From: a virus
Lineage: Duplodnaviria > Caudoviricetes
Virus record (IMG/VR): IMGVR_UViG_3300006789_000022
Location: 1-61,800 of that record
Length of the DNA: 61,800 bases
Reading direction: 5' to 3' (one strand)
The translations under genes were made by a program, and so were the position numbers. Shown piece after piece: positions 1-61,800 of this stretch. Positions within the stretch are counted from its first letter, which is position 1. Every line of letters begins with the position of its first letter. The notes under the pieces were generated by a model, which saw only the letters and a program-made list of their open reading frames with translations, was not told where the DNA came from and made no database searches.

Positions 1-89
1 AACTCGTTGCGTGGGCCGAGCAGTATAGCCCCGATTACGCTGGGGCTGTAACGACATTACCCTGAACAAAAGCGACGAATAAGTGAACC

Positions 90-1646
90 ATGCCTCTCCA
101 ACGCAACCAGCCGTCGCCAGAACGCCAGAGCGTCCTTTCGTTTGTATCACCAAGCGTTGCGGACCTTCTGTTTTACGAGACCGTTGATGCCAAGACCGTT
201 GGGGCTGGGGGCGGTAAAACGGTAACATCTATCTCGTCTGCTACGCAGGCGGTTGAGGTTACGGCTGGTGGCACCTATGACGGGGACTACCACGAATCGG
301 GGTTCCTTGTTCAAGTGACTTCTACGGCCCACGGTTATGTTGTTGGGGATGTTGTCACTGTTATAAACGCCCCAGACGGCAACAACGGCCTTAACGCAAA
401 TGGAACTTTTGAGATAAGGTCCAAGACAGACAACAATTTTGTTTATTTTGTCCGTGGGTCTGGTTCAACCAGCACATGGGACGCTGCTGATGTTACAGCG
501 GCCAATACCATTGTTTACAAATCCCACCCACAATACGGGACCGCACACCCTGACACGGAAAAGTTCCCCACCCACAAGCTGTGTTATGTGAAGCAGGCCG
601 ACGGCGAAGGGCTATATTTTGAATACTACTATGCCGCTGAACGCCTGCACCAAGACGATTACAACTTTGAATACAGCCAAGCGGACTTGGGTGGGAACAA
701 ATATGATACCGTAGTGCGGACCTATGTGACCTTGCGGTCTGATTTTGCTGACGCCGACACTGAGTATCCGGCGGGGGGTGCCATGCCTGACCCGCTCAAT
801 CAGTTTGCAGACACCCATATTCTGCTCACACGCCAGCAGAAGCGCATCGGGGATCAGGAATTGGACGGCCTCTTCGTTGTCGAGCAGCGGGTTTACTTTA
901 ACCGTCAGGACATCGTTACCCAGAAGCTGGACTCTGCCACAGACAAGGTTCTGGAGACTAAGATAAAACTTTACTATCGTGGTGAAGCTGGGGCCGACCT
1001 TACGGGTTCATCCGCTGCAATAGAAACTGCCGCAGACGATCCCACCGCGTGGGGTCTGTCTGCTACGGGGGTGAACAAGGAAGTCCAACAACTAAGTCAC
1101 GACTGGTGGCAGGTTACCGTGCAGGATGTTATCCCGCAGGGGCTTACTGACCATCTCGGCGGCAAAGTTATCAGGGATTATTACACATATCAGAACTTCA
1201 CATGGCCTGCTGTGCTAGATGGTCTGGTTTTTACATCAGTTGCTAGAAAAGACGGCGCTAACAATACTGCGGTGACTGCTCGTATGAAAGAAGGGAAGGG
1301 GGGTCACAGCGGCCCGACCAAGATGAGGGTCCGGCAAGTATGGAAAAGCACTGTTTTTTCTGAAGGCACCATACCTGAACCCAAGGTTTTCAAGACGACT
1401 AGTGGGAGATACACCGGGGCGCTATATAGTGTAAGTGTTAGTAATGTGCTGAGTGGGCCAATTACATTGACTGACTTTATTGGCACCGAGCACCCTACAT
1501 TTAAGATGGGGGATTATGCGTTCCCCAAGCCTTGGCTTCTGGCATCTGACCCGACGGACTGGCCGAGTAGCTTTGTCGGGTCTGCCGCCCAGAAGCCTTT
1601 TCGGGGCGGCTATTTGCTGGAAATCATAGACGTTTACGCACCTTAA
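90..1646 (+). CDS. Putative virion structural/tail protein (518 aa)
   Basis: Long Thr/Gly/Val-rich ORF in the structural cluster; stop overlaps the next start (TAATG). No diagnostic motif. Confidence 0.5.
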   Translation: MPLQRNQPSPERQSVLSFVSPSVADLLFYETVDAKTVGAGGGKTVTSISSATQAVEVTAGGTYDGDYHESGFLVQVTSTAHGYVVGDVVTVINAPDGNNGLNANGTFEIRSKTDNNFVYFVRGSGSTSTWDAADVTAANTIVYKSHPQYGTAHPDTEKFPTHKLCYVKQADGEGLYFEYYYAAERLHQDDYNFEYSQADLGGNKYDTVVRTYVTLRSDFADADTEYPAGGAMPDPLNQFADTHILLTRQQKRIGDQELDGLFVVEQRVYFNRQDIVTQKLDSATDKVLETKIKLYYRGEAGADLTGSSAAIETAADDPTAWGLSATGVNKEVQQLSHDWWQVTVQDVIPQGLTDHLGGKVIRDYYTYQNFTWPAVLDGLVFTSVARKDGANNTAVTARMKEGKGGHSGPTKMRVRQVWKSTVFSEGTIPEPKVFKTTSGRYTGALYSVSVSNVLSGPITLTDFIGTEHPTFKMGDYAFPKPWLLASDPTDWPSSFVGSAAQKPFRGGYLLEIIDVYAP

Positions 1647-2458
1647 TGGCACAGGATTTTAACCCCGACCTCAGTGTTTCTTTTGACGCGCTGCAAAGGC
1701 CGATGCCCACGCCGGAGCAACCTTCCGGCTCCATTATCGGCAGTGCCGATGCTAACTCCCACCGCCCTGAAGAGGATGAACTTCGGCACCGCCCCCATGC
1801 GTTTGCGCTGATGCACGGCTCGGACGGGGCCAAGGTTGCTTACGGGCAGTTGCTTTGGAGGATTGATGAGCTTAACCTTTTTTATACCCTCTCCGCTCCA
1901 GACACCTTATTAACAGAGGATATTGATACATGGCCTACGGGAACATATGAGGTTACGGGCAGCGGCCCCGCAACTATCGAGATCCCCGCTCGTGGAGGCC
2001 CAGTCCCCATCACTAACTTAGCCCATACGCACGGTCAATCGGGACAAGCAGCCGTAGGCGGTCTAAATGTAAAAGTCCCTACAATAAACACGGAAGACGG
2101 GGCGGTAATGTCTTCGGGGATTAACTTTAACGACAACGACACAAAATACCACCAACTGGACGGGTATGGTGACGTTTACCTTTACTGGAAAGTTGACCTT
2201 GACGATGACGATAACGATAAGGTCACCAAGTGTTGGGTGACGGTAGACGGGGGGACGGCTCAGTCAGACATACCTGCTGTAGATAATTCTTTCACCGCAC
2301 TTGACAGACAGAACACTGGAAACGGCACTATTGAAGTAGGAACATACCGTGTAAAGTTAGGGTCTGTGAACGAAGATGAACAAGTGACCCAAGACATATC
2401 TAGTGACGTTTATTGGTCGATCTTCCTCTTGATGAGGGTAGCCGATGAGGGAAGCTAA
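1646..2458 (+). CDS. Putative tail-associated structural protein (270 aa)
   Basis: Translationally coupled to the upstream ORF; acidic, beta-rich composition. Confidence 0.45.
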   Translation: MAQDFNPDLSVSFDALQRPMPTPEQPSGSIIGSADANSHRPEEDELRHRPHAFALMHGSDGAKVAYGQLLWRIDELNLFYTLSAPDTLLTEDIDTWPTGTYEVTGSGPATIEIPARGGPVPITNLAHTHGQSGQAAVGGLNVKVPTINTEDGAVMSSGINFNDNDTKYHQLDGYGDVYLYWKVDLDDDDNDKVTKCWVTVDGGTAQSDIPAVDNSFTALDRQNTGNGTIEVGTYRVKLGSVNEDEQVTQDISSDVYWSIFLLMRVADEGS

Positions 2459-2852
2459 GTGCGCTTGTTCTTGTTTTGAAGGGGGCAGTTTTACTAAATA
2501 CTCTTTCCCCCCTAGTGGGTTCAAGCCCGAGCTATTTTTAATAAGCCCTAAAGATTTTCTGGGCCTCGCCACGTTTTTGGCTAAAGAAGAACGCACTACC
2601 GCGAGAGTTATTTTTAACAGGGGGGTTCCTTTTTTCAATCTTCCTCATCTGACGCTACAAGACGGCAGGGTCACAGAACACGCGGGAAGGCACAGGGCTA
2701 CGGTCTTGCTGGATAATGGTTACACAACTATGCCTGTCAGGATTTATTCGGTTAAAGACAAAGATTTTCCTGACTACATAAAAGCACAGGAAACCGCAAA
2801 AGACCCTGACTTCACGATCCCCCTGCCCACTGGCCTGACCCTTGACCCTTGA
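2445..2852 (+). CDS. ParB/Srx-like domain protein (135 aa)
   Basis: HAGRHRATVLLDNGYTTMPVRI matches the ParB/sulfiredoxin xGxHR...G...PV pattern. Confidence 0.5.
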   Translation: MREAKCACSCFEGGSFTKYSFPPSGFKPELFLISPKDFLGLATFLAKEERTTARVIFNRGVPFFNLPHLTLQDGRVTEHAGRHRATVLLDNGYTTMPVRIYSVKDKDFPDYIKAQETAKDPDFTIPLPTGLTLDP

Positions 2853-2875
2853 CCCCCCATCTGCTACTTTGAACC
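2842..2875 (+). promoter_or_regulatory. Sigma70-type promoter, probably giving a leaderless transcript for the 2876 ORF
   Basis: TTGACC(2842)-17 bp-TACTTT(2865) with extended TG; ATG 5 nt downstream. Confidence 0.55.
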
Positions 2876-3895
2876 ATGGCCACATTGACCGTTCAAGGCG
2901 TCGAGGATGCCCTGCTAGACGTATGCGGGTCCAAGGGTGCTAACTCCGCCCAGTTCCTGAAAGAACTGAATCTGGCCCTCCCACGCCTCTACAATATGGG
3001 CATGTGGCGCGACCTCGTCTTTGAGGATGTTGTCACCACCACGGCCAGCACGTTCACTATCCCCGACGATGCTGAGTCAATTATTTCGGCTCTTGTAGAC
3101 ACGGACGGGAGCACTACTGATTATTCTTACCCTCGCGCAGTCCGCAGCCAATTCCACGACTACCGACTGGCTGGGCGGGACGACACGGCTGGGGAGAACA
3201 CCATGGCTGCTTTCGGGATCGTGGACGACGGCTACTCAGCAACGGTCGAGGAGCCTGTGGATGGGAAGACCTATTCCTTGACCTTGAGCCCAGTCAGCCC
3301 CGCGGCACACCTCCCCGCATCTGGGACCGTTCATGTTACCTTTTCGGATGGGACAAACACCTCCGACCCCACTTCGCCCCATTCTGGTTCTGTGGGGGGT
3401 AAGTTTACTTGTGGGAGTGAGGCTAGTCTTATAACGCACCCGCATAATGTCGATATAACCAGCATCAGTGAGATAAGGGTGGGGACGGCTAACTTAACAG
3501 ACCCCGTTAAGTTAACTTGGGAAGAGACAGGATCTTCGACTTCTCTGGTCGCCGCCAATGATCTGCAAGAAGCCAACCAAGTCACCCGTTACCGCCGCTA
3601 CCGGATCGACAACAGGGATTCCAAGACCATGTCGCTGCGGCTGCTCCTCAAGCGGAAGTTCAAAACGCTGATCGACAGCACGGACGTTGTCTACATCTCC
3701 AGCCTCAACGCAATCAAACACGCGCTCCTTGGCTCCATTGCCGAAGAGAACGCAGACGTTGAGCGGTCCAATTACCACTGGTCCGTGTGCCGCGCCTTGC
3801 TCGACGAGCAACTGGACGCACACCGTGGCGCGGCCAAGCCCGCCATTAGATTTGATCCCTCTGGTGTGGGAGCCTACACCAGTAACATAATGTAA
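2876..3895 (+). CDS. Putative head-tail adaptor / tail tubular protein (339 aa)
   Basis: Helical N- and C-terminal segments flank a beta-rich core, as in podovirus adaptors; lies in the structural cluster. Confidence 0.45.
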   Translation: MATLTVQGVEDALLDVCGSKGANSAQFLKELNLALPRLYNMGMWRDLVFEDVVTTTASTFTIPDDAESIISALVDTDGSTTDYSYPRAVRSQFHDYRLAGRDDTAGENTMAAFGIVDDGYSATVEEPVDGKTYSLTLSPVSPAAHLPASGTVHVTFSDGTNTSDPTSPHSGSVGGKFTCGSEASLITHPHNVDITSISEIRVGTANLTDPVKLTWEETGSSTSLVAANDLQEANQVTRYRRYRIDNRDSKTMSLRLLLKRKFKTLIDSTDVVYISSLNAIKHALLGSIAEENADVERSNYHWSVCRALLDEQLDAHRGAAKPAIRFDPSGVGAYTSNIM

Positions 3896-3903
3896 CCCCT
3901 ACC

Positions 3904-4083
3904 ATGATCCAATACATCACCGAGAACAAAGAGGAGCTTCTGCAAATCGTTGCCAGCGTCATCGCTGTGGCCTCCCTCATCGCCACCATGACTCCAAACG
4001 AGTCCGACAATAAATGGGTAAACCGCATTTCTTCCGTCGTATCGTGGCTCGCCCTCAACGTGGGCAAGGCTAAGAGCAAGTGA
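3904..4083 (+). CDS. Small membrane protein, holin candidate (59 aa; not in the ORF track)
   Basis: Translated by hand: MIQYITENKEELLQIVASVIAVASLIATMTPNESDNKWVNRISSVVSWLALNVGKAKSK. Hydrophobic segment, basic C-terminus, at the start of the lysis cassette. Confidence 0.55.
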   Translation: MIQYITENKEELLQIVASVIAVASLIATMTPNESDNKWVNRISSVVSWLALNVGKAKSK

Positions 4084-4298
4084 AGACGTTCTTCCGTCTT
4101 TTAACTGCGGCACTCAATGCCTACATCGAACATGTCCGACTGCAACGAGACCGACATCTCGACGCTTTGGAAGATCGCCTTGATGGCCTTGCTTCCATTG
4201 GTGACGCTCATAGCAAGTTGCTCATCGAGCGGGTCGCTAAACGCATCGAGCGCGAACGCAAGCGCCTTATACGATCCACCGACAGTAACTCTGATTGA
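4080..4298 (+). CDS. Coiled-coil protein, i-spanin (Rz-like) candidate
   Basis: Helical 72-aa ORF overlapped in another frame by a lipoprotein ORF. N-terminal TM segment is weak. Confidence 0.4.
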   Translation: MKTFFRLLTAALNAYIEHVRLQRDRHLDALEDRLDGLASIGDAHSKLLIERVAKRIERERKRLIRSTDSNSD

Positions 4299-4404
4299 CG
4301 GGCAGTCCTACCAGTTCAAAGAGGGCGTCCTTGTTGGGCGGAAAGATCATAAATTCCACAGCGACTACAGCTATCGCCGTGCCGTAATCATTGGAGAGAA
4401 ATGA
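4117..4404 (+). CDS. Lipoprotein, o-spanin (Rz1-like) candidate
   Basis: Hydrophobic signal KIALMALLPLVTLIAS then Cys (lipobox-like); +1 frame overlap with 4080-4298; true start may be further downstream. Confidence 0.55.
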   Translation: MPTSNMSDCNETDISTLWKIALMALLPLVTLIASCSSSGSLNASSANASALYDPPTVTLIDGQSYQFKEGVLVGRKDHKFHSDYSYRRAVIIGEK

Positions 4405-4406
4405 TA

Positions 4407-4577
4407 ATGAACCCCCGCATCATCGACTCCTTGATAGGAATGGCCGCACCCACCATCGGGCTTATCACGAGTATGCAGGAACAGTTTGAATACTGGCTGC
4501 GAGTTGGCTCCTTAGTCGTTGGCATCACGGTCGGCCTTGCCTCCTTGTATCGGCTGCTCTCTAAATACAAGAAATGA
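4407..4577 (+). CDS. Small membrane protein, holin candidate (56 aa; not in the ORF track)
   Basis: MNPRIIDSLIGMAAPTIGLITSMQEQFEYWLRVGSLVVGITVGLASLYRLLSKYKK: two hydrophobic segments, basic tail, stop overlaps the endolysin start. In-frame ATG also at 4401. Confidence 0.6.
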   Translation: MNPRIIDSLIGMAAPTIGLITSMQEQFEYWLRVGSLVVGITVGLASLYRLLSKYKK

Positions 4578-5149
4578 AAATCGGGTTAGCATGTGGCCAC
4601 TCACGCCTTGGCGATCAGGGGGCATACACTACAGGCGATTACGTCCTGTCTGAATGGGATTTCAACCGCGACATGGTCCGCCGGATTGGGCATGTGTTGA
4701 GCAACAACCACGGGTGGGCCAGTGGGGGCGATTACGTTATCTACGACCACTATCCCGCCCGAAGCTACACCGGAGCAATTAACTATCTGGCTCGCAAGCT
4801 CAAAGAAGACAACGTCGGGGCCGTCATAGAGCTACATTTCAATTCCGCCAGTCCATCTGCCAAGGGCCACGAGTGGCTTTACTGGCATACCAGTAGCGGA
4901 GGGAAGCGGCTGGCCGAAACCCTGCGTGATGAGATGGAAGAAGCCTACCCAGACATGAAGTCTCGGGGCGCTAAACCACGCGGCCCGAAACAACGCGGCA
5001 GTTATCTGCTCCGCAAAGTCCCGCCCTACGCCGTTATCGCGGAACCTTTTTTTGGGAGTAACGTGCGTGAGTGGGAGATGATTAACGACAGTCGAGACAA
5101 GCTGGCCGGAGTCTACGCCCGCGCCGCCATCAGGTTTGCAGAAGGATGA
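4574..5149 (+). CDS. N-acetylmuramoyl-L-alanine amidase endolysin (Amidase_3 family)
   Basis: Zn-amidase motifs LACGH, SE, IELHFNS and VIAEPFFGSN. Confidence 0.9.
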   Translation: MKIGLACGHSRLGDQGAYTTGDYVLSEWDFNRDMVRRIGHVLSNNHGWASGGDYVIYDHYPARSYTGAINYLARKLKEDNVGAVIELHFNSASPSAKGHEWLYWHTSSGGKRLAETLRDEMEEAYPDMKSRGAKPRGPKQRGSYLLRKVPPYAVIAEPFFGSNVREWEMINDSRDKLAGVYARAAIRFAEG

Positions 5150-5451
5150 GCATCCCCAAGAGCATAACTATCGGTGGGGTTCGGGTCCGAATCCGGCTGG
5201 GGGATCTAGGGGACGACGACTGTTATGGAATGTATTCCCACAGGCGAAAGCTCATCACCATCGACAAGACACTCAAAGGAAAAGAACTCCACGACACCGT
5301 CCGACACGAGATGCTCCACGCCAGTCTCGCCATCTCCGGCCTCAGTTATTCCGAATCTTACGAGGAAGAGAGCATCGTGAGGTGCATGGACGAAATCTAT
5401 TTTCCAGCGTGGGAAAGATTCACAAAACGATTCCAACAAAATAATGCCTAA
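5146..5451 (+). CDS. Small zincin-like metallopeptidase (HEXXH)
   Basis: YG...ITID...TVRHEMLHA followed by EE, typical of minimal phage zincin domains. Confidence 0.65.
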   Translation: MSIPKSITIGGVRVRIRLGDLGDDDCYGMYSHRRKLITIDKTLKGKELHDTVRHEMLHASLAISGLSYSESYEEESIVRCMDEIYFPAWERFTKRFQQNNA

Positions 5452-5650
5452 GAGGACAAAGAATACTTTCAAGCCGCATCTGATGTATCACCCTAAGACG
5501 GGCAAGACATCTCGTGCAAACACCTACGCCCAGCACATCGCGCTTGGGAAGAAGGGATACGTCCACTCATCTTCCAAAAAGAAGAAGTCGTCCCGTGTCC
5601 GCGACTCTTTTCCTGAAGCTGTCGAGAAGAGGTTGAAGGGCGGCTACTGA
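5444..5650 (+). CDS. Basic hypothetical protein (68 aa)
   Basis: Lys-rich ORF fitted between neighbours on the same strand. Confidence 0.55.
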   Translation: MPKRTKNTFKPHLMYHPKTGKTSRANTYAQHIALGKKGYVHSSSKKKKSSRVRDSFPEAVEKRLKGGY

Positions 5651-5654
5651 GGTT

Positions 5655-6191
5655 GTGAAAAAGAAACTGCCTCGCCAGTTCTCAAAAGAGGGCAGGGGCA
5701 AGCTCATAAAGTTCAAACCGAACTCCGAGAACGTAAAGCAGGCTTTCGAGCGAAGTCAGAACCTTGGGGTGCTCCCGAACTCATTCACCCGTGGTGCGGG
5801 GCGCATGACGGGCTTCCTTGGTGAGATCGCATTTGAGCTTCTTTTCCCCGACTCCAAATACGTTGGCAACTACAGCCGCACCCATGACTACTTAATGGGG
5901 AATAGAAAAATTGACGTAAAGTCCAAGACATGCCGCGATACGCCCAAGCCCCATTTCACGGCCTCTGTAGTCTGTCCTGAAAGTAAACCCCTCAAGGCCA
6001 GCCACTACTTTTTTGTTCGTGTCCGCAAGGATCTGACACGGGCGTGGATGCTGGGCTGGATCACCAAGAACCGCCTGATGGAACAGGGCGAGTTCAAACG
6101 TAAGGGCGAGGAAGACGACTACGGGTTCACCTACAAGGTGTCGGGGTGGCACATTCCGATCTCCAGCTTACGGTCCCCGTCGTCACTATGA
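5655..6191 (+). CDS. PD-(D/E)XK-fold nuclease-like protein
   Basis: GFLGE helix followed by HDY...KIDVKSK (D...D-x-K signature). Confidence 0.6.
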   Translation: MKKKLPRQFSKEGRGKLIKFKPNSENVKQAFERSQNLGVLPNSFTRGAGRMTGFLGEIAFELLFPDSKYVGNYSRTHDYLMGNRKIDVKSKTCRDTPKPHFTASVVCPESKPLKASHYFFVRVRKDLTRAWMLGWITKNRLMEQGEFKRKGEEDDYGFTYKVSGWHIPISSLRSPSSL

Positions 6192-8345
6192 CGTAACCAC
6201 AACGGCGGGGATAATGTCATATTTCTCCTCGATACTGATCGTCCACACCTTGCCGCCGCCGCGCCCAACCGACTTGACCGGACGAATATGTGTGTTGGCT
6301 TTCCCTGCTTCTTCCAACGCCGACATCCCGCGCCGGACGAATTCAAGGTTGTTAGACATCCCCACGTTACGCCCGTTGTTGAAGTCATGCAGCGTCACCT
6401 GAAACTCGGTCAGGGTTCCTTCCCAACTCTTCAGTGTTCCATTCAAGGCGCGGCACTTCTTGGCGAAGAACTCGACCAGTTCCGCTACTGCCGAGCGGGA
6501 CGAGTTGTCGTAAGCGGCTGACGATACCGAGATGTCGATGAAGCTGACCACTCCGAACCGTCCGTATGCCTCGATCTCCTGTGGGACCGTCCAGTCCAGC
6601 AGCCACTTCCCGAAGAAGGGGAGTTCTGTCTTGATGGTGGCCTCCAGCATTTTGTTAGGCGGGAAGTTGCTTGTGGCAAAATCACTCACTTTTAAGGCCA
6701 TGAGCTTGTCACGGTTGCTACTGTCAAGGGCGGGTATCACGGATAAGCTGTTGGCGTCCATGTTCAATGACATGATTACCCGTCCTGCCCACGGGACCGA
6801 GATGGAATCTGCATACTTCGCCATATACTCGATGCGAGGATTTGCCACGGCCCGTTTGATGAGTTCAGTTGCTTTCCGTTGATCCTGAAAGGAACTGGCA
6901 CTTGTCGTGTCGTCGATCACCCATGCCGCTACGCGGCCCAGATCCCTGTTGAATTTTGTGTGGCCGGACAAGTAGTCAGACGCGTCGGAGAACCCACCGA
7001 CGAGGCCCGAGATAACTCTGTTAGATAACAGGCTTTTGCCCTTGTTGGTGGGTCCAACCAGAATGAGTGCCTGCCCCTGCATCGTTTCCCGCTCAAGGAC
7101 GGCTTCGTAGAATCTCTTTAACCACGCGTAGAAGTAATCTGTTGTTGGTCGTGGCGTGGAGTTTTCAAATAACTGGGATAGCCACGCGTGGAGGAACGGC
7201 CAGTTCTTCGGGTCTCCGTCGTCAGCAGGTTCCACTGGTTCAATGGTTGCGGTGTTCAGGATGCGGTTGCCGTTGCATTCCACCACGCGGTCCTTTGAGA
7301 AGATAACCGGAGCTATTTCCGTTATACGATTCTGGTTACTGATTACGAGGATCGCAGCCTCAACCTCCGACAGGGGTTTGCCCTTTTTCTGTTTCGGGCA
7401 GAAGCCCATTTGCCTGAGTTCCAGAACGAGTTGGTCCCTTGGTATCTCAACGGCGATGTTATCTAACAGCTTGAAGAACCGCTTTCCGTTGAACCAGTAT
7501 TCGTCGAGGAGAGCGCCGAGCTTCTTCTGCTCATACTCTTCGACAAAGGATGGGCCAAAGATGTCGCGCCACGATATGAATCCGCGCCCCGCCCTGTCGC
7601 TGTAGCAGATCATCCCATCATCTGTAACCTGACAACCTTCACGGTCGATCCCATCGTCGATCCAGAACAGTGGCCCCCTGCTCCCGACTTCAAATGGACC
7701 CACCCACCGATGCCCATAGTCGGATCTTACCTTCTCTGCGACAACGTCAATAGGGATGGCGGTGTCCCCAGATTGCGGTGGGCTGGTCTCGGCGGCTTTA
7801 AGGAGGGCTGTGTGGACTATCGCCTTGGGCAAAGGCACCCCGATCTTGTGCCAGTCGGACCCTAACTCAAAATATTGTGACGGGTTTAACGATGTCTCGT
7901 CGAAGCCAGCGAAGATTTTGTTCAGCTTCAGGATCTTCTTCATCTCCTTGGCGAACGCGGCAAACATGTCCGGTGGCACGGGGATCGCTTCCGCGAATTC
8001 CCAGACCAGTCGGATATACCCGCTGTATGTTTTTGACCTCCATGTCGGCAGGCTATTCGCGCAGATGGTCGCTATCTTCCCGTCCACCAGACTCCAGTCC
8101 ACGGGCGCGTCGTAGTCCGCTACGATGCCGTAGACTTTGTTGGTGGGGTTCTCGGAGGATACCCGTTTTGATGGGGCGCGTCCCTCGACCGTGGAATAAA
8201 ATACGTGTTTGGTTTTTGTATCCGCACACCATGCCCTGTATTCCGCTTTGGAAGAAAACGGCGGGACTGAAGGTTTGAATTTGGAAAGGTCGGCGGTCTT
8301 CCTTGCGGCGGCACTGCGTAGATTTTCAATATAGCGGTAGGTCAT
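6186..8345 (-). CDS. Primase-helicase (AEP-like N-terminus, SF3/DUF5906-like helicase C-terminus)
   Basis: N-terminal ADYD and SKTYSG; Walker A GPTNKGKS, Walker B WVIDD, motif C IMSLN; adjacent to the DNA polymerase. Confidence 0.8.
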   Translation of the reverse strand: MTYRYIENLRSAAARKTADLSKFKPSVPPFSSKAEYRAWCADTKTKHVFYSTVEGRAPSKRVSSENPTNKVYGIVADYDAPVDWSLVDGKIATICANSLPTWRSKTYSGYIRLVWEFAEAIPVPPDMFAAFAKEMKKILKLNKIFAGFDETSLNPSQYFELGSDWHKIGVPLPKAIVHTALLKAAETSPPQSGDTAIPIDVVAEKVRSDYGHRWVGPFEVGSRGPLFWIDDGIDREGCQVTDDGMICYSDRAGRGFISWRDIFGPSFVEEYEQKKLGALLDEYWFNGKRFFKLLDNIAVEIPRDQLVLELRQMGFCPKQKKGKPLSEVEAAILVISNQNRITEIAPVIFSKDRVVECNGNRILNTATIEPVEPADDGDPKNWPFLHAWLSQLFENSTPRPTTDYFYAWLKRFYEAVLERETMQGQALILVGPTNKGKSLLSNRVISGLVGGFSDASDYLSGHTKFNRDLGRVAAWVIDDTTSASSFQDQRKATELIKRAVANPRIEYMAKYADSISVPWAGRVIMSLNMDANSLSVIPALDSSNRDKLMALKVSDFATSNFPPNKMLEATIKTELPFFGKWLLDWTVPQEIEAYGRFGVVSFIDISVSSAAYDNSSRSAVAELVEFFAKKCRALNGTLKSWEGTLTEFQVTLHDFNNGRNVGMSNNLEFVRRGMSALEEAGKANTHIRPVKSVGRGGGKVWTISIEEKYDIIPAVVVTS

Positions 8346-10117
8346 TTCGTGTAGCGGGTTAGTATTGCCCCTTCAGCCGCGAGCGGGATGTCAGCAATCC
8401 ATTCCGGTGGGGTGGACATGATGCTCAGGATGTCGGCCAGCGCGGCGTCTGCCTTGTCGGCGTCTGATTCCACCACGATCTCATCGTGAACGTGCATGAT
8501 GACGTTATGCCCCGCAGCAGCCACCCTGACAAGCATGTCCGAAAAAATATCTCGGGCCAGAGCCTGCGAAGCATTCTCAGCTATAAACCCGCCCCACAAT
8601 TTGATGGGGATCATCTTGGCCCCCTTGGGGAAGTGGGCTGTGTGTTGTGTCCGGCCCCCTTCAACTTTGTCTGCGGAAATCAAACCGTAGTCCAGCACTC
8701 TCCCGCTCGGTAGATCCACCGTGAACGGTGTGGGCATTCCCTGCTCCGATAGGTTATATGCGCCTACAATGTCGTTGTTGAATTCTCGCCATAGTTTTGT
8801 CACTGAATCCATTGAGCTACGATAAAGATCGACTGCCGCGTTTGCCTCTTTCTGTGTCATTCCCGACATGTCTGCAAACCGTTGTTTCCCTGCCCCATAA
8901 CCACACCCCAAAACCATCGCCTTAATTTTGTGCCTGAGTTTGGGGTCTTGCTTGAGCGGCCCGTTCTCTTTCTCCCACCGACCAAACCGGATCGCAAAGG
9001 CTTCATAAATATCATCACACTCCTCGATCTCCGTGAGCATGTTCCCGTCCCCAGCCAGCCAGCATAATGTCCGCACCTCGATCTGGCTCAGGTCGGCCAC
9101 CACTAACCTCTTATCTTCTTTTGTAGATATGAGGTGTCGGAGGTTGATCCCGAACATTTCCTCCCTTGGCAGGTTCTGGAGGTTCAGGTTTCCCCCACTC
9201 CCACTGAACCGCCCAGTGTGCGCTCCAAAATACATGAACCCTCCGTAGTATCTCCCGTCAGGCATGGTGGCTACGTCGAAGCTCTCGACCTTCTTTTTGA
9301 GTGCGTTGATTCGCCTCCAGTTCTGCGTGGCCTCAATCCAGTCGTGCTTCTGACTGTTGTATTCAATCCACTTCTTGCTCTCTGGGTTGGTCTTCGCCAG
9401 ACTCGCAGGCGGTTCCAGTCCGACCTTCTGGCACTCCTCGTCAAACGCAGCGCGGCTAAGGAGAGGTTTGCTTCCGAGCCACGGGATATTGGACTCGGCC
9501 TCAAACAACTTCTCGTTGATGGTCTCCAGTTGTTTCTTCAAGAGGTCCGTGTCGATAGGGATTCCTCCCTGACAGATCCTCCGGTTCAGGGTGCTAATAA
9601 CCCGTTCCTCCTCCGGCCAGCGGTCACCGAACTCCTCCCACAAGCGGAGACAAAGCTCGGCGTCCTTGATCGCGTATGCACTGACCTCTTCGCGGAACTC
9701 GTCCGTCATCGACTCCCACCTCTTTCCGCTCATGTTGTCGCGGGTGGACTTGTCGATTTCTAATCCAAAAGCTGCATGACTCGCTCCCTTGAGCGAGCGA
9801 GGAAGGCGGCAATACGCCGCAAGGTCCGCCGTGCAATGCCATTCGGCTGGTTGGACTTCTGGCCACCACGATTGGGCCGTGCCATGTAGATATAAGGTTT
9901 CATCGAATGATGCGTTGTGGCTCAGGGCCGTATTACCAATAAGTAAATTCCAGTTAAACTTTTTGGGGTGTCCGACGAACTCCGTGCCGTCGGTTCCTTT
10001 TACCGTCAACAGGTAGGCGTCGAAGTCTGGGTGAGAGAAGTAGCCCAGTGGGCCGAGCGTCTTTATGCTGCACCTTTTGTCGTAGTAAGTTTCGTAGTCG
10101 AGAGCGTAGGTTTCCAT
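8342..10117 (-). CDS. polA: DNA polymerase family A with 3'-5' exonuclease
   Basis: ExoI LDYET, HNASFD, TGRFSG, NLQNLP, motif A ADLSQIEVR, motif B KAMVLGCGYG, motif C HVHDEIV. Confidence 0.95.
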   Translation of the reverse strand: METYALDYETYYDKRCSIKTLGPLGYFSHPDFDAYLLTVKGTDGTEFVGHPKKFNWNLLIGNTALSHNASFDETLYLHGTAQSWWPEVQPAEWHCTADLAAYCRLPRSLKGASHAAFGLEIDKSTRDNMSGKRWESMTDEFREEVSAYAIKDAELCLRLWEEFGDRWPEEERVISTLNRRICQGGIPIDTDLLKKQLETINEKLFEAESNIPWLGSKPLLSRAAFDEECQKVGLEPPASLAKTNPESKKWIEYNSQKHDWIEATQNWRRINALKKKVESFDVATMPDGRYYGGFMYFGAHTGRFSGSGGNLNLQNLPREEMFGINLRHLISTKEDKRLVVADLSQIEVRTLCWLAGDGNMLTEIEECDDIYEAFAIRFGRWEKENGPLKQDPKLRHKIKAMVLGCGYGAGKQRFADMSGMTQKEANAAVDLYRSSMDSVTKLWREFNNDIVGAYNLSEQGMPTPFTVDLPSGRVLDYGLISADKVEGGRTQHTAHFPKGAKMIPIKLWGGFIAENASQALARDIFSDMLVRVAAAGHNVIMHVHDEIVVESDADKADAALADILSIMSTPPEWIADIPLAAEGAILTRYTK

Positions 10118-10123
10118 GGTTCC

Positions 10124-10168
10124 AAAAAGAAGCCCCCACCGATAGTTACCAGATCAGTGGGGGCTTTT
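10124..10168 (-). terminator. Intrinsic terminator immediately upstream of polA
   Basis: Minus strand AAGCCCCCACTGAT-loop-ATCGGTGGGGGCTT followed by CTTTTT. Confidence 0.7.
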
Positions 10169-10275
10169 AAGTGCGGTGGCTTTTATGCGATTACCACCAA
10201 GGCGATGCTTTAACCAGAACAGTTAGAGAACACTACCGAGTAAACTCCGACTGCCCCGCCGCAATACCTGATCTG

Positions 10276-10512
10276 TTACTCCTCCTCCTTGACCACATCA
10301 ACTTCTTCCCCGTCCATGACAAGCGTCAGGTCTAACTGGTTCCTGTCTTCAGTTGGAAGGGACATGCCGATGGCACCAGCCAATGCGGCTCGGATGGAGA
10401 TGAGCTTGTGCTTACTTTCGTAGGCCGTATTGATGGAGTTGTCGAGTTCGTCGATCATACCACTAAGCATGACGACTTCCTCCTCCACTGTCTTTTCGTC
10501 GAAGTCAGCCAC
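10276..10512 (-). CDS. Acidic hypothetical protein (78 aa)
   Basis: Coupled to the upstream SSB-like ORF. Confidence 0.6.
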   Translation of the reverse strand: MADFDEKTVEEEVVMLSGMIDELDNSINTAYESKHKLISIRAALAGAIGMSLPTEDRNQLDLTLVMDGEEVDVVKEEE

Positions 10513-11147
10513 TACCTTGCAAAGTTATTGGTGAACTTCTGAACAGCCTCACTGGTCTCCTTGTCGGTGAATGTGAGGGACGGAGCATACCACGAATACT
10601 TGCCGCGAGAGATGAGCGAGGACGTAAAGTCCCAGTATCTCGTCGAGGGAGGTGTTTCGGGGTTGAACAGGGTAAACGTAGCCAGCCTTTTGAAAGTCTG
10701 GCGATACGCGTCCTTGGCGACGTTGATGCGACCAAGGGCGTAGAGTTTATCCCCGATAGGGAACGGGTAGGCGGCCCCTACATCCGTCTTGTCCGGCTTC
10801 TCAAAGAGAAGCGTGATGTCCGCGAACTCCAGCATTGGGTAGTCCGAGGTCTTGGCGATCTCGTCCCGCTCCTCCTGAGAGTGAGCGATGCGAGGCATCT
10901 CATCATCGTCGTAGGGAATGTCTTCCCGCCAGCCCTTGATCACGGAGATCGGGATGGTCACAACAGCCGTCTCCGGCTCTGCGATAACGAACTGTTTATC
11001 CAGAACGATGGACCCAAAGGGCGCGTCGATCTCGGATGTTTTTTGCACAACATTGATCCGTGGAATCTCAATGTCCGAGGGCTCTATCATCATGCTCGCT
11101 GGGGACATGATTTCCGTTGCCGGAGCTTCCTTAATTTTCCCTGCCAT
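10512..11147 (-). CDS. Putative ssDNA-binding/annealing protein
   Basis: Between Cas4-like nuclease and polA; DIEIPRINVVQKTS N-terminus and KYSWYAP C-terminus resemble phage SSB-like proteins in this context. Confidence 0.55.
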   Translation of the reverse strand: MAGKIKEAPATEIMSPASMMIEPSDIEIPRINVVQKTSEIDAPFGSIVLDKQFVIAEPETAVVTIPISVIKGWREDIPYDDDEMPRIAHSQEERDEIAKTSDYPMLEFADITLLFEKPDKTDVGAAYPFPIGDKLYALGRINVAKDAYRQTFKRLATFTLFNPETPPSTRYWDFTSSLISRGKYSWYAPSLTFTDKETSEAVQKFTNNFAR

Positions 11148-11174
11148 TTCTTTTTGTGTTTCGTGTTTCGTTGA

Positions 11175-12293
11175 TTAGGAGAGGGTGTGCCTCGCCTGAG
11201 ATGTGGTGACTATACCTGCTTCCACGCAGGCGTCAACAAATTCTTTAGAAATTCTTTTCTGATCTTCTTTTGCCCCCTTGGCTCCCACCGCCTTGGCGAG
11301 CTTTGCGACGGGCAAGTTAGCTGCTTCCAGCACCTCTTCCTTGTCCAAGCCGAACTGCTCCGCGATCTCCACCAGCCCCATGTTATCTTCCACCCGCTTG
11401 GTGGCCCCCATGTTCCTTAGACGTAAAGTAGGAAACTCAATACCGTTCTTAGCCATGTCCACGGCCCTCTTCTTCAGGCGGTCAGCCCAGTTGGAAACCA
11501 TCTTTGCGATGACCCATAGCTGTTCGACTACTTCGGGGTCTTCCACTTCATCGAGGTCAACGTCCGGCAGATCAGTATTGATCTTCTTGGCCACAGAAAC
11601 CACTAACCCACCTAGCGCGGGGCAAGCATCTTCGTGACGGCAGAACCGACAGTTCACTGTGGGGGTTAGGTCGGATAGCTCCGGTGTGCCGTCGTTCCAT
11701 TTAGGCCGGACTTCTTCTGCTTTCTTGATTGTCTCGGACAGTTTCCTGACAAGGGCGGGGATGTCTTCCCGCGTGAACGTGTGAAACAGCGTCTCGTTCC
11801 GAACGGGGACGTAGAATACAAACGTGATCTCGTCCAATTCTGGGAACCGCTGAAACGTGCCTACGGTGTAAGCCTGCGCCTGCCAGTTTTTTTCCGGTGG
11901 GTCGATCATTGAGATCCCCGTTTTGTAATCCGCTTGGATTGCTGTGTTGTCGTCAAAAACAGTCAAGCGGTCACACGTTCCCCAAGTTTCTGTCCCTTCC
12001 AGTTCAACGGTCAACTGGATCTCCTTGAAATCTTCGGTCTGCTTTCTCCCACTTTGGGCGTAGTTGGCGAGGAATGCTTCTTCCTCCTCCATTATCTGCT
12101 CATAGATTGAAACCTCTTCTTCGCTTTGGAGGTTGGAGGTGTCGTTTATTTCTAACGCCTCGTGTATCCGTGTCCCCTTTTCGGCAGCCGCGTTTGTTCC
12201 GCTTCTCCCGTGATACCCCGCACATCCTGCTACATACTTGAGCGATGATGGGGAGAATTCAGCGTGGTCTCTATCAGAGTGACTGTCTGGCAT
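11175..12293 (-). CDS. Cas4-like/DUF2800-type PD-(D/E)XK exonuclease
   Basis: HAEFSPSS..C, GT.IH, WGTCD, DYKTG, QAQAY and CRFCRHEDAC. Start moved from 12383 to ATG 12293 because of the upstream RuvC ORF and promoter. Confidence 0.8.
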   Translation of the reverse strand: MPDSHSDRDHAEFSPSSLKYVAGCAGYHGRSGTNAAAEKGTRIHEALEINDTSNLQSEEEVSIYEQIMEEEEAFLANYAQSGRKQTEDFKEIQLTVELEGTETWGTCDRLTVFDDNTAIQADYKTGISMIDPPEKNWQAQAYTVGTFQRFPELDEITFVFYVPVRNETLFHTFTREDIPALVRKLSETIKKAEEVRPKWNDGTPELSDLTPTVNCRFCRHEDACPALGGLVVSVAKKINTDLPDVDLDEVEDPEVVEQLWVIAKMVSNWADRLKKRAVDMAKNGIEFPTLRLRNMGATKRVEDNMGLVEIAEQFGLDKEEVLEAANLPVAKLAKAVGAKGAKEDQKRISKEFVDACVEAGIVTTSQARHTLS

Positions 12294-12328
12294 GGGGGCG
12301 ACTATACACCCTTCTGGCGGCCTGTCAA
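12294..12328 (-). promoter_or_regulatory. Sigma70-type promoter, leaderless-type, for the nuclease-SSB operon
   Basis: TTGACA-16 bp-TATAGT-7 nt-ATG on the minus strand. Confidence 0.6.
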
Positions 12329-12814
12329 AATATATTGAGCAATTAAATACGCGTCGATCATTCCGTCGTGTGGGGTGCGACACCTTTTGTTCTTCAGCCA
12401 GTTCTCGGCGGGGGATAGCTGCTCGGCTAATTTCATGGCCGCTATTTTGGTTTGCCCTTTCGGGACGTTACCTAGCATTTCTTTTTGCCACTTATGGACC
12501 GACACCCGCACGAGGTCATACCCCTTCACCTCGGCCATCCCTACGATCTTGCCGAAGCTCATGGCCATAGAGCGGACGGCCTGCGAACTTTTCGCATGGG
12601 CTAGAGGTTCTTCTACCGCCAGCGTGAACGGTGTGTTCAGGTTGACTAGCCACTCGTTGATCTTGGCCGTGGCCACTTCCCGCTTCTTGCTTCGCTGCAT
12701 CGTGGGCATAGCGATCTTGTCAATGACCCCGCCGTCAAATGCGGAGATTGCACAGAGGCCCCCATCTAGTCCGTTGTCTACTCCGACAATCACTGGCGCA
12801 TACCCTTCAGGCAT
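12302..12814 (-). CDS. RuvC-like Holliday junction resolvase
   Basis: IVGVDNGLDGG, LAVEE, SFG, WQK and HDGMIDAYLIA. Confidence 0.85.
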   Translation of the reverse strand: MPEGYAPVIVGVDNGLDGGLCAISAFDGGVIDKIAMPTMQRSKKREVATAKINEWLVNLNTPFTLAVEEPLAHAKSSQAVRSMAMSFGKIVGMAEVKGYDLVRVSVHKWQKEMLGNVPKGQTKIAAMKLAEQLSPAENWLKNKRCRTPHDGMIDAYLIAQYILTGRQKGV

Positions 12815-13071
12815 GAAGGGGATATGATTAGACCGTCACCACTCTCGGGCGTGAACACAACATAATTCTTGCCCAGCCCCTGAAGGAAGAACACTTCGCG
12901 GGCGGTGTGTGGAGTCACCCGAAAGAAGACCCCCACCAGTTTGCGGTGAGAAAATGAGAAGTCATTCTTGGTGGGGTGGTCTTCTCGGATCAAGACAGTG
13001 GGGTTTACCTCTACTGTCTTTTTTTCAAACAGGGGAGCCATAGCTACAAGGACGTTGAGTCGAGGAAACAC
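12790..13071 (-). CDS. Hypothetical protein
   Basis: ORF tiled within the minus-strand operon; likely start at the internal MAPLF. Confidence 0.5.
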   Translation of the reverse strand: MFPRLNVLVAMAPLFEKKTVEVNPTVLIREDHPTKNDFSFSHRKLVGVFFRVTPHTAREVFFLQGLGKNYVVFTPESGDGLIISPSCLKGMRQ

Positions 13072-13412
13072 GGGGTGTTCGGCCCAAGGTCACAGGACTT
13101 CAACTGGTCGAGCGCCATTTCGACTTCCCTTTTGTTCAGCCCGTGCTTCTCCTTGAGGATAATCTTGGTCCCTGCAATCGAGTAGCAGGCGACGGGCGGG
13201 TTGCGCGGGTGCTCGACAATGCCAATATAGGCGTCCCTGAGTTCGCTAAACAACATGACTCCCCCAACCGAATCTTTTTTGGTCTTTTCGGCTTCTTCCG
13301 AGAACCCCGCATAACAAGTGGGGTCAGCTTGTCGGTAAAAATATGGGTCGTCCGACGGGTTGTATTTCGCTCCGTCGAATTCAGGCGCACCGGAGTTCAA
13401 GTCGTAAATCAT
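13044..13412 (-). CDS. Hypothetical protein (122 aa)
   Basis: Coupled (TGATG) to the upstream HTH ORF. Confidence 0.6.
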   Translation of the reverse strand: MIYDLNSGAPEFDGAKYNPSDDPYFYRQADPTCYAGFSEEAEKTKKDSVGGVMLFSELRDAYIGIVEHPRNPPVACYSIAGTKIILKEKHGLNKREVEMALDQLKSCDLGPNTPCFLDSTSL

Positions 13413-13978
13413 CAGTCTAAGTCAATGATGGGTTTTACGGCTCCCTCCCCACGGTCGGCTTTCGTATTGTTTAAGATGGAGATGTCTATCTGCATCTTGC
13501 CTCCTCCGTTCTTCGCGTTGAGTCCGAGGTTACGGCGGATGAACTGGTCAAGCTCCGACAACTCGCGGACTGTCTTGGCGGGGCGTAGGTTCTTCACGCT
13601 ATCCCGCATGAGCTTGATGCCTGTCGCGGCAGCGTAGTGCTGGTATTTATCGGCGGGGCTGGATTGTCGTTCCGCGATTTCCAAGATCGCCGCGTCTTCT
13701 TCCTGTCGTGCGTCGTGGCTTGCGCGAAGGATCGCCTCGTCCGTGGTGGATTCAAGCTGCTGGTCTATTGCCCCCGCTAGTTCATCTGCTGGGGCTTCCG
13801 GCGCAGGCTCGTGTGGGCGCAACCCGTTTTTCTTCGCGGGTATGCCTAACTTTTTGAACCACCTCCGCACCGTGCCGGGGTGAACCCCTAGCTCTTTGGC
13901 AATGGAAACGGTTTTCCAGTCTGCCTTATACATCGTCAGGGCGCGTTGCTGGAGACTGTCTTTAGGTTTGTCAGACAC
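13412..13978 (-). CDS. HTH DNA-binding protein, terminase small subunit candidate
   Basis: N-terminal HTH TVSIAKELGVHPGTVRRWFKK, helical middle, extended C-terminus; head-to-head with TerL. Confidence 0.55.
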   Translation of the reverse strand: MSDKPKDSLQQRALTMYKADWKTVSIAKELGVHPGTVRRWFKKLGIPAKKNGLRPHEPAPEAPADELAGAIDQQLESTTDEAILRASHDARQEEDAAILEIAERQSSPADKYQHYAAATGIKLMRDSVKNLRPAKTVRELSELDQFIRRNLGLNAKNGGGKMQIDISILNNTKADRGEGAVKPIIDLD

Positions 13979-14008
13979 TTTGGAAGGGCGTAATCTCTAT
14001 AATAGATT

Positions 14009-15796
14009 ATGGCGGTAAGCAGCCCATCCATCAAGCAGATACTCGATCCGCGAATCGACCCTAAAACAAAACGCATGGATGTCGGGGGGCTTTTAATTCC
14101 CCCCACCAGCTTGATCACCGCTTTGTTGTATGGGTTTGCTAATCACGAACACCTACGCGCAAAGGAGTATTACTTCTGGCGGGTATGCGACGAGCTATGG
14201 AACCATTCTGATCTTCCTGAAAAGTTAATGATCCGCCACCCGTGGGCCGAGCAAATGGTCTGGGCCGCGCTTAATAATAAATATCTGGCCATCGGGGGGT
14301 CTGCGTCATCTGGTAAGTCCCACACTATGGCCGCGTGGGGGATAGTTAACTGGTTGTCAAAACCAAAAGATACGTTGGTATTGATGACATCGACCACGTT
14401 GCGCGAGGCCCGCAAGAGGATCTGGGGATCGGTGATGTCATTACTATCGGTCATCGAGGGGGCTCCTATCAAGATTCGGGACTCCATTGGAAACGCAGCC
14501 TATGTGGATGAGAAAGGGATACTAATCGAACGGGCGGGTATTTCGCTCATCGCTGCCGAGAAATCTAAAACACGCGAGGCCGTGGGGAAATTTATCGGGA
14601 TCAAGCAAAAGAGGGTAATTTTGATTGGTGACGAGTTATCGGAATTGTCGGAAGCCATTCTTCAGGCAGGGCTATCCAACTTGTCCAAGAACCCTGAGTT
14701 CCAACTGATCGGCATGTCCAACCCGAACAGCCGATTCGACGCGTTCGGGATATGGTCGGAGCCGATCAACGGCTGGGACTCGGTGGATACCCACACAGCG
14801 GATGGGTGGCCCACGAAGTGGGGCGGGGATTACATCCGCCTCGATGGGGAACGCTCCCCTAACATAATAGCTGGGGAAGTCCTCTACCCTTGGCTCCCTA
14901 CTCAGGAAAAGGTTGACGAGGATAAGGGGCTACTCGGCCCCGAGTCTCGCGGCTACATGCGAATGATTCGCGCCATTTTCTTTGACTCTGACGAGACGAC
15001 GGGCATCTACGGCGAGAACGAACTGACCATGTCCAAGGCTATGTCCAAGGTCGAGTGGGAGGGAACCCCCATCCGTGTAGCCGGAATCGACCCCGCGTTC
15101 ACGAACGGAGGCGACCGGACAATCCTCTACACAGCCTCGGTGGGGTATGACAAATCAGGACAATACGTCATCGAGTTCGGGGAGGCTGTTCATTTGAACG
15201 ACGACGCCACCAACAAGGCGGTCCCTCGGACCTACCAGATTGTCAAACAGATCAAGGAACACTGCGAGAAGCGGAATATCCTCCCTGAGAATGTAGCAGT
15301 TGACGCGACGGGCGCAGGAGCACCTTTCTGCGATGTCCTCTCGGGCGAGTGGGGCAGCGGGTTCCTGCGAGTTAGCTTCGGTGGCAAGGCCAGCGACAAG
15401 CGGGTCAGCGCCAACAGTCGGTCGATAGGCACGGAGTTGTATGTGAACAGGGTCTCCGAGCTTTGGTTCGTGGGGAAAGAACTGATGAGGACGCGTCAAG
15501 TCTTTGGGGTGAATACGGATCTGGCCCAAGAGATCACCAGCCGAAACTACGACATGATCAAAAGCGGCACCCTGCGGGTTAAAATAGAATCCAAACCTGA
15601 ATTTAAGGCCCGCTTCGGACGCAGCCCCGACCTTGCTGATGCGGCGTTTCTGGCCCTTGACTGCGCCCGTCAGCGGCTTGGCCTCGTGGCGGTTGACCCG
15701 CCCGAGGAAGGGAAGGACGGACGCCCGCACCGTCGGACCACGATTAAGCAGTTGGGACAGGCATTACAGAACCGAGATGCGGTTTTGCTGGATTGA
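14009..15796 (+). CDS. terL: Terminase large subunit
   Basis: Walker A GSASSGKS, Walker B ILIGDE, coupling motif MSNP, RNase H-like GIDPA...GGD, VDATG and SPDLADA. Confidence 0.9.
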   Translation: MAVSSPSIKQILDPRIDPKTKRMDVGGLLIPPTSLITALLYGFANHEHLRAKEYYFWRVCDELWNHSDLPEKLMIRHPWAEQMVWAALNNKYLAIGGSASSGKSHTMAAWGIVNWLSKPKDTLVLMTSTTLREARKRIWGSVMSLLSVIEGAPIKIRDSIGNAAYVDEKGILIERAGISLIAAEKSKTREAVGKFIGIKQKRVILIGDELSELSEAILQAGLSNLSKNPEFQLIGMSNPNSRFDAFGIWSEPINGWDSVDTHTADGWPTKWGGDYIRLDGERSPNIIAGEVLYPWLPTQEKVDEDKGLLGPESRGYMRMIRAIFFDSDETTGIYGENELTMSKAMSKVEWEGTPIRVAGIDPAFTNGGDRTILYTASVGYDKSGQYVIEFGEAVHLNDDATNKAVPRTYQIVKQIKEHCEKRNILPENVAVDATGAGAPFCDVLSGEWGSGFLRVSFGGKASDKRVSANSRSIGTELYVNRVSELWFVGKELMRTRQVFGVNTDLAQEITSRNYDMIKSGTLRVKIESKPEFKARFGRSPDLADAAFLALDCARQRLGLVAVDPPEEGKDGRPHRRTTIKQLGQALQNRDAVLLD

Positions 15797-15821
15797 CAGT
15801 ATCCCCCTTAACCCATATTCT
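15793..15821 (+). promoter_or_regulatory. Sigma70-type promoter for the internal-protein operon
   Basis: TTGACA(15793)-17 bp-TATTCT(15816). Confidence 0.5.
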
Positions 15822-15846
15822 TGACACGCACTTTAGTCGATTTGGT

Positions 15847-16353
15847 ATGTCTGGATTTAAATTTTTTCGTGACCCAAGCCAACGTAATCGGGATGAACCG
15901 AGAGACCCTTTTAAGTCGGAGGATTGGACAGATTATGGTTCGCCCGATGATGAACGGCCCATAAAGTATTCTGCTCCTCCTCCTCAACTCCTGCCGGACC
16001 CGTTTACGGGCAAGCCAATAACGCAAGCCGATATTGACGCACAGGTGGACAGTTATGGGGAAGCCCCTGCCCCTGCCGCCCTACCCGCCGCGCCTGCTGC
16101 TGCCGCTGCACCTGCACCTGCTGCACCCGCACAGGAAAGAACGCTGCAACAAAAGTCTCTCATTAACCCCGAAAGGCAAAGGCAGGAAGCGTTGAGGAAA
16201 GCCAAGGAGGAGGCCGACGGCAAAAAAGCCGAGGCTACAAAAGGTCGCGGAGCAGGGCAAGGGCTTACAACTGGCGGGCTTTCAACCTACGGCAATCTCA
16301 GCGGGAGCGGCGGTTTTGGCAAACAGACAAAATTAAATCCAGCTAGGCGATAG
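15847..16353 (+). CDS. Pro/Ala-rich hypothetical, possible internal virion protein
   Basis: ORF-track frame 15793-16353; ATG 15847 preferred because the upstream TTG is the -35 box. Confidence 0.55.
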   Translation: MSGFKFFRDPSQRNRDEPRDPFKSEDWTDYGSPDDERPIKYSAPPPQLLPDPFTGKPITQADIDAQVDSYGEAPAPAALPAAPAAAAAPAPAAPAQERTLQQKSLINPERQRQEALRKAKEEADGKKAEATKGRGAGQGLTTGGLSTYGNLSGSGGFGKQTKLNPARR

Positions 16354-16355
16354 TT

Positions 16356-18452
16356 ATGGCTAAAGTCACTGTTACTGACGCAGAAGTTCAGAAAATTCTG
16401 CGGAGGGTTCTAAACGAGAAGACGGGCAAGACCTCCGCAAAAGAGCTTAAAAAGCTGGCCCAGCGGTATAATCTCACCCGCCCGAAGGGGCAGGGAAAAG
16501 GGAAGGGGGCGCTGCAAAACTTAGCTCGTCAGATCGCCGTGCATGAGAAAACGCACCGTGCGAGGTCTTTCCGCAGGCCGACCCCTGAACAAAAAAAGAT
16601 CATTGAAGAACATCGCAGGCAAAGAAAGGTAAAGCTCAAAGGATTTGGTAAAGGACTGGGCAAGACTGCGGTGGCGCTGGGCAAAAAAATACCATACTAT
16701 CATGCCGTGCGGGCATTGGAGCAATTCTCCGATGAAGATGTGATCCCTGTTCTTGGGGCAGGAAGAGAATCGACATTTGAGGGGTTTCAGAAAAGGGGGG
16801 TAAGGCTTCCGTGGAGCGATAAACGAGTCTTGACCCGTGATATCGCCTTCGATCCAGAGAGTGACGCGGCGGGGTGGAAGATCCCTTTGCTCGAAGAGGA
16901 GGTTACGCCAACTATTACACAAGCCGTGAAAGGTCCGCTCGACCCTGTCGGAGCCATGTCTTCGTTTTATCAGGCTGGTCCGAGGGTAGTAGAAGGATTG
17001 GGGGATATTATTGGACAAGCGGGGGAGGCTGCGCCGTCCGCCGCCCAGCTTAAATTTCTCGCCGAGGCAGACACCAATGACGACGGCAAGATATCTGCCG
17101 AAGAACGTGCCGTTGCTCTTAAAGAACACGCAGAAAGACCCCCCACGCTCGGTGCTTCGGCCCTTGTGGCGATGCAGAAGGGGAGGCGGGCGGCTGCGGA
17201 CGCGGAGTATCTCAAAGATGTCCCCGCTGATCTGCGGCCAACAGGCCGCGACAAGTGGTTTTACGGTGGTGCGGGGGACGCTGAATTCAAAGACAAGGAA
17301 GAGGAAGCTATATTTGGTCATTTTAGAACTCAACGAGGAAGTGAACTTCTTCCGAAGATGGAGGAGATGCTACGGGAGCAACACGAAGGCACCCGATTTG
17401 AGCGTAAGGCCGAAGAAAACCTTGGAACAAGGGCCACCGTGAGCCGTTCGTCTTACACAAAGGAGAGGGGCGAGCCAGCCATAAAATACGAACCAGAAAC
17501 CGACGAGTTTTTCAATTCAGACGACAGGGCAGCCTTCCGCAAGGCAGCCCTCGACGGCACCTTGGTTGAGATGTTTGACACGGACGGCAGCGGTGGGCTA
17601 TCCCGTTCAGAAAAAGAATTATACTTTGACAAGACAGTTGGCTTCAAGGCGGGCGGGCCAGTCGCCGCTAGAGAAGCGGCAGCCAAAGCAGCCGAAGCAG
17701 CCGACTTCATCCCCGCACCCTATGAGGGTGACCTCCCCGTCCACGCGGCTGGGTCTGATTTTGACCGCCCTGAGTATGACGGGACTGTCGGCGAACAGAA
17801 CTGGATGGGAGAGCCAACAGAGCCAACAGAGCCAACAGAGCCAACAGAGCCAACAGAGCCAACAGAGCCAACAGAACCCCCGCCCACTACAAGGGAATAC
17901 GCGGCCATGATGCGGCAGGCCATTGGCAACGAGGCGATTGGCATAGAAGAACGCAACGAGGTCATGCGGACAATCAGGGATGAGATGATCAACCAAAATC
18001 TCACCTCCTTTGAAGAGTTCAATCAGATCGGTCGCCAGATGCTGGAAGAGGCCCCCGCCCGAAAAGCTGCCGCACACGTAGCTTACCTCCGGTCCCCCGC
18101 AGGGAGCGACTGGGTAAAGACACCGGGCCTAGATAGCCTTGCAGCTTTGCAGAAAGCCCCCTTCGGAAGAGGCACCGCATTGGAAGGTTCCGTCGGTGGA
18201 CTCAAAGATGAGTCCCGCCAACTTGAATCCACAGGTGGGAGACTCCGCCGTAAGGCGCGTGAACTGGAGGGCATGGGTCACCGCTCTGTCGCGGCCCAAG
18301 TCCGAGCCGCAGCACCCCGCCGACCCCTCATGTCCCAGCGGGATCGGCTAGAACTGGAAAAAAAGAAAAAGGCCCTCGCAGCAGAACAAGCAGCAGCACA
18401 AGCACTCATCAGCAAAGGTGAAGAAAATATCAACGCAAACATAGTGTCGTAG
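16356..18452 (+). CDS. Putative internal virion protein with two EF-hand-like loops and an EPT repeat (698 aa)
   Basis: DTNDDGKISAEE and DTDGSGGLSRSE; basic N-terminus; upstream of the giant protein. Confidence 0.55.
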   Translation: MAKVTVTDAEVQKILRRVLNEKTGKTSAKELKKLAQRYNLTRPKGQGKGKGALQNLARQIAVHEKTHRARSFRRPTPEQKKIIEEHRRQRKVKLKGFGKGLGKTAVALGKKIPYYHAVRALEQFSDEDVIPVLGAGRESTFEGFQKRGVRLPWSDKRVLTRDIAFDPESDAAGWKIPLLEEEVTPTITQAVKGPLDPVGAMSSFYQAGPRVVEGLGDIIGQAGEAAPSAAQLKFLAEADTNDDGKISAEERAVALKEHAERPPTLGASALVAMQKGRRAAADAEYLKDVPADLRPTGRDKWFYGGAGDAEFKDKEEEAIFGHFRTQRGSELLPKMEEMLREQHEGTRFERKAEENLGTRATVSRSSYTKERGEPAIKYEPETDEFFNSDDRAAFRKAALDGTLVEMFDTDGSGGLSRSEKELYFDKTVGFKAGGPVAAREAAAKAAEAADFIPAPYEGDLPVHAAGSDFDRPEYDGTVGEQNWMGEPTEPTEPTEPTEPTEPTEPTEPPPTTREYAAMMRQAIGNEAIGIEERNEVMRTIRDEMINQNLTSFEEFNQIGRQMLEEAPARKAAAHVAYLRSPAGSDWVKTPGLDSLAALQKAPFGRGTALEGSVGGLKDESRQLESTGGRLRRKARELEGMGHRSVAAQVRAAAPRRPLMSQRDRLELEKKKKALAAEQAAAQALISKGEENINANIVS
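17811..17873 (+). repeat. Perfect 9-bp tandem repeat GAGCCAACA x7 (encodes EPT x7)
   Basis: Read directly from the sequence. Confidence 0.95.
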
Positions 18453-18454
18453 CC

Positions 18455-19345
18455 ATGTCAGATTTTTTAAATAGTGTCGAAAAAGCACTACGCACAGTAG
18501 CCCCAATTCCGTCCGCTGTTGGGCGCGGAATCGGGCGGGCAGTTGGGAAGAAGAAAGCGGCTTCTGATCGGGAGAAGGAGAAAGAGAAGTATCTCGCCGA
18601 ATACGGTGAGAGCTTCAAGGAGCGTACCAGAGAGGATGCTCGGGAATTCCAGAAGATGCAGAAAGAAGGTAAGATTCCCTTGGATGTGAAATTCAATCCG
18701 CCTCCGGGCATCGCTACAATGCGCGATTACGAGGATCTCTGGTCAGACGATTATAAACAAGCACGAGAACGTGGTCGGAGAGAAACAGTCGCCCTGCAAG
18801 AGCAACTGAAAAGGCTAGGCCATGATCCGCACGGTGATTGGAAAAGAAAACGAGACCGCGAAAAATTTGAGGAATCCCTTCTCGGACGCGCTGCTGATCC
18901 AACGGACCCCCTTGACCCCTTGGTGCAGGAGCACCGATTGCGCGAAGCTGAAGATGCCGCCGCCCAACGGCAAAGGCTCCTTGAAAAAGAAGAACCACTT
19001 GAAGACTTTGACCCTCGCGGTGAGGAGCCACGCACACCGGAAAAACCGGACGCACTTGGGCGTTCCATGGCGCGTGGGTTTGACAAATTTCACTCCGCAC
19101 TGGGGTTTGAAGCGGCGAGTCCCCCCATCGACCCGTTTACTAACGAGCCTGTGGAGCCTGTGGAACTTAGGGGGCGACCGCTCATGTCCCAGCGGGACCG
19201 GATAGAAATGGAGAACAATAAAAAAACTACCCCCCTGCCTAAAGGCAAGGGGTCTATCGACCCAAGCTTGCTCCCCGACAAGAAGGCGACGTTAAGGGGA
19301 GAACGCCGGAAGCAAAAAAAGCAACAGCACAGACGCAGAAAGTAA
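18455..19345 (+). CDS. Charged hypothetical, possible internal virion protein (296 aa)
   Basis: Tightly tiled operon; shares an RPLMSQRDR segment with the upstream ORF. Confidence 0.55.
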   Translation: MSDFLNSVEKALRTVAPIPSAVGRGIGRAVGKKKAASDREKEKEKYLAEYGESFKERTREDAREFQKMQKEGKIPLDVKFNPPPGIATMRDYEDLWSDDYKQARERGRRETVALQEQLKRLGHDPHGDWKRKRDREKFEESLLGRAADPTDPLDPLVQEHRLREAEDAAAQRQRLLEKEEPLEDFDPRGEEPRTPEKPDALGRSMARGFDKFHSALGFEAASPPIDPFTNEPVEPVELRGRPLMSQRDRIEMENNKKTTPLPKGKGSIDPSLLPDKKATLRGERRKQKKQQHRRRK

Positions 19346-20335
19346 ATGGCTGACTTCTCATATGGCGACGACATCGCCCCGATGAAGGGCGAATACTTTG
19401 GTATGCGCCCCGTATCCACGCGCATGTCGGAGTATCTCTACGAGCAATACGACAGGCCGATGATGCAGATGCAGGCCGAACGTCGTAAGGTGCAGGCTCA
19501 GGATCTGGCCTTCCAACGGGCGCAGCTTGAGTTCGACAAGGCCAAGGAAGATAGTCGCAGGCAGCAGGAAGAGGCGGACCATTTGGCCGTCGTGTCCGCG
19601 CAGCTATCCGAGAGCCTTAACTCAGATATGAGTAATTTTGATAAAGTGAACCTCATCAATCAGACCCGCCAAGACTTGTATACCAGCAAGCCCAGACTGG
19701 CGGGCAGTCCACTTTTCAAGGGGCTGTTCACTAGCGCGACACAATCCGTGGCTGGGACTGAGGCCCAGCAGGATTACTACATCCCGCAGATGACCGCTAT
19801 ATCGTCCCTCGGGGATGTGCCTGCCGCCGAACAGCTTGCCGACGCGGACGGCATCAGGACTGAGAAGGAGAAAGGTCTCATAGAAGTCACGAGGGCGCAC
19901 GCGAAAGCACTCAGCGGCAAAGCGGCCACCACCCAGAGGGGCAAAAGGCTCGGCGCGGACATTGCCGATCTCAAGGACAATATTGCCATCGTCCGGCGTT
20001 TGGGCAAGGCGGGGACAACGAAACCGGAAACTGAAGAAGAAGAGGAGAGCTTCGATCCGCTTGAGCAAAAAGAGTCAAAGTTGGGGATGACCAAGGAGGA
20101 TGTGCAGCAAATGTCGGGCATCGCAGACACATACCTTACCGGAAAGGCCCTTGAACAATATAACGATGCCGATCACTTCTACGACGTAGGGTCTAGGAAA
20201 AATTACCTGCTCGACCAGCTAATGGCGAAGCGTATGCAGCTATTCGACGAGCTATATGGCGAGTCCACTTTCGTCCCCCCTGAAAGTAAGGTGGTGCAAG
20301 AAGATACCAGATCCCGTTTTCAAACCAAGCGTTAG
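19346..20335 (+). CDS. Helical protein, putative ejection/internal virion protein (329 aa)
   Basis: Coiled-coil character; directly precedes the giant protein. Confidence 0.5.
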   Translation: MADFSYGDDIAPMKGEYFGMRPVSTRMSEYLYEQYDRPMMQMQAERRKVQAQDLAFQRAQLEFDKAKEDSRRQQEEADHLAVVSAQLSESLNSDMSNFDKVNLINQTRQDLYTSKPRLAGSPLFKGLFTSATQSVAGTEAQQDYYIPQMTAISSLGDVPAAEQLADADGIRTEKEKGLIEVTRAHAKALSGKAATTQRGKRLGADIADLKDNIAIVRRLGKAGTTKPETEEEEESFDPLEQKESKLGMTKEDVQQMSGIADTYLTGKALEQYNDADHFYDVGSRKNYLLDQLMAKRMQLFDELYGESTFVPPESKVVQEDTRSRFQTKR

Positions 20336-20366
20336 CTGCTAACCCACATATCCCATCGCGTCAGCT

Positions 20367-23300
20367 ATGTCTGAGCAAACTGATACCCCAACCGTCAACA
20401 CCCTCGGGTTCTCCGAGTGGTCAACTGAAAATGTTTATGCCGACCCGCTTGAGAGCAGGTTAAAGTTCGGGGATTATGTCCGCGAGGAGTTCATCAAGGC
20501 AGACGCGTATACCCCCGATGTCGAGACAGGAGTCCGGCAAGGGCTTGCCGATATGTTACGCGAGGGAGGGTTACTTGAGCCGGACGGAGCGAACGCGGAA
20601 GAACTGGCGCAACGCATGGAGGACATCCAGAGGGGCAAGACATTTGACCAACTCGCCCGCACCTTCCAGCAGAGCCTGCCGGAACACGGCGAAGATCAGC
20701 GGACGCTGGACAATTATTTTGCGGCTGCCGTCGAGTCGCCTTCCCCCGAATATGCTGAAGAACTGCAACCGTTACGCGAAAAGGCTGGCGACGTAGTAAA
20801 CAGGAATCGGGACCAGTTACTGCGAGTCAAGGTAGACGCAGGCGAATTGCCGATGGCCCGCCTGTCGAACGGCCAACTTATCGTAGGTGAGGCCGCCGCA
20901 CGGATGGATCTTGTAGACGCGATCAAGGCGTCGTCCGAGGGGGGCGTTGCGATGGGTGACGCGTTGGCCGCGCAGGCGCAGTTAGAGACCCCCGACGGGT
21001 TCAGTATCCCGCTGTATCGCATCCAGAGACTGGCACGGGCTACCAGACTCCTTGAAGTGGAACGCAAACAGAACGAGGATTTCGACATCCAGCTAGACGG
21101 ACTTTCCACGGAAGCTGCCCAGTCCGAGTATAGCACGATGGACTGGTTGGAGCACAAGGCCGACAACCTTGGGAGAGGAATTTCAAATTTCTTTGGCCGC
21201 ATCATGGGTCAGGGGGAAGACATCGACAAGGCAGAGGAACGCCGCGAGGCGGTAAACGAGGCACGAGGGTCCGACATTCGACAGATAGCGGCGAAGTATG
21301 CCCTCAAGTTCGACATGCGCCCCGAAGACATGGAGCTTGCGGTTGAGCAGATGGTTCTCGACAACGCGGTCAACAAGCAAATGTTTGAGTTCCACGACGC
21401 GGACGACGACGATGTAGGCAAGAATTTGCGGATAGGGGGTTACGGCCTCCCGACCATGTCGGTGCAGGCGATGATCAACAAGGATGTCTTCGACAAGACC
21501 CTTGCCGCAAACCCCGAGCTTAGTGGAGAAGTTAAAACCATGCTTAACAAGCAGCGCATCTCGCATCTTCGATCCGAGTTCACTCAGCTTGACAAGTTCC
21601 TGTCGGACTACGGCTCAAGCGTGTCCGATGAGTGGAACAAGGCGCTCATCGCTGGGCGCACTGCTGGCGTCGAGGACTACAAGATTCTTGAGGGGTTCGT
21701 CGCGGACAAGGACAACTACAACGAGTTTGCCGAGAGGGCTGCTGGAATTGGCATGTCATTCCTGAACGGAGTTGGCCAGTTGTTCGCCGCTATCCCAGCC
21801 GCGTTCGGGTTTGATCCGGCGCAAGATTACTTGGCCTCGGTCAGCCAGAAGAACGCAGACCGCCGCCAACTCGCCGCTGTTTTTGGGGAGGAATTTGGAC
21901 TCCTGCAAGACGCCGCCGAGACAGCATTCCCCATGTTGATTGACATTGGGGCGACCGTCCTCCTCGCAGCCGCGACTGCCCCCGCTGGTGGTGCTGGTGG
22001 TGTGGCCTACGCGTCCCTCAAGGCCGGAGGAACTGCCACGGCCAGCATGACCGCCAAGGGCATGTTCAAGTCGATAACCTCAAACGTGTTCAGGAAGACC
22101 GGAGCCAAGTCCACCGTCGCTCAGGCGGAGGATCTGCTTGAAGCAAGCCTGATCAAGGGGACCAAAGAAGGGGCCGTTGACATCCTCAACGCCTACAACA
22201 GTAAACTCTCTGCCCACTTGGGCAACCTTCCCGCCATCTTCATCCCTGCCGCAACCCGTTCCGGTTCGGCAACCTACGGGGCGGTATACAATCAACTGAA
22301 GCAAGACCCCAGCGTTTCCGAAGAAGACGCGCACGACAGGGCGCTCGGGGCCATGCTCATGGCTGGCACGTTCACCGGAGTTCTCACGGCGGCGTTCTCT
22401 ACTATCGGACGCGGCGGGGTGGAAGATGCCCTGCTCAAGGGTCTCAGCTACAAGCAGATGAAAAGAGCGGGTGAGGAGATCACAGGTAAGCTGGGGGGCG
22501 ACTTCTTGAGCGCAGCGCAGAAAGCGATCAAGACGACGATGAAAAAATACTCATTTGGCGGGGTCAAGGGGCTGGCCAAAAATGTGTTCGACGAGGGTGT
22601 TGAGGAGAGCATCGACGAGTTTGTCAACGGGCTTGTCACTGACGCGGCCCTGCACGAGGACACCCCCATGCTGGAACGGCTCCAGCAGACTTGGCACGCG
22701 TTCGTCTTGGGCGGGATTATGGGAGGCTCCGTCCCCCTCGTCCAAAGAACCTTCCGCGCCCTGCAACCAGACGTTCTACGGGAACGGGAAAAGACTTCAT
22801 TCTACGAAGATGTTTTGGAGGAAATGTCCGCAGACCTTACCGCGAATGGTGCTCCGGTAACTGCACAATATGTTAACATGGTAGTGTCCGACATGCGGCG
22901 GAAAGACGCACGGGCATCCGTGATCCCGTCTCTTGAAGAACAGGAGGCCGAGCTTGGGAGGAGGGAGCCGGAAGCCACCGAAGAGGGGACACAACTCCCG
23001 TCCGGCATAACACCGGACCCAGAAATGGAGGCGTTGCTTGAGGAGAAAGTCAACCCCGACTCCGCTGCAAGGGCCGTGAACAATGTTCTCGGCAGCAGCG
23101 TTCCGGCTGTCGCTGGGGCTGACCCGACGACCGTGGAGGCCAAGGGGAACCTGATGCACCAACTGGAGTTGCCAGTTCAGGAAGCTGGCGCACTCGAAAA
23201 CTCGGACCACCAAGCGGTGCGTAATTTAATTCCTCGTCGCACCGAAGGCGTGGAGCCTGACGTATTTGAAGGAACCCGCCCGCCCAAAAAGAAGGCCATC

Positions 23301-26300
23301 ATCGACCCCGCCCGCGCCGAAGAGGCCGAGGCGATTGAAGTCGGGTTCAGGGAAACTGTCCGGCAGATCGACGAGGCCGAGGCCCTCTACAAGAAGATGG
23401 ATCAACAGGTAGCGGGGGCTGAAGTCGCGGGCGAATCTTCTGTCCGGCGGGCGCTGGAGCAGCGGGTCCGTGAGGGTAAGGCCGTAAGCCCAGAACAAGC
23501 TATCGAGTTAAGGGGGGAGGCATTCAAGGACCGCGTCCTCGCCTTGAAAGACCTCAAGGTTGAACAGAAACTGGAATCTCCCGAAACGAGACTCGCCGCA
23601 CTCTACGAGCAGGAATATGCCCAGACTGAGGAAAGACAACGAGAAGAAGATTTTCGCGACAACTTTGGCCCTGAAGACCTTGAAACAGGCGCTATGCGCC
23701 AGAACAATACGGTAGCTGTTGATGGTATTATCCGAAGCGGGTTCCCACAGGTTCTAACTGTAGCCAAACTCAAACGATTGGGCATCCCCTTTAACCAAGA
23801 CACTACGTCGGCAGTATTTCTTCGTGAGGCGAACCACCAGATTCAAAGACAAATCTCTGAAGCATACCCCAAGCTCCCTGTGACCCGTCCAGAAGGCGGA
23901 TTCGCCCTCGACTCGGCGTATGGCCAAGGGAAGGTATTCTTGGACAGAGTCGGTCGCGGGCAGTTTAACAACGACCCCCTCACCATGCTAAGTCTCCTTG
24001 AGACGGGAGCGTCCATCGTTGTCGATCCGGCCCATTTGGATTCCCCAACCCTGAACCCCGCGTTCAGGTTCGCTCGCGTTGGTGACAACGTGGTCGTGTC
24101 CGACATCATGGTCCCCGAGTCCGGTGGCCTCGTGTCCGCGCTCACCCCCACAGACCGCGCTCTGGTTCTCCAGCCGGACTACACACGGGTCGTTGATCTG
24201 GTTGAGCGGGTGCTCACGCTACGCGACGAAGGGTTAAGGGAGCCGGATGCAGTAATCGACTCTCCGTTTGAGCCGAACACGCAAACGACCGCGCAAGAAG
24301 TCCTGACCCAACTGGAAGAAGGAGTCGGTATTGATAAGTTTGTCACCCCCAACACTGGGGAACTCGCCCCTGAATTTGCTGAATCCGCCCAGATAGAATT
24401 ACGTCTCAGGGCGCAGGAAGCGTTGTTCACTGACGGCAAGGTGTCTCTCGTTGGGCTTGGCCGAGAAGTTGCCGACACTTACATGGCCGAGCAGACGGCC
24501 CGCCTCAAGCACTCCAAGGAGTCGTTCGTGGCGTCGGTGTCGGTGAACGAAGCTGCCGACCTTCAAGCAGACCCCGACTATAACGCGGCATCTGAAGTTG
24601 AAGATACCTACACCCCATTCCCAGAGAACGCCCCACCACCATTCCCCGAGTCGGGCATATCCAATCTCCTCAACGAGGCCCACGCCGACGCGGTCGCGGC
24701 CTTGGACGGAGATTCCAACCTGCGGCAGAGCGTAGTCCTCCTCGTCCAGAACGAAGTGTTCAACACCTCGTCTATTGATTTCAACAGGACTTCTACCAAA
24801 AGACTGTGGAGTTACGTTGTCCAGTGGATGGCGCAGGGGAACCACAAGACGAGTCCGGCCAGCATTGAATTCCAGAAAGCCCTGAAAGGGCGGCGGTTTG
24901 AAATGGGTACTCCCGTCAGGGAGGCTCTGCAACTAATGGCGTTGTCCTCTGCGTCCGTGGAAGGGACGCCCAAGACCGACGCAGCTTACCGTGCGTTCCT
25001 CCGCGACAAAATCCGTGGCCTCAAGGGCGGTGCCGAACCGTCAGATGCGGAAGTATTTTCGTTCCATAACTATGTTCGTGGGTCCGTCGGGGCGTTGCTG
25101 CTCCGGTCGCAGCCCTCGGGCATGAGCAAGGCCCATGACCAGAAGACTAATAAGAAGGCCATCGCCGCGCTGGGTCTGAAAGACGGAGACCCCGAGTCCA
25201 TAATTGAGGCCCTAGAACGGATCGTCGGTGTGTCTGACCGCGCCCAGAAGGAATACGACTCCCATCTCGTGTCCATCGCACGACTGCTGCTCCAGTCACC
25301 CGACTTCATCAGGAGCATTGAGTTGTCGATTGACGAGACCGACCTGAACTACGCTGGGAAGTTCGACACATTGACTGACGGCACCCCTGCTATCTCAATA
25401 AACATTAACGGACATAACCCGAGGGGGGTGGCCGACACGCTCGTCCACGAGTTGATCCACGCGTATGTGACTGGCGTCACCAGAAAACCAGCCGCCCAGC
25501 AAACACGCCAAGAGGCAGCCGCGATTGGGTTGTTGGAAGGAGTAATCGCCGACATTCGGGCAGACTTCAAGGCAATATCAAACCAAGAAACTACGCCCGT
25601 TGTTTTCTCGCAACGCGCCGTCCCTAGCGTAATGGGCCGTGGCAGGGTCTACAAGTATCACGACACCCGTGTGTATGACGCCCTTGCCAACGTGGATGAG
25701 TTCGTCGCGCACTTCCTTACGTCCACAGATTTCCAGAAGTTCGTCAAGACCATGCTGGCCGACAGGAATGCCCCCGCATTATACAGCAGGTTTGAACAAG
25801 TTGTTGCGGCCATTCGCTCATTTTTTCTGGGGGCAAACCCCGAGTTTGACTCGGCGTTCTCTGCCGTTCTGGATCTGTCGCATTCTTCTGTTCTGGCGGC
25901 TGGGCCGAGACGCCGCAGTAGGCGCAAACTGATTAGTGTGGAGGAGTTCCTTACCTTGCCGAACAAGGAGTCCCGCACCGCGAAGGACTTCGTCGCGGAC
26001 AGCGTCTTCCCGACGGACCCCGCCACCAACAGCACGACTTCCAAGGAGCCAGTGACGACCGAGTCCATCGTGGGCAAGATCGCGGAAGATGTCTCCCGTT
26101 CACAGCAGGAAGCTGTGAGACTTTCTTCCGGCGTGCAGGGGGCCACCGGAGTTGACGTTGATGCCCAGCAACGCGGGCGGGCAAACGTGGAGCGACTCCT
26201 GTCACTCATCAGAAACCGCATCGTGCCACCTGAGATGCGTATGGAGGTTGATACCAGCAAGCGGTCGGTGGACGCGGACGGGAACATGGTCGCCCCGCCG

Positions 26301-29300
26301 ATGATGTATGTGGACTCTAATACTGGAACCTTGATCGTGAACCCATTGGAACTGAGTGGGTTGTTGAAAGAATTTCAGGCTAACAATGGGGGCAGGCCCC
26401 TTTCCATTCGGACTCAGATGAACATCACCGCTGTGATTGCGAACGAGGAGATCGCACACGCGGCCTCGGTAGCCACGATCACGAAGGCCGAGCGGGACGA
26501 ACTTATCAATGGAATGACCTTCGCCGACGCCGAGGAGACCGTGAGCAACTACGGCGACGAGGGCAACGTAGGCAACAGGGAGCGCCTCCTTGAAGGGTGG
26601 CGGAACGGAGACCCCGCCGCGCAGCGTGAAATAGTGGAGGAGAGGCTCCGGCAACACGCCCAGAAGGTAACGAGGGGCTTCACTACCGAGGAGGAGATCG
26701 CGTTCCTCCGCAGGAACCCGAACCTTGTCCAACAAATCATCCGTTACTTCCAACGGTTCCTGAAGAAGCTCGGCTACTACAGGTCTCGCCGCGACATAAG
26801 CCCCCAGATGAGGACGGCGGTTGACCGTGTGGTGAATGAAATCAGGGCGCTGGAGGCGGGTTACCGATACTCCACGAACCTCAAGCCGTTCGACCCGAAC
26901 AACCCTGAATCTGTCATCGAGCAGTTCAGGAAGCAGGCGAACATGAACAAGCCCATCGAGCGGGCTGATGAGCCGAGGGAAGCCGAACCCGCGATGGCGG
27001 CTTCAGGGATCACGGCTCAGGTTCCAGCAGACGCGGGGGAAGTTATTGACGCCCGTGGCTGGACGAAGGTTGGCAGGCAACTTGGGTCTAACATGGGTGG
27101 GGTGTATGAAGACGGGGAGGGGAATAAATTTTACTTCAAGGAAAGCAAGTCACCAGAACACGCCCGTAACGAGGTGCTGGCCACGATTCTTTACGAAACC
27201 GCAGGCGCTGACATCCTCCCCATCCGTCTGGCGACGGGCAAGAACGCAGCAGGAGAGGACGTTCTGGGGACGGCCTCCGAGTGGCGTGAGGACTTCACGG
27301 ACTTCGATCCACAAGATCCGGCCATGCGTAAGGCCGCCTTCCCCGACTTCGCAATCCACGCGTGGTTGGCCAACTGGGACGTTGTCGGGTTGGTATATGA
27401 CAACCTCATGGTTGACGGTGAAGGGAACGTGGTTCATGTGGACACGGGTGGCGCACTCAAGTTCAGGGCGCAGGGTGAACCGAAGGGCGGTGCTTGGAAC
27501 GAGGGGGGTTCCGAGTTTGCAACGCTACGGGTGATGGGGCAGGCAGGCGAAGTGTTTGGTGGCATGTCCACCACTGACCTCCAGAACAGCGCGAACGAGC
27601 TACGCAAAATGTCCGACGATGTCATCCGGTCTGCGGTCGAGCGCGTGATGGGCGTGGGGGCCGACGGCACCGACATGGCCAACACCCTTATTGCGAGACG
27701 CAATAATATACTTAACGTGGCGTTCGGTGAGGGCCAGTTCGTGTCCTCCGGTATTACCGCTGGCCGCGACGTTCAGCAGCAAGCTGGGGTTACTCGTGGC
27801 GGGTTGAATTCCTTCGCCCAGAAAGTAGAAACCGGAGTGGTCTCGGCAAGTATGGCCGCCGACACACTGGCGAGCCTCCCGAACAGCGACCGGAACCGAG
27901 CCACAGAACTACTACACAAGCGGACGAAGTTCATGCGAGCGTTGTGGGCTGCTCTGGGCCTTAGCCAAGACACGTTCCAAGACAGGCAGACAAGACTTAG
28001 CAATTTCCGTCGGGCTTTGAACCGTCGGGCAGACGACCTCGACGCCACTACCCAGAAACAACAAACCCCTGTTATTGGGGACGATGTCCGCAAGTTCGAT
28101 CCGGTGGACCGCCAAGCTGCCAAGGAGCTTTCTAGGGGTTTGGCTTCAGGGATCACGGTCGGTGACTTTGATTTCGACGGCGTCTTCCCTGAAGGTCTTG
28201 AATATGATAGGTTTGAAGACGGCAGGTTCCGAGGGACTCCACTCCGCAAGTTTCAAGAGGGGATGCTGTCCGAAGGAGAAAAGCCTTCGGAAGACCCCCT
28301 AACAGAAAAGGACGTCGAGGAACTGGAGGAACGCCTAAAGAAACTAACCGTCGAGGGCGAGGTAGGCCGCTACTGGTATGAAGACGCCGCCAAGAAGATT
28401 CTCGAAATAACCAACGGCAATGTTGTCGAAGCCGAAAAGCTCATCGCGTTGTTGGCTATCTACTCCCCGCAAACCGGAGTGCAGGTTAATACCTATTTCG
28501 CTATTCGGGGTTACGAGCAACACGCCAATAAAGTCTCCCGCAAAGACTATAAGGTTAAAACTGCGGTTCAGGATAACAAAGCTCGTGCCGTCCTATACGA
28601 CAACAGAGATTGGGTAGGCCGGAAGACGGACAATTTCTACAAGAACATCATGTTCCACATCGTGCAGGAAGCGACACCGGAACAACTGAGGGCGATGCGT
28701 ATCGACACCGCGTTCTTGGAAGACATCCAGCAACCAGTCACCGTGGACATGTGGGTCTACAGGGCCTTGGGCTACGATACTATCGGGCTGACCGACAAAG
28801 AAGGGAAAGGTCCGTTCGGGTTTTCTGAGAAGATGATCAACCGCCTCACCTACTCCCTGAACCAGAACCTTGCCGAGGGGGAACCCCGATACGAGGCGCA
28901 CCAAGTGCAGGCGATGATCTGGACCGCGATCAAAGCGCGTTCCGAAAACAAAGCGGTCAAGAAGAAGACAGAAGCCGAAAGCATAGCGGCGGGGGACTTG
29001 GTCAGAAGAGGCAAAGAGCGCATCTTCGTCAGGCGGAAAGTGATCAAGATGGTCAAGGGGGAGGAAACAGAAGTCATGTCCGATGCGCCATCTGAGCGAG
29101 ACCACCAACGTAGGTGGACAGAGAACGCACTGGCCGCAACCGGAGTTGATTTCGTTGAAGCGTCCCGTTCTTTCGATTACTTCGTAAACTCGATGGGGCT
29201 GTTGGCAACGTGGGAAGTAATCGCGTCCGAGCAAACAGAGATGGGGAAACGGCTCGCGGCTATGTCTATCGACGAGAAAAGGTCGTTCACGGAGCAAGCG

Positions 29301-32300
29301 ATGCGATTGATAATCGACCCTACTACCGGAGAAGACCTCCTCGCAAAGGAACTGGGCATCGCACTGTCTACATCAAAAATCTCCACGGGGGGATACGCGG
29401 GTGGTGTGACGCCTAACGTCCTGTCTACTCTTTACCCCAACAAGCCAGCAGATGTGGGGGGCAAGGAGACTTACGACGACGACGCTATCCGCGCTTACGC
29501 ACGGTCGCTCCAATACATCTTCATGCAGGACGCCGTGCCGTGGGCTAGGTTCGTTAAGCACACGAAGCAGGATGTTTTCTACAAAGTATCAAAGCGTGGA
29601 ACGACCTCCAGAGGGGGCGTTCGGTTTGAAACGCAGGAAGAAGCGGAGAAGTTCGCCGCTAGTGAAAATGCTAAAATTGATACGGGCAAAGTTGTAAAGG
29701 TTGAAGATGGCGAGGGGTATCAAATCCAGAATAAAAAGGACAAGCCATACAAGCTACGGAGCAAGGAAACAAAAAAGATGGAGGAAACCCCTGTCTTTGT
29801 TCCGACCGTCACCGAAGACCCCGACCTCACTGAGCAACAGCGTATCGACAAAGCCGATAAGGAAGCGAGGGAAGCAGCCGAGTCCTTTAGGCGAGACAAC
29901 CTGATGCACATCATTGGGGGCAACAACCAGTCCCACGGCTTTCACCTCACGTTTGGAGAAAATCTCACAGAGTCCAAGGAACAAGAGATACAGGACTTCT
30001 TAACGTCCGTGCATCCTGACTTCGGGTTCACGAAGGTAGGCGCTAACGAGATAGTTGTAATTAACTATAAGATGGATTACATGGGTATGCTTCCTGTGTT
30101 GACAGACGGGGTGTTTGCGGCTAAAATAAATCAACAATATGGCCAAGAAGCAGAACTCGCAGAAATCACAACCGTCGGAGAATACGGATACCACGACTGG
30201 GGATCTGACTCCGCTGCCGAGGGGATCTTTTCCCTCTCTACCAGATTCACACCCGCTGTTCAGCAGAGGCTTCGTGGTTGGCGGCAGGGGTTTCAGCGGA
30301 TCTCGGCCCAGCGGGTCACGACCCAGCCCCACGCCCAAATCTTCAGACTAGCTTCCGGCATCACCGCCCGAAGGGGCGACGAAGATTATGGCCTCGCAAG
30401 CGAAGCCATGCTGCAAGCGTTTGAGCCGCGCAGGGACAGGGACAGGGAGTCGGCTCTCTCCGAGAGGGGTTCTCTCGACGAACGGCGTGAGGAGTGGGCG
30501 ATTGAAGAAGCGGCAAAATTACACCGCGTAGTTAGCGCCCAAAAAAAATCACTCCAAGCAGGGGGGCCACCGATGGCCTCCGTGCATGATATCAAGCTGA
30601 TCGCAGCGGACAGGGGTTTCAACGACGAGGTTACTGAAATCTATCTTGAATATCTGAGCGTGAAACGCACCATTGCTCGCTTGGATAAAGCACACCGCAT
30701 TGACGATTTAACGACGACGGAGGAGGCGACGGAGCTACTGGTGGGCGAAGGTCACGGAGACGCAGACGTTAAAAGGTGGCGGGCTATTGACAAGGCCGCT
30801 CCTGAGATCGACGGTGCCGCTATTGGTGCGTTTCAATCACTAACATTCACTGAATGGGAGGCCGCGAAAGGGGGCTGGGCTGGGAGGAGTGGCGTAGATA
30901 TCGACCCAGACACTGGTAAACAAGAACCGCCAAGCTGGTTGGACAGGGTCAAGATGGCCCCGCAGATTGCGAAGAAAGCGCGGATCAAAGTCCGAAACCT
31001 CCACGCTCGGTTACAGGAGATCGACCAAGAGTTCTTTGAACTTGAGCGTCGGCGGAAGGAAGCAGACACGGCCCTTCTGTCTGGGGTGGCGACCCGTGCG
31101 AAAATTGATTCGCTGCAAAACGAACTGATCTTGGAAGTAGCCCGCCTGAGAGGTTACGCCCCGTCGCTGTATCACGGCACCGCTAGGAGGCTGAGTATAC
31201 AGGCCCTGTTCGACAAGTTCGGGATCTCCCATGTCAGGTTGATGCCGCTCCATCCAGAAATACCTCAACACCCTGACCGCAAGGTAAAGATTGTGATGAG
31301 GAAAGGTTATGACCCTGCCGAGGTGCCGACGGTTGTCCGCGACAGCATAGACGAGTTCGTGCATGAGCATAAGTTTGACCACAGGTATCCTTTCGAGGTT
31401 TACAAGGGGGCCACCGGAGAACACTACACTCCGGCCACTGGTCTGATTTTCCTGTCCCCAAGGCAATCACACGCGCACGGTTTCGCTATGGCAAAAGCGG
31501 GCCATATTAACCGGAAGATAGCCGGAGCTGGCTCCCGAATGAGGGTGACGGAGGATCTTATCCTGCCGACCTTCGTCAAGGTGGACAAGATTTTTGACCC
31601 CCGTAAAGACTGGAGGTTAGTTGAGGATGTTCTCAACAGGTTAAGGCGGAAGCGGCATCTGATGGGGGAGGACGTATGGATGGAAACCGAACTGGATAAA
31701 CCATTCCACCTCCCGTCCAAGGCCGAAAGACAGGGCCTCACGGATGCCGCAGACAGGGCAGATGAGCAGGCAGCAGACTACTACAGGCTCATCAACGGCA
31801 AGTGGGATTGGTGGGAAAGGCCAGAGGTCGTCGATGCCGTGTTTGACTTGGGGTTTGACGCGATGCTCGTGTCTGAAAGTCCCGACTCACACGGGGTGCA
31901 GTCGGACGGACGAATGAATCTCGCGGTGCGTGACCCCGAGAAGCTCAAGACCGCACACCCCAGAACCTACGACAGGGACGGGAACCTCATCCCGCCATCG
32001 AAGCGGTTCGACGAGAGCAAGGACGCCCACATGTATTCAGGAATCACGACCCAGTTCGGTTGGACGGGGGACGAGGAACTGACCGCAGAGCAGACCAAGG
32101 AACTGGGGGAGATCCAGAAAGAACACGACAGCATCCTTAACGAGTATAAACATATTCTGGATAAGGGATCGCAGGCATGGCGTGGTGATGGTGGACGACA
32201 CAGGCGGAACGTCTTAACGGGACTGTCCCGCACAGAAGAAGTTCATCAAGGTTACCGATGGGACTTCATGGGCGAAGACGACTTGGGGTTCGGGTTTACT

Positions 32301-35300
32301 CCAGACCCCGAGCAGTATGAGGAGAACGCGGGCCAATTCGGGGCGGTGCCTGAGATGGGCATAGCAAATGTTACGATAGCTGAAATCGCCGCCCGACTTC
32401 AACCGCTCGTGAACAGGGCGGCAGAGATAGCGGGGTGGTCCCACAGACACATGTATCACGGAACGTCCTACGCTGAACAACCAGCAGGGGAACTGCCGTT
32501 CTGGAAGGAGCAGCCCGAACCCCACCGCCCCACGTTTGGCACGTTCGACCCCACTAAGTCCGATTACGCCGGACCAAAAGGACTCGTCTTCTTCTCGCCG
32601 AAAGTCCACAGGGCCGAAGAGTTTATAGGGATGCAGGAGGGAGGAGGCGGCCACGCGATCATTCCGGTGGTCACGAAAGCAGACATGAACATCTTCGACC
32701 CCCGCACCAACTGGGAAGAGTTCGTGGATGTTATTGTCATGTATCACGCCCTTGAATACCTCGGCCCCGAAGCCGAGGGCATGACGGACGAGGAGATCGT
32801 TCAACGGTTCATCGACGACAACACGGCGAAAGGCAAGGCTGGCGAGGCTTTCACTGACCAGAGCATGAATAGGATCAAAACAGGGAACTGGATCTACTGG
32901 GAGAAGCCGCTTGTCGTGGACGCGATCATGGCCAAATACGACGGGATGTTGGTTTCTGAGCCTGTTACCTTCAGCAAAGAACAGTTAGACGAAGCTGGCC
33001 TCGTTAAGGACGAGCATATGAACCTCGCCTTGCGTAACCCCAGCCTAGTCAAGAGCGTGGCACCGATCACCTTGGACTCAAAGGGGGAGATCGTCCCACT
33101 GAGCGAGCGGTTCAACCCAGCCAGCCCCGCGTTCATCCACTCCGGCATCACGTTCGGTGACGCGTCCGACCTCCCGTCCGAGTTCAACTCGGAGGGCGTG
33201 GACTACAGCCAGTTCATCGAGGTTCTGGAGATGCCCTTCATCGAGAAGGGACCGTTCCAGAAAGTGAAGGGAACGTGGAGGAAACTGTTCAAGGGCGAGA
33301 CCGACCCAACTGTGCAGCGTTACGTCCGGCAGCGGGACGCGTTCCTCAGAACGAACGACAAGATCGTCGAGGAATACCACTCCAAGTATAAGTCTGCTCT
33401 GGAGAAGGACTTCCCGAACCCCGACGACATCCCGTGGGACGACATCCAAGCAGCCACCGGAACCACTGACAACATCGACCCAGACCCAGACAACGTGTTG
33501 CTGGATGCACGGAACAAGGAGAAGGATGCAGCCCACGCCCAGTATCAGGCCGACCTCGCTACCGAGTATGCGAAGCACAAGCAGGCGGAAGATGCCGAGA
33601 AGGCAAAGATCGCCACCGAACCGGACCCAGACAAGCGCAAGACCCTCTACAGGGCAGCGGCAGACGCACGGAGGGCAAAGCAAAAGGCTTCAAAAGCGGC
33701 GCTCGGGACTACCAAGGGAGCCGCCGACGAAGCGGCCCAGCAAAAATACGAAGACGCCAAGGACAAGTCATTTGAGACGAAGAAGGCAGACATGATCAAG
33801 GACAGGAACGAGGCGTTCGACAGGCTACGGTCCACCGCCCCAAGCCTGTTCCCCGTCCTCCTCGACCTCCGGCGTCTGACCGACGAGCTATCTGCTCAGG
33901 CCAAGAGTCTGTTCGGGGTGTTCTCCGCGAAAGACCTGAGCGTTAAGTTCGATAACAATATGGGGCTTTACGTCACGCGCAGGTATCACATGTTCTCCGA
34001 CACCGACTACGTCGAGCGCATCCTTAGATCGGAGGCGACTAACGACAAGGCCGTCAGGGACGCGGCCATCGACTTCATGCGGGACCAGTTCATCAAGTTT
34101 GAATTCGACAGGTTCAAGCAGGACGGGCGGTCAGATGCCGACGCGCTTGCTGCCGCCGAAGCTAAATACGACAGCAGGGAACGGGGCGGACAGTCCTTGG
34201 GCTACCAGATGGCCCGTGATTTCCTCCAGTCCTTTGACACGGACACGGGTCCGATGGACTTCGCGTCGGCGTTCGACTTCGCAGGGAAGCCCGCCTCCCT
34301 GCCCGCCAGACTGTCCGACTCCCTCAAGGCGCTGACCAAGAACCTTGAAGGCAGGGCCGAGATCCCGAAGCCGCTCGCGGACCTGATGGGCGCGAACAAC
34401 GTGCCGGAGGACAGCATCGACTCGCTCCTCTACACGTTAGGCACGGTCTCCAAGATCGCCGCCCACCAGTCATTCCTTAATAAGATGAGGCAGCAGGGCG
34501 AGGTTGACGGGTGGCTTATGACCAACCAGCAGAAGAAGGATGCGGAAAAGAAAGCCAAGACGAAGGAGGAGTTCGACCGCATCAGTTCGATGAAGCCAAT
34601 CGTATCCTCCGGTGCTGACAGTGGGCTGAACCCGTTGGCTGGGATGTGGGTGGACAGGGACGTTCACGACGACATCCAGCCTATGTTCCAGCAGACCGTC
34701 AGGGAGCCTAACGACGCGTCCTCTCGGGTGCTGCACAACGCGATGACCTACGCCCAGAAGGCAACGGGCTTCGCCATGGCGGCCAAGACGTTGGGTTCGG
34801 TAGGATTCTACCTCCGCAACATGCTCAGTAACGTGCTGTTCTTTGGTCCGGCGCAAGGATACTGGGGGGCAGGCAAGTCCCTCATCTCCGGCGACCCCAC
34901 CGAGGGGACGGGCATGTCTGCGGTCATGGCCACCGGAAGGGCCTTCAGGGGCAACGCAGCCCGTAGCAGCGCATACCTGCGGGAGCTTGAAGCTCTTGGG
35001 GTGTTCGGTGACGAGGTCCGCTCCGAGATCATGCTCAAGTTGATGCGCGGCGAGGAGACGTTCGCGTCCCTTGAATCGCAACTGCAAGACCTCAACAAGA
35101 GGGCCGCGACAATCAAGGGGGCTAAGGCGTTACAGTCTATCCAGAACACTGCCGCCCGTCTCGGGTCCGCAATGGATTCGTTCTACAAGATCGGATACTT
35201 TGAGCACGAGTTGGCGGTCATCGAGGAAGCAGCCAAGCACGAGGAGGAGACGGGGATGCCGAAGAAGGACCGGAAGTATTCTCTTATGGAGCCTTACCAG

Positions 35301-36551
35301 CGGAAGCAACACGCCGCCGACATCATCTCGGCCACCGCTCAGTCATACGCCCGTGCTCTCCCAGTCATCAAGAAGATCAGCGGCTCGGGGTTCGGCCTCC
35401 TCTTCGCACCGTTCATCCGGTTCACGGCAGAGGTTCCACGAATCGCGGTGAACACGTTCACGCTGGCGCGTAAGGAGATGAAGGATTCCAATCCAGTCAT
35501 CAAGGCCCGAGGGCGGAGACGCATGACGGGCTTCAGTGCCGTGGCGATCTTCTCCACTGCGGTCCCCGCCATGCTCCAGAAACTCCTGTCCGACATGGGC
35601 GAGGACGAGGACGAGGCGTTCCGTATGTCCCTCCCCCCTTATCTCAGAAATCATACTTTCTATTACTTCAGGGGGGACAGCGCCATCGCCAAGGCAGCGC
35701 GTAAATTGTCAGGGGGCAAGGAGGGAGACCTCACCACGTTCGACCTCACCTACCTGAACCCGTTCGCCGTGATCGCTGACCCGTTCCTCCGTGGGATGGA
35801 GCACCTCGTGAGAGGGGAGCCGATGGTCGCAGCCGAGAAGATCGTGACGACCGCGTTCCTTGAGCCATACCTCGGGGACCAGATCCTCGCCGGATCTATC
35901 GTTGACGTTAAGGAGAACCGAGACGCCAGATCAGGCAGGCCGATCTACGAGGAGTCTGACCCGCTGTGGAGGAAGCTCGGCAAGATGAGCCTCTACGTCG
36001 GCAAGGAGGCTTACGGCCCACGGACCCCGATGAAGTTTCACGAGGCGTGGAAATCGGCTGGGGGAGAGGTGAACAAGTTCGCCGACTCGCCGTTCGGGAT
36101 AATCCTGAGTGAGTTTTATCCGGTAAGGCCCCGCTCAAATGACCCAGCCGACCAGTTCTCTCGGGTCGTATACCAACTGAGGGACGAGCAACGGCGCGTC
36201 CAGCAGAGGTTCAACAAGCTCAAGCAGTCCAAGGGCATGGGCGAGCGAGAGGTCAAGGCCATCCACAGGGACATCAGGAAGTCCCGCATGAGGATCAACA
36301 GCAAGTTGTCTCAGGCCATGCGTGGGTTCAACGGACTCGGCGTCAACAACTACGACCTCTACCAGCAACTACGCGGGGCGCGATACGGGGAGCGGAGATC
36401 CAAGCTACTCTTCTCAGGGTTCATGGAGAATCCGGTCCCGACCACTGACCTCGTCGAGACCCTGATGCGGACGCCACAAGGACAGCAGCGGCTCAGGTGG
36501 CTGATGGAGGAACACTCGGAGAACCCAAGGTTCCTGAAGCTGGACGACTAG
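20367..36551 (+). CDS. Giant polyvalent/internal virion protein (5394 aa) with zincin, kinase-like, HhH-like and two ADP-ribosyltransferase-like modules
   Basis: Uninterrupted 16.2-kb ORF containing LVHELIH; GSNMGG..FYFK..NWDVVG..DNL..HVDTGG; WY..YSPQ..GRKT..VTVDMW; and YHGT..F[LF]S..[FY]D[AG]MLVSE twice. Confidence 0.8.
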   Translation: MSEQTDTPTVNTLGFSEWSTENVYADPLESRLKFGDYVREEFIKADAYTPDVETGVRQGLADMLREGGLLEPDGANAEELAQRMEDIQRGKTFDQLARTFQQSLPEHGEDQRTLDNYFAAAVESPSPEYAEELQPLREKAGDVVNRNRDQLLRVKVDAGELPMARLSNGQLIVGEAAARMDLVDAIKASSEGGVAMGDALAAQAQLETPDGFSIPLYRIQRLARATRLLEVERKQNEDFDIQLDGLSTEAAQSEYSTMDWLEHKADNLGRGISNFFGRIMGQGEDIDKAEERREAVNEARGSDIRQIAAKYALKFDMRPEDMELAVEQMVLDNAVNKQMFEFHDADDDDVGKNLRIGGYGLPTMSVQAMINKDVFDKTLAANPELSGEVKTMLNKQRISHLRSEFTQLDKFLSDYGSSVSDEWNKALIAGRTAGVEDYKILEGFVADKDNYNEFAERAAGIGMSFLNGVGQLFAAIPAAFGFDPAQDYLASVSQKNADRRQLAAVFGEEFGLLQDAAETAFPMLIDIGATVLLAAATAPAGGAGGVAYASLKAGGTATASMTAKGMFKSITSNVFRKTGAKSTVAQAEDLLEASLIKGTKEGAVDILNAYNSKLSAHLGNLPAIFIPAATRSGSATYGAVYNQLKQDPSVSEEDAHDRALGAMLMAGTFTGVLTAAFSTIGRGGVEDALLKGLSYKQMKRAGEEITGKLGGDFLSAAQKAIKTTMKKYSFGGVKGLAKNVFDEGVEESIDEFVNGLVTDAALHEDTPMLERLQQTWHAFVLGGIMGGSVPLVQRTFRALQPDVLREREKTSFYEDVLEEMSADLTANGAPVTAQYVNMVVSDMRRKDARASVIPSLEEQEAELGRREPEATEEGTQLPSGITPDPEMEALLEEKVNPDSAARAVNNVLGSSVPAVAGADPTTVEAKGNLMHQLELPVQEAGALENSDHQAVRNLIPRRTEGVEPDVFEGTRPPKKKAIIDPARAEEAEAIEVGFRETVRQIDEAEALYKKMDQQVAGAEVAGESSVRRALEQRVREGKAVSPEQAIELRGEAFKDRVLALKDLKVEQKLESPETRLAALYEQEYAQTEERQREEDFRDNFGPEDLETGAMRQNNTVAVDGIIRSGFPQVLTVAKLKRLGIPFNQDTTSAVFLREANHQIQRQISEAYPKLPVTRPEGGFALDSAYGQGKVFLDRVGRGQFNNDPLTMLSLLETGASIVVDPAHLDSPTLNPAFRFARVGDNVVVSDIMVPESGGLVSALTPTDRALVLQPDYTRVVDLVERVLTLRDEGLREPDAVIDSPFEPNTQTTAQEVLTQLEEGVGIDKFVTPNTGELAPEFAESAQIELRLRAQEALFTDGKVSLVGLGREVADTYMAEQTARLKHSKESFVASVSVNEAADLQADPDYNAASEVEDTYTPFPENAPPPFPESGISNLLNEAHADAVAALDGDSNLRQSVVLLVQNEVFNTSSIDFNRTSTKRLWSYVVQWMAQGNHKTSPASIEFQKALKGRRFEMGTPVREALQLMALSSASVEGTPKTDAAYRAFLRDKIRGLKGGAEPSDAEVFSFHNYVRGSVGALLLRSQPSGMSKAHDQKTNKKAIAALGLKDGDPESIIEALERIVGVSDRAQKEYDSHLVSIARLLLQSPDFIRSIELSIDETDLNYAGKFDTLTDGTPAISININGHNPRGVADTLVHELIHAYVTGVTRKPAAQQTRQEAAAIGLLEGVIADIRADFKAISNQETTPVVFSQRAVPSVMGRGRVYKYHDTRVYDALANVDEFVAHFLTSTDFQKFVKTMLADRNAPALYSRFEQVVAAIRSFFLGANPEFDSAFSAVLDLSHSSVLAAGPRRRSRRKLISVEEFLTLPNKESRTAKDFVADSVFPTDPATNSTTSKEPVTTESIVGKIAEDVSRSQQEAVRLSSGVQGATGVDVDAQQRGRANVERLLSLIRNRIVPPEMRMEVDTSKRSVDADGNMVAPPMMYVDSNTGTLIVNPLELSGLLKEFQANNGGRPLSIRTQMNITAVIANEEIAHAASVATITKAERDELINGMTFADAEETVSNYGDEGNVGNRERLLEGWRNGDPAAQREIVEERLRQHAQKVTRGFTTEEEIAFLRRNPNLVQQIIRYFQRFLKKLGYYRSRRDISPQMRTAVDRVVNEIRALEAGYRYSTNLKPFDPNNPESVIEQFRKQANMNKPIERADEPREAEPAMAASGITAQVPADAGEVIDARGWTKVGRQLGSNMGGVYEDGEGNKFYFKESKSPEHARNEVLATILYETAGADILPIRLATGKNAAGEDVLGTASEWREDFTDFDPQDPAMRKAAFPDFAIHAWLANWDVVGLVYDNLMVDGEGNVVHVDTGGALKFRAQGEPKGGAWNEGGSEFATLRVMGQAGEVFGGMSTTDLQNSANELRKMSDDVIRSAVERVMGVGADGTDMANTLIARRNNILNVAFGEGQFVSSGITAGRDVQQQAGVTRGGLNSFAQKVETGVVSASMAADTLASLPNSDRNRATELLHKRTKFMRALWAALGLSQDTFQDRQTRLSNFRRALNRRADDLDATTQKQQTPVIGDDVRKFDPVDRQAAKELSRGLASGITVGDFDFDGVFPEGLEYDRFEDGRFRGTPLRKFQEGMLSEGEKPSEDPLTEKDVEELEERLKKLTVEGEVGRYWYEDAAKKILEITNGNVVEAEKLIALLAIYSPQTGVQVNTYFAIRGYEQHANKVSRKDYKVKTAVQDNKARAVLYDNRDWVGRKTDNFYKNIMFHIVQEATPEQLRAMRIDTAFLEDIQQPVTVDMWVYRALGYDTIGLTDKEGKGPFGFSEKMINRLTYSLNQNLAEGEPRYEAHQVQAMIWTAIKARSENKAVKKKTEAESIAAGDLVRRGKERIFVRRKVIKMVKGEETEVMSDAPSERDHQRRWTENALAATGVDFVEASRSFDYFVNSMGLLATWEVIASEQTEMGKRLAAMSIDEKRSFTEQAMRLIIDPTTGEDLLAKELGIALSTSKISTGGYAGGVTPNVLSTLYPNKPADVGGKETYDDDAIRAYARSLQYIFMQDAVPWARFVKHTKQDVFYKVSKRGTTSRGGVRFETQEEAEKFAASENAKIDTGKVVKVEDGEGYQIQNKKDKPYKLRSKETKKMEETPVFVPTVTEDPDLTEQQRIDKADKEAREAAESFRRDNLMHIIGGNNQSHGFHLTFGENLTESKEQEIQDFLTSVHPDFGFTKVGANEIVVINYKMDYMGMLPVLTDGVFAAKINQQYGQEAELAEITTVGEYGYHDWGSDSAAEGIFSLSTRFTPAVQQRLRGWRQGFQRISAQRVTTQPHAQIFRLASGITARRGDEDYGLASEAMLQAFEPRRDRDRESALSERGSLDERREEWAIEEAAKLHRVVSAQKKSLQAGGPPMASVHDIKLIAADRGFNDEVTEIYLEYLSVKRTIARLDKAHRIDDLTTTEEATELLVGEGHGDADVKRWRAIDKAAPEIDGAAIGAFQSLTFTEWEAAKGGWAGRSGVDIDPDTGKQEPPSWLDRVKMAPQIAKKARIKVRNLHARLQEIDQEFFELERRRKEADTALLSGVATRAKIDSLQNELILEVARLRGYAPSLYHGTARRLSIQALFDKFGISHVRLMPLHPEIPQHPDRKVKIVMRKGYDPAEVPTVVRDSIDEFVHEHKFDHRYPFEVYKGATGEHYTPATGLIFLSPRQSHAHGFAMAKAGHINRKIAGAGSRMRVTEDLILPTFVKVDKIFDPRKDWRLVEDVLNRLRRKRHLMGEDVWMETELDKPFHLPSKAERQGLTDAADRADEQAADYYRLINGKWDWWERPEVVDAVFDLGFDAMLVSESPDSHGVQSDGRMNLAVRDPEKLKTAHPRTYDRDGNLIPPSKRFDESKDAHMYSGITTQFGWTGDEELTAEQTKELGEIQKEHDSILNEYKHILDKGSQAWRGDGGRHRRNVLTGLSRTEEVHQGYRWDFMGEDDLGFGFTPDPEQYEENAGQFGAVPEMGIANVTIAEIAARLQPLVNRAAEIAGWSHRHMYHGTSYAEQPAGELPFWKEQPEPHRPTFGTFDPTKSDYAGPKGLVFFSPKVHRAEEFIGMQEGGGGHAIIPVVTKADMNIFDPRTNWEEFVDVIVMYHALEYLGPEAEGMTDEEIVQRFIDDNTAKGKAGEAFTDQSMNRIKTGNWIYWEKPLVVDAIMAKYDGMLVSEPVTFSKEQLDEAGLVKDEHMNLALRNPSLVKSVAPITLDSKGEIVPLSERFNPASPAFIHSGITFGDASDLPSEFNSEGVDYSQFIEVLEMPFIEKGPFQKVKGTWRKLFKGETDPTVQRYVRQRDAFLRTNDKIVEEYHSKYKSALEKDFPNPDDIPWDDIQAATGTTDNIDPDPDNVLLDARNKEKDAAHAQYQADLATEYAKHKQAEDAEKAKIATEPDPDKRKTLYRAAADARRAKQKASKAALGTTKGAADEAAQQKYEDAKDKSFETKKADMIKDRNEAFDRLRSTAPSLFPVLLDLRRLTDELSAQAKSLFGVFSAKDLSVKFDNNMGLYVTRRYHMFSDTDYVERILRSEATNDKAVRDAAIDFMRDQFIKFEFDRFKQDGRSDADALAAAEAKYDSRERGGQSLGYQMARDFLQSFDTDTGPMDFASAFDFAGKPASLPARLSDSLKALTKNLEGRAEIPKPLADLMGANNVPEDSIDSLLYTLGTVSKIAAHQSFLNKMRQQGEVDGWLMTNQQKKDAEKKAKTKEEFDRISSMKPIVSSGADSGLNPLAGMWVDRDVHDDIQPMFQQTVREPNDASSRVLHNAMTYAQKATGFAMAAKTLGSVGFYLRNMLSNVLFFGPAQGYWGAGKSLISGDPTEGTGMSAVMATGRAFRGNAARSSAYLRELEALGVFGDEVRSEIMLKLMRGEETFASLESQLQDLNKRAATIKGAKALQSIQNTAARLGSAMDSFYKIGYFEHELAVIEEAAKHEEETGMPKKDRKYSLMEPYQRKQHAADIISATAQSYARALPVIKKISGSGFGLLFAPFIRFTAEVPRIAVNTFTLARKEMKDSNPVIKARGRRRMTGFSAVAIFSTAVPAMLQKLLSDMGEDEDEAFRMSLPPYLRNHTFYYFRGDSAIAKAARKLSGGKEGDLTTFDLTYLNPFAVIADPFLRGMEHLVRGEPMVAAEKIVTTAFLEPYLGDQILAGSIVDVKENRDARSGRPIYEESDPLWRKLGKMSLYVGKEAYGPRTPMKFHEAWKSAGGEVNKFADSPFGIILSEFYPVRPRSNDPADQFSRVVYQLRDEQRRVQQRFNKLKQSKGMGEREVKAIHRDIRKSRMRINSKLSQAMRGFNGLGVNNYDLYQQLRGARYGERRSKLLFSGFMENPVPTTDLVETLMRTPQGQQRLRWLMEEHSENPRFLKLDD

Positions 36552-36736
36552 CTCTCGCCCTCGATGCCGAGCTTGGCAGCCTCCCAGCCGTGCCTCATGC
36601 CCATCAGGTAGAGGGCGTCGAGGTTCTTGGCGAGGGTGTCCTTCGACCACTTGCGGTCGGCTACGTTCTTGACGATCTCGTCGGCACGCTTCTGGTGCTC
36701 GGTGGCTTGGCGGCTTTGCAGTTTGTCTAATGTCAT
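36548..36736 (-). CDS. Hypothetical protein (62 aa)
   Basis: Last ORF of the minus-strand run, converging on the giant ORF. Confidence 0.55.
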   Translation of the reverse strand: MTLDKLQSRQATEHQKRADEIVKNVADRKWSKDTLAKNLDALYLMGMRHGWEAAKLGIEGES

Positions 36737-36737
36737 T

Positions 36738-36947
36738 TTAATTTTTGTGGATAACGTCGGTCAGTCTGATGGCGATATTGTATTGGGCCTTGGTGTCTAG
36801 GATCGGGGAGGCGGGTAGGATCTTGTCACCTATGATCGGATACAGTTTACAGGTTTCAGGGTCCACCGGATCATCGTCGAAATACTCACCCTGAATCATC
36901 ATGGGCATTCCGTTCGGGAAGAACTCTCGGACTATCTGTCTATACAC
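36738..36947 (-). CDS. Hypothetical protein (69 aa)
   Basis: Overlaps the helicase stop; tiles the operon. Confidence 0.55.
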   Translation of the reverse strand: MYRQIVREFFPNGMPMMIQGEYFDDDPVDPETCKLYPIIGDKILPASPILDTKAQYNIAIRLTDVIHKN

Positions 36948-38238
36948 CGTGCAACTCGTTGAGGTTGGACAGGCGGCGATTGATCGAGCGCATCACATGC
37001 TCCTCGATGGAGTCCGTTGCGACCAGCACCTGCTGGAGGGCGTCACTCTTACCACCGTTGCGGTGGATGCGACCGAGCACCTGCTTGTAGATCTTGCAGT
37101 TGAAGGTGGGCGAGATCAGCGCCACGCGTGGGCGGTTACCAATCGTGTCGTGCAGGGAGATCCCCGTCCCACCAGCCGCAGCATTGACTGCGATGCAGTG
37201 AGTCTGGTCAGCTTGGAAATCGTCGATAACCTGCTGACGATCTTCGTCGGACTGCCGACCGTCGATCCGATCACACTTCAGCCGGAGCCGGAGAGCGTCG
37301 ATGGTGTCACTGTAATTCACGAAAAGAACTACCGACTTACCCTGAGCCATGAGATCCTCTGCCATCTCGGCGAGATCCACAACCTTGAATGCCTCGGCCA
37401 GCCGACGGGCGCGGGTGATGTTGGCGAGGACATACTCGCTATCAGTCACGGTCCCCTTCTCGATGAAGTCCTCGATGATCTGGGGCGTGATGCCGAGGTC
37501 GTCGTAAGCCTTCTGGATCTTCTTGTTCTCCCTGAACTGGATCGGCTGAACGAACACACGGTTCTTCTTGAAGGAGTTCGGGAAGTCATCCACCGTGAGT
37601 CGGTGGGTGCTGGTCGAATACATCTGCTGGCGGAGTAGCGGGAGGTGGAAGGGGTCTTCCAGAATCCACGCCCCCCACTCGTTCTTCTCGCATCCGAACA
37701 TCCGCATCCACGGCCACCACCTCTTCAGCCCGTCCACCTTCTGGTCGCCGGAGTGCAGGCCGAGGGCGAGACCGAGGGGGCGCATCTCGGTGGGGTCTTC
37801 GCAACTGGTGCCGGACATGCTGTGAACCGTGTAGCCCTGCTTGATGAGGTTCACAAACAGCGCGGCGTTCTGGGTGAACGGACCCTTGCACTTGTGAACC
37901 TCGTCCACGAACACAACCGTGTCGGGGTCGATGAGCCACTTGAATGCTTTCTTGCCCACCTTGGAGACGTAACCAGTCTTACCCGTGCGAAGGGATTCAA
38001 GGTTAAGGATGAAGGTTGCAGTGACGCCCTCCTCCTCCAGTTCGGCCTTCCATGCAGGGATGACAGCCTTGGGGCAGATGACTGCGATGGGCTTGCCGAG
38101 GGCGGCTGCCAACTTGACTGCGACTACAGTCTTGCCAGTCCCCATGTCGGACTGGTCGAGGGTGGCGAGGCCAGCCACGAGGCGCTTGTAGAAGAAGTAG
38201 AATGTCTCCAGTTGCTTGGGGAAAAGGGTCTTGCTCAT
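36940..38238 (-). CDS. SF2 (SNF2-like) helicase
   Basis: DMGTGKT, FVDEVH, SGT, GTGISL and QVLGRIHR motifs. Confidence 0.9.
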   Translation of the reverse strand: MSKTLFPKQLETFYFFYKRLVAGLATLDQSDMGTGKTVVAVKLAAALGKPIAVICPKAVIPAWKAELEEEGVTATFILNLESLRTGKTGYVSKVGKKAFKWLIDPDTVVFVDEVHKCKGPFTQNAALFVNLIKQGYTVHSMSGTSCEDPTEMRPLGLALGLHSGDQKVDGLKRWWPWMRMFGCEKNEWGAWILEDPFHLPLLRQQMYSTSTHRLTVDDFPNSFKKNRVFVQPIQFRENKKIQKAYDDLGITPQIIEDFIEKGTVTDSEYVLANITRARRLAEAFKVVDLAEMAEDLMAQGKSVVLFVNYSDTIDALRLRLKCDRIDGRQSDEDRQQVIDDFQADQTHCIAVNAAAGGTGISLHDTIGNRPRVALISPTFNCKIYKQVLGRIHRNGGKSDALQQVLVATDSIEEHVMRSINRRLSNLNELHGV

Positions 38239-38267
38239 TTAATAGGTAGTCAGTTTTAGGATGCGAG

Positions 38268-38297
38268 TAGTATAGCAGGTGAGTTGAATAGCGTCAA
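38268..38297 (-). promoter_or_regulatory. Sigma70-type promoter upstream of the helicase
   Basis: TTGACG-17 bp-TATACT with extended TG; gives a short leader. Confidence 0.7.
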
Positions 38298-38323
38298 GGA
38301 CATTATGATATATTTTTGGGAAG

Positions 38324-38395
38324 GCCGCTCAGGTGTTTCATTGGGAACTAGCTAATCCCGTTGCAGGTTCTCCCTGCACACCATGCCTGAGCGGC
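38324..38395. ncRNA. Candidate structured RNA or branched terminator
   Basis: GCCGCTCAGG...CCTGAGCGGC closing stem encloses two hairpins (GGGA..TCCC; TGCAGG..CCTGCA). Confidence 0.4.
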
Positions 38396-38400
38396 TAAAA

Positions 38401-38514
38401 TTATTCGGCTAAGAATTCAATCAGGGCGAGACCCGCGTGGATCAGGAGTAGTGTTCCAACGAACGCCAACATGGTCAAGGTGGCGGCCTCGTAAAGTGCT
38501 AGTTCTTTTTTCAT
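38401..38514 (-). CDS. Small membrane peptide (37 aa)
   Basis: MKKELALYEAATLTMLAFVGTLLLIHAGLALIEFLAE; C-terminal part of the ORF-track frame 38401-38643. Confidence 0.45.
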   Translation of the reverse strand: MKKELALYEAATLTMLAFVGTLLLIHAGLALIEFLAE

Positions 38515-38515
38515 G

Positions 38516-38677
38516 TTAAAGCGCGTTATCAAATTCGACTTGCTCTCTGACCTCTGAGATCCGGCATCCGAAGCTGAAGTCCAGTTCGCCGTTCTCTTCC
38601 GCCTCGGTGAGAAGTGAGAGGATGGTTCGTGCTTGGGTCTCATTGTCGGTATTGATAGTCAAGGTTGCCATGTCCAT
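38516..38677 (-). CDS. Acidic hypothetical protein (53 aa; not in the ORF track)
   Basis: MDMATLTINTDNETQARTILSLLTEAEENGELDFSFGCRISEVREQVEFDNAL, translated by hand; tiles between neighbours. Confidence 0.55.
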   Translation of the reverse strand: MDMATLTINTDNETQARTILSLLTEAEENGELDFSFGCRISEVREQVEFDNAL

Positions 38678-38688
38678 TTGTTTGGGGG

Positions 38689-38892
38689 TTACAGTTTCTT
38701 GAGCAAGTAGAGGATGGCATCCACCCTCGGCTTGAGTGTGGCATTCTCTTTGGCGATGGCCTCCAACTCCTCCTTGATGACGTAGTGGGTTGATCCCTTA
38801 CGCATCGAGGGGAGCCATTTACGGACATCAATTATTTCAGCCACGACGTAATTATACACATTTCTAACAGAATGTCCAATGGTTTTAATCAT
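38689..38892 (-). CDS. Hypothetical protein
   Basis: ORF-track frame 38689-38940; ATG 38892 preferred. Confidence 0.5.
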   Translation of the reverse strand: MIKTIGHSVRNVYNYVVAEIIDVRKWLPSMRKGSTHYVIKEELEAIAKENATLKPRVDAILYLLKKL

Positions 38893-38910
38893 GTGTTTAT
38901 AAAGTAAAAT

Positions 38911-39067
38911 GTGAGGAGGGATTACTTTTGTTACCCCCAACTTTCGCCGTCCAGATAAAGATCATTTAGGCTACTCGCGCTCTGCTCTCTCTGCTCAGTC
39001 AGTTGACCCTTGCTCAAGATACAGACACCTTTAGGCTCTTGGATTACACCTATGTTCAGTCACTCAC
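38911..39067 (-). ncRNA. Candidate ~157-nt structured RNA
   Basis: Long gap in an otherwise dense operon; minus-strand 5' GTGAG pairs with 3' CTCAC, preceded by a GGGGG..CCCTC hairpin. Confidence 0.4.
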
Positions 39068-39098
39068 GATTGGGGAGCTACCCCAAAGATTAAAATTG

Positions 39099-39497
39099 TT
39101 AGATGCTATAATGCTTACGGACTTCTACTTCAGCTTCTTCGTAAGTCAGGCCGCTCTTCTGGGCCTTCCACATTGCCTCCCATACTTCGTGCATGTGGTA
39201 GTGCATGAGGGACCGGATGGTCTGAGGGATCTCCTCGTTATCCCGATAACTATTTTTGAAGTTATCATAGTCGATCTCATCGACCGCCACCCCGATGGCG
39301 TTGGTCACCACAGGTTTGTGGAGGCTGACCCTGAATCGGTAGTCGGCGTCGGGAGTCTCCTCGACCTTCAGCCAAGGTAGGAGCGCATGGAAGAGGCGCT
39401 CCAAGTCACCCTTCATCCGAGCACGGACGAGCAATTTCGTGGAGTCGTTACGGTCCTCCACGATGGAGACGAATCCTTTGTTAGTGAATACCCACAT
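39099..39497 (-). CDS. Phage hypothetical protein (MWVFT...VRAR...DYRFR...IDYDNFK type)
   Basis: Starts just after the stop of the upstream ORF; the pattern is recognisable from other phage hypotheticals, function unknown. Confidence 0.6.
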   Translation of the reverse strand: MWVFTNKGFVSIVEDRNDSTKLLVRARMKGDLERLFHALLPWLKVEETPDADYRFRVSLHKPVVTNAIGVAVDEIDYDNFKNSYRDNEEIPQTIRSLMHYHMHEVWEAMWKAQKSGLTYEEAEVEVRKHYSI

Positions 39498-39498
39498 G

Positions 39499-40401
39499 TT
39501 ACTGGCCCCTCCCTTCGTTGGAAATGTCTTCCAGTTTCTGGAGCTTATTACGGACATCCCGTCGGTAATCCGATTGCTGTTTCAGAATCTTCTTCCGGTT
39601 CTTCCTGTAATAGGCCCGCGCATATGTGGCGTTCTTTCGGAGGATATCCTGAGCATCCGAGGTGGCCTCCTGCTCACGCTCCCCGTCGGGCCAGTCGAGG
39701 CCGAGGGCGTTGAGTCCCTCCCTCACATCGTCCAGAGATGCCGTCCCGAAGTGTGGCAGGCTGAGAAGATAGTCAGGGGTCTGACTGATCAACTGCCCGA
39801 GGTTGCAGATGTCGGCATCCTCCAATGCGGCGGTAGCATTCTTGCGGAGGTCGAGCCTACGGATGGAATCGTAGAGAGACGTTGCCCTCACGGCGGGGTC
39901 AGGTTCCTCGTCATCCCATGACTCGATGTTCTCGGCGAAGAGATCTGCGAGGAGGGGAGGTTGAACTTCCTCTTCCTCTTCTTCACGGTCGTCGATGGGG
40001 GCCGCGATAACCTCCGCGAGGGTGGGGACTTTCTCTTCTGACTCGTCAACAGAAACCGGATGCCACTCGGCAGTAGTGTAGGTTTTCCCCTCTCCCGCCG
40101 GAGTGTAGGTGCTTGTCGGCTTGGCGAACAGATCCGAGGAACGCTCGGTCTCGAAATTTTCGAGGGCCTCCTCAAGATGAGCCTTCTTCGCCTTGAAGCC
40201 CATGCCCGTCACATGGTTCAGGTGATGATCACGGAGTTCCGTGACGAGCCTGTCGGCGGCCTCGCGCTCGGTGAGCAGCATGTTTTTCATGTCCGCGAAT
40301 TTCTCACGGGACTCCAGTTGTTCGTCAGTCAGGCTCAAGAGCAGATCAAGACCAGCTTGAGTGTCCTTGAGGAAGGACCGGATAGATGTGGTGTTTGCCA
40401 T
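39499..40401 (-). CDS. Protein containing an RNA polymerase alpha C-terminal domain homolog
   Basis: SIRRLDLRKNATAALEDADICNLGQLISQTPDYLLSLPHFGTASLDDVREGL aligns without gaps to alpha-CTD ([51 protein letters not shown]). Confidence 0.8.
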   Translation of the reverse strand: MANTTSIRSFLKDTQAGLDLLLSLTDEQLESREKFADMKNMLLTEREAADRLVTELRDHHLNHVTGMGFKAKKAHLEEALENFETERSSDLFAKPTSTYTPAGEGKTYTTAEWHPVSVDESEEKVPTLAEVIAAPIDDREEEEEEVQPPLLADLFAENIESWDDEEPDPAVRATSLYDSIRRLDLRKNATAALEDADICNLGQLISQTPDYLLSLPHFGTASLDDVREGLNALGLDWPDGEREQEATSDAQDILRKNATYARAYYRKNRKKILKQQSDYRRDVRNKLQKLEDISNEGRGQ

Positions 40402-40436
40402 GATGATACTATAACAGAGGGGTGGGATTTAGTCAA
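40402..40436 (-). promoter_or_regulatory. Leaderless-type early promoter
   Basis: TTGACT-17-TATAGT-ATCATC-ATG, extended TG. Confidence 0.8.
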
Positions 40437-40478
40437 CAACTTTCTGCAAATAAATTAAGCGGCTGTTAACTGGAAACT

Positions 40479-40565
40479 TTATTTTTGAGTTAAGCTCTCC
40501 CGCTTCCGCCGGAGAACGAGGAGCAGGACGATGGGGACAAGGATCAGGAAGAGGGTTGCAGTCAT
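40479..40565 (-). CDS. Small membrane peptide (28 aa)
   Basis: MTATLFLILVPIVLLLVLRRKRESLTQK: single TM segment plus basic stop-transfer. Confidence 0.45.
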   Translation of the reverse strand: MTATLFLILVPIVLLLVLRRKRESLTQK

Positions 40566-40576
40566 GGTGTTTGGCG

Positions 40577-40882
40577 TTAGTCAATCCGAGCCTCGGAAAG
40601 TTCGTGCTCGCCACCGTCTTCATCGAGCACGGTGACGGTGGTGCTTTCGGGTGAGGTGGCAACCACCACTCCCCAAGTGCCGCCGTCGAAGGTGAGTTCG
40701 ATAGGGGTGGGGGGTTCGGGTTTGCACATCGCGGCCAAGGCTAACCTAGCCGGAAGAACAACTATCGAGTTACATGTGTCGCAACACTGGCCCGAGTCGA
40801 ACGGCCTCACTGGCTCGGGGTTGTTGCCCCACCCTACGAAGTGGTCGCCACAAAGGACACACATCCATGATTCGTTTTCCAT
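40577..40882 (-). CDS. Zn-finger-like hypothetical protein
   Basis: CVLC...GNNPEP...CCDTCN motif. Confidence 0.65.
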   Translation of the reverse strand: MENESWMCVLCGDHFVGWGNNPEPVRPFDSGQCCDTCNSIVVLPARLALAAMCKPEPPTPIELTFDGGTWGVVVATSPESTTVTVLDEDGGEHELSEARID

Positions 40883-40884
40883 GA

Positions 40885-41385
40885 TCAGTTAAGTAGAAGT
40901 TTCTTTTTCTCGTTACCCTCATCGTCCTCCTTGAGGACTATGTTCAGGCTCTTGAAATCTTCCCAGTGTCTCTCGTCCACCACCACGCGGTTACCTCTAC
41001 GGTCTGCTTCAAGCAGTTTGCTGGTGGCTGAGACCTCAAAGGAGTCAACCTCCTCGACGTTGCCGATGGCGTGGGTCAGGTCTACAACGTCTTGCGCCGA
41101 GACGTATCGCTCGCCACGGGGGGAGCCACAGTCACAGCCCTCAACGTCACACCGATCAGGGCGGACGGTCAGGACGAAATTGAGGGTGCCGCAATCATCG
41201 CACTCATGGAAATCTATGTCGTGCATTTGAAACCCTGCCTCATTGACAGTCGCTTCAAGTATGTCCTCCATGATACAGGACGGGTTCCTTGAGTTGGTTT
41301 CGTCAACCGGATAATCAGTGTCGATAGCACAACTGTTAAGCTCAAGGACGATGTTGAGGGAAAGGAACTCAGGTTGGAATTGCAT
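40885..41385 (-). CDS. Acidic Cys-containing hypothetical protein
   Basis: Tiled ORF with CDDC and CDVEGCDC. Confidence 0.6.
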   Translation of the reverse strand: MQFQPEFLSLNIVLELNSCAIDTDYPVDETNSRNPSCIMEDILEATVNEAGFQMHDIDFHECDDCGTLNFVLTVRPDRCDVEGCDCGSPRGERYVSAQDVVDLTHAIGNVEEVDSFEVSATSKLLEADRRGNRVVVDERHWEDFKSLNIVLKEDDEGNEKKKLLLN

Positions 41386-41387
41386 GA

Positions 41388-41585
41388 TCAGGATTGGTTG
41401 TCGGGGTTCTCTAGTTCGTCGAACTCCTTGGCAATCTGGTGTGCGTCGAAGTCGGCGTAGTCTCGGGGTCCATCGTGCAGGGAGTCCTTGATGTCTTGCA
41501 GGACTCGGGACACTACCTCGGGCCTCGGTCCCTTGGGACGGGCAGCCTCGAAGAGGTCGGTGATGCTTTGGTGGATGCTTGGCAT
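41388..41585 (-). CDS. Hypothetical protein (65 aa)
   Basis: Has its own leaderless-type promoter. Confidence 0.65.
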   Translation of the reverse strand: MPSIHQSITDLFEAARPKGPRPEVVSRVLQDIKDSLHDGPRDYADFDAHQIAKEFDELENPDNQS

Positions 41586-41620
41586 GGTGATACTATAACA
41601 GAGTGTAATGATTTAGTCAA
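41586..41620 (-). promoter_or_regulatory. Leaderless-type early promoter
   Basis: TTGACT-17-TATAGT-ATCACC-ATG. Confidence 0.8.
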
Positions 41621-41834
41621 CAACTTTCTTTGATTTATTTATTTCCGCATTGAGGGCGGCGTCAAATTCTTCCTCGCTCACGTTCTCAAGTGAGACGATG
41701 GGAGCACCAAGATCCCTGACTCCATCAGGGCGGGAGCCGTCTCGGCAAGACCAAGCTGTGCTCTTGCGCCCATCGTAGATGGTGGCCGTCCTATCGGCTG
41801 GGTTGTAGAAACCAAATATGTGGTCGTAGTTCAT
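41613..41834 (-). CDS. Hypothetical protein (73 aa)
   Basis: Its stop codon overlaps the -35 region of the next promoter. Confidence 0.6.
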   Translation of the reverse strand: MNYDHIFGFYNPADRTATIYDGRKSTAWSCRDGSRPDGVRDLGAPIVSLENVSEEEFDAALNAEINKSKKVVD

Positions 41835-41864
41835 GGAGCGTTAAGCGGAGATTTTATTTTTGAG

Positions 41865-42200
41865 TTAAGCTCTCTCCCCATCGTTGATGTGGTCGTCGGC
41901 TCTCCAGTTGTCCCAGTCTTCCTTCGTCCACTCCTCTTCCTCTTCCTCCTCTTCCTCCTCTTCCTCCTCCTCGGCAGACAGGATCACGGTCTCCGCCTCG
42001 GCGAACGCCTCGCGTTTCTTCTCGGCTTGCTCGGCCTCGTGCTCCGCGATGTAGTCGCGCATGGAGGAGAGCAGGGCGGCCTCGGAGATGGCAACGTGGA
42101 TGACCATGTCATCCTCGTAGGGGAGGAGGTAGCGGAAGCCCATCTTGCGGGTGGCGAGGACGAACAGTCGCAGCCACATTGTCTGAATTAAATCTCTCAT
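41865..42200 (-). CDS. Poly-Glu acidic hypothetical protein
   Basis: ATG 42200 preferred; long Glu run near the C-terminus. Confidence 0.6.
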   Translation of the reverse strand: MRDLIQTMWLRLFVLATRKMGFRYLLPYEDDMVIHVAISEAALLSSMRDYIAEHEAEQAEKKREAFAEAETVILSAEEEEEEEEEEEEEEWTKEDWDNWRADDHINDGERA

Positions 42201-42222
42201 GGTAGTTTCTAATGGTTGAAGG

Positions 42223-43746
42223 TTAGCCGACGTTGATGGCGACTCTCTCGCCGAACGGGTAGCAGGTGACACCGATGTTCTCGGGGGCGTGGTAGCCGAA
42301 GCACAGCCACAGGATGGGGCAGTAAGGCTCCCTCATGTCGTCCCAGTCCCAGCGACAGGTGTAGCCGTCGGTCAGGAAGATGATGCCGTCCGCGTTCGGT
42401 GCGTTCTCCTCGGCCCAGTCGAGGGCTGGCTTGAGTTGAGTCCCGCCCCCGCCGCCGAGGGTCTCGGGGAGTTCGCCTCCAGCGTCCACCTCGTGGGTCT
42501 CGTGGACCCGAGTGTCGCAGGGGACGATGTGAGTGAGGCGGGGCTGGAACTGGTCGAGCACCTCCTGCACCTTGTCGAGCATCGGACCCATCTTGTGGAC
42601 GTTGGAGCCGGAGGTGTCCACGAGGAACACAAGCTCGCCAGCTACCTTGGAGCCACGGGCGCGGCGGACCACGCCAGTCCGGTCGAAGGTGCGAGTGCAG
42701 AGTGGGCGGTCCCAGCCTTCCTCGGAGCGAGCCTGAAACCAGTTGACAAGGTGCTCGTCCCAAGGGACACGGTTCGTGGTCCGCTTCAGGTCGCTCGATG
42801 CGAACGTCCCCGCGCCGGAGCCAAGACCCTTGGTCTCGTTCACACGCTCCTCGTAGGACGCCTGCTGGACAGCCTCACGGTTCGCGGAGTCGAAGTCCTC
42901 AAGAGTCTCACCGTCCTCAAGCTCAGGCTCGCAGAAGTCATCGTGACCACCACCGAACTCTCCGGTGGTTGCCCCATCCCCCGAGCCATCAGGGGATGAG
43001 GCTTCACCATGCTCGTCCGACTCGGCTCCACCCTTGCCGGACTCACCTTCCTGCTCACCAGAATCGTTCTCGTCGCCGGAGTCACCACCGTCCTGATCAC
43101 CAGCCTCGTCGCCGGAGTCAGGGTTCGGGGTGCCGGAGCCGTTGCCAGCCTCGTCACCTTCCTCGTCGGACTGCTCGGAGCCACCGCTGTTCACGTTCAC
43201 AGGAGGAACGGGGTGGGTCTTGAGGATCTTCTCGACGAGTTGCTCGGAGGACAGGTCTTCCTTGTCGGTATCGTATAAATCTTTTTCGTCGATAAGGATA
43301 TCTCCGAGGGGAGTCATCACATCGAACGGCTCAAGTCCGGCGTCGAACATGGCCTGACGGGCCTCGTTGTTGAGATCGCGGAGCCACGCGTTGATGATCA
43401 GGTCGCTCGCCACGTTGGCAGCACACCAGTTCTTTCCCTTCCAGAATATCTGAGCACCGACCTCACGGTAGCGGCGGAATCTCTCAGCGTGGTTGAGCAG
43501 CAGGTGGCAGTTCTCGTGACCGACAACGAACGCACAGTTGGAAGCCTTGAGGGTGTTCAGAACGGCGAGGTTGTAGTAACCGAACCTCCCGTCCATCATG
43601 CCATACTTGGTGGCAGTTGTGTGCTTCATGCCTCGGAGTGAGGCGCGGTAGAGGTAGCCGACCCAGTTGCGGAGGTCGCGGACTCCGACCTCGAAGGGGG
43701 TGGTCCCCCTTGGGTGAACGTCGATGAAGTTGGAAGTGGCAGGCAT
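42223..43746 (-). CDS. DUF2201-type metallopeptidase-VWA protein
   Basis: GHENCH (HEXXH), NVASDLIIN, acidic Gly/Ser linker, MIDAS VDTSGS, GGGGT and LTDG. Confidence 0.85.
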   Translation of the reverse strand: MPATSNFIDVHPRGTTPFEVGVRDLRNWVGYLYRASLRGMKHTTATKYGMMDGRFGYYNLAVLNTLKASNCAFVVGHENCHLLLNHAERFRRYREVGAQIFWKGKNWCAANVASDLIINAWLRDLNNEARQAMFDAGLEPFDVMTPLGDILIDEKDLYDTDKEDLSSEQLVEKILKTHPVPPVNVNSGGSEQSDEEGDEAGNGSGTPNPDSGDEAGDQDGGDSGDENDSGEQEGESGKGGAESDEHGEASSPDGSGDGATTGEFGGGHDDFCEPELEDGETLEDFDSANREAVQQASYEERVNETKGLGSGAGTFASSDLKRTTNRVPWDEHLVNWFQARSEEGWDRPLCTRTFDRTGVVRRARGSKVAGELVFLVDTSGSNVHKMGPMLDKVQEVLDQFQPRLTHIVPCDTRVHETHEVDAGGELPETLGGGGGTQLKPALDWAEENAPNADGIIFLTDGYTCRWDWDDMREPYCPILWLCFGYHAPENIGVTCYPFGERVAINVG

Positions 43747-43781
43747 GGTGATACTATAACAGAGTGTGATGGTTTAGTCAA
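43747..43781 (-). promoter_or_regulatory. Leaderless-type early promoter
   Basis: TTGACT-17-TATAGT-ATCACC-ATG. Confidence 0.8.
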
Positions 43782-43799
43782 TATCTTTCTGATCTTTTT

Positions 43800-44738
43800 T
43801 TAGACAAGCCCACTCGCGGCGAGCTTGTCCTCAAGGGCGGCGGTCACCTTGGTGAACTCCTCGGCCTTGTCCTTCCGCTCGACGGGGTCGAGTCCGACAA
43901 CGTCGAGTCCCTCGACGAGGCTGGCAGCAGTGGCCGCAGCAGTCTCCAGTTCGGGGAGGTCGAGCAGGTTCTTCCCGCGCACCTCGGCGACCAGTTTCTC
44001 CACGGTCTTGAACTTGTCGGCGCGGAGCCGAGTCTTCTTCCCGTCCTCGGTCTTGGAGTCGGCGGCGACGAGCCGCTTGACGCACTCACCGAGGGCGTCG
44101 AGCAGGGACTCGACAGGCTTGGCGTGGGCCGAGAGAACCTTGGCCTTGGCAGACTCCTCGGCCTTGAGCTTGATCCGCTGGACCGTCTCGGCCAGCACGG
44201 TATCGAAGATTTTAGAATCCGAGATAGTGGTCTCGATGTCGAACCCGAGTTCGCTCCGGCGGAGGAACCGATCCACTGTGGGATACTCCACGCCCTCTCC
44301 GAACACGAGCATCTCCTCCTTGCCCCGCTCCTTGAGAGCCTCCCAGTTGCGGCGGATCTCGGCGTTGCACTTGTCGATGCTGATCTTTGCAGCGTTGAAG
44401 ATCTCCTCGAAACGGTCGAAGTCCTGCACTCGACAGAGGTAGGTGTTCGGGCGGCCAGTCTTTGCCAGACCACGGTAGCCCCGCTTAGGGTCACCAGCCA
44501 CGATGTCCTTCTTGAACTGGTTGACGAAGGACCGCGCCGTTCCAATGGCAGTGTCGGTGGCGGGGAGGAAGCGGGAGTTCGCCGACAGGAGTTTCTTGAG
44601 TCCGGCCCTCTCCTCGGGATCGACCTGATCGAGCAGGACTTTCTTCGCGTTGGGGTTGGTCCCCGTGATCACGTAGGACGGGTTGGCGAGGTGGATCTCG
44701 ACGAGCGAGCGGAGGGAGGAAGATTTGATTTCGAGCAT
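43800..44738 (-). CDS. Helical protein, DUF3150-like partner of the AAA/VWA pair
   Basis: Size, helical character, YP motif and position between the AAA and VWA genes. Family call is tentative. Confidence 0.5.
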   Translation of the reverse strand: MLEIKSSSLRSLVEIHLANPSYVITGTNPNAKKVLLDQVDPEERAGLKKLLSANSRFLPATDTAIGTARSFVNQFKKDIVAGDPKRGYRGLAKTGRPNTYLCRVQDFDRFEEIFNAAKISIDKCNAEIRRNWEALKERGKEEMLVFGEGVEYPTVDRFLRRSELGFDIETTISDSKIFDTVLAETVQRIKLKAEESAKAKVLSAHAKPVESLLDALGECVKRLVAADSKTEDGKKTRLRADKFKTVEKLVAEVRGKNLLDLPELETAAATAASLVEGLDVVGLDPVERKDKAEEFTKVTAALEDKLAASGLV

Positions 44739-44773
44739 GGTGGTAGTGTATCAGATAGAGTTTAAGTTGTCAA
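44739..44773 (-). promoter_or_regulatory. Leaderless-type early promoter
   Basis: TTGACA-17-TACACT-ACCACC-ATG. Confidence 0.8.
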
Positions 44774-44798
44774 CTATTTTCTTGGATAATTTTTAGGG

Positions 44799-46004
44799 CT
44801 AGGCGACGAGACCCTTCAGGTGGAGAGCAGATGGGTGGGCGAAGATGGGGTTGTCCCCGTCACCCTCGGGCTGAGTGTGAGCGGCGAGGGTGGAGAACAC
44901 CCACGCTCCAAGCTCGGGACTGCATCCCTCGAAGAGGTCGAAGGCCCAGTCCCACTGGCCGGAAGAGATGGCAGCAGGGTAGTCCTTGCCTCCCTCGTTC
45001 AGGGCGATGCGAGCGGCGGCGAAAGCCACGGCGGGGTGACGGTGCTTGGGAACCTCGGCCATAGTCTTGCGACCCTCGCGGACCTCGGTCACCTCCGGCC
45101 CGATCACGAGCACGGTCTTGATGAGGCTGACCATGTCATCGACTACGGGAGTCGGGATGCGGGATGCAGCATGGAGGGCGAAGAAGTCTACGTCCTTGAT
45201 GGAGTCCCAGTCGGGGAACATCCTGAGCACACCTTCCCATGTCCGGCCAGAGCACACGGCCCCGCCAGTGTAGCGGGACGGCTTGTCCTCGCCCTTGACC
45301 TTGCCAGTCCACGGGTTGAGACCCTCGCCCTGAGTCTCCACGCCTTGCCTGAAGAAGTTCAGGTAGGCCCAGACAGGGCTGCCCTTGAAGGTGGGGGCGG
45401 TGTGATTGAGGAAGTCATCGACCGAAAGTTCAAACCGATACTGGCTGCACCGTGCAGCGTCAGGCTGGGAGAGTTCCCGCCCGTTCTCAACATCGTCGAG
45501 CCGCCCGTTAAACGTGATCATAAACCTCACGTTAGGGCCGACCTTGTGGACCCCGATGTAGCGGTCCTGCCCGTCCGGTGCGTAGAGAGCGGGACGGTAT
45601 GCCTGCTTGATCTGGCCGGACGCGGCCTGCCACTCCTCCAGAATGACGAGGATAGGCTTGTCGCCCACGGTCGCCCAGACCGGAGCCTCCTCGGGCTTGA
45701 TGGACACCGAACGGTAGTCACCGTTGCCCTCGTGGTGAGGGACTTGGATACCACGAGCAGTCTCCTCGTGGACTCCGGCACAGTTGAAGGTGACGATCCC
45801 GCCCTCGTGGTTCGGGTCACGGGCATCAGCCCACGAGATGAACTGAGCAGGGATGCCGAGTTCCTTGGCAACCTCCTTGCCGGACGAGGACTTGCCTCCT
45901 CCGGTGGGGCCGCCGACTGCGAGGACCGAGCCGGAGCGTTCGGCCATTCGGGTTGCGGCGGGGACGCCGGAGAAGGAGAGTTTCGGTAGAGAAGTTTCAA
46001 GCAT
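44799..46004 (-). CDS. AAA+ ATPase (MoxR/dynein-related type)
   Basis: Walker A GPTGGGKS, Walker B ILVILEE, sensor ITFN, SGRTWE; next to a VWA gene. Confidence 0.8.
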   Translation of the reverse strand: MLETSLPKLSFSGVPAATRMAERSGSVLAVGGPTGGGKSSSGKEVAKELGIPAQFISWADARDPNHEGGIVTFNCAGVHEETARGIQVPHHEGNGDYRSVSIKPEEAPVWATVGDKPILVILEEWQAASGQIKQAYRPALYAPDGQDRYIGVHKVGPNVRFMITFNGRLDDVENGRELSQPDAARCSQYRFELSVDDFLNHTAPTFKGSPVWAYLNFFRQGVETQGEGLNPWTGKVKGEDKPSRYTGGAVCSGRTWEGVLRMFPDWDSIKDVDFFALHAASRIPTPVVDDMVSLIKTVLVIGPEVTEVREGRKTMAEVPKHRHPAVAFAAARIALNEGGKDYPAAISSGQWDWAFDLFEGCSPELGAWVFSTLAAHTQPEGDGDNPIFAHPSALHLKGLVA

Positions 46005-46058
46005 GGGAGTAGTGTATCAGCTAGGTGTTAAGTTGTCAAATGTTTTCTTGAATTATTT
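46005..46058 (-). promoter_or_regulatory. Leaderless-type early promoter with A-rich UP-like repeat
   Basis: AAATAATTCAAGAAAACAT-TTGACA-17-TACACT-ACTCCC-ATG. Confidence 0.85.
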
Positions 46059-46280
46059 TCTGAACTTGAAAGGCACGGCGCGTTGGACTGCATCGAGCAG
46101 GCCCCTGCTGTAGAGGCAGGTGAGGACGCGAGTGGTCTCCTCAAGGTCAGGCACGATACCGTTCTGGTAAGGGTGCTGGGCCTTGAGTTCATCGACGATG
46201 CGGTCGAGTGAGTCGATCACGGCGACGAGATCCTCGGTCGGGATCGGGAGTTCAGGGGTAGGGTCGTGGGAATCAGGCAT
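46053..46280 (-). CDS. Hypothetical protein (75 aa)
   Basis: Stop codon supplied by the promoter repeat; leader ACATTTACCCAGTTACCATC. Confidence 0.65.
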   Translation of the reverse strand: MPDSHDPTPELPIPTEDLVAVIDSLDRIVDELKAQHPYQNGIVPDLEETTRVLTCLYSRGLLDAVQRAVPFKFRK

Positions 46281-46300
46281 GATGGTAACTGGGTAAATGT

Positions 46301-46558
46301 TTAGGCGATGTCGAGGGCGTATGCGTTCCGCAAGTGGTTCTTGTGACGGTCGAGAACGTGGTCCGCCTCGTTCAACTGCTGCTGGAGACTCAACATGTGG
46401 AGGTCAAAGCGTATCCGCTGTTCGGTGCTCATCTCCCTGTGCTTGATAAGGTTCTTTGATCTGATGATCTTCCTACGGATGTTCTTGCAGTCGATGTTCG
46501 CAAGATACATTTTGTGAGTGTCGAGCATTTGGTTGAAGTCGTAATCGTTCATGGGCAT
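46301..46558 (-). CDS. Hypothetical protein
   Basis: ATG 46558 follows the same ACATTTACCCAGTTACCATC leader repeat. Confidence 0.6.
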   Translation of the reverse strand: MPMNDYDFNQMLDTHKMYLANIDCKNIRRKIIRSKNLIKHREMSTEQRIRFDLHMLSLQQQLNEADHVLDRHKNHLRNAYALDIA

Positions 46559-46586
46559 GATGGTAACTGGGTAAATGTTTCTGGGG

Positions 46587-46871
46587 TTAAGCGGAGGGAC
46601 CGTGATGGGTGACGCTAGCGAAGGACAGGGTCGCAGCCTCGTTATCACTATCGAAGAACTCGTCGGTGAACCGGAACCCGTTGGGGTGGGTTGTGCTGGG
46701 GCGAATCCACTCGGGGCGAACGAACTTCTGCCCCGCGTAGTAACCGTCGAAGGCTTGAGCTTCCCCCCTGTTGAGGAACAGCACCCACCCTTGGGGTTCC
46801 TCGTTAGTCTGGACGGCGTGGACGTTGATCGGCATGAAAGGAAGGGTTCCGGTGAAGATTATTCTGGGCAT
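46587..46871 (-). CDS. Hypothetical protein
   Basis: ATG 46871 follows CATTTACCCACTTACCATC, a variant of the leader repeat. Confidence 0.6.
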   Translation of the reverse strand: MPRIIFTGTLPFMPINVHAVQTNEEPQGWVLFLNRGEAQAFDGYYAGQKFVRPEWIRPSTTHPNGFRFTDEFFDSDNEAATLSFASVTHHGPSA

Positions 46872-46899
46872 GATGGTAAGTGGGTAAATGATTCTGGGG

Positions 46900-47544
46900 T
46901 TAAGCGGCGGCGGTCTTGTTGCCCCATGGCAGGCCGAAGTTCTCGGCGCACACTGGCCCGAAGCCAGCGGCAAGGGACTCGGTGGTGGTCAACTCCCGCC
47001 GACAGAAGCAGCAGTTGCCGGAGGCGTGGCCGTGTTCCGCCGCCACCTTGGCGGGGTCAGCGGCGAAGTCCTTCACCAGTTGGACGACCTCGGGGGTCGC
47101 ACCCCGAGCGGGGTGGAAGGCACCATCCTTGATCACTCCGAACCAGCCTGCCCCGAACTCGGGAGCGGCGACGGTGATGGAGCCGTGGTGCTTGGACCGA
47201 GGCCCAGCCTTTGCCACCTTCAGGGTGACGGGACCACGAGTCAGGATGAACTTGGGGAACTTCAGCTTGGCCGAAGCGGTGGCGAAGATGGCCTCGATGG
47301 CGGAGGCATCGACCTTGACGGGCGGGGCCTTGGCCTCGGGAGTGGCGACTCGGTGGAGCCAGAACTTGCGAGCGGCGGACAGGTCGCCCCACTTGTTGAA
47401 TGCCTTGGCGAGATCCTTGGCGAAGGAACTGGCGTCGGGGTCAGCGAAGACGGCAGCGGCGGCCTCGGCGTCAGTTGAAAACTTGGAAGTGAATCCGGCG
47501 TGGGTCTTGCCGGAGGCGGAGGTGATGGAATCGAACTTGAGCAT
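46900..47544 (-). CDS. Protein with C-terminal DUF6011-type zinc finger
   Basis: GNCCFCRRELTTTESLAAGFGPVCAENFG. Confidence 0.75.
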   Translation of the reverse strand: MLKFDSITSASGKTHAGFTSKFSTDAEAAAAVFADPDASSFAKDLAKAFNKWGDLSAARKFWLHRVATPEAKAPPVKVDASAIEAIFATASAKLKFPKFILTRGPVTLKVAKAGPRSKHHGSITVAAPEFGAGWFGVIKDGAFHPARGATPEVVQLVKDFAADPAKVAAEHGHASGNCCFCRRELTTTESLAAGFGPVCAENFGLPWGNKTAAA

Positions 47545-47598
47545 GACGGTAGTATAGCAGGTGGTTAGAGAATTGTCAAATGTTTTCTTGAATTATTT
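47545..47598 (-). promoter_or_regulatory. Leaderless-type early promoter with UP-like repeat
   Basis: Repeat-TTGACA-17-TATACT-ACCGTC-ATG. Confidence 0.85.
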
Positions 47599-47847
47599 TT
47601 GGGGCGGCTTGATGCGGACAAGATCACGGGCCATCCGCTCAACGTCAGGGTAATTGCCGAGAGCCTCGTGATCATTCTCGTTGCTCCAAGGGATCAGGAA
47701 GCGTCGGAGTTCGGTGAGGGAAACGCGGCGGAAGAGACCGAGGCCACTTCTCTCAACGTCACGAGTGAGCTTGTTGGCTTGCTCGGTGAAGGGAGCGATG
47801 GACTTGGTAGCGGCGGCGTCGATGGCAGACTGGAGTGGAGTAGGCAT
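47593..47847 (-). CDS. Hypothetical protein (84 aa)
   Basis: Single gene bounded by promoter repeats on both sides. Confidence 0.7.
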   Translation of the reverse strand: MPTPLQSAIDAAATKSIAPFTEQANKLTRDVERSGLGLFRRVSLTELRRFLIPWSNENDHEALGNYPDVERMARDLVRIKPPQK

Positions 47848-47901
47848 GATGGTAAGGTATCAGAAAGGTGTTAAGTTGTCAAATGTTTTCTTGAATTATT
47901 T
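47848..47901 (-). promoter_or_regulatory. Leaderless-type early promoter with UP-like repeat
   Basis: Repeat-TTGACA-17-TACCTT-ACCATC-ATG. Confidence 0.85.
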
Positions 47902-47907
47902 TTGGGG

Positions 47908-48222
47908 TTAGGAAACCTCCACCTTGATCCCGAGGGCGGTGTGAGTCAGGTCCACCTTGCGGGTGCGTCCGGTGACACCGTTGATCACATAGAGGGAAGC
48001 CCTCCTCCAGCCGAGGCGGTCATCGAGGTAAACGCGGCCCTTCTTGAAGGTCGAGCCGTGCTTGCCAGCGATGGCCGTCAGGGAGCGCCCGAGCTTCTCC
48101 TTCCAGATGGAGTTGCTCATCCCGAACTCGTTGCGGGCGGGGATGGCTGCCTCCATGATGGAGATTGCGGACTGGGCGGTCTCTTCAGTGAAGAGCGGGG
48201 CTGGGATGGCTTTAGCAGGCAT
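47908..48222 (-). CDS. Hypothetical protein (104 aa)
   Basis: Single gene bounded by promoter repeats. Confidence 0.7.
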   Translation of the reverse strand: MPAKAIPAPLFTEETAQSAISIMEAAIPARNEFGMSNSIWKEKLGRSLTAIAGKHGSTFKKGRVYLDDRLGWRRASLYVINGVTGRTRKVDLTHTALGIKVEVS

Positions 48223-48276
48223 GGTGATAAGGTAACAGAAAGGTGTTAAGTTGTCAAATGTTTTCTTGAATTATTT
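48223..48276 (-). promoter_or_regulatory. Leaderless-type early promoter with UP-like repeat
   Basis: Repeat-TTGACA-17-TACCTT-ATCACC-ATG. Confidence 0.85.
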
Positions 48277-48282
48277 TTGGGC

Positions 48283-48591
48283 TTAGGAAACGGGGGCCAC
48301 TCTTGTCCATCCGACGGGGGCGCAGACCCACTTGGCAGGGCGATGAGCTTTCGGGTGATCGACCTCGACGATGTCATCGACCGAGAGGGACCGGAGGTTC
48401 CCGAGACGGTAGGCGGCGGCGATGGGCTTGTCCTCTTCGTTGAGGAACTCCTCCGGTGCGTTGAACATATGGAAGGCTCGGTCGCAGGCGGCGGGACGGC
48501 TGGTGCTGACGGTGTCAACGTAGGAGAAGACGGCTTTGTCGGGGTCCACAAGGTCGGTTCGGAAGGCAACGTGGAAGATGTTTACGATCAT
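48283..48591 (-). CDS. YodL-like domain protein
   Basis: AFHMFN...RSLSVDDIVEV...CAPVGW resembles the YodL RSLSVxD...GF/W signature. Confidence 0.6.
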   Translation of the reverse strand: MIVNIFHVAFRTDLVDPDKAVFSYVDTVSTSRPAACDRAFHMFNAPEEFLNEEDKPIAAAYRLGNLRSLSVDDIVEVDHPKAHRPAKWVCAPVGWTRVAPVS

Positions 48592-48641
48592 GGTAGTTGG
48601 GTATGGTTGGTAGTTTAGGTTGGTGAGATTTCGGGGCGGGG

Positions 48642-49028
48642 TTAGCCCTCGATTTTATCGAGGGTTTTCTGGGTTACCTTTCGCAGTTCAAGAAGTGCGT
48701 TGAACTTCCGGCGGTATGCGTCACCGAGTCCGACTACCACTGGCCTGATGTAGTCGGAGTCGAAGAGGTCGCGGCAACTCTTAGCTGCACGCTCCGCGTT
48801 TTCCTTGTTGTCGAAGACTACTGCACCGGAAGGTCCGCCGCCGAAATTGTGTCCGCCGTCTTGGGCAGTGAGGCAGGCACTCTGGGTCGGGTTGTCGTTG
48901 GCGACGACAACCCAAGCGTTGTTGGCGACACGGTTGGCGATCTTGTAAATCTCAATCTGCTCGTTGATCAGGTCGAGGCTTTCTTGTGCGGCGGCGTAGA
49001 GGGCGGCGGAAGTAGTATTAACTGGCAT
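48642..49028 (-). CDS. Hypothetical protein (128 aa)
   Basis: Has its own leaderless-type promoter. Confidence 0.7.
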   Translation of the reverse strand: MPVNTTSAALYAAAQESLDLINEQIEIYKIANRVANNAWVVVANDNPTQSACLTAQDGGHNFGGGPSGAVVFDNKENAERAAKSCRDLFDSDYIRPVVVGLGDAYRRKFNALLELRKVTQKTLDKIEG

Positions 49029-49082
49029 GGTGGTAAGGTATCAGATAGGTGTTAAGTTGTCAAATGTTTTCTTGAATTATTT
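49029..49082 (-). promoter_or_regulatory. Leaderless-type early promoter with UP-like repeat
   Basis: Repeat-TTGACA-17-TACCTT-ACCACC-ATG. Confidence 0.85.
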
Positions 49083-49682
49083 CTGGGCCTTCTTCGCGTG
49101 GACCCAAGCGATGAAGTCGTCGAGTTCGTCCGCCGGAATGTCCACCAGCTTGAGGCCAGCCCACTTCTCGGGGACACCTTGGCTCAGGTCGAAGTCGCGC
49201 CGCCAGTTGGCCTGACGGTCGGCCTCGACTTGGTAGCCCTCGACAACCCAGACCCCTTGCACCTTGCGGCGGTCCACCTTGCGGGGATCGGTATCGACGA
49301 TGGTCGCACCGTCACGGTCCAGCAGGAGGACATGGCGCTCGACCAGCACGAGGTAGCGAGCGTCAGGGGCATCGTTCAGCTTGCGGAGGAGGGGCCGGAT
49401 CTTGGCGACCGAGGGGAGATCCGCATGAAGGCGGCGTAAAGATTTCATCTTCCCGTTGGCTTGCTCGGCCCGATAAGTCAGCTTGCAGGCACTCTTGCGG
49501 GACCGGACTGAGAACCCACCGCGCCGGAGGATGCGCTTAATGTCAGACATATGACCGGAGTAGTGGTAGGTGCTCGGCGGGATGCCAAAGTGAGCGATGA
49601 CCGAGGAGGTGCAGACCGTCTTTCGGCGGCCCGAGGCGTGGGTGATGTGACCGGAGAGGTGGGGAGTGGAGAGAGTAGGCAT
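49077..49682 (-). CDS. Basic hypothetical protein (201 aa), possible Cys-His papain-like fold
   Basis: TVCTSSVIAHFGI and LVLVERHVLLLD...D resemble C39-like cores. Fold call is tentative. Confidence 0.55.
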   Translation of the reverse strand: MPTLSTPHLSGHITHASGRRKTVCTSSVIAHFGIPPSTYHYSGHMSDIKRILRRGGFSVRSRKSACKLTYRAEQANGKMKSLRRLHADLPSVAKIRPLLRKLNDAPDARYLVLVERHVLLLDRDGATIVDTDPRKVDRRKVQGVWVVEGYQVEADRQANWRRDFDLSQGVPEKWAGLKLVDIPADELDDFIAWVHAKKAQK

Positions 49683-49716
49683 GGTAGTGGTAGTATTCAG
49701 GATTCAGGATTCGGGG

Positions 49717-49965
49717 TTAGCCTTGACGGCGGATCATCTCAGCGTCGAGGAGGGCCAGCTCGGCCCTCAGTTGATCCAAGGCAATGGCGTGAATGGGGTG
49801 GGGTGGTTGTGCCTCCTCCTTGGCGAAATTCTCCCTCGTAAAGTTCAGGAGCCACTCCAAGTCCTTGTCCGACCACTCCATAAGCTCGGCCCCGCTGAAG
49901 GAGGTCCGAATCTTACGGGGGGAACGAAGGGCCGAAAGGCGGGCGATGGTGTCAACTCTGCTCAT
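49717..49965 (-). CDS. Hypothetical protein (82 aa)
   Basis: Flanked by A/C-rich leader repeats. Confidence 0.65.
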   Translation of the reverse strand: MSRVDTIARLSALRSPRKIRTSFSGAELMEWSDKDLEWLLNFTRENFAKEEAQPPHPIHAIALDQLRAELALLDAEMIRRQG

Positions 49966-50004
49966 GGTGATAGTCAGGTATGGTTGGTGGTTCAGGATTC
50001 GGGA

Positions 50005-50262
50005 TTAAGCAAAGCAACTAGGCTGGACCCAGTCTTGTCCGGTCTCATCGTTGAGGGCATCGCAGATATCGGACTTGGTCCGACCGACCTTGACCGTGGT
50101 GTAGGTTGCGCTGGTCAGGATCGCGGCCCAGTCGGCGAGGTCCGTTCTTCCCGCTTCAAGGGCGGCCTCGTTCACGGCGAGGTGGGCCTCGTCAAGAGTG
50201 GGGAAGTAGGCGTAGGTGTTGGCGGCGAGGGAGGAGGTGTAGGATGCGAGGATCAGATTCAT
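50005..50262 (-). CDS. Hypothetical protein (85 aa)
   Basis: Flanked by A/C-rich leader repeats. Confidence 0.65.
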   Translation of the reverse strand: MNLILASYTSSLAANTYAYFPTLDEAHLAVNEAALEAGRTDLADWAAILTSATYTTVKVGRTKSDICDALNDETGQDWVQPSCFA

Positions 50263-50312
50263 GGTAGTCAGGTATGGTTGGTAGTTTAGGTTGGTGAGAT
50301 TTCGGGGCGGGG

Positions 50313-50570
50313 TTATCGGCCAGCGTGGACGGCGTCGAGGGCCTCTTGAAAGGTGCCATCAGCATGACGTTGGAGTAAGTCGGCGGCCTCGGTGATGATC
50401 TTGCGAGCGGCCCAACGGCCCTCGACCTCGGCCTCGGAGAGGCTATCCCAGAGTGGGTGATTGTCGGATAAGACATCGACGAGGGAACCGATGGCCTCGT
50501 TGAGGACATCGAGTTCGGCGTAGAGGGCGTCGGAGGAGGGGCGGCGGTCGGAAGTAGTAGTAACTGGCAT
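50313..50570 (-). CDS. Acidic hypothetical protein (85 aa), first gene of the early run
   Basis: Has its own leaderless-type promoter. Confidence 0.7.
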   Translation of the reverse strand: MPVTTTSDRRPSSDALYAELDVLNEAIGSLVDVLSDNHPLWDSLSEAEVEGRWAARKIITEAADLLQRHADGTFQEALDAVHAGR

Positions 50571-50605
50571 GGTGAAACTATACCAGAAAGGGGGCTTATC
50601 GTCAA
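50571..50605 (-). promoter_or_regulatory. Leaderless-type early promoter
   Basis: TTGACG-17-TATAGT-TTCACC-ATG. Confidence 0.8.
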
Positions 50606-50641
50606 TATCTTTCGGTCACTTAAGGTATCTTTTTTCCCTCA

Positions 50642-51048
50642 CCCTGTAACCTGTTGAGTGTCAATGGGTTACAGGGATTGGTCATCTGATCACCCTCGGA
50701 TCAGGGGTCAGGATAGAGGGTGCAGGGTGCCGGAAACCCCTTGAAAAACAGGGTCGAAAGGGTCCGAAATCCCTAACAGAAACGGCTTTAAGTGCAGGTT
50801 TCATAGCACCATGAATCGGTGTAACGTGTTGAGGGTCAAGGGGTTACAGTCTAACAGAAACTGTTAGATTCTGTTAGAGACGAGTTGTAACTTATTGAGC
50901 ATCAATGAGTTATGATGTATATACAATGTATTGAATCGTTTGAATTGGTTCCGAGGGTCAAGACCCCCGAGAGGGGGTCAAAGCCCGTAGCGGGCCTCCT
51001 AGGGGCCTTAAAATGCAAGTGTAACTCGTTGAGGCTAAGTGGGTTATG
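50642..51048. repeat. Four copies of a 29-bp imperfect palindrome TGTAAC-N3-TTGAG-N2-TCAA-N3-GTTA(CA/TG)
   Basis: Copies start at 50645, 50820, 50886 and 51020; the last has a degenerate right arm. Confidence 0.85.
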
Positions 51049-51205
51049 ACTGAGGATCTAACAGACAGGGGCCGAGGGGGAGTGGCTCAAGCCCTACGTT
51101 TCAGGGGGCCGGAGCAAGGGGTCAGGGTGCAGGGATCGGGGGCCTGCCAAGGCCAGCCCTCCCCACCGAATCCGGCAGCCTGAGCCATGCAGCCCGAGGC
51201 CGGAA

Positions 51206-51300
51206 GCCGGAGCCATGGTAAGGTGAGCAAGGTAGTCAGGATTCCCGAACCATGGTGCCGGAGCCATGGTAAGTGCAGCAGGATAGTCAACATTCCCGAA
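51206..51300. repeat. Two imperfect 44-bp direct repeats
   Basis: GCCGGAGCCATGGTAAG...TAGTCA..ATTCCCGAA at 51206-51249 and 51257-51300. Confidence 0.85.
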
Positions 51301-51408
51301 GGGACGCCACCCCCCACTGCTCACCTTTTCGTCGCCGCCCCCCTCCATATATATCTCTGTGTGTGAAAAAATTTGACTAATATGGTATGGCTGCTTTAAT
51401 TGACGGGT

Positions 51409-51672
51409 ATGGCTAACGAATCCTACTACGAACGAAACAGGGAAGCGCGGTGCGCCTACCAGCGTGAATACTACAAGAACAACAAAAATCGCATCAACAA
51501 GAAGCGACAGATCGACGAGAGCACCGACCCCGAGAAAGCGAAGCGAAGGCTGGCCTACAATAAAGCCTACTACCGCAAGCACCGGAAGCGGCTTTTGGCC
51601 GAGCGGGCAGAACGCTACCGCGAACTCAAGGCTGAACGTGAGGCGGCAAGAAGGCAGAATTTGCAAACCTGA
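51409..51672 (+). CDS. Basic Tyr/Arg-rich helical protein
   Basis: Repeated YY[EKR]xNx motifs like those in helical extensions of phage HNH proteins; ATG 51409. Confidence 0.6.
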   Translation: MANESYYERNREARCAYQREYYKNNKNRINKKRQIDESTDPEKAKRRLAYNKAYYRKHRKRLLAERAERYRELKAEREAARRQNLQT

Positions 51673-51755
51673 CTTGGAAACTTTTCTTGAGAGAGTATAC
51701 TTTATATATAGAAATATATGGTATGTAGTTACAGAAAAACTTTTCATTCCCCGAT

Positions 51756-52208
51756 ATGCAAATTCCAGACGGCTTCAAGCTAATCCCCAAGACGACGCAC
51801 TACGCGTATTACCCCATCACGAACCTCGTGATGAATCTGAAAACAGACCGCGTTCTCAAGCCCCAGTGGGTGGGAGACATGCTCCGAACAAAGGTCGTGA
51901 GCGAGGACGGGAAACCGTTCTTCTTCGTCCACGACAGTATTAACAAACCCCCACCCCCCACCCTGACTCGTGAACAAGTGCTTCAGGACGAGGGAGCCAA
52001 GATCCTGCCGGACTACCCGCGCTACGCGATCACGGAACTGGGGGTGCTCTATTGCATCGAACCGTGCAAGCGGGGGCGCAAGGCCAACCGTATCCACGTT
52101 GTAGATACACACGACCACCAAGGGTGGGAGAGCGCATCACTGGTGTCCCCTGACGGGAAGGTCCGCAAGGTGCGAATCGACAAGGCCCTCAAGTCGATGT
52201 GGCCCTGA
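51756..52208 (+). CDS. Tandem NUMOD4-like domain protein without an HNH active site
   Basis: FKLIPKTTHYAY...RVLKP and AKILPDYPRYAITELGVLY. Confidence 0.5.
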   Translation: MQIPDGFKLIPKTTHYAYYPITNLVMNLKTDRVLKPQWVGDMLRTKVVSEDGKPFFFVHDSINKPPPPTLTREQVLQDEGAKILPDYPRYAITELGVLYCIEPCKRGRKANRIHVVDTHDHQGWESASLVSPDGKVRKVRIDKALKSMWP

Positions 52209-52251
52209 ATAATCGACACGTTCTACAGATGTGTCGATCTGATCGACAAGA

Positions 52252-52398
52252 AACCCGCTACAGGTTGTGGCTACCGTCCTTGCTTGGCCCCCGCAATCGC
52301 AGGGATACGGGCCGCTTCCTGTAGCGGGTTATAAAGTTTGTGTGGGGGCTGACTGGGATTACCTGTCAGTTTGTTAAAGTAGGGCCTAAGCCCCCACA
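52252..52398. terminator. Two long stem-loops between convergent genes
   Basis: AACCCGCTACAGG..CCTGTAGCGGGTT (52252-52330) and TGTGGGGGCT..AGCCCCCACA (52341-52398). Confidence 0.55.
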
Positions 52399-52406
52399 CT
52401 GTAGCC

Positions 52407-52628
52407 CTACTCCGCTGTCTCGCTCTCCGCCTCGGACTCGCCCTCAGTAGGGACGAGGTCAAGCCCGATACAGAAACGTGGTGGGAGTGGGCGAAGTTCC
52501 AGTTCCAACTGAGCCGATGTTGCTGGCTGAGTGAATGGAAGGGGAACTGAACCGCCCAAGTCCGAAGTGGAACATGATGCCCCAAACAGGATACATGCTG
52601 CACTGGCTGCAATGATGTGAAGTTTCAT
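52407..52628 (-). CDS. Small lipoprotein (73 aa)
   Basis: MKLHIIAASAACILFGAS-C signal with lipobox-like Cys; own promoter TTGACA-17-TACAAG-7-ATG. Confidence 0.6.
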   Translation of the reverse strand: MKLHIIAASAACILFGASCSTSDLGGSVPLPFTQPATSAQLELELRPLPPRFCIGLDLVPTEGESEAESETAE

Positions 52629-52820
52629 CAACCCCCTTGTAGGGAGCACCATGTTAAGTGTCAACCGGATTTCCCAGTTAAATGTCCAGAAGTTTGGTGA
52701 CGGCCCACAGCAGTGCAACTGTAGCGGTCAAAAACAAAACCATGGCTGGCTCGTCCGGCATCATGTCCCTTAACCTGAAATATACATAATTGACTAAAGG
52801 TAGTCAAAACGGTATCACTT

Positions 52821-55058
52821 GTGACAATGAGCGACCGCCCGCTTGACACCATCGACACCCTGAATCTTGGTTCCTTGGACGAGAAGGGGAAACCCGTAGA
52901 GACCAGACTGAAGGACGTAAAGAGTGCGCTTGGTATTTACTCGACTCTCCGCACGGCAGACGAGAAGTCTTCGTTGAACCGCGCCCGCATCGACTCGATG
53001 TTTGACGGGGCGGCTCCCTACAATTCTAGTAGCCTTGCCCTTAGCGGGCAGGGCCTCAAAACAAACCTGAATTTCGGCGATGCCCAGCGACTCTTGGATG
53101 TGGCTTTGTCTGCTTATGTTGACCTTTACTCTTCTTTGGAAAGACTTGTCGAGGTGCGCGGAACGCAGGGCGAAGCGAGCGAGGTCAAGCCAGCGGAAGA
53201 AATCGTCGCGGAGGAACTGACGCACCTGATGCGGAACTGGCCCGAATTCCACAGCGCCTATCTCCGTTTATGCACGACGTTCATCAAGCACGGGGTGGCA
53301 GTCTCCTACTTCGATTCCCCCGACGACTGGAAGTTCCGTGTCGGTGGGTTCACGGATATTTTGATCCCGAGACAAACCCCCGCCAGCGAGGACTCTATTG
53401 ATGTGGCCATCGGGCGGCGCAACTACCTGTTGCACGAATTGTTTGCCTACATCAAGAACCCCAAGGCTGCGGCCAAGGTCGGGTGGAACGTGGATGAGGT
53501 GAAGCGCGTTATTCAGAAAAACGTGCGAACAGATAACAGGAGCCTCTACGACGACTTTGAGGCGTTGCAGCAGGAGTTGAAGAACAACGACATCTACACC
53601 GGAATCGAGAACCCCTCGGTTTCGGTCCTGCACTTCTGGGTCAAGGAGATGGACGGCAGCGTTAGTCATTACATCTGCGCCGAAGACACCCCGAAGGATT
53701 TCCTGTATAAGAAAGTTTCTCGTTACGAAAAAGCCGAGCAGGCGTATGTGATGTTCACCTACGGCGTCGGCAGCAATGGAACCTATCATTCAATTCGGGG
53801 CTTAGGTCAGAGGATCTTTGCCCATGTCCAGACCAGTAACCGATTGCGTTGCCAGCAGATTGACGGAGCTATGCTCGCCTCTGCGGTGATGATCCAACCC
53901 GAAACACAAAGGTCTCTGGACGAATTGCAGTTCACTTACTACGGCGCGTATGCCGTATTGTCTCCGAACGTGAAGATTGTCGAGAAGGCGATCCCGAACC
54001 TCGGCACTGCGGTCCAGCCTGCCTTGCAGGATCTGACACAGCAGTTGCAGTTGAACACGGACACCGTCAGCACCTACGGCCCGAATCAGGGTTCCCCATA
54101 CCGGAACCAGATGCAGATCGTGGCCGACATGGATGTCACCACCCGTCTGTCGGGGGCGAGCCTCAACCTGTTCTACGCCAGTTGGAACCGACTCCTGCGC
54201 GAGGTGGTTCGTCGGGTGGTCACAACCAAGAAACCTGACAAGGCCATCAATGACTTCTTTGCACGATGCGAAGCGAAGGGAGTCCCCAAGGAGTTTATCA
54301 AGACCCTCGACGTAGCCCGCACCAAAGCTGTTAGATCAATCGGTAACGGGAGCCACGCCAACCGGATGGTTGCCCTCAAGGAGCTTCAAGGAATCAGCGG
54401 CCAGTTCGACGACGTTGGCCGCCGCAACCTGACCCGCGACATTGTATCTACTCGTGTGGGGCATGACCTCGCCGACCGTTACGTTCCGGCTGAAGTTGAG
54501 AAGCGTCCGACTATTGATCTCAAGATTGCTTACTTTGAGAACCAGCAACTGATGGCGGGATCACAGGTTCCGGTTGTAGGGAACGAGTTGCACGGCACAC
54601 ATTTGGAAGTCCATGTTCCGGCCCTTAACCAGTTAATTGAACAACTCAATACAGGGGCAGCCGACCCGATGCAGGCGCTCCCTGCGGTGCAGGCATTCTA
54701 CGAGCACGTTAGCCAGACGGTTCAACTCACGGCAGGCGACCCTGCCTTGGAAGGACTGGTTGGGCAGACCCAGCAAGTTCTCCAGTATGCCGAGGAGGTC
54801 ATCAACAACACGATGAAGGCTCTCCAGAAGATGCAGCGGGACCAAGCCCAGCAAGGCGGCGAGGAAGGGCAACCACAACAGCCCCAACAACCTGATGCCA
54901 AGATGATGGAGCATCAGGTGAAGATGCAGATCGCCCAAGAGAAGGCGGAACTGGACATGTCCATCAAGCAGAAAAAACATGACCAAGAAATGGCTATACG
55001 GGATGCGAAGGCTGCGCTAGAATTCCGTGAAAACAGTGAACTCGAAAGAACTCCTTGA
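52821..55058 (+). CDS. Portal protein (745 aa)
   Basis: Size, position at the head of the head module and Gln-rich helical C-terminal extension as in podovirus portals; likely ATG 52827 downstream of TTGACT-17-TATCAC. Confidence 0.7.
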   Translation: MTMSDRPLDTIDTLNLGSLDEKGKPVETRLKDVKSALGIYSTLRTADEKSSLNRARIDSMFDGAAPYNSSSLALSGQGLKTNLNFGDAQRLLDVALSAYVDLYSSLERLVEVRGTQGEASEVKPAEEIVAEELTHLMRNWPEFHSAYLRLCTTFIKHGVAVSYFDSPDDWKFRVGGFTDILIPRQTPASEDSIDVAIGRRNYLLHELFAYIKNPKAAAKVGWNVDEVKRVIQKNVRTDNRSLYDDFEALQQELKNNDIYTGIENPSVSVLHFWVKEMDGSVSHYICAEDTPKDFLYKKVSRYEKAEQAYVMFTYGVGSNGTYHSIRGLGQRIFAHVQTSNRLRCQQIDGAMLASAVMIQPETQRSLDELQFTYYGAYAVLSPNVKIVEKAIPNLGTAVQPALQDLTQQLQLNTDTVSTYGPNQGSPYRNQMQIVADMDVTTRLSGASLNLFYASWNRLLREVVRRVVTTKKPDKAINDFFARCEAKGVPKEFIKTLDVARTKAVRSIGNGSHANRMVALKELQGISGQFDDVGRRNLTRDIVSTRVGHDLADRYVPAEVEKRPTIDLKIAYFENQQLMAGSQVPVVGNELHGTHLEVHVPALNQLIEQLNTGAADPMQALPAVQAFYEHVSQTVQLTAGDPALEGLVGQTQQVLQYAEEVINNTMKALQKMQRDQAQQGGEEGQPQQPQQPDAKMMEHQVKMQIAQEKAELDMSIKQKKHDQEMAIRDAKAALEFRENSELERTP

Positions 55059-55365
55059 GCTACATGATGTCACTTGCCGCGAGTGCAAGGACATCATGCG
55101 AACAAAAAATTCAGACTACACGGGCGGCAAGGATGCTACCGACCCGTTTGCCAACTTCAAGAGTAGCGTAGTGATAGGCATTCACCCTGTCCACGGACTG
55201 CTGATGCGTGTCCTCGACAAGATCCAGCGAATCCGCTCGTTTGTGAACGACAAGGAACTACAAGTCCCCGACGAAAGTGTTGAAGATGCCTGTCACGACA
55301 TTGTGAACTATGCTATTTTGGCAAAGGCAATGTTGCGCGAAGAGCGGAAGAATTCAGATGCCTAA
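55027..55365 (+). CDS. Nucleotide-modification-associated domain 1 (DUF1599/Nmad1-like) protein
   Basis: KNSDY...DPFANF...MRVLDKIQRI...DESVEDACHDIVNYAIL. Confidence 0.75.
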   Translation: MKTVNSKELLELHDVTCRECKDIMRTKNSDYTGGKDATDPFANFKSSVVIGIHPVHGLLMRVLDKIQRIRSFVNDKELQVPDESVEDACHDIVNYAILAKAMLREERKNSDA

Positions 55366-55654
55366 AAAAGAGATAACGCCCCCAATCCCCCTCGACCGCT
55401 GGTATCGGGATCTGGTCACCGTCAAGGCCCTCCACGAGCTTCTGGAGTCGGATGCTTTCAAGAAAGCTGCGGCCACTCTGAAGGAAATAGCTGGACCCTC
55501 GTTTAATACTTTGCAAGATGAGGCGGGGAACGCACAGCGCCATGCTTGGTATGCTGGTTACCGTGACGCGCTAAATGATTTGTATAAATTAGCTAACCCG
55601 CCCGCAGATAAACAAACAAACATAACTCCAGATGAGTGGACCCACATCGAATGA
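55358..55654 (+). CDS. Hypothetical protein, head module
   Basis: ATG 55358 (MPKKE) overlaps the previous stop; small helical ORF between portal and scaffold. Confidence 0.6.
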   Translation: MPKKEITPPIPLDRWYRDLVTVKALHELLESDAFKKAAATLKEIAGPSFNTLQDEAGNAQRHAWYAGYRDALNDLYKLANPPADKQTNITPDEWTHIE

Positions 55655-56822
55655 CGTAGCAGCCGAGGCTCCGGCAGCAGACCCCGTAGCAGAAGTAACC
55701 GCGAACGTCCCTGACGCTGGCGAGGATTCAGGAAATTCTTTCATGGATGCCTTGGATGTGGCTTTTGAAGAAATGACTTCGGACGGACCACAGGACGTTA
55801 TTACTACTCCTGAACCAGAGCCGGAACCCACACCAGAGCCGGAGGCCGAAGCCGTCCAAGAGGACACCCCCGACCCCACTGCTAATCTTTCCGAGGACAT
55901 CGGTGACGACTGGACCCCGAAAGCTGCCTCCCGATTCAAGCAACTGAAGTCTGAACTGAAGGACACCAGCACCGAGCTACAGACTCTCCGGCAACAGCAG
56001 GAAGAGTATGAACAAAAAATTAAAGAACTGTCTGGGCTGGCCGAGTCACAAGACGTTGAGGCGCTTCAGCAAAAAATTGCTGAATACGAACAAGCCCAGA
56101 TGTTTACCAATCTGGAGCAGACACAGGCTTACCAAGAAGCGGTTGCGTTGCCCTTGCAGAATATCGTGCAGGAAGCCTCTGCTATTGCTGAGAGGTATGG
56201 GGCAGACTCTGATTCCCTCATTGACGCCATGTCCCTGTCCGACCAAGAAGAACAGGACCGCGCCCTGAACGACGTTTTGCATGATGTTTCTGACAGGGAC
56301 CGCGCAAAAATTTATCACTTGGTTAACCAAATTGACCCCGTTCTTCAAATGCGGAACAACCTGTGGGAAAATTCAGACGCCGCGATGAAGGAGGCAGAAC
56401 TCCTCGCGGAGCGCCAATCTCAGCACGCGGCGGCGGAAAACCTGCGCGTCCGGCAGGAAGTAGCCCAGAATGTGGCCGAGCGGGTCCAGCAGAAGCTCCC
56501 GTTCCTGTCTGGCGTCGAGGGGCTGGACATGGCCGCGATTCAGGAGAAGGCGGCTGAAGTAGACCCCTCCGTCATGCACCCTGTAGATTTTACCTTCAAC
56601 TCGATTTCTGCACAGCTTCTCCCCACCGTGGTCCGTGAGTTCATCGCCATGCGGGCTGAGAATGCCACCCTGACTGACAGGCTGGCGGAATACGAGAGCG
56701 CGGAACCCACCATGTCTGGCAACACGCCGTCCTCCGGTCAGGTTGCTAGTGGCGCTGGGGCGGATTCTTCGTTTGAAGACGCCATCAATGCGGCGTTCGG
56801 GTCAAATAATTTGAACAGGTAG
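55632..56822 (+). CDS. Putative capsid scaffolding protein
   Basis: Acidic disordered N-terminus with PE repeats, long coiled coil, upstream of the capsid gene. Confidence 0.65.
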   Translation: MSGPTSNDVAAEAPAADPVAEVTANVPDAGEDSGNSFMDALDVAFEEMTSDGPQDVITTPEPEPEPTPEPEAEAVQEDTPDPTANLSEDIGDDWTPKAASRFKQLKSELKDTSTELQTLRQQQEEYEQKIKELSGLAESQDVEALQQKIAEYEQAQMFTNLEQTQAYQEAVALPLQNIVQEASAIAERYGADSDSLIDAMSLSDQEEQDRALNDVLHDVSDRDRAKIYHLVNQIDPVLQMRNNLWENSDAAMKEAELLAERQSQHAAAENLRVRQEVAQNVAERVQQKLPFLSGVEGLDMAAIQEKAAEVDPSVMHPVDFTFNSISAQLLPTVVREFIAMRAENATLTDRLAEYESAEPTMSGNTPSSGQVASGAGADSSFEDAINAAFGSNNLNR

Positions 56823-56866
56823 CCCCGCCTTGATTTTGACTGACTTTGTGGGAAAATAATCCCGCA

Positions 56867-57178
56867 ATGTCTACCGAACCTAAACCGGATTCTAAGATTG
56901 GTCTTTACGTCGGCCTCGCAATTCAGGCGGCTGGGATAGTCTGGTGGGCGTCTAGCACTACTTCGCAGGTTCAGCACAACGATTTCCAGATCCAGATGAT
57001 GGGTCGTGATGTGGCCAAAAACTCGGATTTTGTGGAAAAATGGCCCGCCGGAAAATGGGGCAGTGGCTCTCTCCCCGACGATGTCCGCCAGAACATGATG
57101 CTGGAATCGTTGGAGAAGCGGGTTGAGAAGCTGACTGAGGATTTATACAAGAGCAGGATTACTAGCGAGGCCGAATAA
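56867..57178 (+). CDS. Membrane-anchored hypothetical protein
   Basis: TM segment IGLYVGLAIQAAGIVWWA followed by a coiled coil. Confidence 0.55.
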   Translation: MSTEPKPDSKIGLYVGLAIQAAGIVWWASSTTSQVQHNDFQIQMMGRDVAKNSDFVEKWPAGKWGSGSLPDDVRQNMMLESLEKRVEKLTEDLYKSRITSEAE

Positions 57179-57186
57179 TTTCCCTA

Positions 57187-57215
57187 TTGACATTTTTGTA
57201 TTCTTGGTTAAGACT
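57187..57215 (+). promoter_or_regulatory. Promoter for the major capsid gene
   Basis: TTGACA at 57187 followed by TAAGACT 16-17 bp later. Confidence 0.5.
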
Positions 57216-57221
57216 GCCCCA

Positions 57222-57350
57222 TACACGACGAGGTTGCTCTAGCCACAAGTAGTTCTACAAAGTTGCTGTTCTTGGGCTGAGTTCCAAACCATACCACCCG
57301 AACCTGTCGGTTGCTCTAGCCGTATAAGTAGTTCTAGTTAGGCAGCGTTC
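57222..57350 (+). ncRNA. Tandem structured RNA motif in the capsid gene leader
   Basis: Two copies of GGTTGCTCTAGCC-N2-4-AAGTAGTTCTA, each enclosed by a different closing stem. Confidence 0.55.
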
Positions 57351-57429
57351 ACCAATTCAGTCAGGCCGCTTTACGCCCCAACAAGGGGAGTGGCCTATCT
57401 TCTCATCCAACTTTTTACTTTTCAATACA

Positions 57430-58803
57430 ATGGCATTCGGACCTCCCGGCTCACTAACCGGTCCCACGACTGGCGCAGGGGCTGACATTAACACGATTCT
57501 GACCCAAGAAGCTGGGCGGATTGGCAATGATATTCATAAAGCCACTCTGCACACCAGTCCTTGGATCGACCTCATCAAAAAAGCCGCCTTCCCTGAAGGA
57601 ATGGGCTATCAACTCAGCACACTGGTTTATGACCGTGCGCTGCCTATCACGCCTTTGGCAAACAGCCTTGGGGCCTCTCCAGCCGACTCAGAAGTTGGCA
57701 CGGATTGGTCTGCGATGGGCAATGACACGCTCGGCGCTTCTCGCGGGTTCACCGCCTTGCAGACTGACACGACTGCCTCGCTCCCAACTGAAGGCAGCAA
57801 TGTTAACATCATCGACTTCTCCAAGCAGCTCAAGACTTACAGTCTCAGCCGCGCAGTAATCGAATCCCCGCGTATCAACGTCGAGGAACTTCGCTACGCT
57901 GTGCATCGCACCGAGCAGCTTCGGGCTATCATGGATCTCCTCAAGGAATCCACCCGTCAGTCTTGGGAAGATCGCTACCGCCAACAGTTTGGTATGCAGG
58001 CCGACAACGTGATCTATGCCCAAGCCGCTTCCTCTGTCTTCTCTACAGGGGCTGAAGGTAAAGCCCTCTACGGAGAGACAGGAGATGATCTTCTTAATGT
58101 TGACGATACCATCACTGATGGTGGCGATGGCTCCGGTTCAGGAGATACAGTCGGCACCGATGCCAACATCTCCAACGCAATTCTGGATAAAGCATATTTC
58201 CAGCTTGTTCGTAAAGGTGCTGGCAACAACGCCTACGGTCGTGAGAACGGACGCCCCGTGTTCACCCTTGTGTGTTCCTCGGAGGCTTCCTACCAACTCC
58301 AGACCGAAGCAGGTTTCCGCGATGACATCCGCTACAACAATGCCAAGGTCAGCGATCTCATCGCCCCCCTTGGTGTTGAGAAGTCCTTCAGGGGGTTCTA
58401 CCACCTGATTGATGACATGGCCCCTCGGTTCAATGTCGCGTTGTCAGGTGACAATAACAACTTGGTTCAAGTCCCCGTCTATGATGTGGATCAGACCAAT
58501 AATAAGATCGTGATGAACACGGCCTACGACAGCGCCGCTGTTGAAGCCGCATTCATTCTTCACCAAGATGTGATGGAGTCCCTGATTCCTACCCCTGTTG
58601 GTAATGTAAGTGGTCTCAAGTTTGATCCCGTGTCATACAAAGGCGAATTCAAGTGGACGAATATTGCCGATGTTATTCGCAATCCTGACGGCCAAATTGG
58701 TTTCTTCAGGGGGATCATGGCCAGTGCGTCGAAGCCGATCAAAACCGAATTCGGTTACGTCATCCTCTTCCTTCGCACCAGCAGCACCCCCGCTGCGGTC
58801 TAG
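57430..58803 (+). CDS. Major capsid protein (457 aa)
   Basis: Follows portal and scaffold; own promoter with long leader; strong downstream hairpin; typical size. Confidence 0.75.
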   Translation: MAFGPPGSLTGPTTGAGADINTILTQEAGRIGNDIHKATLHTSPWIDLIKKAAFPEGMGYQLSTLVYDRALPITPLANSLGASPADSEVGTDWSAMGNDTLGASRGFTALQTDTTASLPTEGSNVNIIDFSKQLKTYSLSRAVIESPRINVEELRYAVHRTEQLRAIMDLLKESTRQSWEDRYRQQFGMQADNVIYAQAASSVFSTGAEGKALYGETGDDLLNVDDTITDGGDGSGSGDTVGTDANISNAILDKAYFQLVRKGAGNNAYGRENGRPVFTLVCSSEASYQLQTEAGFRDDIRYNNAKVSDLIAPLGVEKSFRGFYHLIDDMAPRFNVALSGDNNNLVQVPVYDVDQTNNKIVMNTAYDSAAVEAAFILHQDVMESLIPTPVGNVSGLKFDPVSYKGEFKWTNIADVIRNPDGQIGFFRGIMASASKPIKTEFGYVILFLRTSSTPAAV

Positions 58804-58814
58804 GTTTAACTTGT

Positions 58815-58844
58815 GCGGGGTAGCGGCTTAACCCGTTACCCCGC
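58815..58844 (+). terminator. GC-rich hairpin after the capsid gene
   Basis: GCGGGGTAGCGG-CTTAAC-CCGTTACCCCGC; no U tract, so possibly a stabiliser or processing hairpin. Confidence 0.5.
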
Positions 58845-58863
58845 GCATAACCCAACTACGATT

Positions 58864-59013
58864 ATGCCTACTCTTGATGATACTCCCACTCTTGAAGAAC
58901 TGGGGTCGAGCGATGTTGTTGCCGCCGACCTGATTCTTGTTTATGATGTGTCAGAGCAGAAAGTCAAAGCGATCTCTCTCACCAATCTCAAGGCCAGTAC
59001 GTTGCTGGATTAA
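58864..59013 (+). CDS. Small protein (49 aa), possible capsid decoration
   Basis: MPTLDD...DLILVYDVSEQKVKAISLTNL; lies between the capsid gene and a terminator. Confidence 0.55.
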   Translation: MPTLDDTPTLEELGSSDVVAADLILVYDVSEQKVKAISLTNLKASTLLD

Positions 59014-59037
59014 ATTTCCACCTCCAACCCTAACCAT

Positions 59038-59078
59038 AAATCCCGAACCCTGAGTAACCCTTCGGGGTTCGGGATTTT
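59038..59078 (+). terminator. Intrinsic terminator
   Basis: AAATCCCGAACCC...GGGTTCGGGATTTT. Confidence 0.75.
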
Positions 59079-59089
59079 ACTTTACGATT

Positions 59090-60376
59090 ATGGCTGCCAA
59101 ACCAAAGCCGAAGAAGAAAAAGGAAACGGAAACGAAACCTAACCTCGGCCCGTTGCCTCTCCAAGGCACACCGGACGACGAGCTAAGAGACCCGCAGAAA
59201 ATTCTCGATGAAGAGGCCCGTGCGGCCCACCCTTCCCAAAAAGGATCAGAGACTGCTCCCAAACCCCGCGCCATAATCCATGACTACCTGAAGGGGCCGG
59301 AGGGGGCCGCTGTTAGGTTGCCCGCCAACATATTTGGGGGCGACTTTTCCCAAGAGCAACGCGACATGATCCTCACTGCGGGAGCCAAGCAGGGACTCGG
59401 GCCAGAGTATTTTCACGCCTCCAAATACGGTGTGGCAAGGGGAGCCGACGGGGAACCCCTCCCCAAGAAAGAAGTATACCTCCCTGCCTCAAGCTACGGG
59501 GCCGCTATGGTTGACCCCCGAACTGGAGATTACTTCACTGGCAACAACCAGTGGCTCGCACAAACGTCCGCGAAACTTCAGGCACAGGGGCTACCCGCGC
59601 TCATCCCTGAAGCGCAATATGAGCGGGACAAAGAATTCTACGAAAAAAAATATGTAGACGCGCAGTTCGACAAGCAAGGCATGTTGGACCCCGAGAGGGC
59701 CAAGACCTTCGCAGACTTCCGAGGCCGGATGCTCAGGAAGATGGCGCTCGACAAGCAAGCGGCTGAAGGGGCAGAGCCTGAACCAGCGGGAGAACCAGCG
59801 GGAGAACCGGCAGCGGACGATGTGGTGGTGGACCCAACGACGGGAAATATTTATACCGAAGCAGGAGGAGGAGAAGGGATACAGTTAGATCCTGATCTTG
59901 AAGCCGCACTGGCGCGGGATATTGCTCGTGGCAAAGCCCCTGCTCCTGCCCCTGCCCCTGCCCCTGCCCCTGCTGAAGAACTATATACGGCCCCTCCCTC
60001 AGAATTTGAGGGGGGCTACGCTGAAGATGAGGGTGTTGACACTTCCAAGATAACTGGGGCCGATTTACTTCCTTACGCCGGATATGGAGAAGAACCCGCC
60101 CCAGAACCAGACGACGAAGGCTTCGGTGATGATGATGACGGCGACGAAGCGGAACCCACCGTGTCGTTCTTCTCACCGGAGATGATAGAGCAGAGCGCAA
60201 CGACTGTGTTTGAAAGGCTAACAGGCGGACCCCCAAAGGAGGGCGTTGACGAAGACGCCTTGGCCAAACTCAGCGCACACCTCAGTGACGAACGATTTGC
60301 CGACATGACCCCTTCCGAGGCACTTGAGGTTCTTAAAGAAGAAGGGTATGCCATCGGGTTAGGTGAAGGATTTTAA
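59090..60376 (+). CDS. Acidic Pro/Ala-repeat hypothetical protein (428 aa)
   Basis: Long ORF with AP and EPAG repeats; likely partly disordered. Confidence 0.6.
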   Translation: MAAKPKPKKKKETETKPNLGPLPLQGTPDDELRDPQKILDEEARAAHPSQKGSETAPKPRAIIHDYLKGPEGAAVRLPANIFGGDFSQEQRDMILTAGAKQGLGPEYFHASKYGVARGADGEPLPKKEVYLPASSYGAAMVDPRTGDYFTGNNQWLAQTSAKLQAQGLPALIPEAQYERDKEFYEKKYVDAQFDKQGMLDPERAKTFADFRGRMLRKMALDKQAAEGAEPEPAGEPAGEPAADDVVVDPTTGNIYTEAGGGEGIQLDPDLEAALARDIARGKAPAPAPAPAPAPAEELYTAPPSEFEGGYAEDEGVDTSKITGADLLPYAGYGEEPAPEPDDEGFGDDDDGDEAEPTVSFFSPEMIEQSATTVFERLTGGPPKEGVDEDALAKLSAHLSDERFADMTPSEALEVLKEEGYAIGLGEGF

Positions 60377-60378
60377 CA

Positions 60379-60756
60379 ATGCACCCCCACGACGACAACA
60401 AGAAGGGCGACATGGTCCCCGTGGACGCCCCTGAGAACAAGGGCGCTGCGCCCGAGGGGGGCAAGGTGGACGAGGGCCACGAGATGGTTCAGCACCAGCT
60501 TAACAACCTGAAGCAGAATGCCGATGCCCTGCTGGAGCACATGTCACAGTGCGAGTGTCCCCATGTCCATGAGGAATGGGTTAAAAAAAAGATAACCCTA
60601 GCTACGGATTATCTCGATTCAGCGCGAGACTACGTTTTCAGCAGTCACGGCGAAGGCGGCGACAAAGATCACGGAGACGATCACCATGATGAGCACGACG
60701 ACGGCAGCGGCTTTATGGTAATGATCGAGAAGCGCCTGTCCCAGCGACAGCCTTGA
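60379..60756 (+). CDS. His/Asp-rich hypothetical protein (125 aa)
   Basis: EEWVKKKITLATDYLDSARDY helix and His-rich tail. Confidence 0.6.
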   Translation: MHPHDDNKKGDMVPVDAPENKGAAPEGGKVDEGHEMVQHQLNNLKQNADALLEHMSQCECPHVHEEWVKKKITLATDYLDSARDYVFSSHGEGGDKDHGDDHHDEHDDGSGFMVMIEKRLSQRQP

Positions 60757-60790
60757 CCCTAAACTGGAAATCTGTAAACTGCTTTAACGT

Positions 60791-61177
60791 ATGGCCGCTA
60801 AGTCAGTATCCCACACCGTGTCCCTGTCTATTGGCAATGTATCTTTGGCCTTTAATGATTCGTCAACTGTTTCGGCTGACCCAACAGATTTTTTGCTGGC
60901 CACGCAGACTGTCTCTACCAGTTACGAGGCGTTAGACGATGGTGAAGTTGACCCCGCTTCTTGTCTGGTCATGTTGCTTCTCAAGAACGAAAACACGACA
61001 GGATCTTCTGAGCTACAGCTATCACTCGACGAAGGGACAACCATTCACCTTGTCCTCCATAACGGGCAAACCAATCTGATAAGCATAGAGAACTACGGTA
61101 ACGTGAGGATAAAAAGTAACACCGGAAACGTAGACGTTACTTACATGGCCGTCCAGATCGGTGCTGGTGACGCATAA
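60791..61177 (+). CDS. Putative structural protein (128 aa)
   Basis: Beta-rich composition; structural cluster. Confidence 0.5.
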   Translation: MAAKSVSHTVSLSIGNVSLAFNDSSTVSADPTDFLLATQTVSTSYEALDDGEVDPASCLVMLLLKNENTTGSSELQLSLDEGTTIHLVLHNGQTNLISIENYGNVRIKSNTGNVDVTYMAVQIGAGDA

Positions 61178-61194
61178 TTCAACAACCAACAATC

Positions 61195-61527
61195 ATGGCA
61201 ACATCCAATATCGACAAACAATCCTTCGGGGAGGCGGGGGCAACTATGCTCACTGGAACTGAAGGAGTGGTGAAAGAAATATGTGCAATCCTCGTCATCG
61301 AGGACACCATATTTGATGGCTACGATGACGACAGTGATGGCAGCTATACTGACGGGGACCATTCTAAATGGCCCGAACTCACCGATTCAGCAACCAACGG
61401 CAAAAAACTTCTACGGAGTGATTCTGCCGCTGATGGCGTAACTGTCCCTGCTGGAATTACTATTTACGGGCAGTTTGCCGCAGTTAAGCTCCGCTCTGGA
61501 ACCGTCCTCTGTTACCACGCAGCCTAA
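61195..61527 (+). CDS. Putative structural protein (110 aa)
   Basis: C-terminal VPAGITIYGQF..VKLRSGTVLCY pattern seen in small phage virion proteins. Confidence 0.55.
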   Translation: MATSNIDKQSFGEAGATMLTGTEGVVKEICAILVIEDTIFDGYDDDSDGSYTDGDHSKWPELTDSATNGKKLLRSDSAADGVTVPAGITIYGQFAAVKLRSGTVLCYHAA

Positions 61528-61800
61528 TGCGCTTAGGTCTGTCAGCGAAGATCGGGGCGAGTCCCCCGCCTAGATTGCTATACCACCCTAAAGCGGCGGC
61601 ATACATGGATAAGGTGGTGGCAAATGATTCTTATGGATTCAGCACCGCGCAGAGGAGCGCAATATCTGATTTTTTCGACGCCCTCGATGCCAACAGCCTT
61701 GGGTCGGTAATCAAGAAGATGTTCTTCTTCGGCTTTTCGGTTAATGCCGGATTGCGCGATGTGATGAACCCCACCTCCACGGAGTCGTGGGCCGCTGCCC
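61527..61800 (+). CDS. Partial ORF running off the window, probable tail fibre/appendage
   Basis: MRLGLSAKIG... starts overlapping the previous stop (TAATG) and stays open to the window end. Confidence 0.5.
   Translation, partial: MRLGLSAKIGASPPPRLLYHPKAAAYMDKVVANDSYGFSTAQRSAISDFFDALDANSLGSVIKKMFFFGFSVNAGLRDVMNPTSTESWAAA

Follow-up and report, generated by a model that had tools for sequence, protein, structure and literature searches.

The internal proteins and Alt of phage T4 carry a capsid-targeting sequence that is removed by the prohead protease gp21, and the inner-body proteins of phiKZ are cut by gp175; in both systems every protein has a gene and a targeting peptide of its own, and a dedicated prohead protease cuts after Glu. 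The polyproteins of eukaryotic RNA viruses are long precursors that contain their own protease and have short conserved sites at their domain borders, the sites co-varying with the protease between lineages.

The polyvalent proteins described by Iyer, Burroughs, Anand, de Souza and Aravind (2017, PMC5512222) join many unrelated enzyme domains in one polypeptide encoded adjacent to structural genes, including ART-PolyVal-type modules, GNAT and methyltransferase domains and a zincin-like peptidase hub, and the zincin-like peptidases were proposed to process them; the available text of that paper defines no cleavage motif and never uses the word 'linker'. Podovirus ejection proteins (T7 gp14-16 type, IVP-C/D, N4 gp50) are encoded by separate genes of the structural block, and internal virion proteins carry domains bound for the host cytoplasm (Hardies et al., PMC4819975). 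The 3500-aa N4 virion RNA polymerase is reported to be packaged and delivered unprocessed (PMC5512222), mass spectrometry detected phiRIO-1 IVP-D in its full-length form (PMC4819975, Table 1), and P22 gp20 may have to be cleaved by an enzyme of the host (review PMC8954989).

Here we analyzed a window of 61.8 kb, i.e. the whole metagenomic record IMGVR_UViG_3300006789_000022 of an uncultured phage, which is a complete genome and encodes a giant protein punctuated by a short recurring motif. By analogy with T4 and phiKZ, loading of anti-host enzymes in the head would go with trimming at a short consensus site, the cleavage being proposed here; unlike in those phages, the modules lie in one chain and no prohead protease family was found in the genome. 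Compared with RNA-virus polyproteins, the protein belongs to a DNA phage and is of structural type, its modules are exchangeable cargo and not a fixed set of replicase proteins, and its cleavage is putative. With the polyvalent proteins it shares the multiple unrelated enzyme domains in one polypeptide next to structural genes, the ART-PolyVal-type modules, the zincin-like hub and, in its relatives, GNAT and methyltransferase modules, whereas its specific, lineage-dependent border motif, its cargo placed between ejection-protein-like cores and its near-absence of cysteine set it apart; the motif is a feature beyond the polyvalent proteins as described in the available text of PMC5512222. With the podovirus ejection proteins it shares the location in a structural gene block and large, mostly helical conserved parts, but it is a single fused gene of 5394 aa in which border motifs recur around a string of five cargo modules, and the processing proposed here would distinguish it from N4 gp50 and phiRIO-1 IVP-D, both reported as unprocessed (PMC5512222, PMC4819975).

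A giant cysteine-free protein in the phage structural region

The giant ORF (20367..36551; all features given here lie on the + strand) begins 4.6 kb downstream of the large terminase gene and encodes 5394 aa (∼590 kDa) without a single cysteine, compared with 0.92% Cys in the other ORFs of the phage; cysteine is almost entirely missing across the whole giant-protein family, which comprises at least 134 clusters at 50% identity, mostly of 3000-5200 aa. The N-terminal part (20367..23000, aa 1-878) is conserved in all relatives and contains two TM-like hydrophobic segments by hydropathy (aa 519-541 and 659-680). The middle core (23013..27002, aa 883-2212), likewise conserved across relatives, ends in a tail of 46 residues (26865..27002, aa 2167-2212) that varies by indels among relatives and was modeled by AF2 at pLDDT <50. 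The C-terminal core (33153..36548, aa 4263-5394) is 31-100% identical among 25 giant proteins, and shows ∼27% identity to a protein of Pseudoalteromonas phage vB_Pun_Y3 and 21% to gp85 of Pelagibacter phage HTVC027P, which is annotated as 'putative structural protein'.

Similarity to podovirus internal virion proteins was weak: the PDB sequence 9sfn_G ('Internal virion protein') matched weakly at E 4e-4 over 75 residues, the PhiM1 ejectosome (8vb2_A) reached a VIA-align Z of 6.5 over 149 residues, i.e. below the caution line of 8, and PDB sequence searches with the C-terminal core and with the first 1559 aa returned no match. DUF7178 was the only domain named by the Pfam search of the giant protein; together with the modules that relatives carry in the same slots it makes at least two unrelated effector or enzymatic domains per polypeptide, in a phage-type context with virion or late genes (terminase, complete genome). 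These sequence features support the first-pass annotation in assigning a polyvalent-type protein, here located inside the phage structural region.

SGIT recurs at the borders of the modules

In-frame SGIT was found seven times in the giant protein versus 0.054 expected from its composition, namely at aa 879 (J0, 23001..23012), 2213 (J1, 27003..27014), 2461 (J2, 27747..27758), 2594 (J3, 28146..28157), 3330 (J4, 30354..30365), 3891 (J5, 32037..32048) and 4259 (J6, 33141..33152), with copies two to seven spaced by 248, 133, 736, 561 and 368 aa. The recurring motif is genuine, and the positions and spacings in the first-pass annotation agreed exactly with the translated ORF. In 2000 residue shuffles of the protein SGIT never exceeded two copies, no 4-mer attained seven copies in any of 300 shuffles, the second most frequent 4-mer in the protein has four copies, and SGIT was not found in the other 40 translated ORFs (11,966 aa). 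The seven copies are written in six distinct 12-nt spellings, only those at 27003 and 28146 being identical, so that the motif is conserved at the protein level, as its differing codons had suggested.

J0 (QLPSGIT), previously set aside as an outlier, is instead a conserved junction, since S-G-[I/V] stands at the equivalent place in 19 of the 22 proteins compared, being missing in P0020-22. The variant RLSSGVQ noted at 26127 is indeed present (SSGVQ, 26124..26138, aa 1920-1924), but it resembles a junction in lineages A-C alone, whereas the other three of the six lineages, D-F, have N or A instead of the Gly; it is not a conserved junction and is doubtful as a site; the AF2 model has a low-confidence helix in this region. 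J1, J4 and J5 rest on the motif count and on the motif found at the border in relatives; the BLAST alignment with L003 stops at aa 2464 at J2 and resumes at aa 2596 at J3, and J6 is spelled SGVT in P0006, P0007 and P0026. A second AF2 model placed four of four junctions in coil, but this model is poor (mean pLDDT 38.7) and unfit for testing interdomain placement.

In all 21 relatives that are at least 44% identical in the C-terminal part (P0003-22 and P0026), aliphatic-x-S-G-[I/L/V]-x was observed at every cargo border. When junctions were picked by [S/T]-G-[I/L/V] alone, 88 distinct sites were obtained, and the unselected position -2 was L, I, V, A or M at 87 of them. Homology between relatives breaks at these borders, which supports the earlier view that SGIT divides the protein into modules: 274 of 586 starts and 287 of 585 ends of BLAST alignments fell within -6..+9 residues of a junction, versus 5% for random positions, counts that represent non-independent events owing to the choice of junctions by regular expression and the kinship of the proteins. 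A conserved short motif lies at the domain borders, as it would in a processed viral polyprotein. In the cargo-free P0010 a single TGIT separates the two conserved cores, and no motif was seen in P0023-25 (31-32% identity).

Cargo modules are exchanged at the motif

The cargo modules of the window protein and its relatives sort into 16 clusters. Module 1 (27015..27746; cluster 1, nine members of 248-251 aa) matches stretches of large proteins from 20 phage records at 31-40% identity; of its earlier description as kinase-like, a lead is left, namely Atlas proximity (0.92) to HipA_2 and PI3_PI4_kinase clusters, while Pfam gave no match. The kinase-like domain also occurs in a 1177-aa protein of Aeromonas phage ST4, which has Pro/Ala-rich linkers and no recurring motif. 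Module 2 (27759..28145; 133 aa from SGIT to SGIT, singleton cluster 10) was found in the window protein alone among the compared proteins: it is missing from L003/P0003 and P0007, in P0005 its slot holds a 7-aa remnant flanked by two SGIT copies, and in P0004, P0006 and P0026 a different module of 276-287 aa. Module 3 (28158..30353; cluster 2) contains DUF7178 (PF23802, E 1.4e-7, aa ∼2666-2857).

Modules 4 (30366..32036) and 5 (32049..33140) both fall into cluster 0, and module 5 ends in the tail PLSERFNPASPAFIH, followed by SGIT. Module 4 has ∼100-140 residues more than its close relatives, its BLAST alignments with them breaking at aa 3379-3418 and restarting at ∼3516. PF18760 was detected below the Pfam cut-off in related modules of P0019 and P0021 and is a precomputed annotation for P0017-19. 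The 'ART-like' label given earlier to modules 4 and 5 survives as a putative ART-PolyVal relationship by BLAST clustering with ART-PolyVal-bearing modules, but not as a Pfam assignment in the window protein itself. ART-PolyVal, GNAT and Methyltransf_23 modules occupy the same slots in relatives. Comparison of these relatives shows that modules have been gained, lost or replaced exactly at the motif, in line with the previous suggestion of SGIT as a junction for module exchange.

Concerted, lineage-specific change of the motif

The window's clade uses SGIT and another clade SGLG(P): I or V follows the Gly at 76 of 76 sites in lineages A-E, and SGL[G/A/M] stands at 12 of 12 distinct sites in lineage F. 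The same module families carry SGIT or SGLG according to lineage (example tails up to the border are ...TQESILR, ...LTGGAALG and ...PPTALG), i.e. a cargo module takes the flavour of its host protein. More distant family members have SELGA, FQLSE, TQAG, TRFG, SRYG or TSIG. Across the broader family, we took the 4-mer lying at a fixed distance past the ART tail: 19 of 46 such tail-defined 4-mers had two or more further copies in the protein concerned, against an expectation of 0.04-0.2 for each, with SELG/ELGA, TQAG, TRFG, SRYG, TSIG and QLSE recurring outside the SG clade. The other 27 did not recur, which, like the missing motif in P0023-25, counts against the processing reading. Such concerted change suggests one co-evolving reader, most simply a protease, and gives the strongest, indirect support for cleavage.

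The motif could also be mainly a recombination joint for cassette swapping, conserved as a by-product, as the gain and loss of modules exactly at the motif and the 16 identical bases shared by J1 and J3 would allow. We consider this very improbable, because the six spellings show that DNA identity is not preserved, constraint at the protein level extends to position -2 and to the residue following Gly, and foreign modules adopt the resident flavour.

Alternatively, the protein may stay uncut, the motif being a signal for a non-proteolytic partner (a packaging or assembly factor, the portal or core, a modifying enzyme) or a hinge for one-at-a-time unfolding and passage through the tail. Any co-evolving binding partner would also fit the lineage-specific change, cysteine avoidance is compatible with threading of an unfolded chain, and the N4 virion RNA polymerase is reported to be delivered uncut (PMC5512222). 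However, no specific sequence is required for a simple hinge, as the phage ST4 protein with the kinase-like domain makes do with Pro/Ala-rich linkers, and a docking signal has no obvious use at every border, including the core-core border of P0010, so this explanation appears unlikely to us.

Two zincin-like domains as candidate proteases

The first-pass annotation had suggested the HELIH zincin as a possible protease. HELIH (aa 1694-1698, nt 25446-25460) does lie in a zincin-like domain, D1 (25296..25823, aa 1644-1819), whose conserved Glu in NVDEF (aa 1778) is invariant. The AF2 model, with pLDDT 70-89, has three strands (93-97, 105-109 and 115-120 of a piece starting at aa 1560) ahead of the HExxH helix (129-146), and so sequence and model together present a three-stranded sheet followed by a helix with HExxH, plus a downstream Glu. 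The 9sfn_G and PhiM1 ejectosome matches given above likewise belong to D1. Fold matches were weak relative to the VIA-align caution line of 8 (anthrax lethal factor Z 6.1, 3dl1 Z 5.3, SPRTN Z 5.2), and Foldseek returned nothing at E ≤0.001. The proposal is weakened by the absence of D1 from the punctuated relatives P0115, P0128 and P0118, which retain the second [H/E]ExxH domain.

This second domain, D2 (26226..26864, aa 1954-2166; EEIAH at aa 2027-2031, nt 26445-26459), has no Pfam match, but aligned to D1 by hhalign at a probability of 82.5% (E 1.1e-6) with the motifs in register. E-E-x-x-H is invariant in 18 of 18 aligned sequences, the motif column across 148 family hits reads HExxH in 37 and EExxH in 94, and all punctuated relatives checked have D2. 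By these comparisons D2 would be at least as good a candidate protease as D1, while the Glu in place of the first His may inactivate D2 in this phage. The D1 losses, the D2 Glu and the weak zincin fold matches were counted against the protein's own zincins as the protease. Zincin-like domains also occur in internal virion proteins reported as unprocessed (N4 virion RNA polymerase, PMC5512222; phiRIO-1 IVP-D, PMC4819975), which counts against cleavage.

Cutting of the motifs by a host enzyme after ejection, or by an unrecognized phage protease, instead of the own zincins is in our judgment rather unlikely. For it speak the possible host cleavage of P22 gp20 (PMC8954989), the punctuated relatives devoid of D1, the atypical EExxH prevailing in D2, and the many phage ORFs matching no family, among which a new protease could hide. 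A conserved host enzyme, however, would not explain SGIT, SGLG, SELGA, FQLSE and TQAG across close lineages, and the genome has no S78, S77, S49 or ClpP family match, as a search of six frames of the complete 61.8-kb genome for prohead proteases (PF04586, PF03420, PF01343 and PF00574) gave zero matches at E ≤1, a search that a very divergent one could escape.

Discussion

We favor, at a probability of about 0.5, the reading that the motifs are processing sites of a virion-packaged polyprotein, cut most likely by one of its own zincin-like domains. The giant gene would encode a polyprotein that is packaged in the virion, with conserved parts akin to podovirus internal virion (ejection) proteins and, separating the middle core from the C-terminal one, a series of cargo enzymes that varies among relatives. 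The border motifs would be recognized by a protease that the phage itself encodes, for which one of the protein's two zincin-like domains is the likeliest candidate, and the precursor would be cut into about eight products, in the capsid or post-ejection. Delivery with the virion would fit the lack of cysteine and the weak similarity to internal virion and ejectosome proteins, and the low-confidence residues ahead of J1 would fit a linker. The scissile bond may precede the aliphatic residue, i.e. lie between the G and I of SGIT, which would suit the S1′ pocket of a zincin.

More tentatively, the widespread cysteine-free family might consist of plug-and-play polyproteins, in which a lineage-specific cleavage code would be read by a co-evolving, built-in, atypical [H/E]ExxH zincin to yield ejectosome subunits and interchangeable anti-host enzymes. 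If so, the family would represent a phage counterpart of the RNA-virus polyprotein strategy, and the border motif would provide a ready-made rule to find virion-delivered effectors from sequence alone.

A recurring SGIT motif in the giant phage protein

The window is a virus record of 61,800 bp, 100% complete by CheckV, and encodes a large terminase (14009-15796) and phage replication genes; in a blastn search, 8 kb of it matched none of 50,697 phage records. Its giant protein of 5394 aa (~590 kDa; 20367-36551, + strand) contains seven in-frame SGIT copies versus 0.054 predicted from composition, located at aa 879, 2213, 2461, 2594, 3330, 3891 and 4259 (junctions J0 to J6; nt 23001, 27003, 27747, 28146, 30354, 32037 and 33141), all at the positions that the first-pass annotation had reported. 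At most two SGIT copies appeared in any of 2000 shuffles of the protein, seven copies were never reached by any 4-mer in 300 shuffles, and SGIT is absent from the other 40 translated ORFs (11,966 aa). Two details of that annotation were revised: the copy at 23001, set aside there as an outlier, was counted as a junction because 19 of 22 proteins keep it, and RLSSGVQ at 26127, taken there for a variant of the motif, has lost the Gly in lineages D-F and was not counted.

SGIT is kept at equivalent places in three IMG/VR contigs with 82-89% identity over the C-terminal part. When the C-terminal 1136 aa served as the query, 25 giant proteins of 3250-5394 aa were collected, 21 of which (P0003-22 and P0026) carry [S/T]-G-[I/L/V] at every border of their variable middle. 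Among 88 distinct sites, collected with this tripeptide as the sole selection criterion, the unselected position -2 was L, I, V, A or M at 87 and position -1 was mostly small, so the motif can be written as aliphatic-x-S-G-[I/L/V]-x. No border motif was found in the distant relatives P0023-25; an 'EGGP' recurrence in P0025 proved to be a tandem repeat instead. Lineage F (P0020-P0022) lacks the J0 junction and has Pro/Thr-type repeats and an inserted region at aa ~880-1200; an SGLG ~40 residues downstream of the J0 place, within otherwise conserved sequence, may be a relocated site.

Cargo modules change at the motif borders

The 78 segments between junctions fell into 16 clusters, and aligning the homologs bore out the earlier proposal that modules are gained and lost at SGIT. 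The BLAST alignment of the window protein with its close relative L003, which misses the 133-aa J2-J3 module, ends at aa 2464 and resumes at 2596, the ends of two SGIT copies; the same slot holds 7 residues between SGIT copies in P0005 and 285 aa in P0004. P0011 has one cargo module, and P0010 is cargo-free, its two conserved cores being joined by a single TGIT. Overall, in the variable region, 274 of 586 alignment starts and 287 of 585 ends fell within -6 to +9 of a junction, versus 5% for random positions, figures that express a strong tendency and not a probability, since the proteins compared are related to one another and the junctions were listed by pattern. The breaks could also be read as marking a recombination joint, which we hold to be very unlikely; the seven SGIT copies are written in six distinct 12-nt spellings.

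The 133-aa module (window 27759-28145) is a singleton among the 78 compared and begins AGRDVQQQAGVT, the start of which is common to the different same-slot module of P0004, where a degenerate AGIT then follows. The first ART-related module has ~100-140 additional residues (window ~30500-30915) that the three closest relatives lack, and BLAST to these breaks at aa 3379-3418 and restarts at ~3516.

Family scans of the window protein (Pfam, PHROGs) returned only DUF7178/phrog_3842 and two weak PHROG matches, and Pfam named ART-PolyVal, GNAT and Methyltransf_23 in the relatives. The two modules first described as ART-like do cluster with ART-PolyVal-carrying modules; the kinase-like label of another module stands as a lead only. 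That kinase-like domain also occurs in a 1177-aa protein of Aeromonas phage ST4 (L006, 3692-7225), which has Pro/Ala-rich linkers and 2 Cys. The recurring border motif is absent from that protein, thus the punctuation is not general to polyvalent proteins.

The motif changes in concert within a protein and between lineages

Lineages A-E have I or V next to the Gly on its C-terminal side, whereas all 12 distinct sites of lineage F have L there, the usual spelling being SGLGP. Module families carry the flavour of their host protein: the tails ...TQESILR, ...LTGGAALG and ...PPTALG precede SGIT in one lineage and SGLG in another. Full HMMER scanning with aa 1560-2212 as query yielded 134 cluster representatives, most of 3000-5200 aa, some of which have recurring border words of their own, namely SELGA (P0115 and P0128), IRFQLS(E/D) (P0145), TQAG (P0118), LETRFG (P0035), LQSRYG (P0041), TSIG (P0079) and LFSAPTG (P0043). 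Outside the clade with S-G-[I/L/V] borders, plain 4-mer counts are modestly unusual alone, the observed count being reached in 2 of 300 shuffles for P0115, 9 for P0145 and P0043, 13 for P0118, 41 for P0035 and 59 for P0128. A position-defined test was therefore added, in which a four-residue word was preset by its position, at a constant distance past the conserved ART tail P-x-S-x-R-F-[D/N]; this word had at least two further copies in the same protein in 19 of 46 cases, with 0.04-0.2 expected in each, and did not recur there in the other 27. For a motif to vary among lineages and yet stay uniform within each protein, its copies must have a common reader that evolves alongside them.

Tandem zincin-like domains are candidate readers

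We propose that the border motifs are putative processing sites cut by a zincin-like domain built into the same protein, with a probability of about 0.5. The middle core holds two such domains: D1, with HELIH at aa 1694-1698 (window 25446-25460) and an invariant Glu 1778, and D2 (aa 1954-2166), with an invariant EEIAH (window 26445-26459). Aligning the D1 and D2 profiles brings the two motifs into register (probability 82.5%). AF2 modelled aa 1560-2212 (mean pLDDT 63.6) with three strands ahead of the HExxH helix of D1 and with low confidence in the 46 residues before J1. Foldseek with the D1-D2 model gave zero matches at E <= 0.001; weak VIA-align matches of D1 were the PhiM1 ejectosome (Z 6.5), anthrax lethal factor (Z 6.1), 3dl1 (Z 5.3) and SPRTN (Z 5.2). 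D1 also matched the PDB sequence 9sfn_G, 'Internal virion protein' (E 4e-4), and our literature search found no paper on PDB code 9SFN. Across the family, His and Glu trade places between the tandem domains at the first position of the motif, with 96 HExxH and 21 EExxH among 128 hits in the D1 column and 94 EExxH and 37 HExxH among 148 in the D2 column.

The HELIH zincin had been named as the possible cutter, and its strand-helix layout and Glu 1778 suit that role, but D1 is missing from P0115, P0128 and P0118, which have punctuation and D2; D2 is accordingly at least as good a candidate protease. Cleavage of the motifs by another protease is rather unlikely; it would take the role from D1 and D2, and six-frame scans of the genome found no member of the prohead protease families S78, S77, S49 and ClpP. 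As for other mechanisms, a cysteine protease in cis was ruled out because the window protein has no Cys; an intein-like or other self-cleaving fold was dropped because flanking sequences are unrelated from one site to the next, and 2A-like ribosome skipping because G-P follows the motif in lineage F only.

Iyer et al. (PMC5512222) proposed that polyvalent proteins are processed by zincin-like peptidases and also describe the N4 virion RNA polymerase as packaged whole, and Hardies et al. (PMC4819975) report phiRIO-1 IVP-D at full length. The intact N4 polymerase would sit well with a non-proteolytic signal at the borders, an unlikely reading that, like cleavage, would call for the shared reader. 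A second AF2 model (aa 2167-3366) places its four junctions in coil, which is weak support, its mean pLDDT of 38.7 being too poor to judge domain borders by. Literature searches turned up no previous account of a border motif of this kind; related architectures may be listed in the supplementary files of Iyer et al.

Taken with the middle and C-terminal cores, the conserved N-terminal part, which has two TM-like segments, resembles a fused ejection-protein set with cargo enzymes inserted before the last member. Among named phages, the nearest relatives found infect Pseudoalteromonas and Pelagibacter, at 21-27% identity. The gene split of Pseudoalteromonas phage Y3 does not coincide with the J6 equivalent. 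Six matches to a stand-alone C-terminal core (898-1786 aa, on 4-9 kb contigs) were rejected; the three inspected begin at an internal Met and are thus fragment-like.

Cysteine avoidance and other genome features

Cys is lacking in the window protein (0 in 5394 aa), was counted once in 107,529 aa of 24 close homologs and 23 times in 350,136 aa of the 94 family representatives with 2000 aa or more, and makes up 0.92% of the window's other ORFs. Cys is likewise absent from the large Pseudoalteromonas phage Y3 proteins and from HTVC027P gp82-85. Cys avoidance may be a signature of proteins that cross the tail and periplasm.

Between the terminase and the giant gene (16356-20335), ORFs of 698, 296 and 329 aa matched no family. 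A weak PF06810 scaffold match at 55632-56822 (E 8e-4, below the cut-off) hints that 52.8-60 kb (52821-60376) could be the place of the head genes and that the three ORFs could have tail or internal-virion roles. From 45001 to 51000, the GC skew is strongly positive (0.15-0.20) relative to the rest of the genome. Two opposite-strand ORFs overlap nearly fully, 44799-46004 (-, 401 aa) and 44820-45989 (+, 389 aa), the former matching a PHROG ATPase family.

Significance

The proteins that a phage injects along with its DNA are its first weapons to meet host defences, yet are hard to recognise; the near-total lack of Cys over ~350,000 family residues may offer a separate, simple signature of tail-travelling proteins. 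If the motifs are cleavage sites, they would mark each delivered enzyme exactly, make the eight-year-old proposal of polyvalent processing testable with defined sites and two candidate active sites, and explain how cargo is swapped between phages with the ejection machinery undisturbed. The lineage-specific code would then amount to a natural set of orthogonal protease/site pairs.

Follow-up and report, generated by a model that had tools for sequence, protein, structure and literature searches.

Ten predicted promoters in a leftward gene block of this phage are joined directly to start codons, the -10 box ending 6 nt before an ATG in every case, and the ten messages most likely begin at that AUG, to judge from the sequence. 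We consider it probable that the complete explanation has two parts: promoters of the primary-sigma type fused to ATG, giving mRNA that starts with 5'-AUG and is read with no Shine–Dalgarno (SD) sequence, plus recombination at the same promoter cassettes.

The window, which is the whole 61,800-nt stretch of DNA that was analysed, was scanned with the pattern TTGAC-N15-TG-N-TANNNT-N6-ATG. This gave 10 matches, all on the minus strand and all at the sites named by an earlier sequence-only reading; 100 dinucleotide-preserving shuffles gave 0 matches, as did a reversed control pattern in the window. The ten promoter-start sites and the invariant geometry claimed for them are thereby confirmed. They share a -35 box of the form TTGAC[T/A/G], a 17-bp spacer, TG-N, a TANNNT box (TATAGT at four sites, TACCTT at three, TACACT at two and TATACT at one), 6 nt and ATG. 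The last base of the discriminator is C at 10/10 sites, giving a C(-1)A(+1) junction that reads C-A-T-G, and at each of them the junction ATG is the first ATG, GTG or TTG of the ORF. Over the 22 nt that precede the -35 box, A+T averages 79% in the ten cassettes, compared with 44% for the genome. These A/T-rich tracts lie at about -57 to -38, where an UP element is expected; binding of the RNA polymerase alpha-subunit is at most predicted from them.

The same reading had described ten early genes, each with its own promoter. The promoter motifs stand, but the ten ORFs are the first genes of transcription units in a block of about 24 genes rather than ten single genes, and we infer 'early' timing only from gene content. 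In the mechanism that we propose, host primary-sigma RNA polymerase would drive the ten units from one promoter each, each of which combines an UP-like tract rich in A and T with a -35 box close to consensus, a 17-bp spacer and an extended -10 box. Their products would be those of small genes, mostly of no known function, together with an ATPase, a DUF2201 protein and a protein with an RNA polymerase alpha-CTD-like domain. The cassettes and units are as follows (numbers within motifs are nucleotides).

50568-50627, minus strand (junction 50568-50605): P10 cassette, A/T-rich tract, TTGACG-17-TG-N-TATAGT-6-ATG
50313-50570, minus strand: P10 gene, 85 aa, the block's first unit
49026-49085, minus strand (junction 49026-49063): P9 cassette, UP-like tract, TTGACA-17-TGaTACCTT-6-ATG
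48642-49028, minus strand: P9 unit, ORF of 128 aa, with a further ORF at 48283-48591; missing in the relatives compared
48220-48279, minus strand (junction 48220-48257): P8 cassette, TTGACA-17-TGtTACCTT-6-ATG
47908-48222, minus strand: P8 gene, 104 aa; missing in the relatives compared
47845-47904, minus strand (junction 47845-47882): P7 cassette, TTGACA-17-TGaTACCTT-6-ATG
47593-47847, minus strand: P7 gene, 84 aa; missing in the relatives compared
47542-47601, minus strand (junction 47542-47579): P6 cassette, TTGACA-17-TGcTATACT-6-ATG
46900-47544, minus strand: P6 unit, ORF of 214 aa, DUF6011, then three SD-less ORFs to 46053
46002-46061, minus strand (junction 46002-46039): P5 cassette, TTGACA-17-TGaTACACT-6-ATG
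44799-46004, minus strand: P5 gene, 401 aa, ATPase-like
44736-44795, minus strand (junction 44736-44773): P4 cassette, TTGACA-17-TGaTACACT-6-ATG
43800-44738, minus strand: P4 gene, 312 aa
43744-43803, minus strand (junction 43744-43781): P3 cassette, TTGACT-17-TGtTATAGT-6-ATG
42223-43746, minus strand: P3 gene, 507 aa, DUF2201 metallopeptidase/VWA-like
41865-42200 and 41613-41834, minus strand: later ORFs of the P3 unit
41583-41642, minus strand (junction 41583-41620): P2 cassette, TTGACT-17-TGtTATAGT-6-ATG
41388-41585, minus strand: P2 unit, ORF of 65 aa, then ORFs 40885-41385 and 40577-40882
40399-40458, minus strand (junction 40399-40436): P1 cassette, TTGACT-17-TGtTATAGT-6-ATG
39499-40401, minus strand: P1 gene, 300 aa, RNA polymerase alpha-CTD-like domain

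Because the ten sites fall into about four cassette families, they are not independent events, and their shared ancestry means that the invariance within the window overstates their independence. Over their first 40 nt, the ten ORFs fold weakly (-2.2 kcal/mol, as against -9.1 in body windows; Wilcoxon p=0.002) and contain little G (13% versus 28%). Since these 5' ends are unstructured and G-poor, we take the ten ATGs to be real starts.

Start position and junctions in related phages

With a -10 box that ends 6 nt upstream and a C-A junction, transcription by RNA polymerase is expected to begin on the A of ATG; each unit's first gene would accordingly be expressed from a 5'-AUG mRNA, on which ribosomes would need neither an SD sequence nor a leader. 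In the passages of published work cited here, a TANNNT box 6–7 bp before an ORF yields leaderless mRNA in Deinococcus radiodurans, a -35 box at 17 bp boosting it (PMC12340547), and leaderless operons are recognised by a Pribnow box at 6–8 nt from the start of the gene (PMC6028130). The leaderless reading is well supported because a -10 box 6–8 nt before the ORF is, in those passages, the accepted signature, found for leaderless genes defined by experiment or by computation (PMC6028130, PMC12340547). Of 24 sequencing runs in which the stretch occurs, none was listed as RNA. In the window the TANNNT box ends 6 nt before the start at 10/10 sites, and at the 34 junctions of 5–9 nt in the window and its relatives the start codon is always ATG (34/34), with no space for an SD sequence between box and codon. 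The claim of a leaderless start at the A of ATG thus holds as a prediction from spacing, the C-A step, the uniform ATG and conservation; its extension to SD/S1 initiation and an ART or kinase, discussed below, does not.

A motif scan of related genomes had been suggested as a check, and in these the geometry persists. We searched the window and 20 related loci for TTGACN, 16–18 nt, TANNNT and a following start, counting unique strings. The 53 unique junctions had a spacing of 6 nt in 30, 7 nt in two, 5 nt in one and 9 nt in one; among the 34 with 5–9 nt, C(-1) was present in 31 and TG before the -10 box in 28. With a looser -35 box, 44 unique junctions (5–9 nt) formed 11 spacer families, whose modal spacing was 6 nt in nine, 7 nt in one and 9 nt in one. 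Farther relatives (helicase 76–80% identical), scanned with a relaxed -35 box, gave seven sites, three sharing the 6-nt spacing in promoters of unrelated sequence, and no promoter–ATG junction was found in the three most distant helicase relatives (L038–L040, 40–44% GC). The junction of the alpha-CTD-like gene is kept in 15/15 related loci (6 nt in 10, 7 nt in five), where the proteins diverge to about 45% identity with N-termini conserved from Met1.

In E. coli a C-rich discriminator can displace initiation downstream, and the spacing in some relatives is 7 or 9 nt. Both would suit transcription that begins 1–3 nt off the A, say at the G of ATG or upstream by a few nucleotides, giving RNAs that are non-coding at that ATG or have tiny leaders, with translation beginning elsewhere. 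We think this very unlikely. The preferred start is a purine at +1 after a pyrimidine, which is what C-A provides at 10/10 window sites and the frequent C(-1) across the relatives; moreover, start-site signatures run from the ATG in the ORF 5' ends, and the alpha-CTD-like family is conserved from Met1. It is also conceivable, because the phage encodes an alpha-CTD-like protein and so may tamper with host RNA polymerase, that the motif is bound by a phage protein or serves a modified polymerase as its promoter, and merely resembles sigma-70 promoters. Such an account is extremely improbable, given that all elements (UP-like tract, -35, 17 bp, TG, TANNNT) stand at canonical spacing and that the positions constant among relatives, TTG of the -35 box and T1, A2 and T6 of the -10 box, are exactly those contacted by sigma. 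Our preferred start, at the A of ATG, assumes that the RNA polymerase of the host follows this start-site rule and that the host can translate leaderless mRNA.

Four further sites with 5–7 nt spacing had been put forward, and all are weaker than the ten. Those at 2876 and 12293 are listed below; 14009 is TATAAT-5-ATG without a -35 box, and 52628 has the box TACAAG, which departs from TANNNT. The 14009 site, as a conserved leaderless junction of TerL, was rejected because the -10 box is missing in relative G002. The promoter part of the 2876 junction is also found in relative G001, and 12293 is the probable true start of the exonuclease (372 aa).

2842-2878, plus strand: weaker junction, TTGACC-17-TGcTACTTT-5-ATG, ORF 2876-3895
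12291-12328, minus strand: junction of the exonuclease gene, outside the block, TTGACA-16-TATAGT-7-ATG
38239-38297, minus strand: same promoter class, TTGACG-17-TGcTATACT; helicase gene (36940-38238) preceded by a G-poor leader of 30 nt

In relatives the helicase-gene leader measures 14, 17, 20 or 30 nt. The leaderless design is therefore not obligatory in the lineage, since a promoter of the same class carries a leader of 14–30 nt.

Promoter cassettes and unit boundaries

The cassettes, of about 60 nt, also appear to act as homologous-recombination joints through which related phages exchange whole units. Homology blocks with relatives begin at 47604, 46059 and 41629, where cassettes P6, P5 and P2 respectively have their upstream edges, and units P7–P9 are without homologue in nine related loci. 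Intergenic gaps are 27–60 nt, and because the stop-to-ATG gap at P2 is only 27 nt, its promoter overlaps the end of the upstream gene. No convincing terminator was found at the unit boundaries: the window holds 13 terminator-like sites in total, versus 15.0 expected, and neither of the two on the minus strand lies between units. Nine of the ten first genes could for this reason also be translated from leadered read-through RNA.

This raises the possibility that the cassettes are promoters and joints, but that the proteins come mainly from long read-through RNA, in which the promoter serves as a G-poor, SD-less leader and its juxtaposition to ATG results from compaction or copying. The lack of convincing terminators, breakpoints at cassettes with whole units gained or lost, gaps that just equal the cassette length, and internal genes evidently translated SD-free from similar C/A-rich contexts (...ACC ATG) all speak for it. 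In addition, the sequence just ahead of internal, leadered ATGs is like that of the 6-nt discriminators (ACCACC, ATCACC and similar), a likeness that would fit use of the discriminator stretch as RNA and counts against the leaderless reading. Compaction alone, however, does not explain one exact distance, 6 nt in 9/11 spacer families that include unrelated sequences; P10, as the first unit, has nothing upstream to be read through from; and a strong promoter 6 nt before ATG yields 5'-AUG RNA regardless. We consider read-through unlikely to be the main source of the proteins. Alongside leaderless first genes, the later genes of each unit and any read-through transcripts would use a second SD-independent mode, based on leaders and 5' coding ends that are unstructured and poor in G.

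The arrangement recalls the PeSLs (promoter-early stem-loops) of T4-type phages. The cited passages describe these as short cassettes that recur between small, non-essential genes, each with a strong promoter of sigma-70-like type, and as the places where insertions, deletions and replacements distinguish related phages (PMC2839356). Here too small genes are separated by copies of a strong sigma-70-like promoter, and insertion, deletion and replacement breakpoints between relatives fall at the cassettes. PeSLs, however, carry a stem-loop terminator and their genes are leadered, whereas here no stem-loop was found and the promoter abuts the ATG; nor is this phage T4-like.

Initiation without Shine–Dalgarno sequences and the alpha-CTD-like protein

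An SD core precedes only 2/46 of the other phage genes, against 14% of background windows, so leadered genes of this phage also initiate without SD. It had been suggested that leaderless mRNAs free the early genes from SD/S1-dependent initiation, which the phage's own ART or kinase might disable. We found no support for this: Pfam detected neither domain in about 60 ORFs, including the whole 5394-aa protein, and because the leadered replication and structural genes lack SD, shutting off leadered, S1-type initiation would hurt the phage's own expression of them. An antisense RNA against shared leaderless 5' ends was considered and rejected, as the ten 5' ends share only ATGC and complements of 9–11 nt are scattered.

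In a broader scheme, which we find rather improbable, the lineage would be wholly SD-independent with two modes, leaderless and G-poor-leadered, and the P1 alpha-CTD-like protein would act as a decoy or adaptor in an early-to-later switch, drawing host RNA polymerase off UP-dependent promoters, the phage's own early cassettes included. Binding of this protein to the UP-like tracts was rejected, surviving only as a low-probability reading, because, on our reading of the alignment, the residues with which alpha-CTD contacts DNA are not kept. The best sequence matches of the domain among solved structures are mycobacterial RpoA (E 2.6e-6, against 2e-3 for E. coli), and a MAG with the label Gemmatimonadetes contains one homologue of the protein; neither hint is strong enough to point to a host. 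Neither the helicase scan nor the alpha-CTD-like alignment scan found a relative in genome contigs, and the amidase homologues listed (the best 120 of 181) gave no lead on the host. The phage collection gave no DNA match to the window, and its DNA polymerase matches were at most 27% identical.

Comparison with known leaderless systems

Other bacteria and phages have already been shown to place promoters in this way, and the present case opens no new mechanism. Our literature searches, none of them aimed at this phage group, met no paper on it. Among phages, the cited passages report at least eight SigA-like promoters in Cluster O mycobacteriophages (the Corndog group), with PL1, PR2 and PL2 predicted to be leaderless (PMC4351075), and a +1 at the start codon for middle and late genes of the Thermus phage phiYS40 (review PMC3594737). 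The likeness lies in several host-type promoters with +1 at the start codon, which here is a prediction. The leaderless classes of phiYS40 differ in being, according to the same passages, middle and late and linked to IF2/IF3 changes, and neither system is related in sequence to this phage.

The junctions extend promoter-to-ATG fusion beyond the Actinobacteria and Deinococcus–Thermus phage systems where it was described. For a marine phage group that is abundant but uncultured, and that lacks a cultured relative, they provide corrected start codons together with a transcription map. Within an SD-avoiding genome, the fusion is a usable clue for host prediction, and the cassettes are predicted to offer compact, strong, RBS-free expression elements.

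In Deinococcus–Thermus and Actinobacteria (GeneMarkS-2 'group C'), the passages cited describe the same leaderless architecture with the -10 box beside the ORF (PMC12340547, PMC6028130, PMC3160421, PMC4007540): TANNNT 6–7 nt before ATG, no SD, and a -35 box at 17 bp. There, as far as these sources go, most such promoters lack a -35 box and leadered or internal genes use SD, whereas here every cassette has a near-consensus -35 box, an extended -10 box and an A/T-rich tract, in a genome almost free of SD. Two of the ten sites here have TACACT, which the same sources give as the most frequent box of D. radiodurans.

Promoter-start codon junctions in the window

The window is an entire IMG/VR virus record, linear, 61.8 kb long (CheckV 100%) and 55.6% G+C, with terminase, amidase, DNA polymerase, primase-like, exonuclease, RuvC-like and helicase genes; no tRNA gene was found in it. 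No DNA relative was present in the phage collection searched, and the family-A DNA polymerase is at most 27% identical to that of any cultured phage. A 5394-aa ORF (20367-36551, plus strand) takes up a quarter of the genome, its sole Pfam match being DUF7178 at approximately residues 2666-2857. The promoter-ATG cassettes sit in a block running leftward (36.7-50.6 kb), whose roughly 24 ORFs are mostly small and unknown.

The sequence-only reading had placed a -10 box 6 nt before the ATG at ten starts, and all ten were confirmed. The pattern TTGAC-N15-TG-N-TA-NNN-T-N6-ATG has exactly 10 matches in the window, all on the minus strand and all at those starts, compared with none in 100 shuffles of the window; the reversed control pattern had no match in the window either. 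These promoters, P1 (leftmost) to P10 (first unit), have -10 hexamers TATAGT (four), TACACT (two), TATACT (one) and TACCTT (three), a spacer that is always 17 bp and a six-base discriminator, between -10 box and ATG, that always ends in C. A+T content averages 79% over the 22 nt ahead of each -35 (genome, 44%). Each ATG is the earliest possible start of its ORF and lies 27-60 nt from the previous stop codon, so that the intergenic regions are essentially the cassette.

When a hexamer ends six bases before the ATG and the junction is C-A, the expected +1 is the A. The first 40 nt of the ten ORFs are unstructured (-2.2 kcal/mol, compared with -9.1 for gene-body windows; 10 genes, p=0.002) and G-poor (13% versus 28%), and the ten ATGs therefore behave as real starts. 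We consider it likely that the cassette units would yield 5'-AUG mRNAs translated without a leader. Geometry, conservation of the spacing and start-like 5' ends all fit the earlier proposal of leaderless early genes; that the cassettes are active promoters, where exactly transcription starts, that translation is leaderless and that the units are 'early' are our inferences.

There is precedent for such an arrangement. In Deinococcus radiodurans, reporter and transcript work showed that TANNNT 6-7 bp before the ORF acts as the -10 of leaderless genes; TACACT is the most frequent box there, and expression rises strongly when a -35 sits 17 bp further upstream (PMC12340547). Leaderless operons of Mycobacterium and further 'group C' genomes are recognised by the same sign, a Pribnow box lying 6-8 nt ahead of the gene (PMC6028130; PMC3160421), and in D. 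deserti 47% of the gene TSSs mapped by dRNA-seq coincided with the start codon (PMC4007540).

A looser scan of the window (TTGACN, 16-18 bp, TANNNT) gave 18 sites, including the ten strict ones and the following:

2876: additional junction, 5 nt to ATG
12293: additional junction, 16-bp spacer, 7 nt to ATG
helicase gene: promoter with a real leader of 30 nt
ORF 10512-11147: promoter with a real leader of 61 nt

The four remaining sites, inside or far from genes, look like chance matches. Thus two of the four extra sites with 5-7-nt spacing in the sequence-only reading were recovered (2876 and 12293); the terminase start at 14009 has TATAAT 5 bases before the ATG, without a -35, and this TATAAT is absent in one relative; the box at 52628 is TACAAG, not TANNNT. 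On the plus strand, ORF 51409-51672 (87 aa, basic) has a promoter-like site, TTGACT ... TG-N-TTTAAT, 7-8 nt before its ATG, and carries two YY(R/K)(K/N)(N/H)(R/K)-type motifs reminiscent of the C-terminal helix in the alpha-CTD-like protein described below. The approximately 800 bp of non-coding DNA 5' of P10 (50606-51400) may be an origin or operator region; it contains four copies of an imperfect ~27-bp palindrome, GTAAC..TTGA-N3-TCAA..GTTAC (~50647, 50821, 50887, 51022), and G-rich direct repeats at 51180-51290.

Conservation of the spacing in relatives

The window's cassettes group into a handful of similar families, so the ten sites are not independent events. We compared relatives that are metagenomic throughout: 2 IMG/VR genomes, 16 metagenome loci with the alpha-CTD-like gene and 8 more IMG/VR loci found via the helicase. 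The alpha-CTD-like gene has TTGACT-17-TATAGT/TATACT directly before its ATG in 15/15 loci (6 nt in 10, 7 nt in 5); its proteins diverge to ~45% identity, yet keep the same initial Met in all.

The motif scan of related genomes proposed as a check on the spacing bore it out. The window and 20 loci contain 53 unique promoter-to-start strings, with 6 nt in 30, 7 nt in 2, 5 nt in 1 and 9 nt in 1; the helicase promoter supplies four strings at 14 nt and as many at 30 nt, the others having scattered spacings. The 34 strings spaced 5-9 nt have an ATG start in every case, C before it in 31 and TG before the -10 in 28. The helicase promoter, with its 14-30-nt leader, shows that phages of this lineage need not follow the leaderless design.

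Scanning with a relaxed -35 in five relatives that are more remote (49-54% G+C, with helicases 76-80% identical) gave 7 sites, 6 nt in three and 9 nt in one, with promoters unlike those of the window (e.g. TTGCAA-17-TACATT, TTGCAA-16-TAGAAT). The same relaxed scan found no junction in three distant loci (~40% helicase identity). Grouped by spacer similarity, 44 unique junctions form 11 families, with a modal spacing of 6 in nine, 7 in one and 9 in one, from which we conclude that, as judged by sequence comparison, the -10-to-ATG distance is under constraint and not merely inherited.

SD-poor initiation and predicted read-through

Leaderless starts had been proposed as a route around Shine-Dalgarno (SD)-dependent initiation, which the phage's own ART or kinase might disable. 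This found no support: SD cores (GGAG/GAGG/AGGA at -18 to -4) precede just 2/46 other, non-leaderless genes, compared with 14% of random windows, and a Pfam search found no ADP-ribosyltransferase or kinase. G makes up 15% of the 20 nt before starts (genome, 29%), and the region from -20 to +30 is G-poor and unstructured across the whole window, internal genes having unstructured 5' ends like those of the ten ORFs. Since SD sequences are nearly absent genome-wide, leaderless initiation would be one of two SD-independent modes here, rather than an escape from SD-dependence. Genes in the window frequently begin with ATGCC(T/A) (Met-Pro).

We found no convincing terminator between units (13 terminator-like sites in all versus 15.0 expected; the two on the minus strand lie at no unit boundary). 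Read-through RNAs should therefore also carry the cassette ATGs, the promoter sequence then forming a G-poor leader ahead of them. That translation relies on such leaders is the main rival explanation, and the discriminators (ACCACC, ATCACC and similar) do resemble the bases before internal ATGs; nevertheless we regard it as rather improbable, and the two explanations can coexist. Repeated cassettes, without SD or recognisable promoter, are found at internal gene junctions too: a ~20-nt unit ending ...TTACCATC-ATG has three copies (46281-46300, 46559-46580, 46872-46895) and a ~50-nt unit ending ...ACTACC-ATG two (48592-48641, 50263-50312). By analogy with these units, 46558 rather than 46552 is the probable start of the ORF at 46301.

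Leaderless transcripts have been described for other phages. In Cluster O mycobacteriophages at least eight promoters are reported to be SigA-like, and three of these are described as leaderless; as in the window, they are host-type promoters with a predicted +1 on the first codon (PMC4351075). A review attributes leaderless middle/late transcripts, with IF2/IF3 changes, to Thermus phage phiYS40 (PMC3594737); an AR9 paper describes phage transcripts as often leaderless (PMC5312081), whereas phiKZ is reported to have none (PMC8244752). What sets the window apart is a promoter with all its elements (UP-like tract, -35 and extended -10), together with an SD-less genome and a marine host. TG-extended TANNNT boxes, as here, are typical of Actinobacteria and Deinococcus-Thermus, a weak hint to the host; leadered genes in those groups use SD (PMC6028130), whereas those of the phage do not. 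The scarcity of SD in the phage might point to a host that is itself SD-poor.

Proposed mosaic exchange at cassettes and the alpha-CTD-like protein

Gene-by-gene comparison with nine related loci revealed a mosaic. Units P7, P8 and P9 (47593-49028) have no homologues in these loci, whereas their neighbours are 46% to 96% identical. The alpha-CTD-like gene shares 46-47% identity with the versions in the two related IMG/VR genomes, against 87-92% for its flanking genes. DNA homology blocks start at 47604, 46059 and 41629, the upstream edges of cassettes, and matches of unshared units to relatives are confined to cassette-length stretches. In four related loci (L012, L031, L024, L015), different genes lie between the same cassettes where the window has P7-P9. 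These junctions match a second, putative role of the cassettes in modular shuffling, as described for the PeSL cassettes of T4-type phages (PMC2839356). In contrast to PeSLs, the cassette here has no stem-loop and its promoter lies directly against the ATG.

The first gene of unit P1 is predicted to encode an RNA polymerase alpha C-terminal-domain fold:

39499-40401, minus strand: alpha-CTD-like protein, 300 aa (Pfam PF03118, E 1.5e-7)

Residues ~175-235 of the AlphaFold model have pLDDT 86-89, and the top Foldseek matches are all RNAP alpha-CTDs (~1 A rmsd over 55-60 residues). Elsewhere in the protein, the N-terminal domain is helical, the linker acidic and the C-terminal helix basic; by our reading of the alignment, the residues that we take to be the DNA contacts of alpha-CTD are not kept. 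It has 21 homologue clusters in marine metagenomes. A MAG labelled Gemmatimonadetes carries one of the homologues, and among solved structures the domain is nearest in sequence to mycobacterial RpoA; both are weak hints to the host. Two small minus-strand ORFs look membrane-targeted: 52407-52628, with a lipoprotein-like signal (MKLHIIAASAACILFGASC...), and ~40488-40565, a ~25-aa hydrophobic peptide at the end of unit P2.
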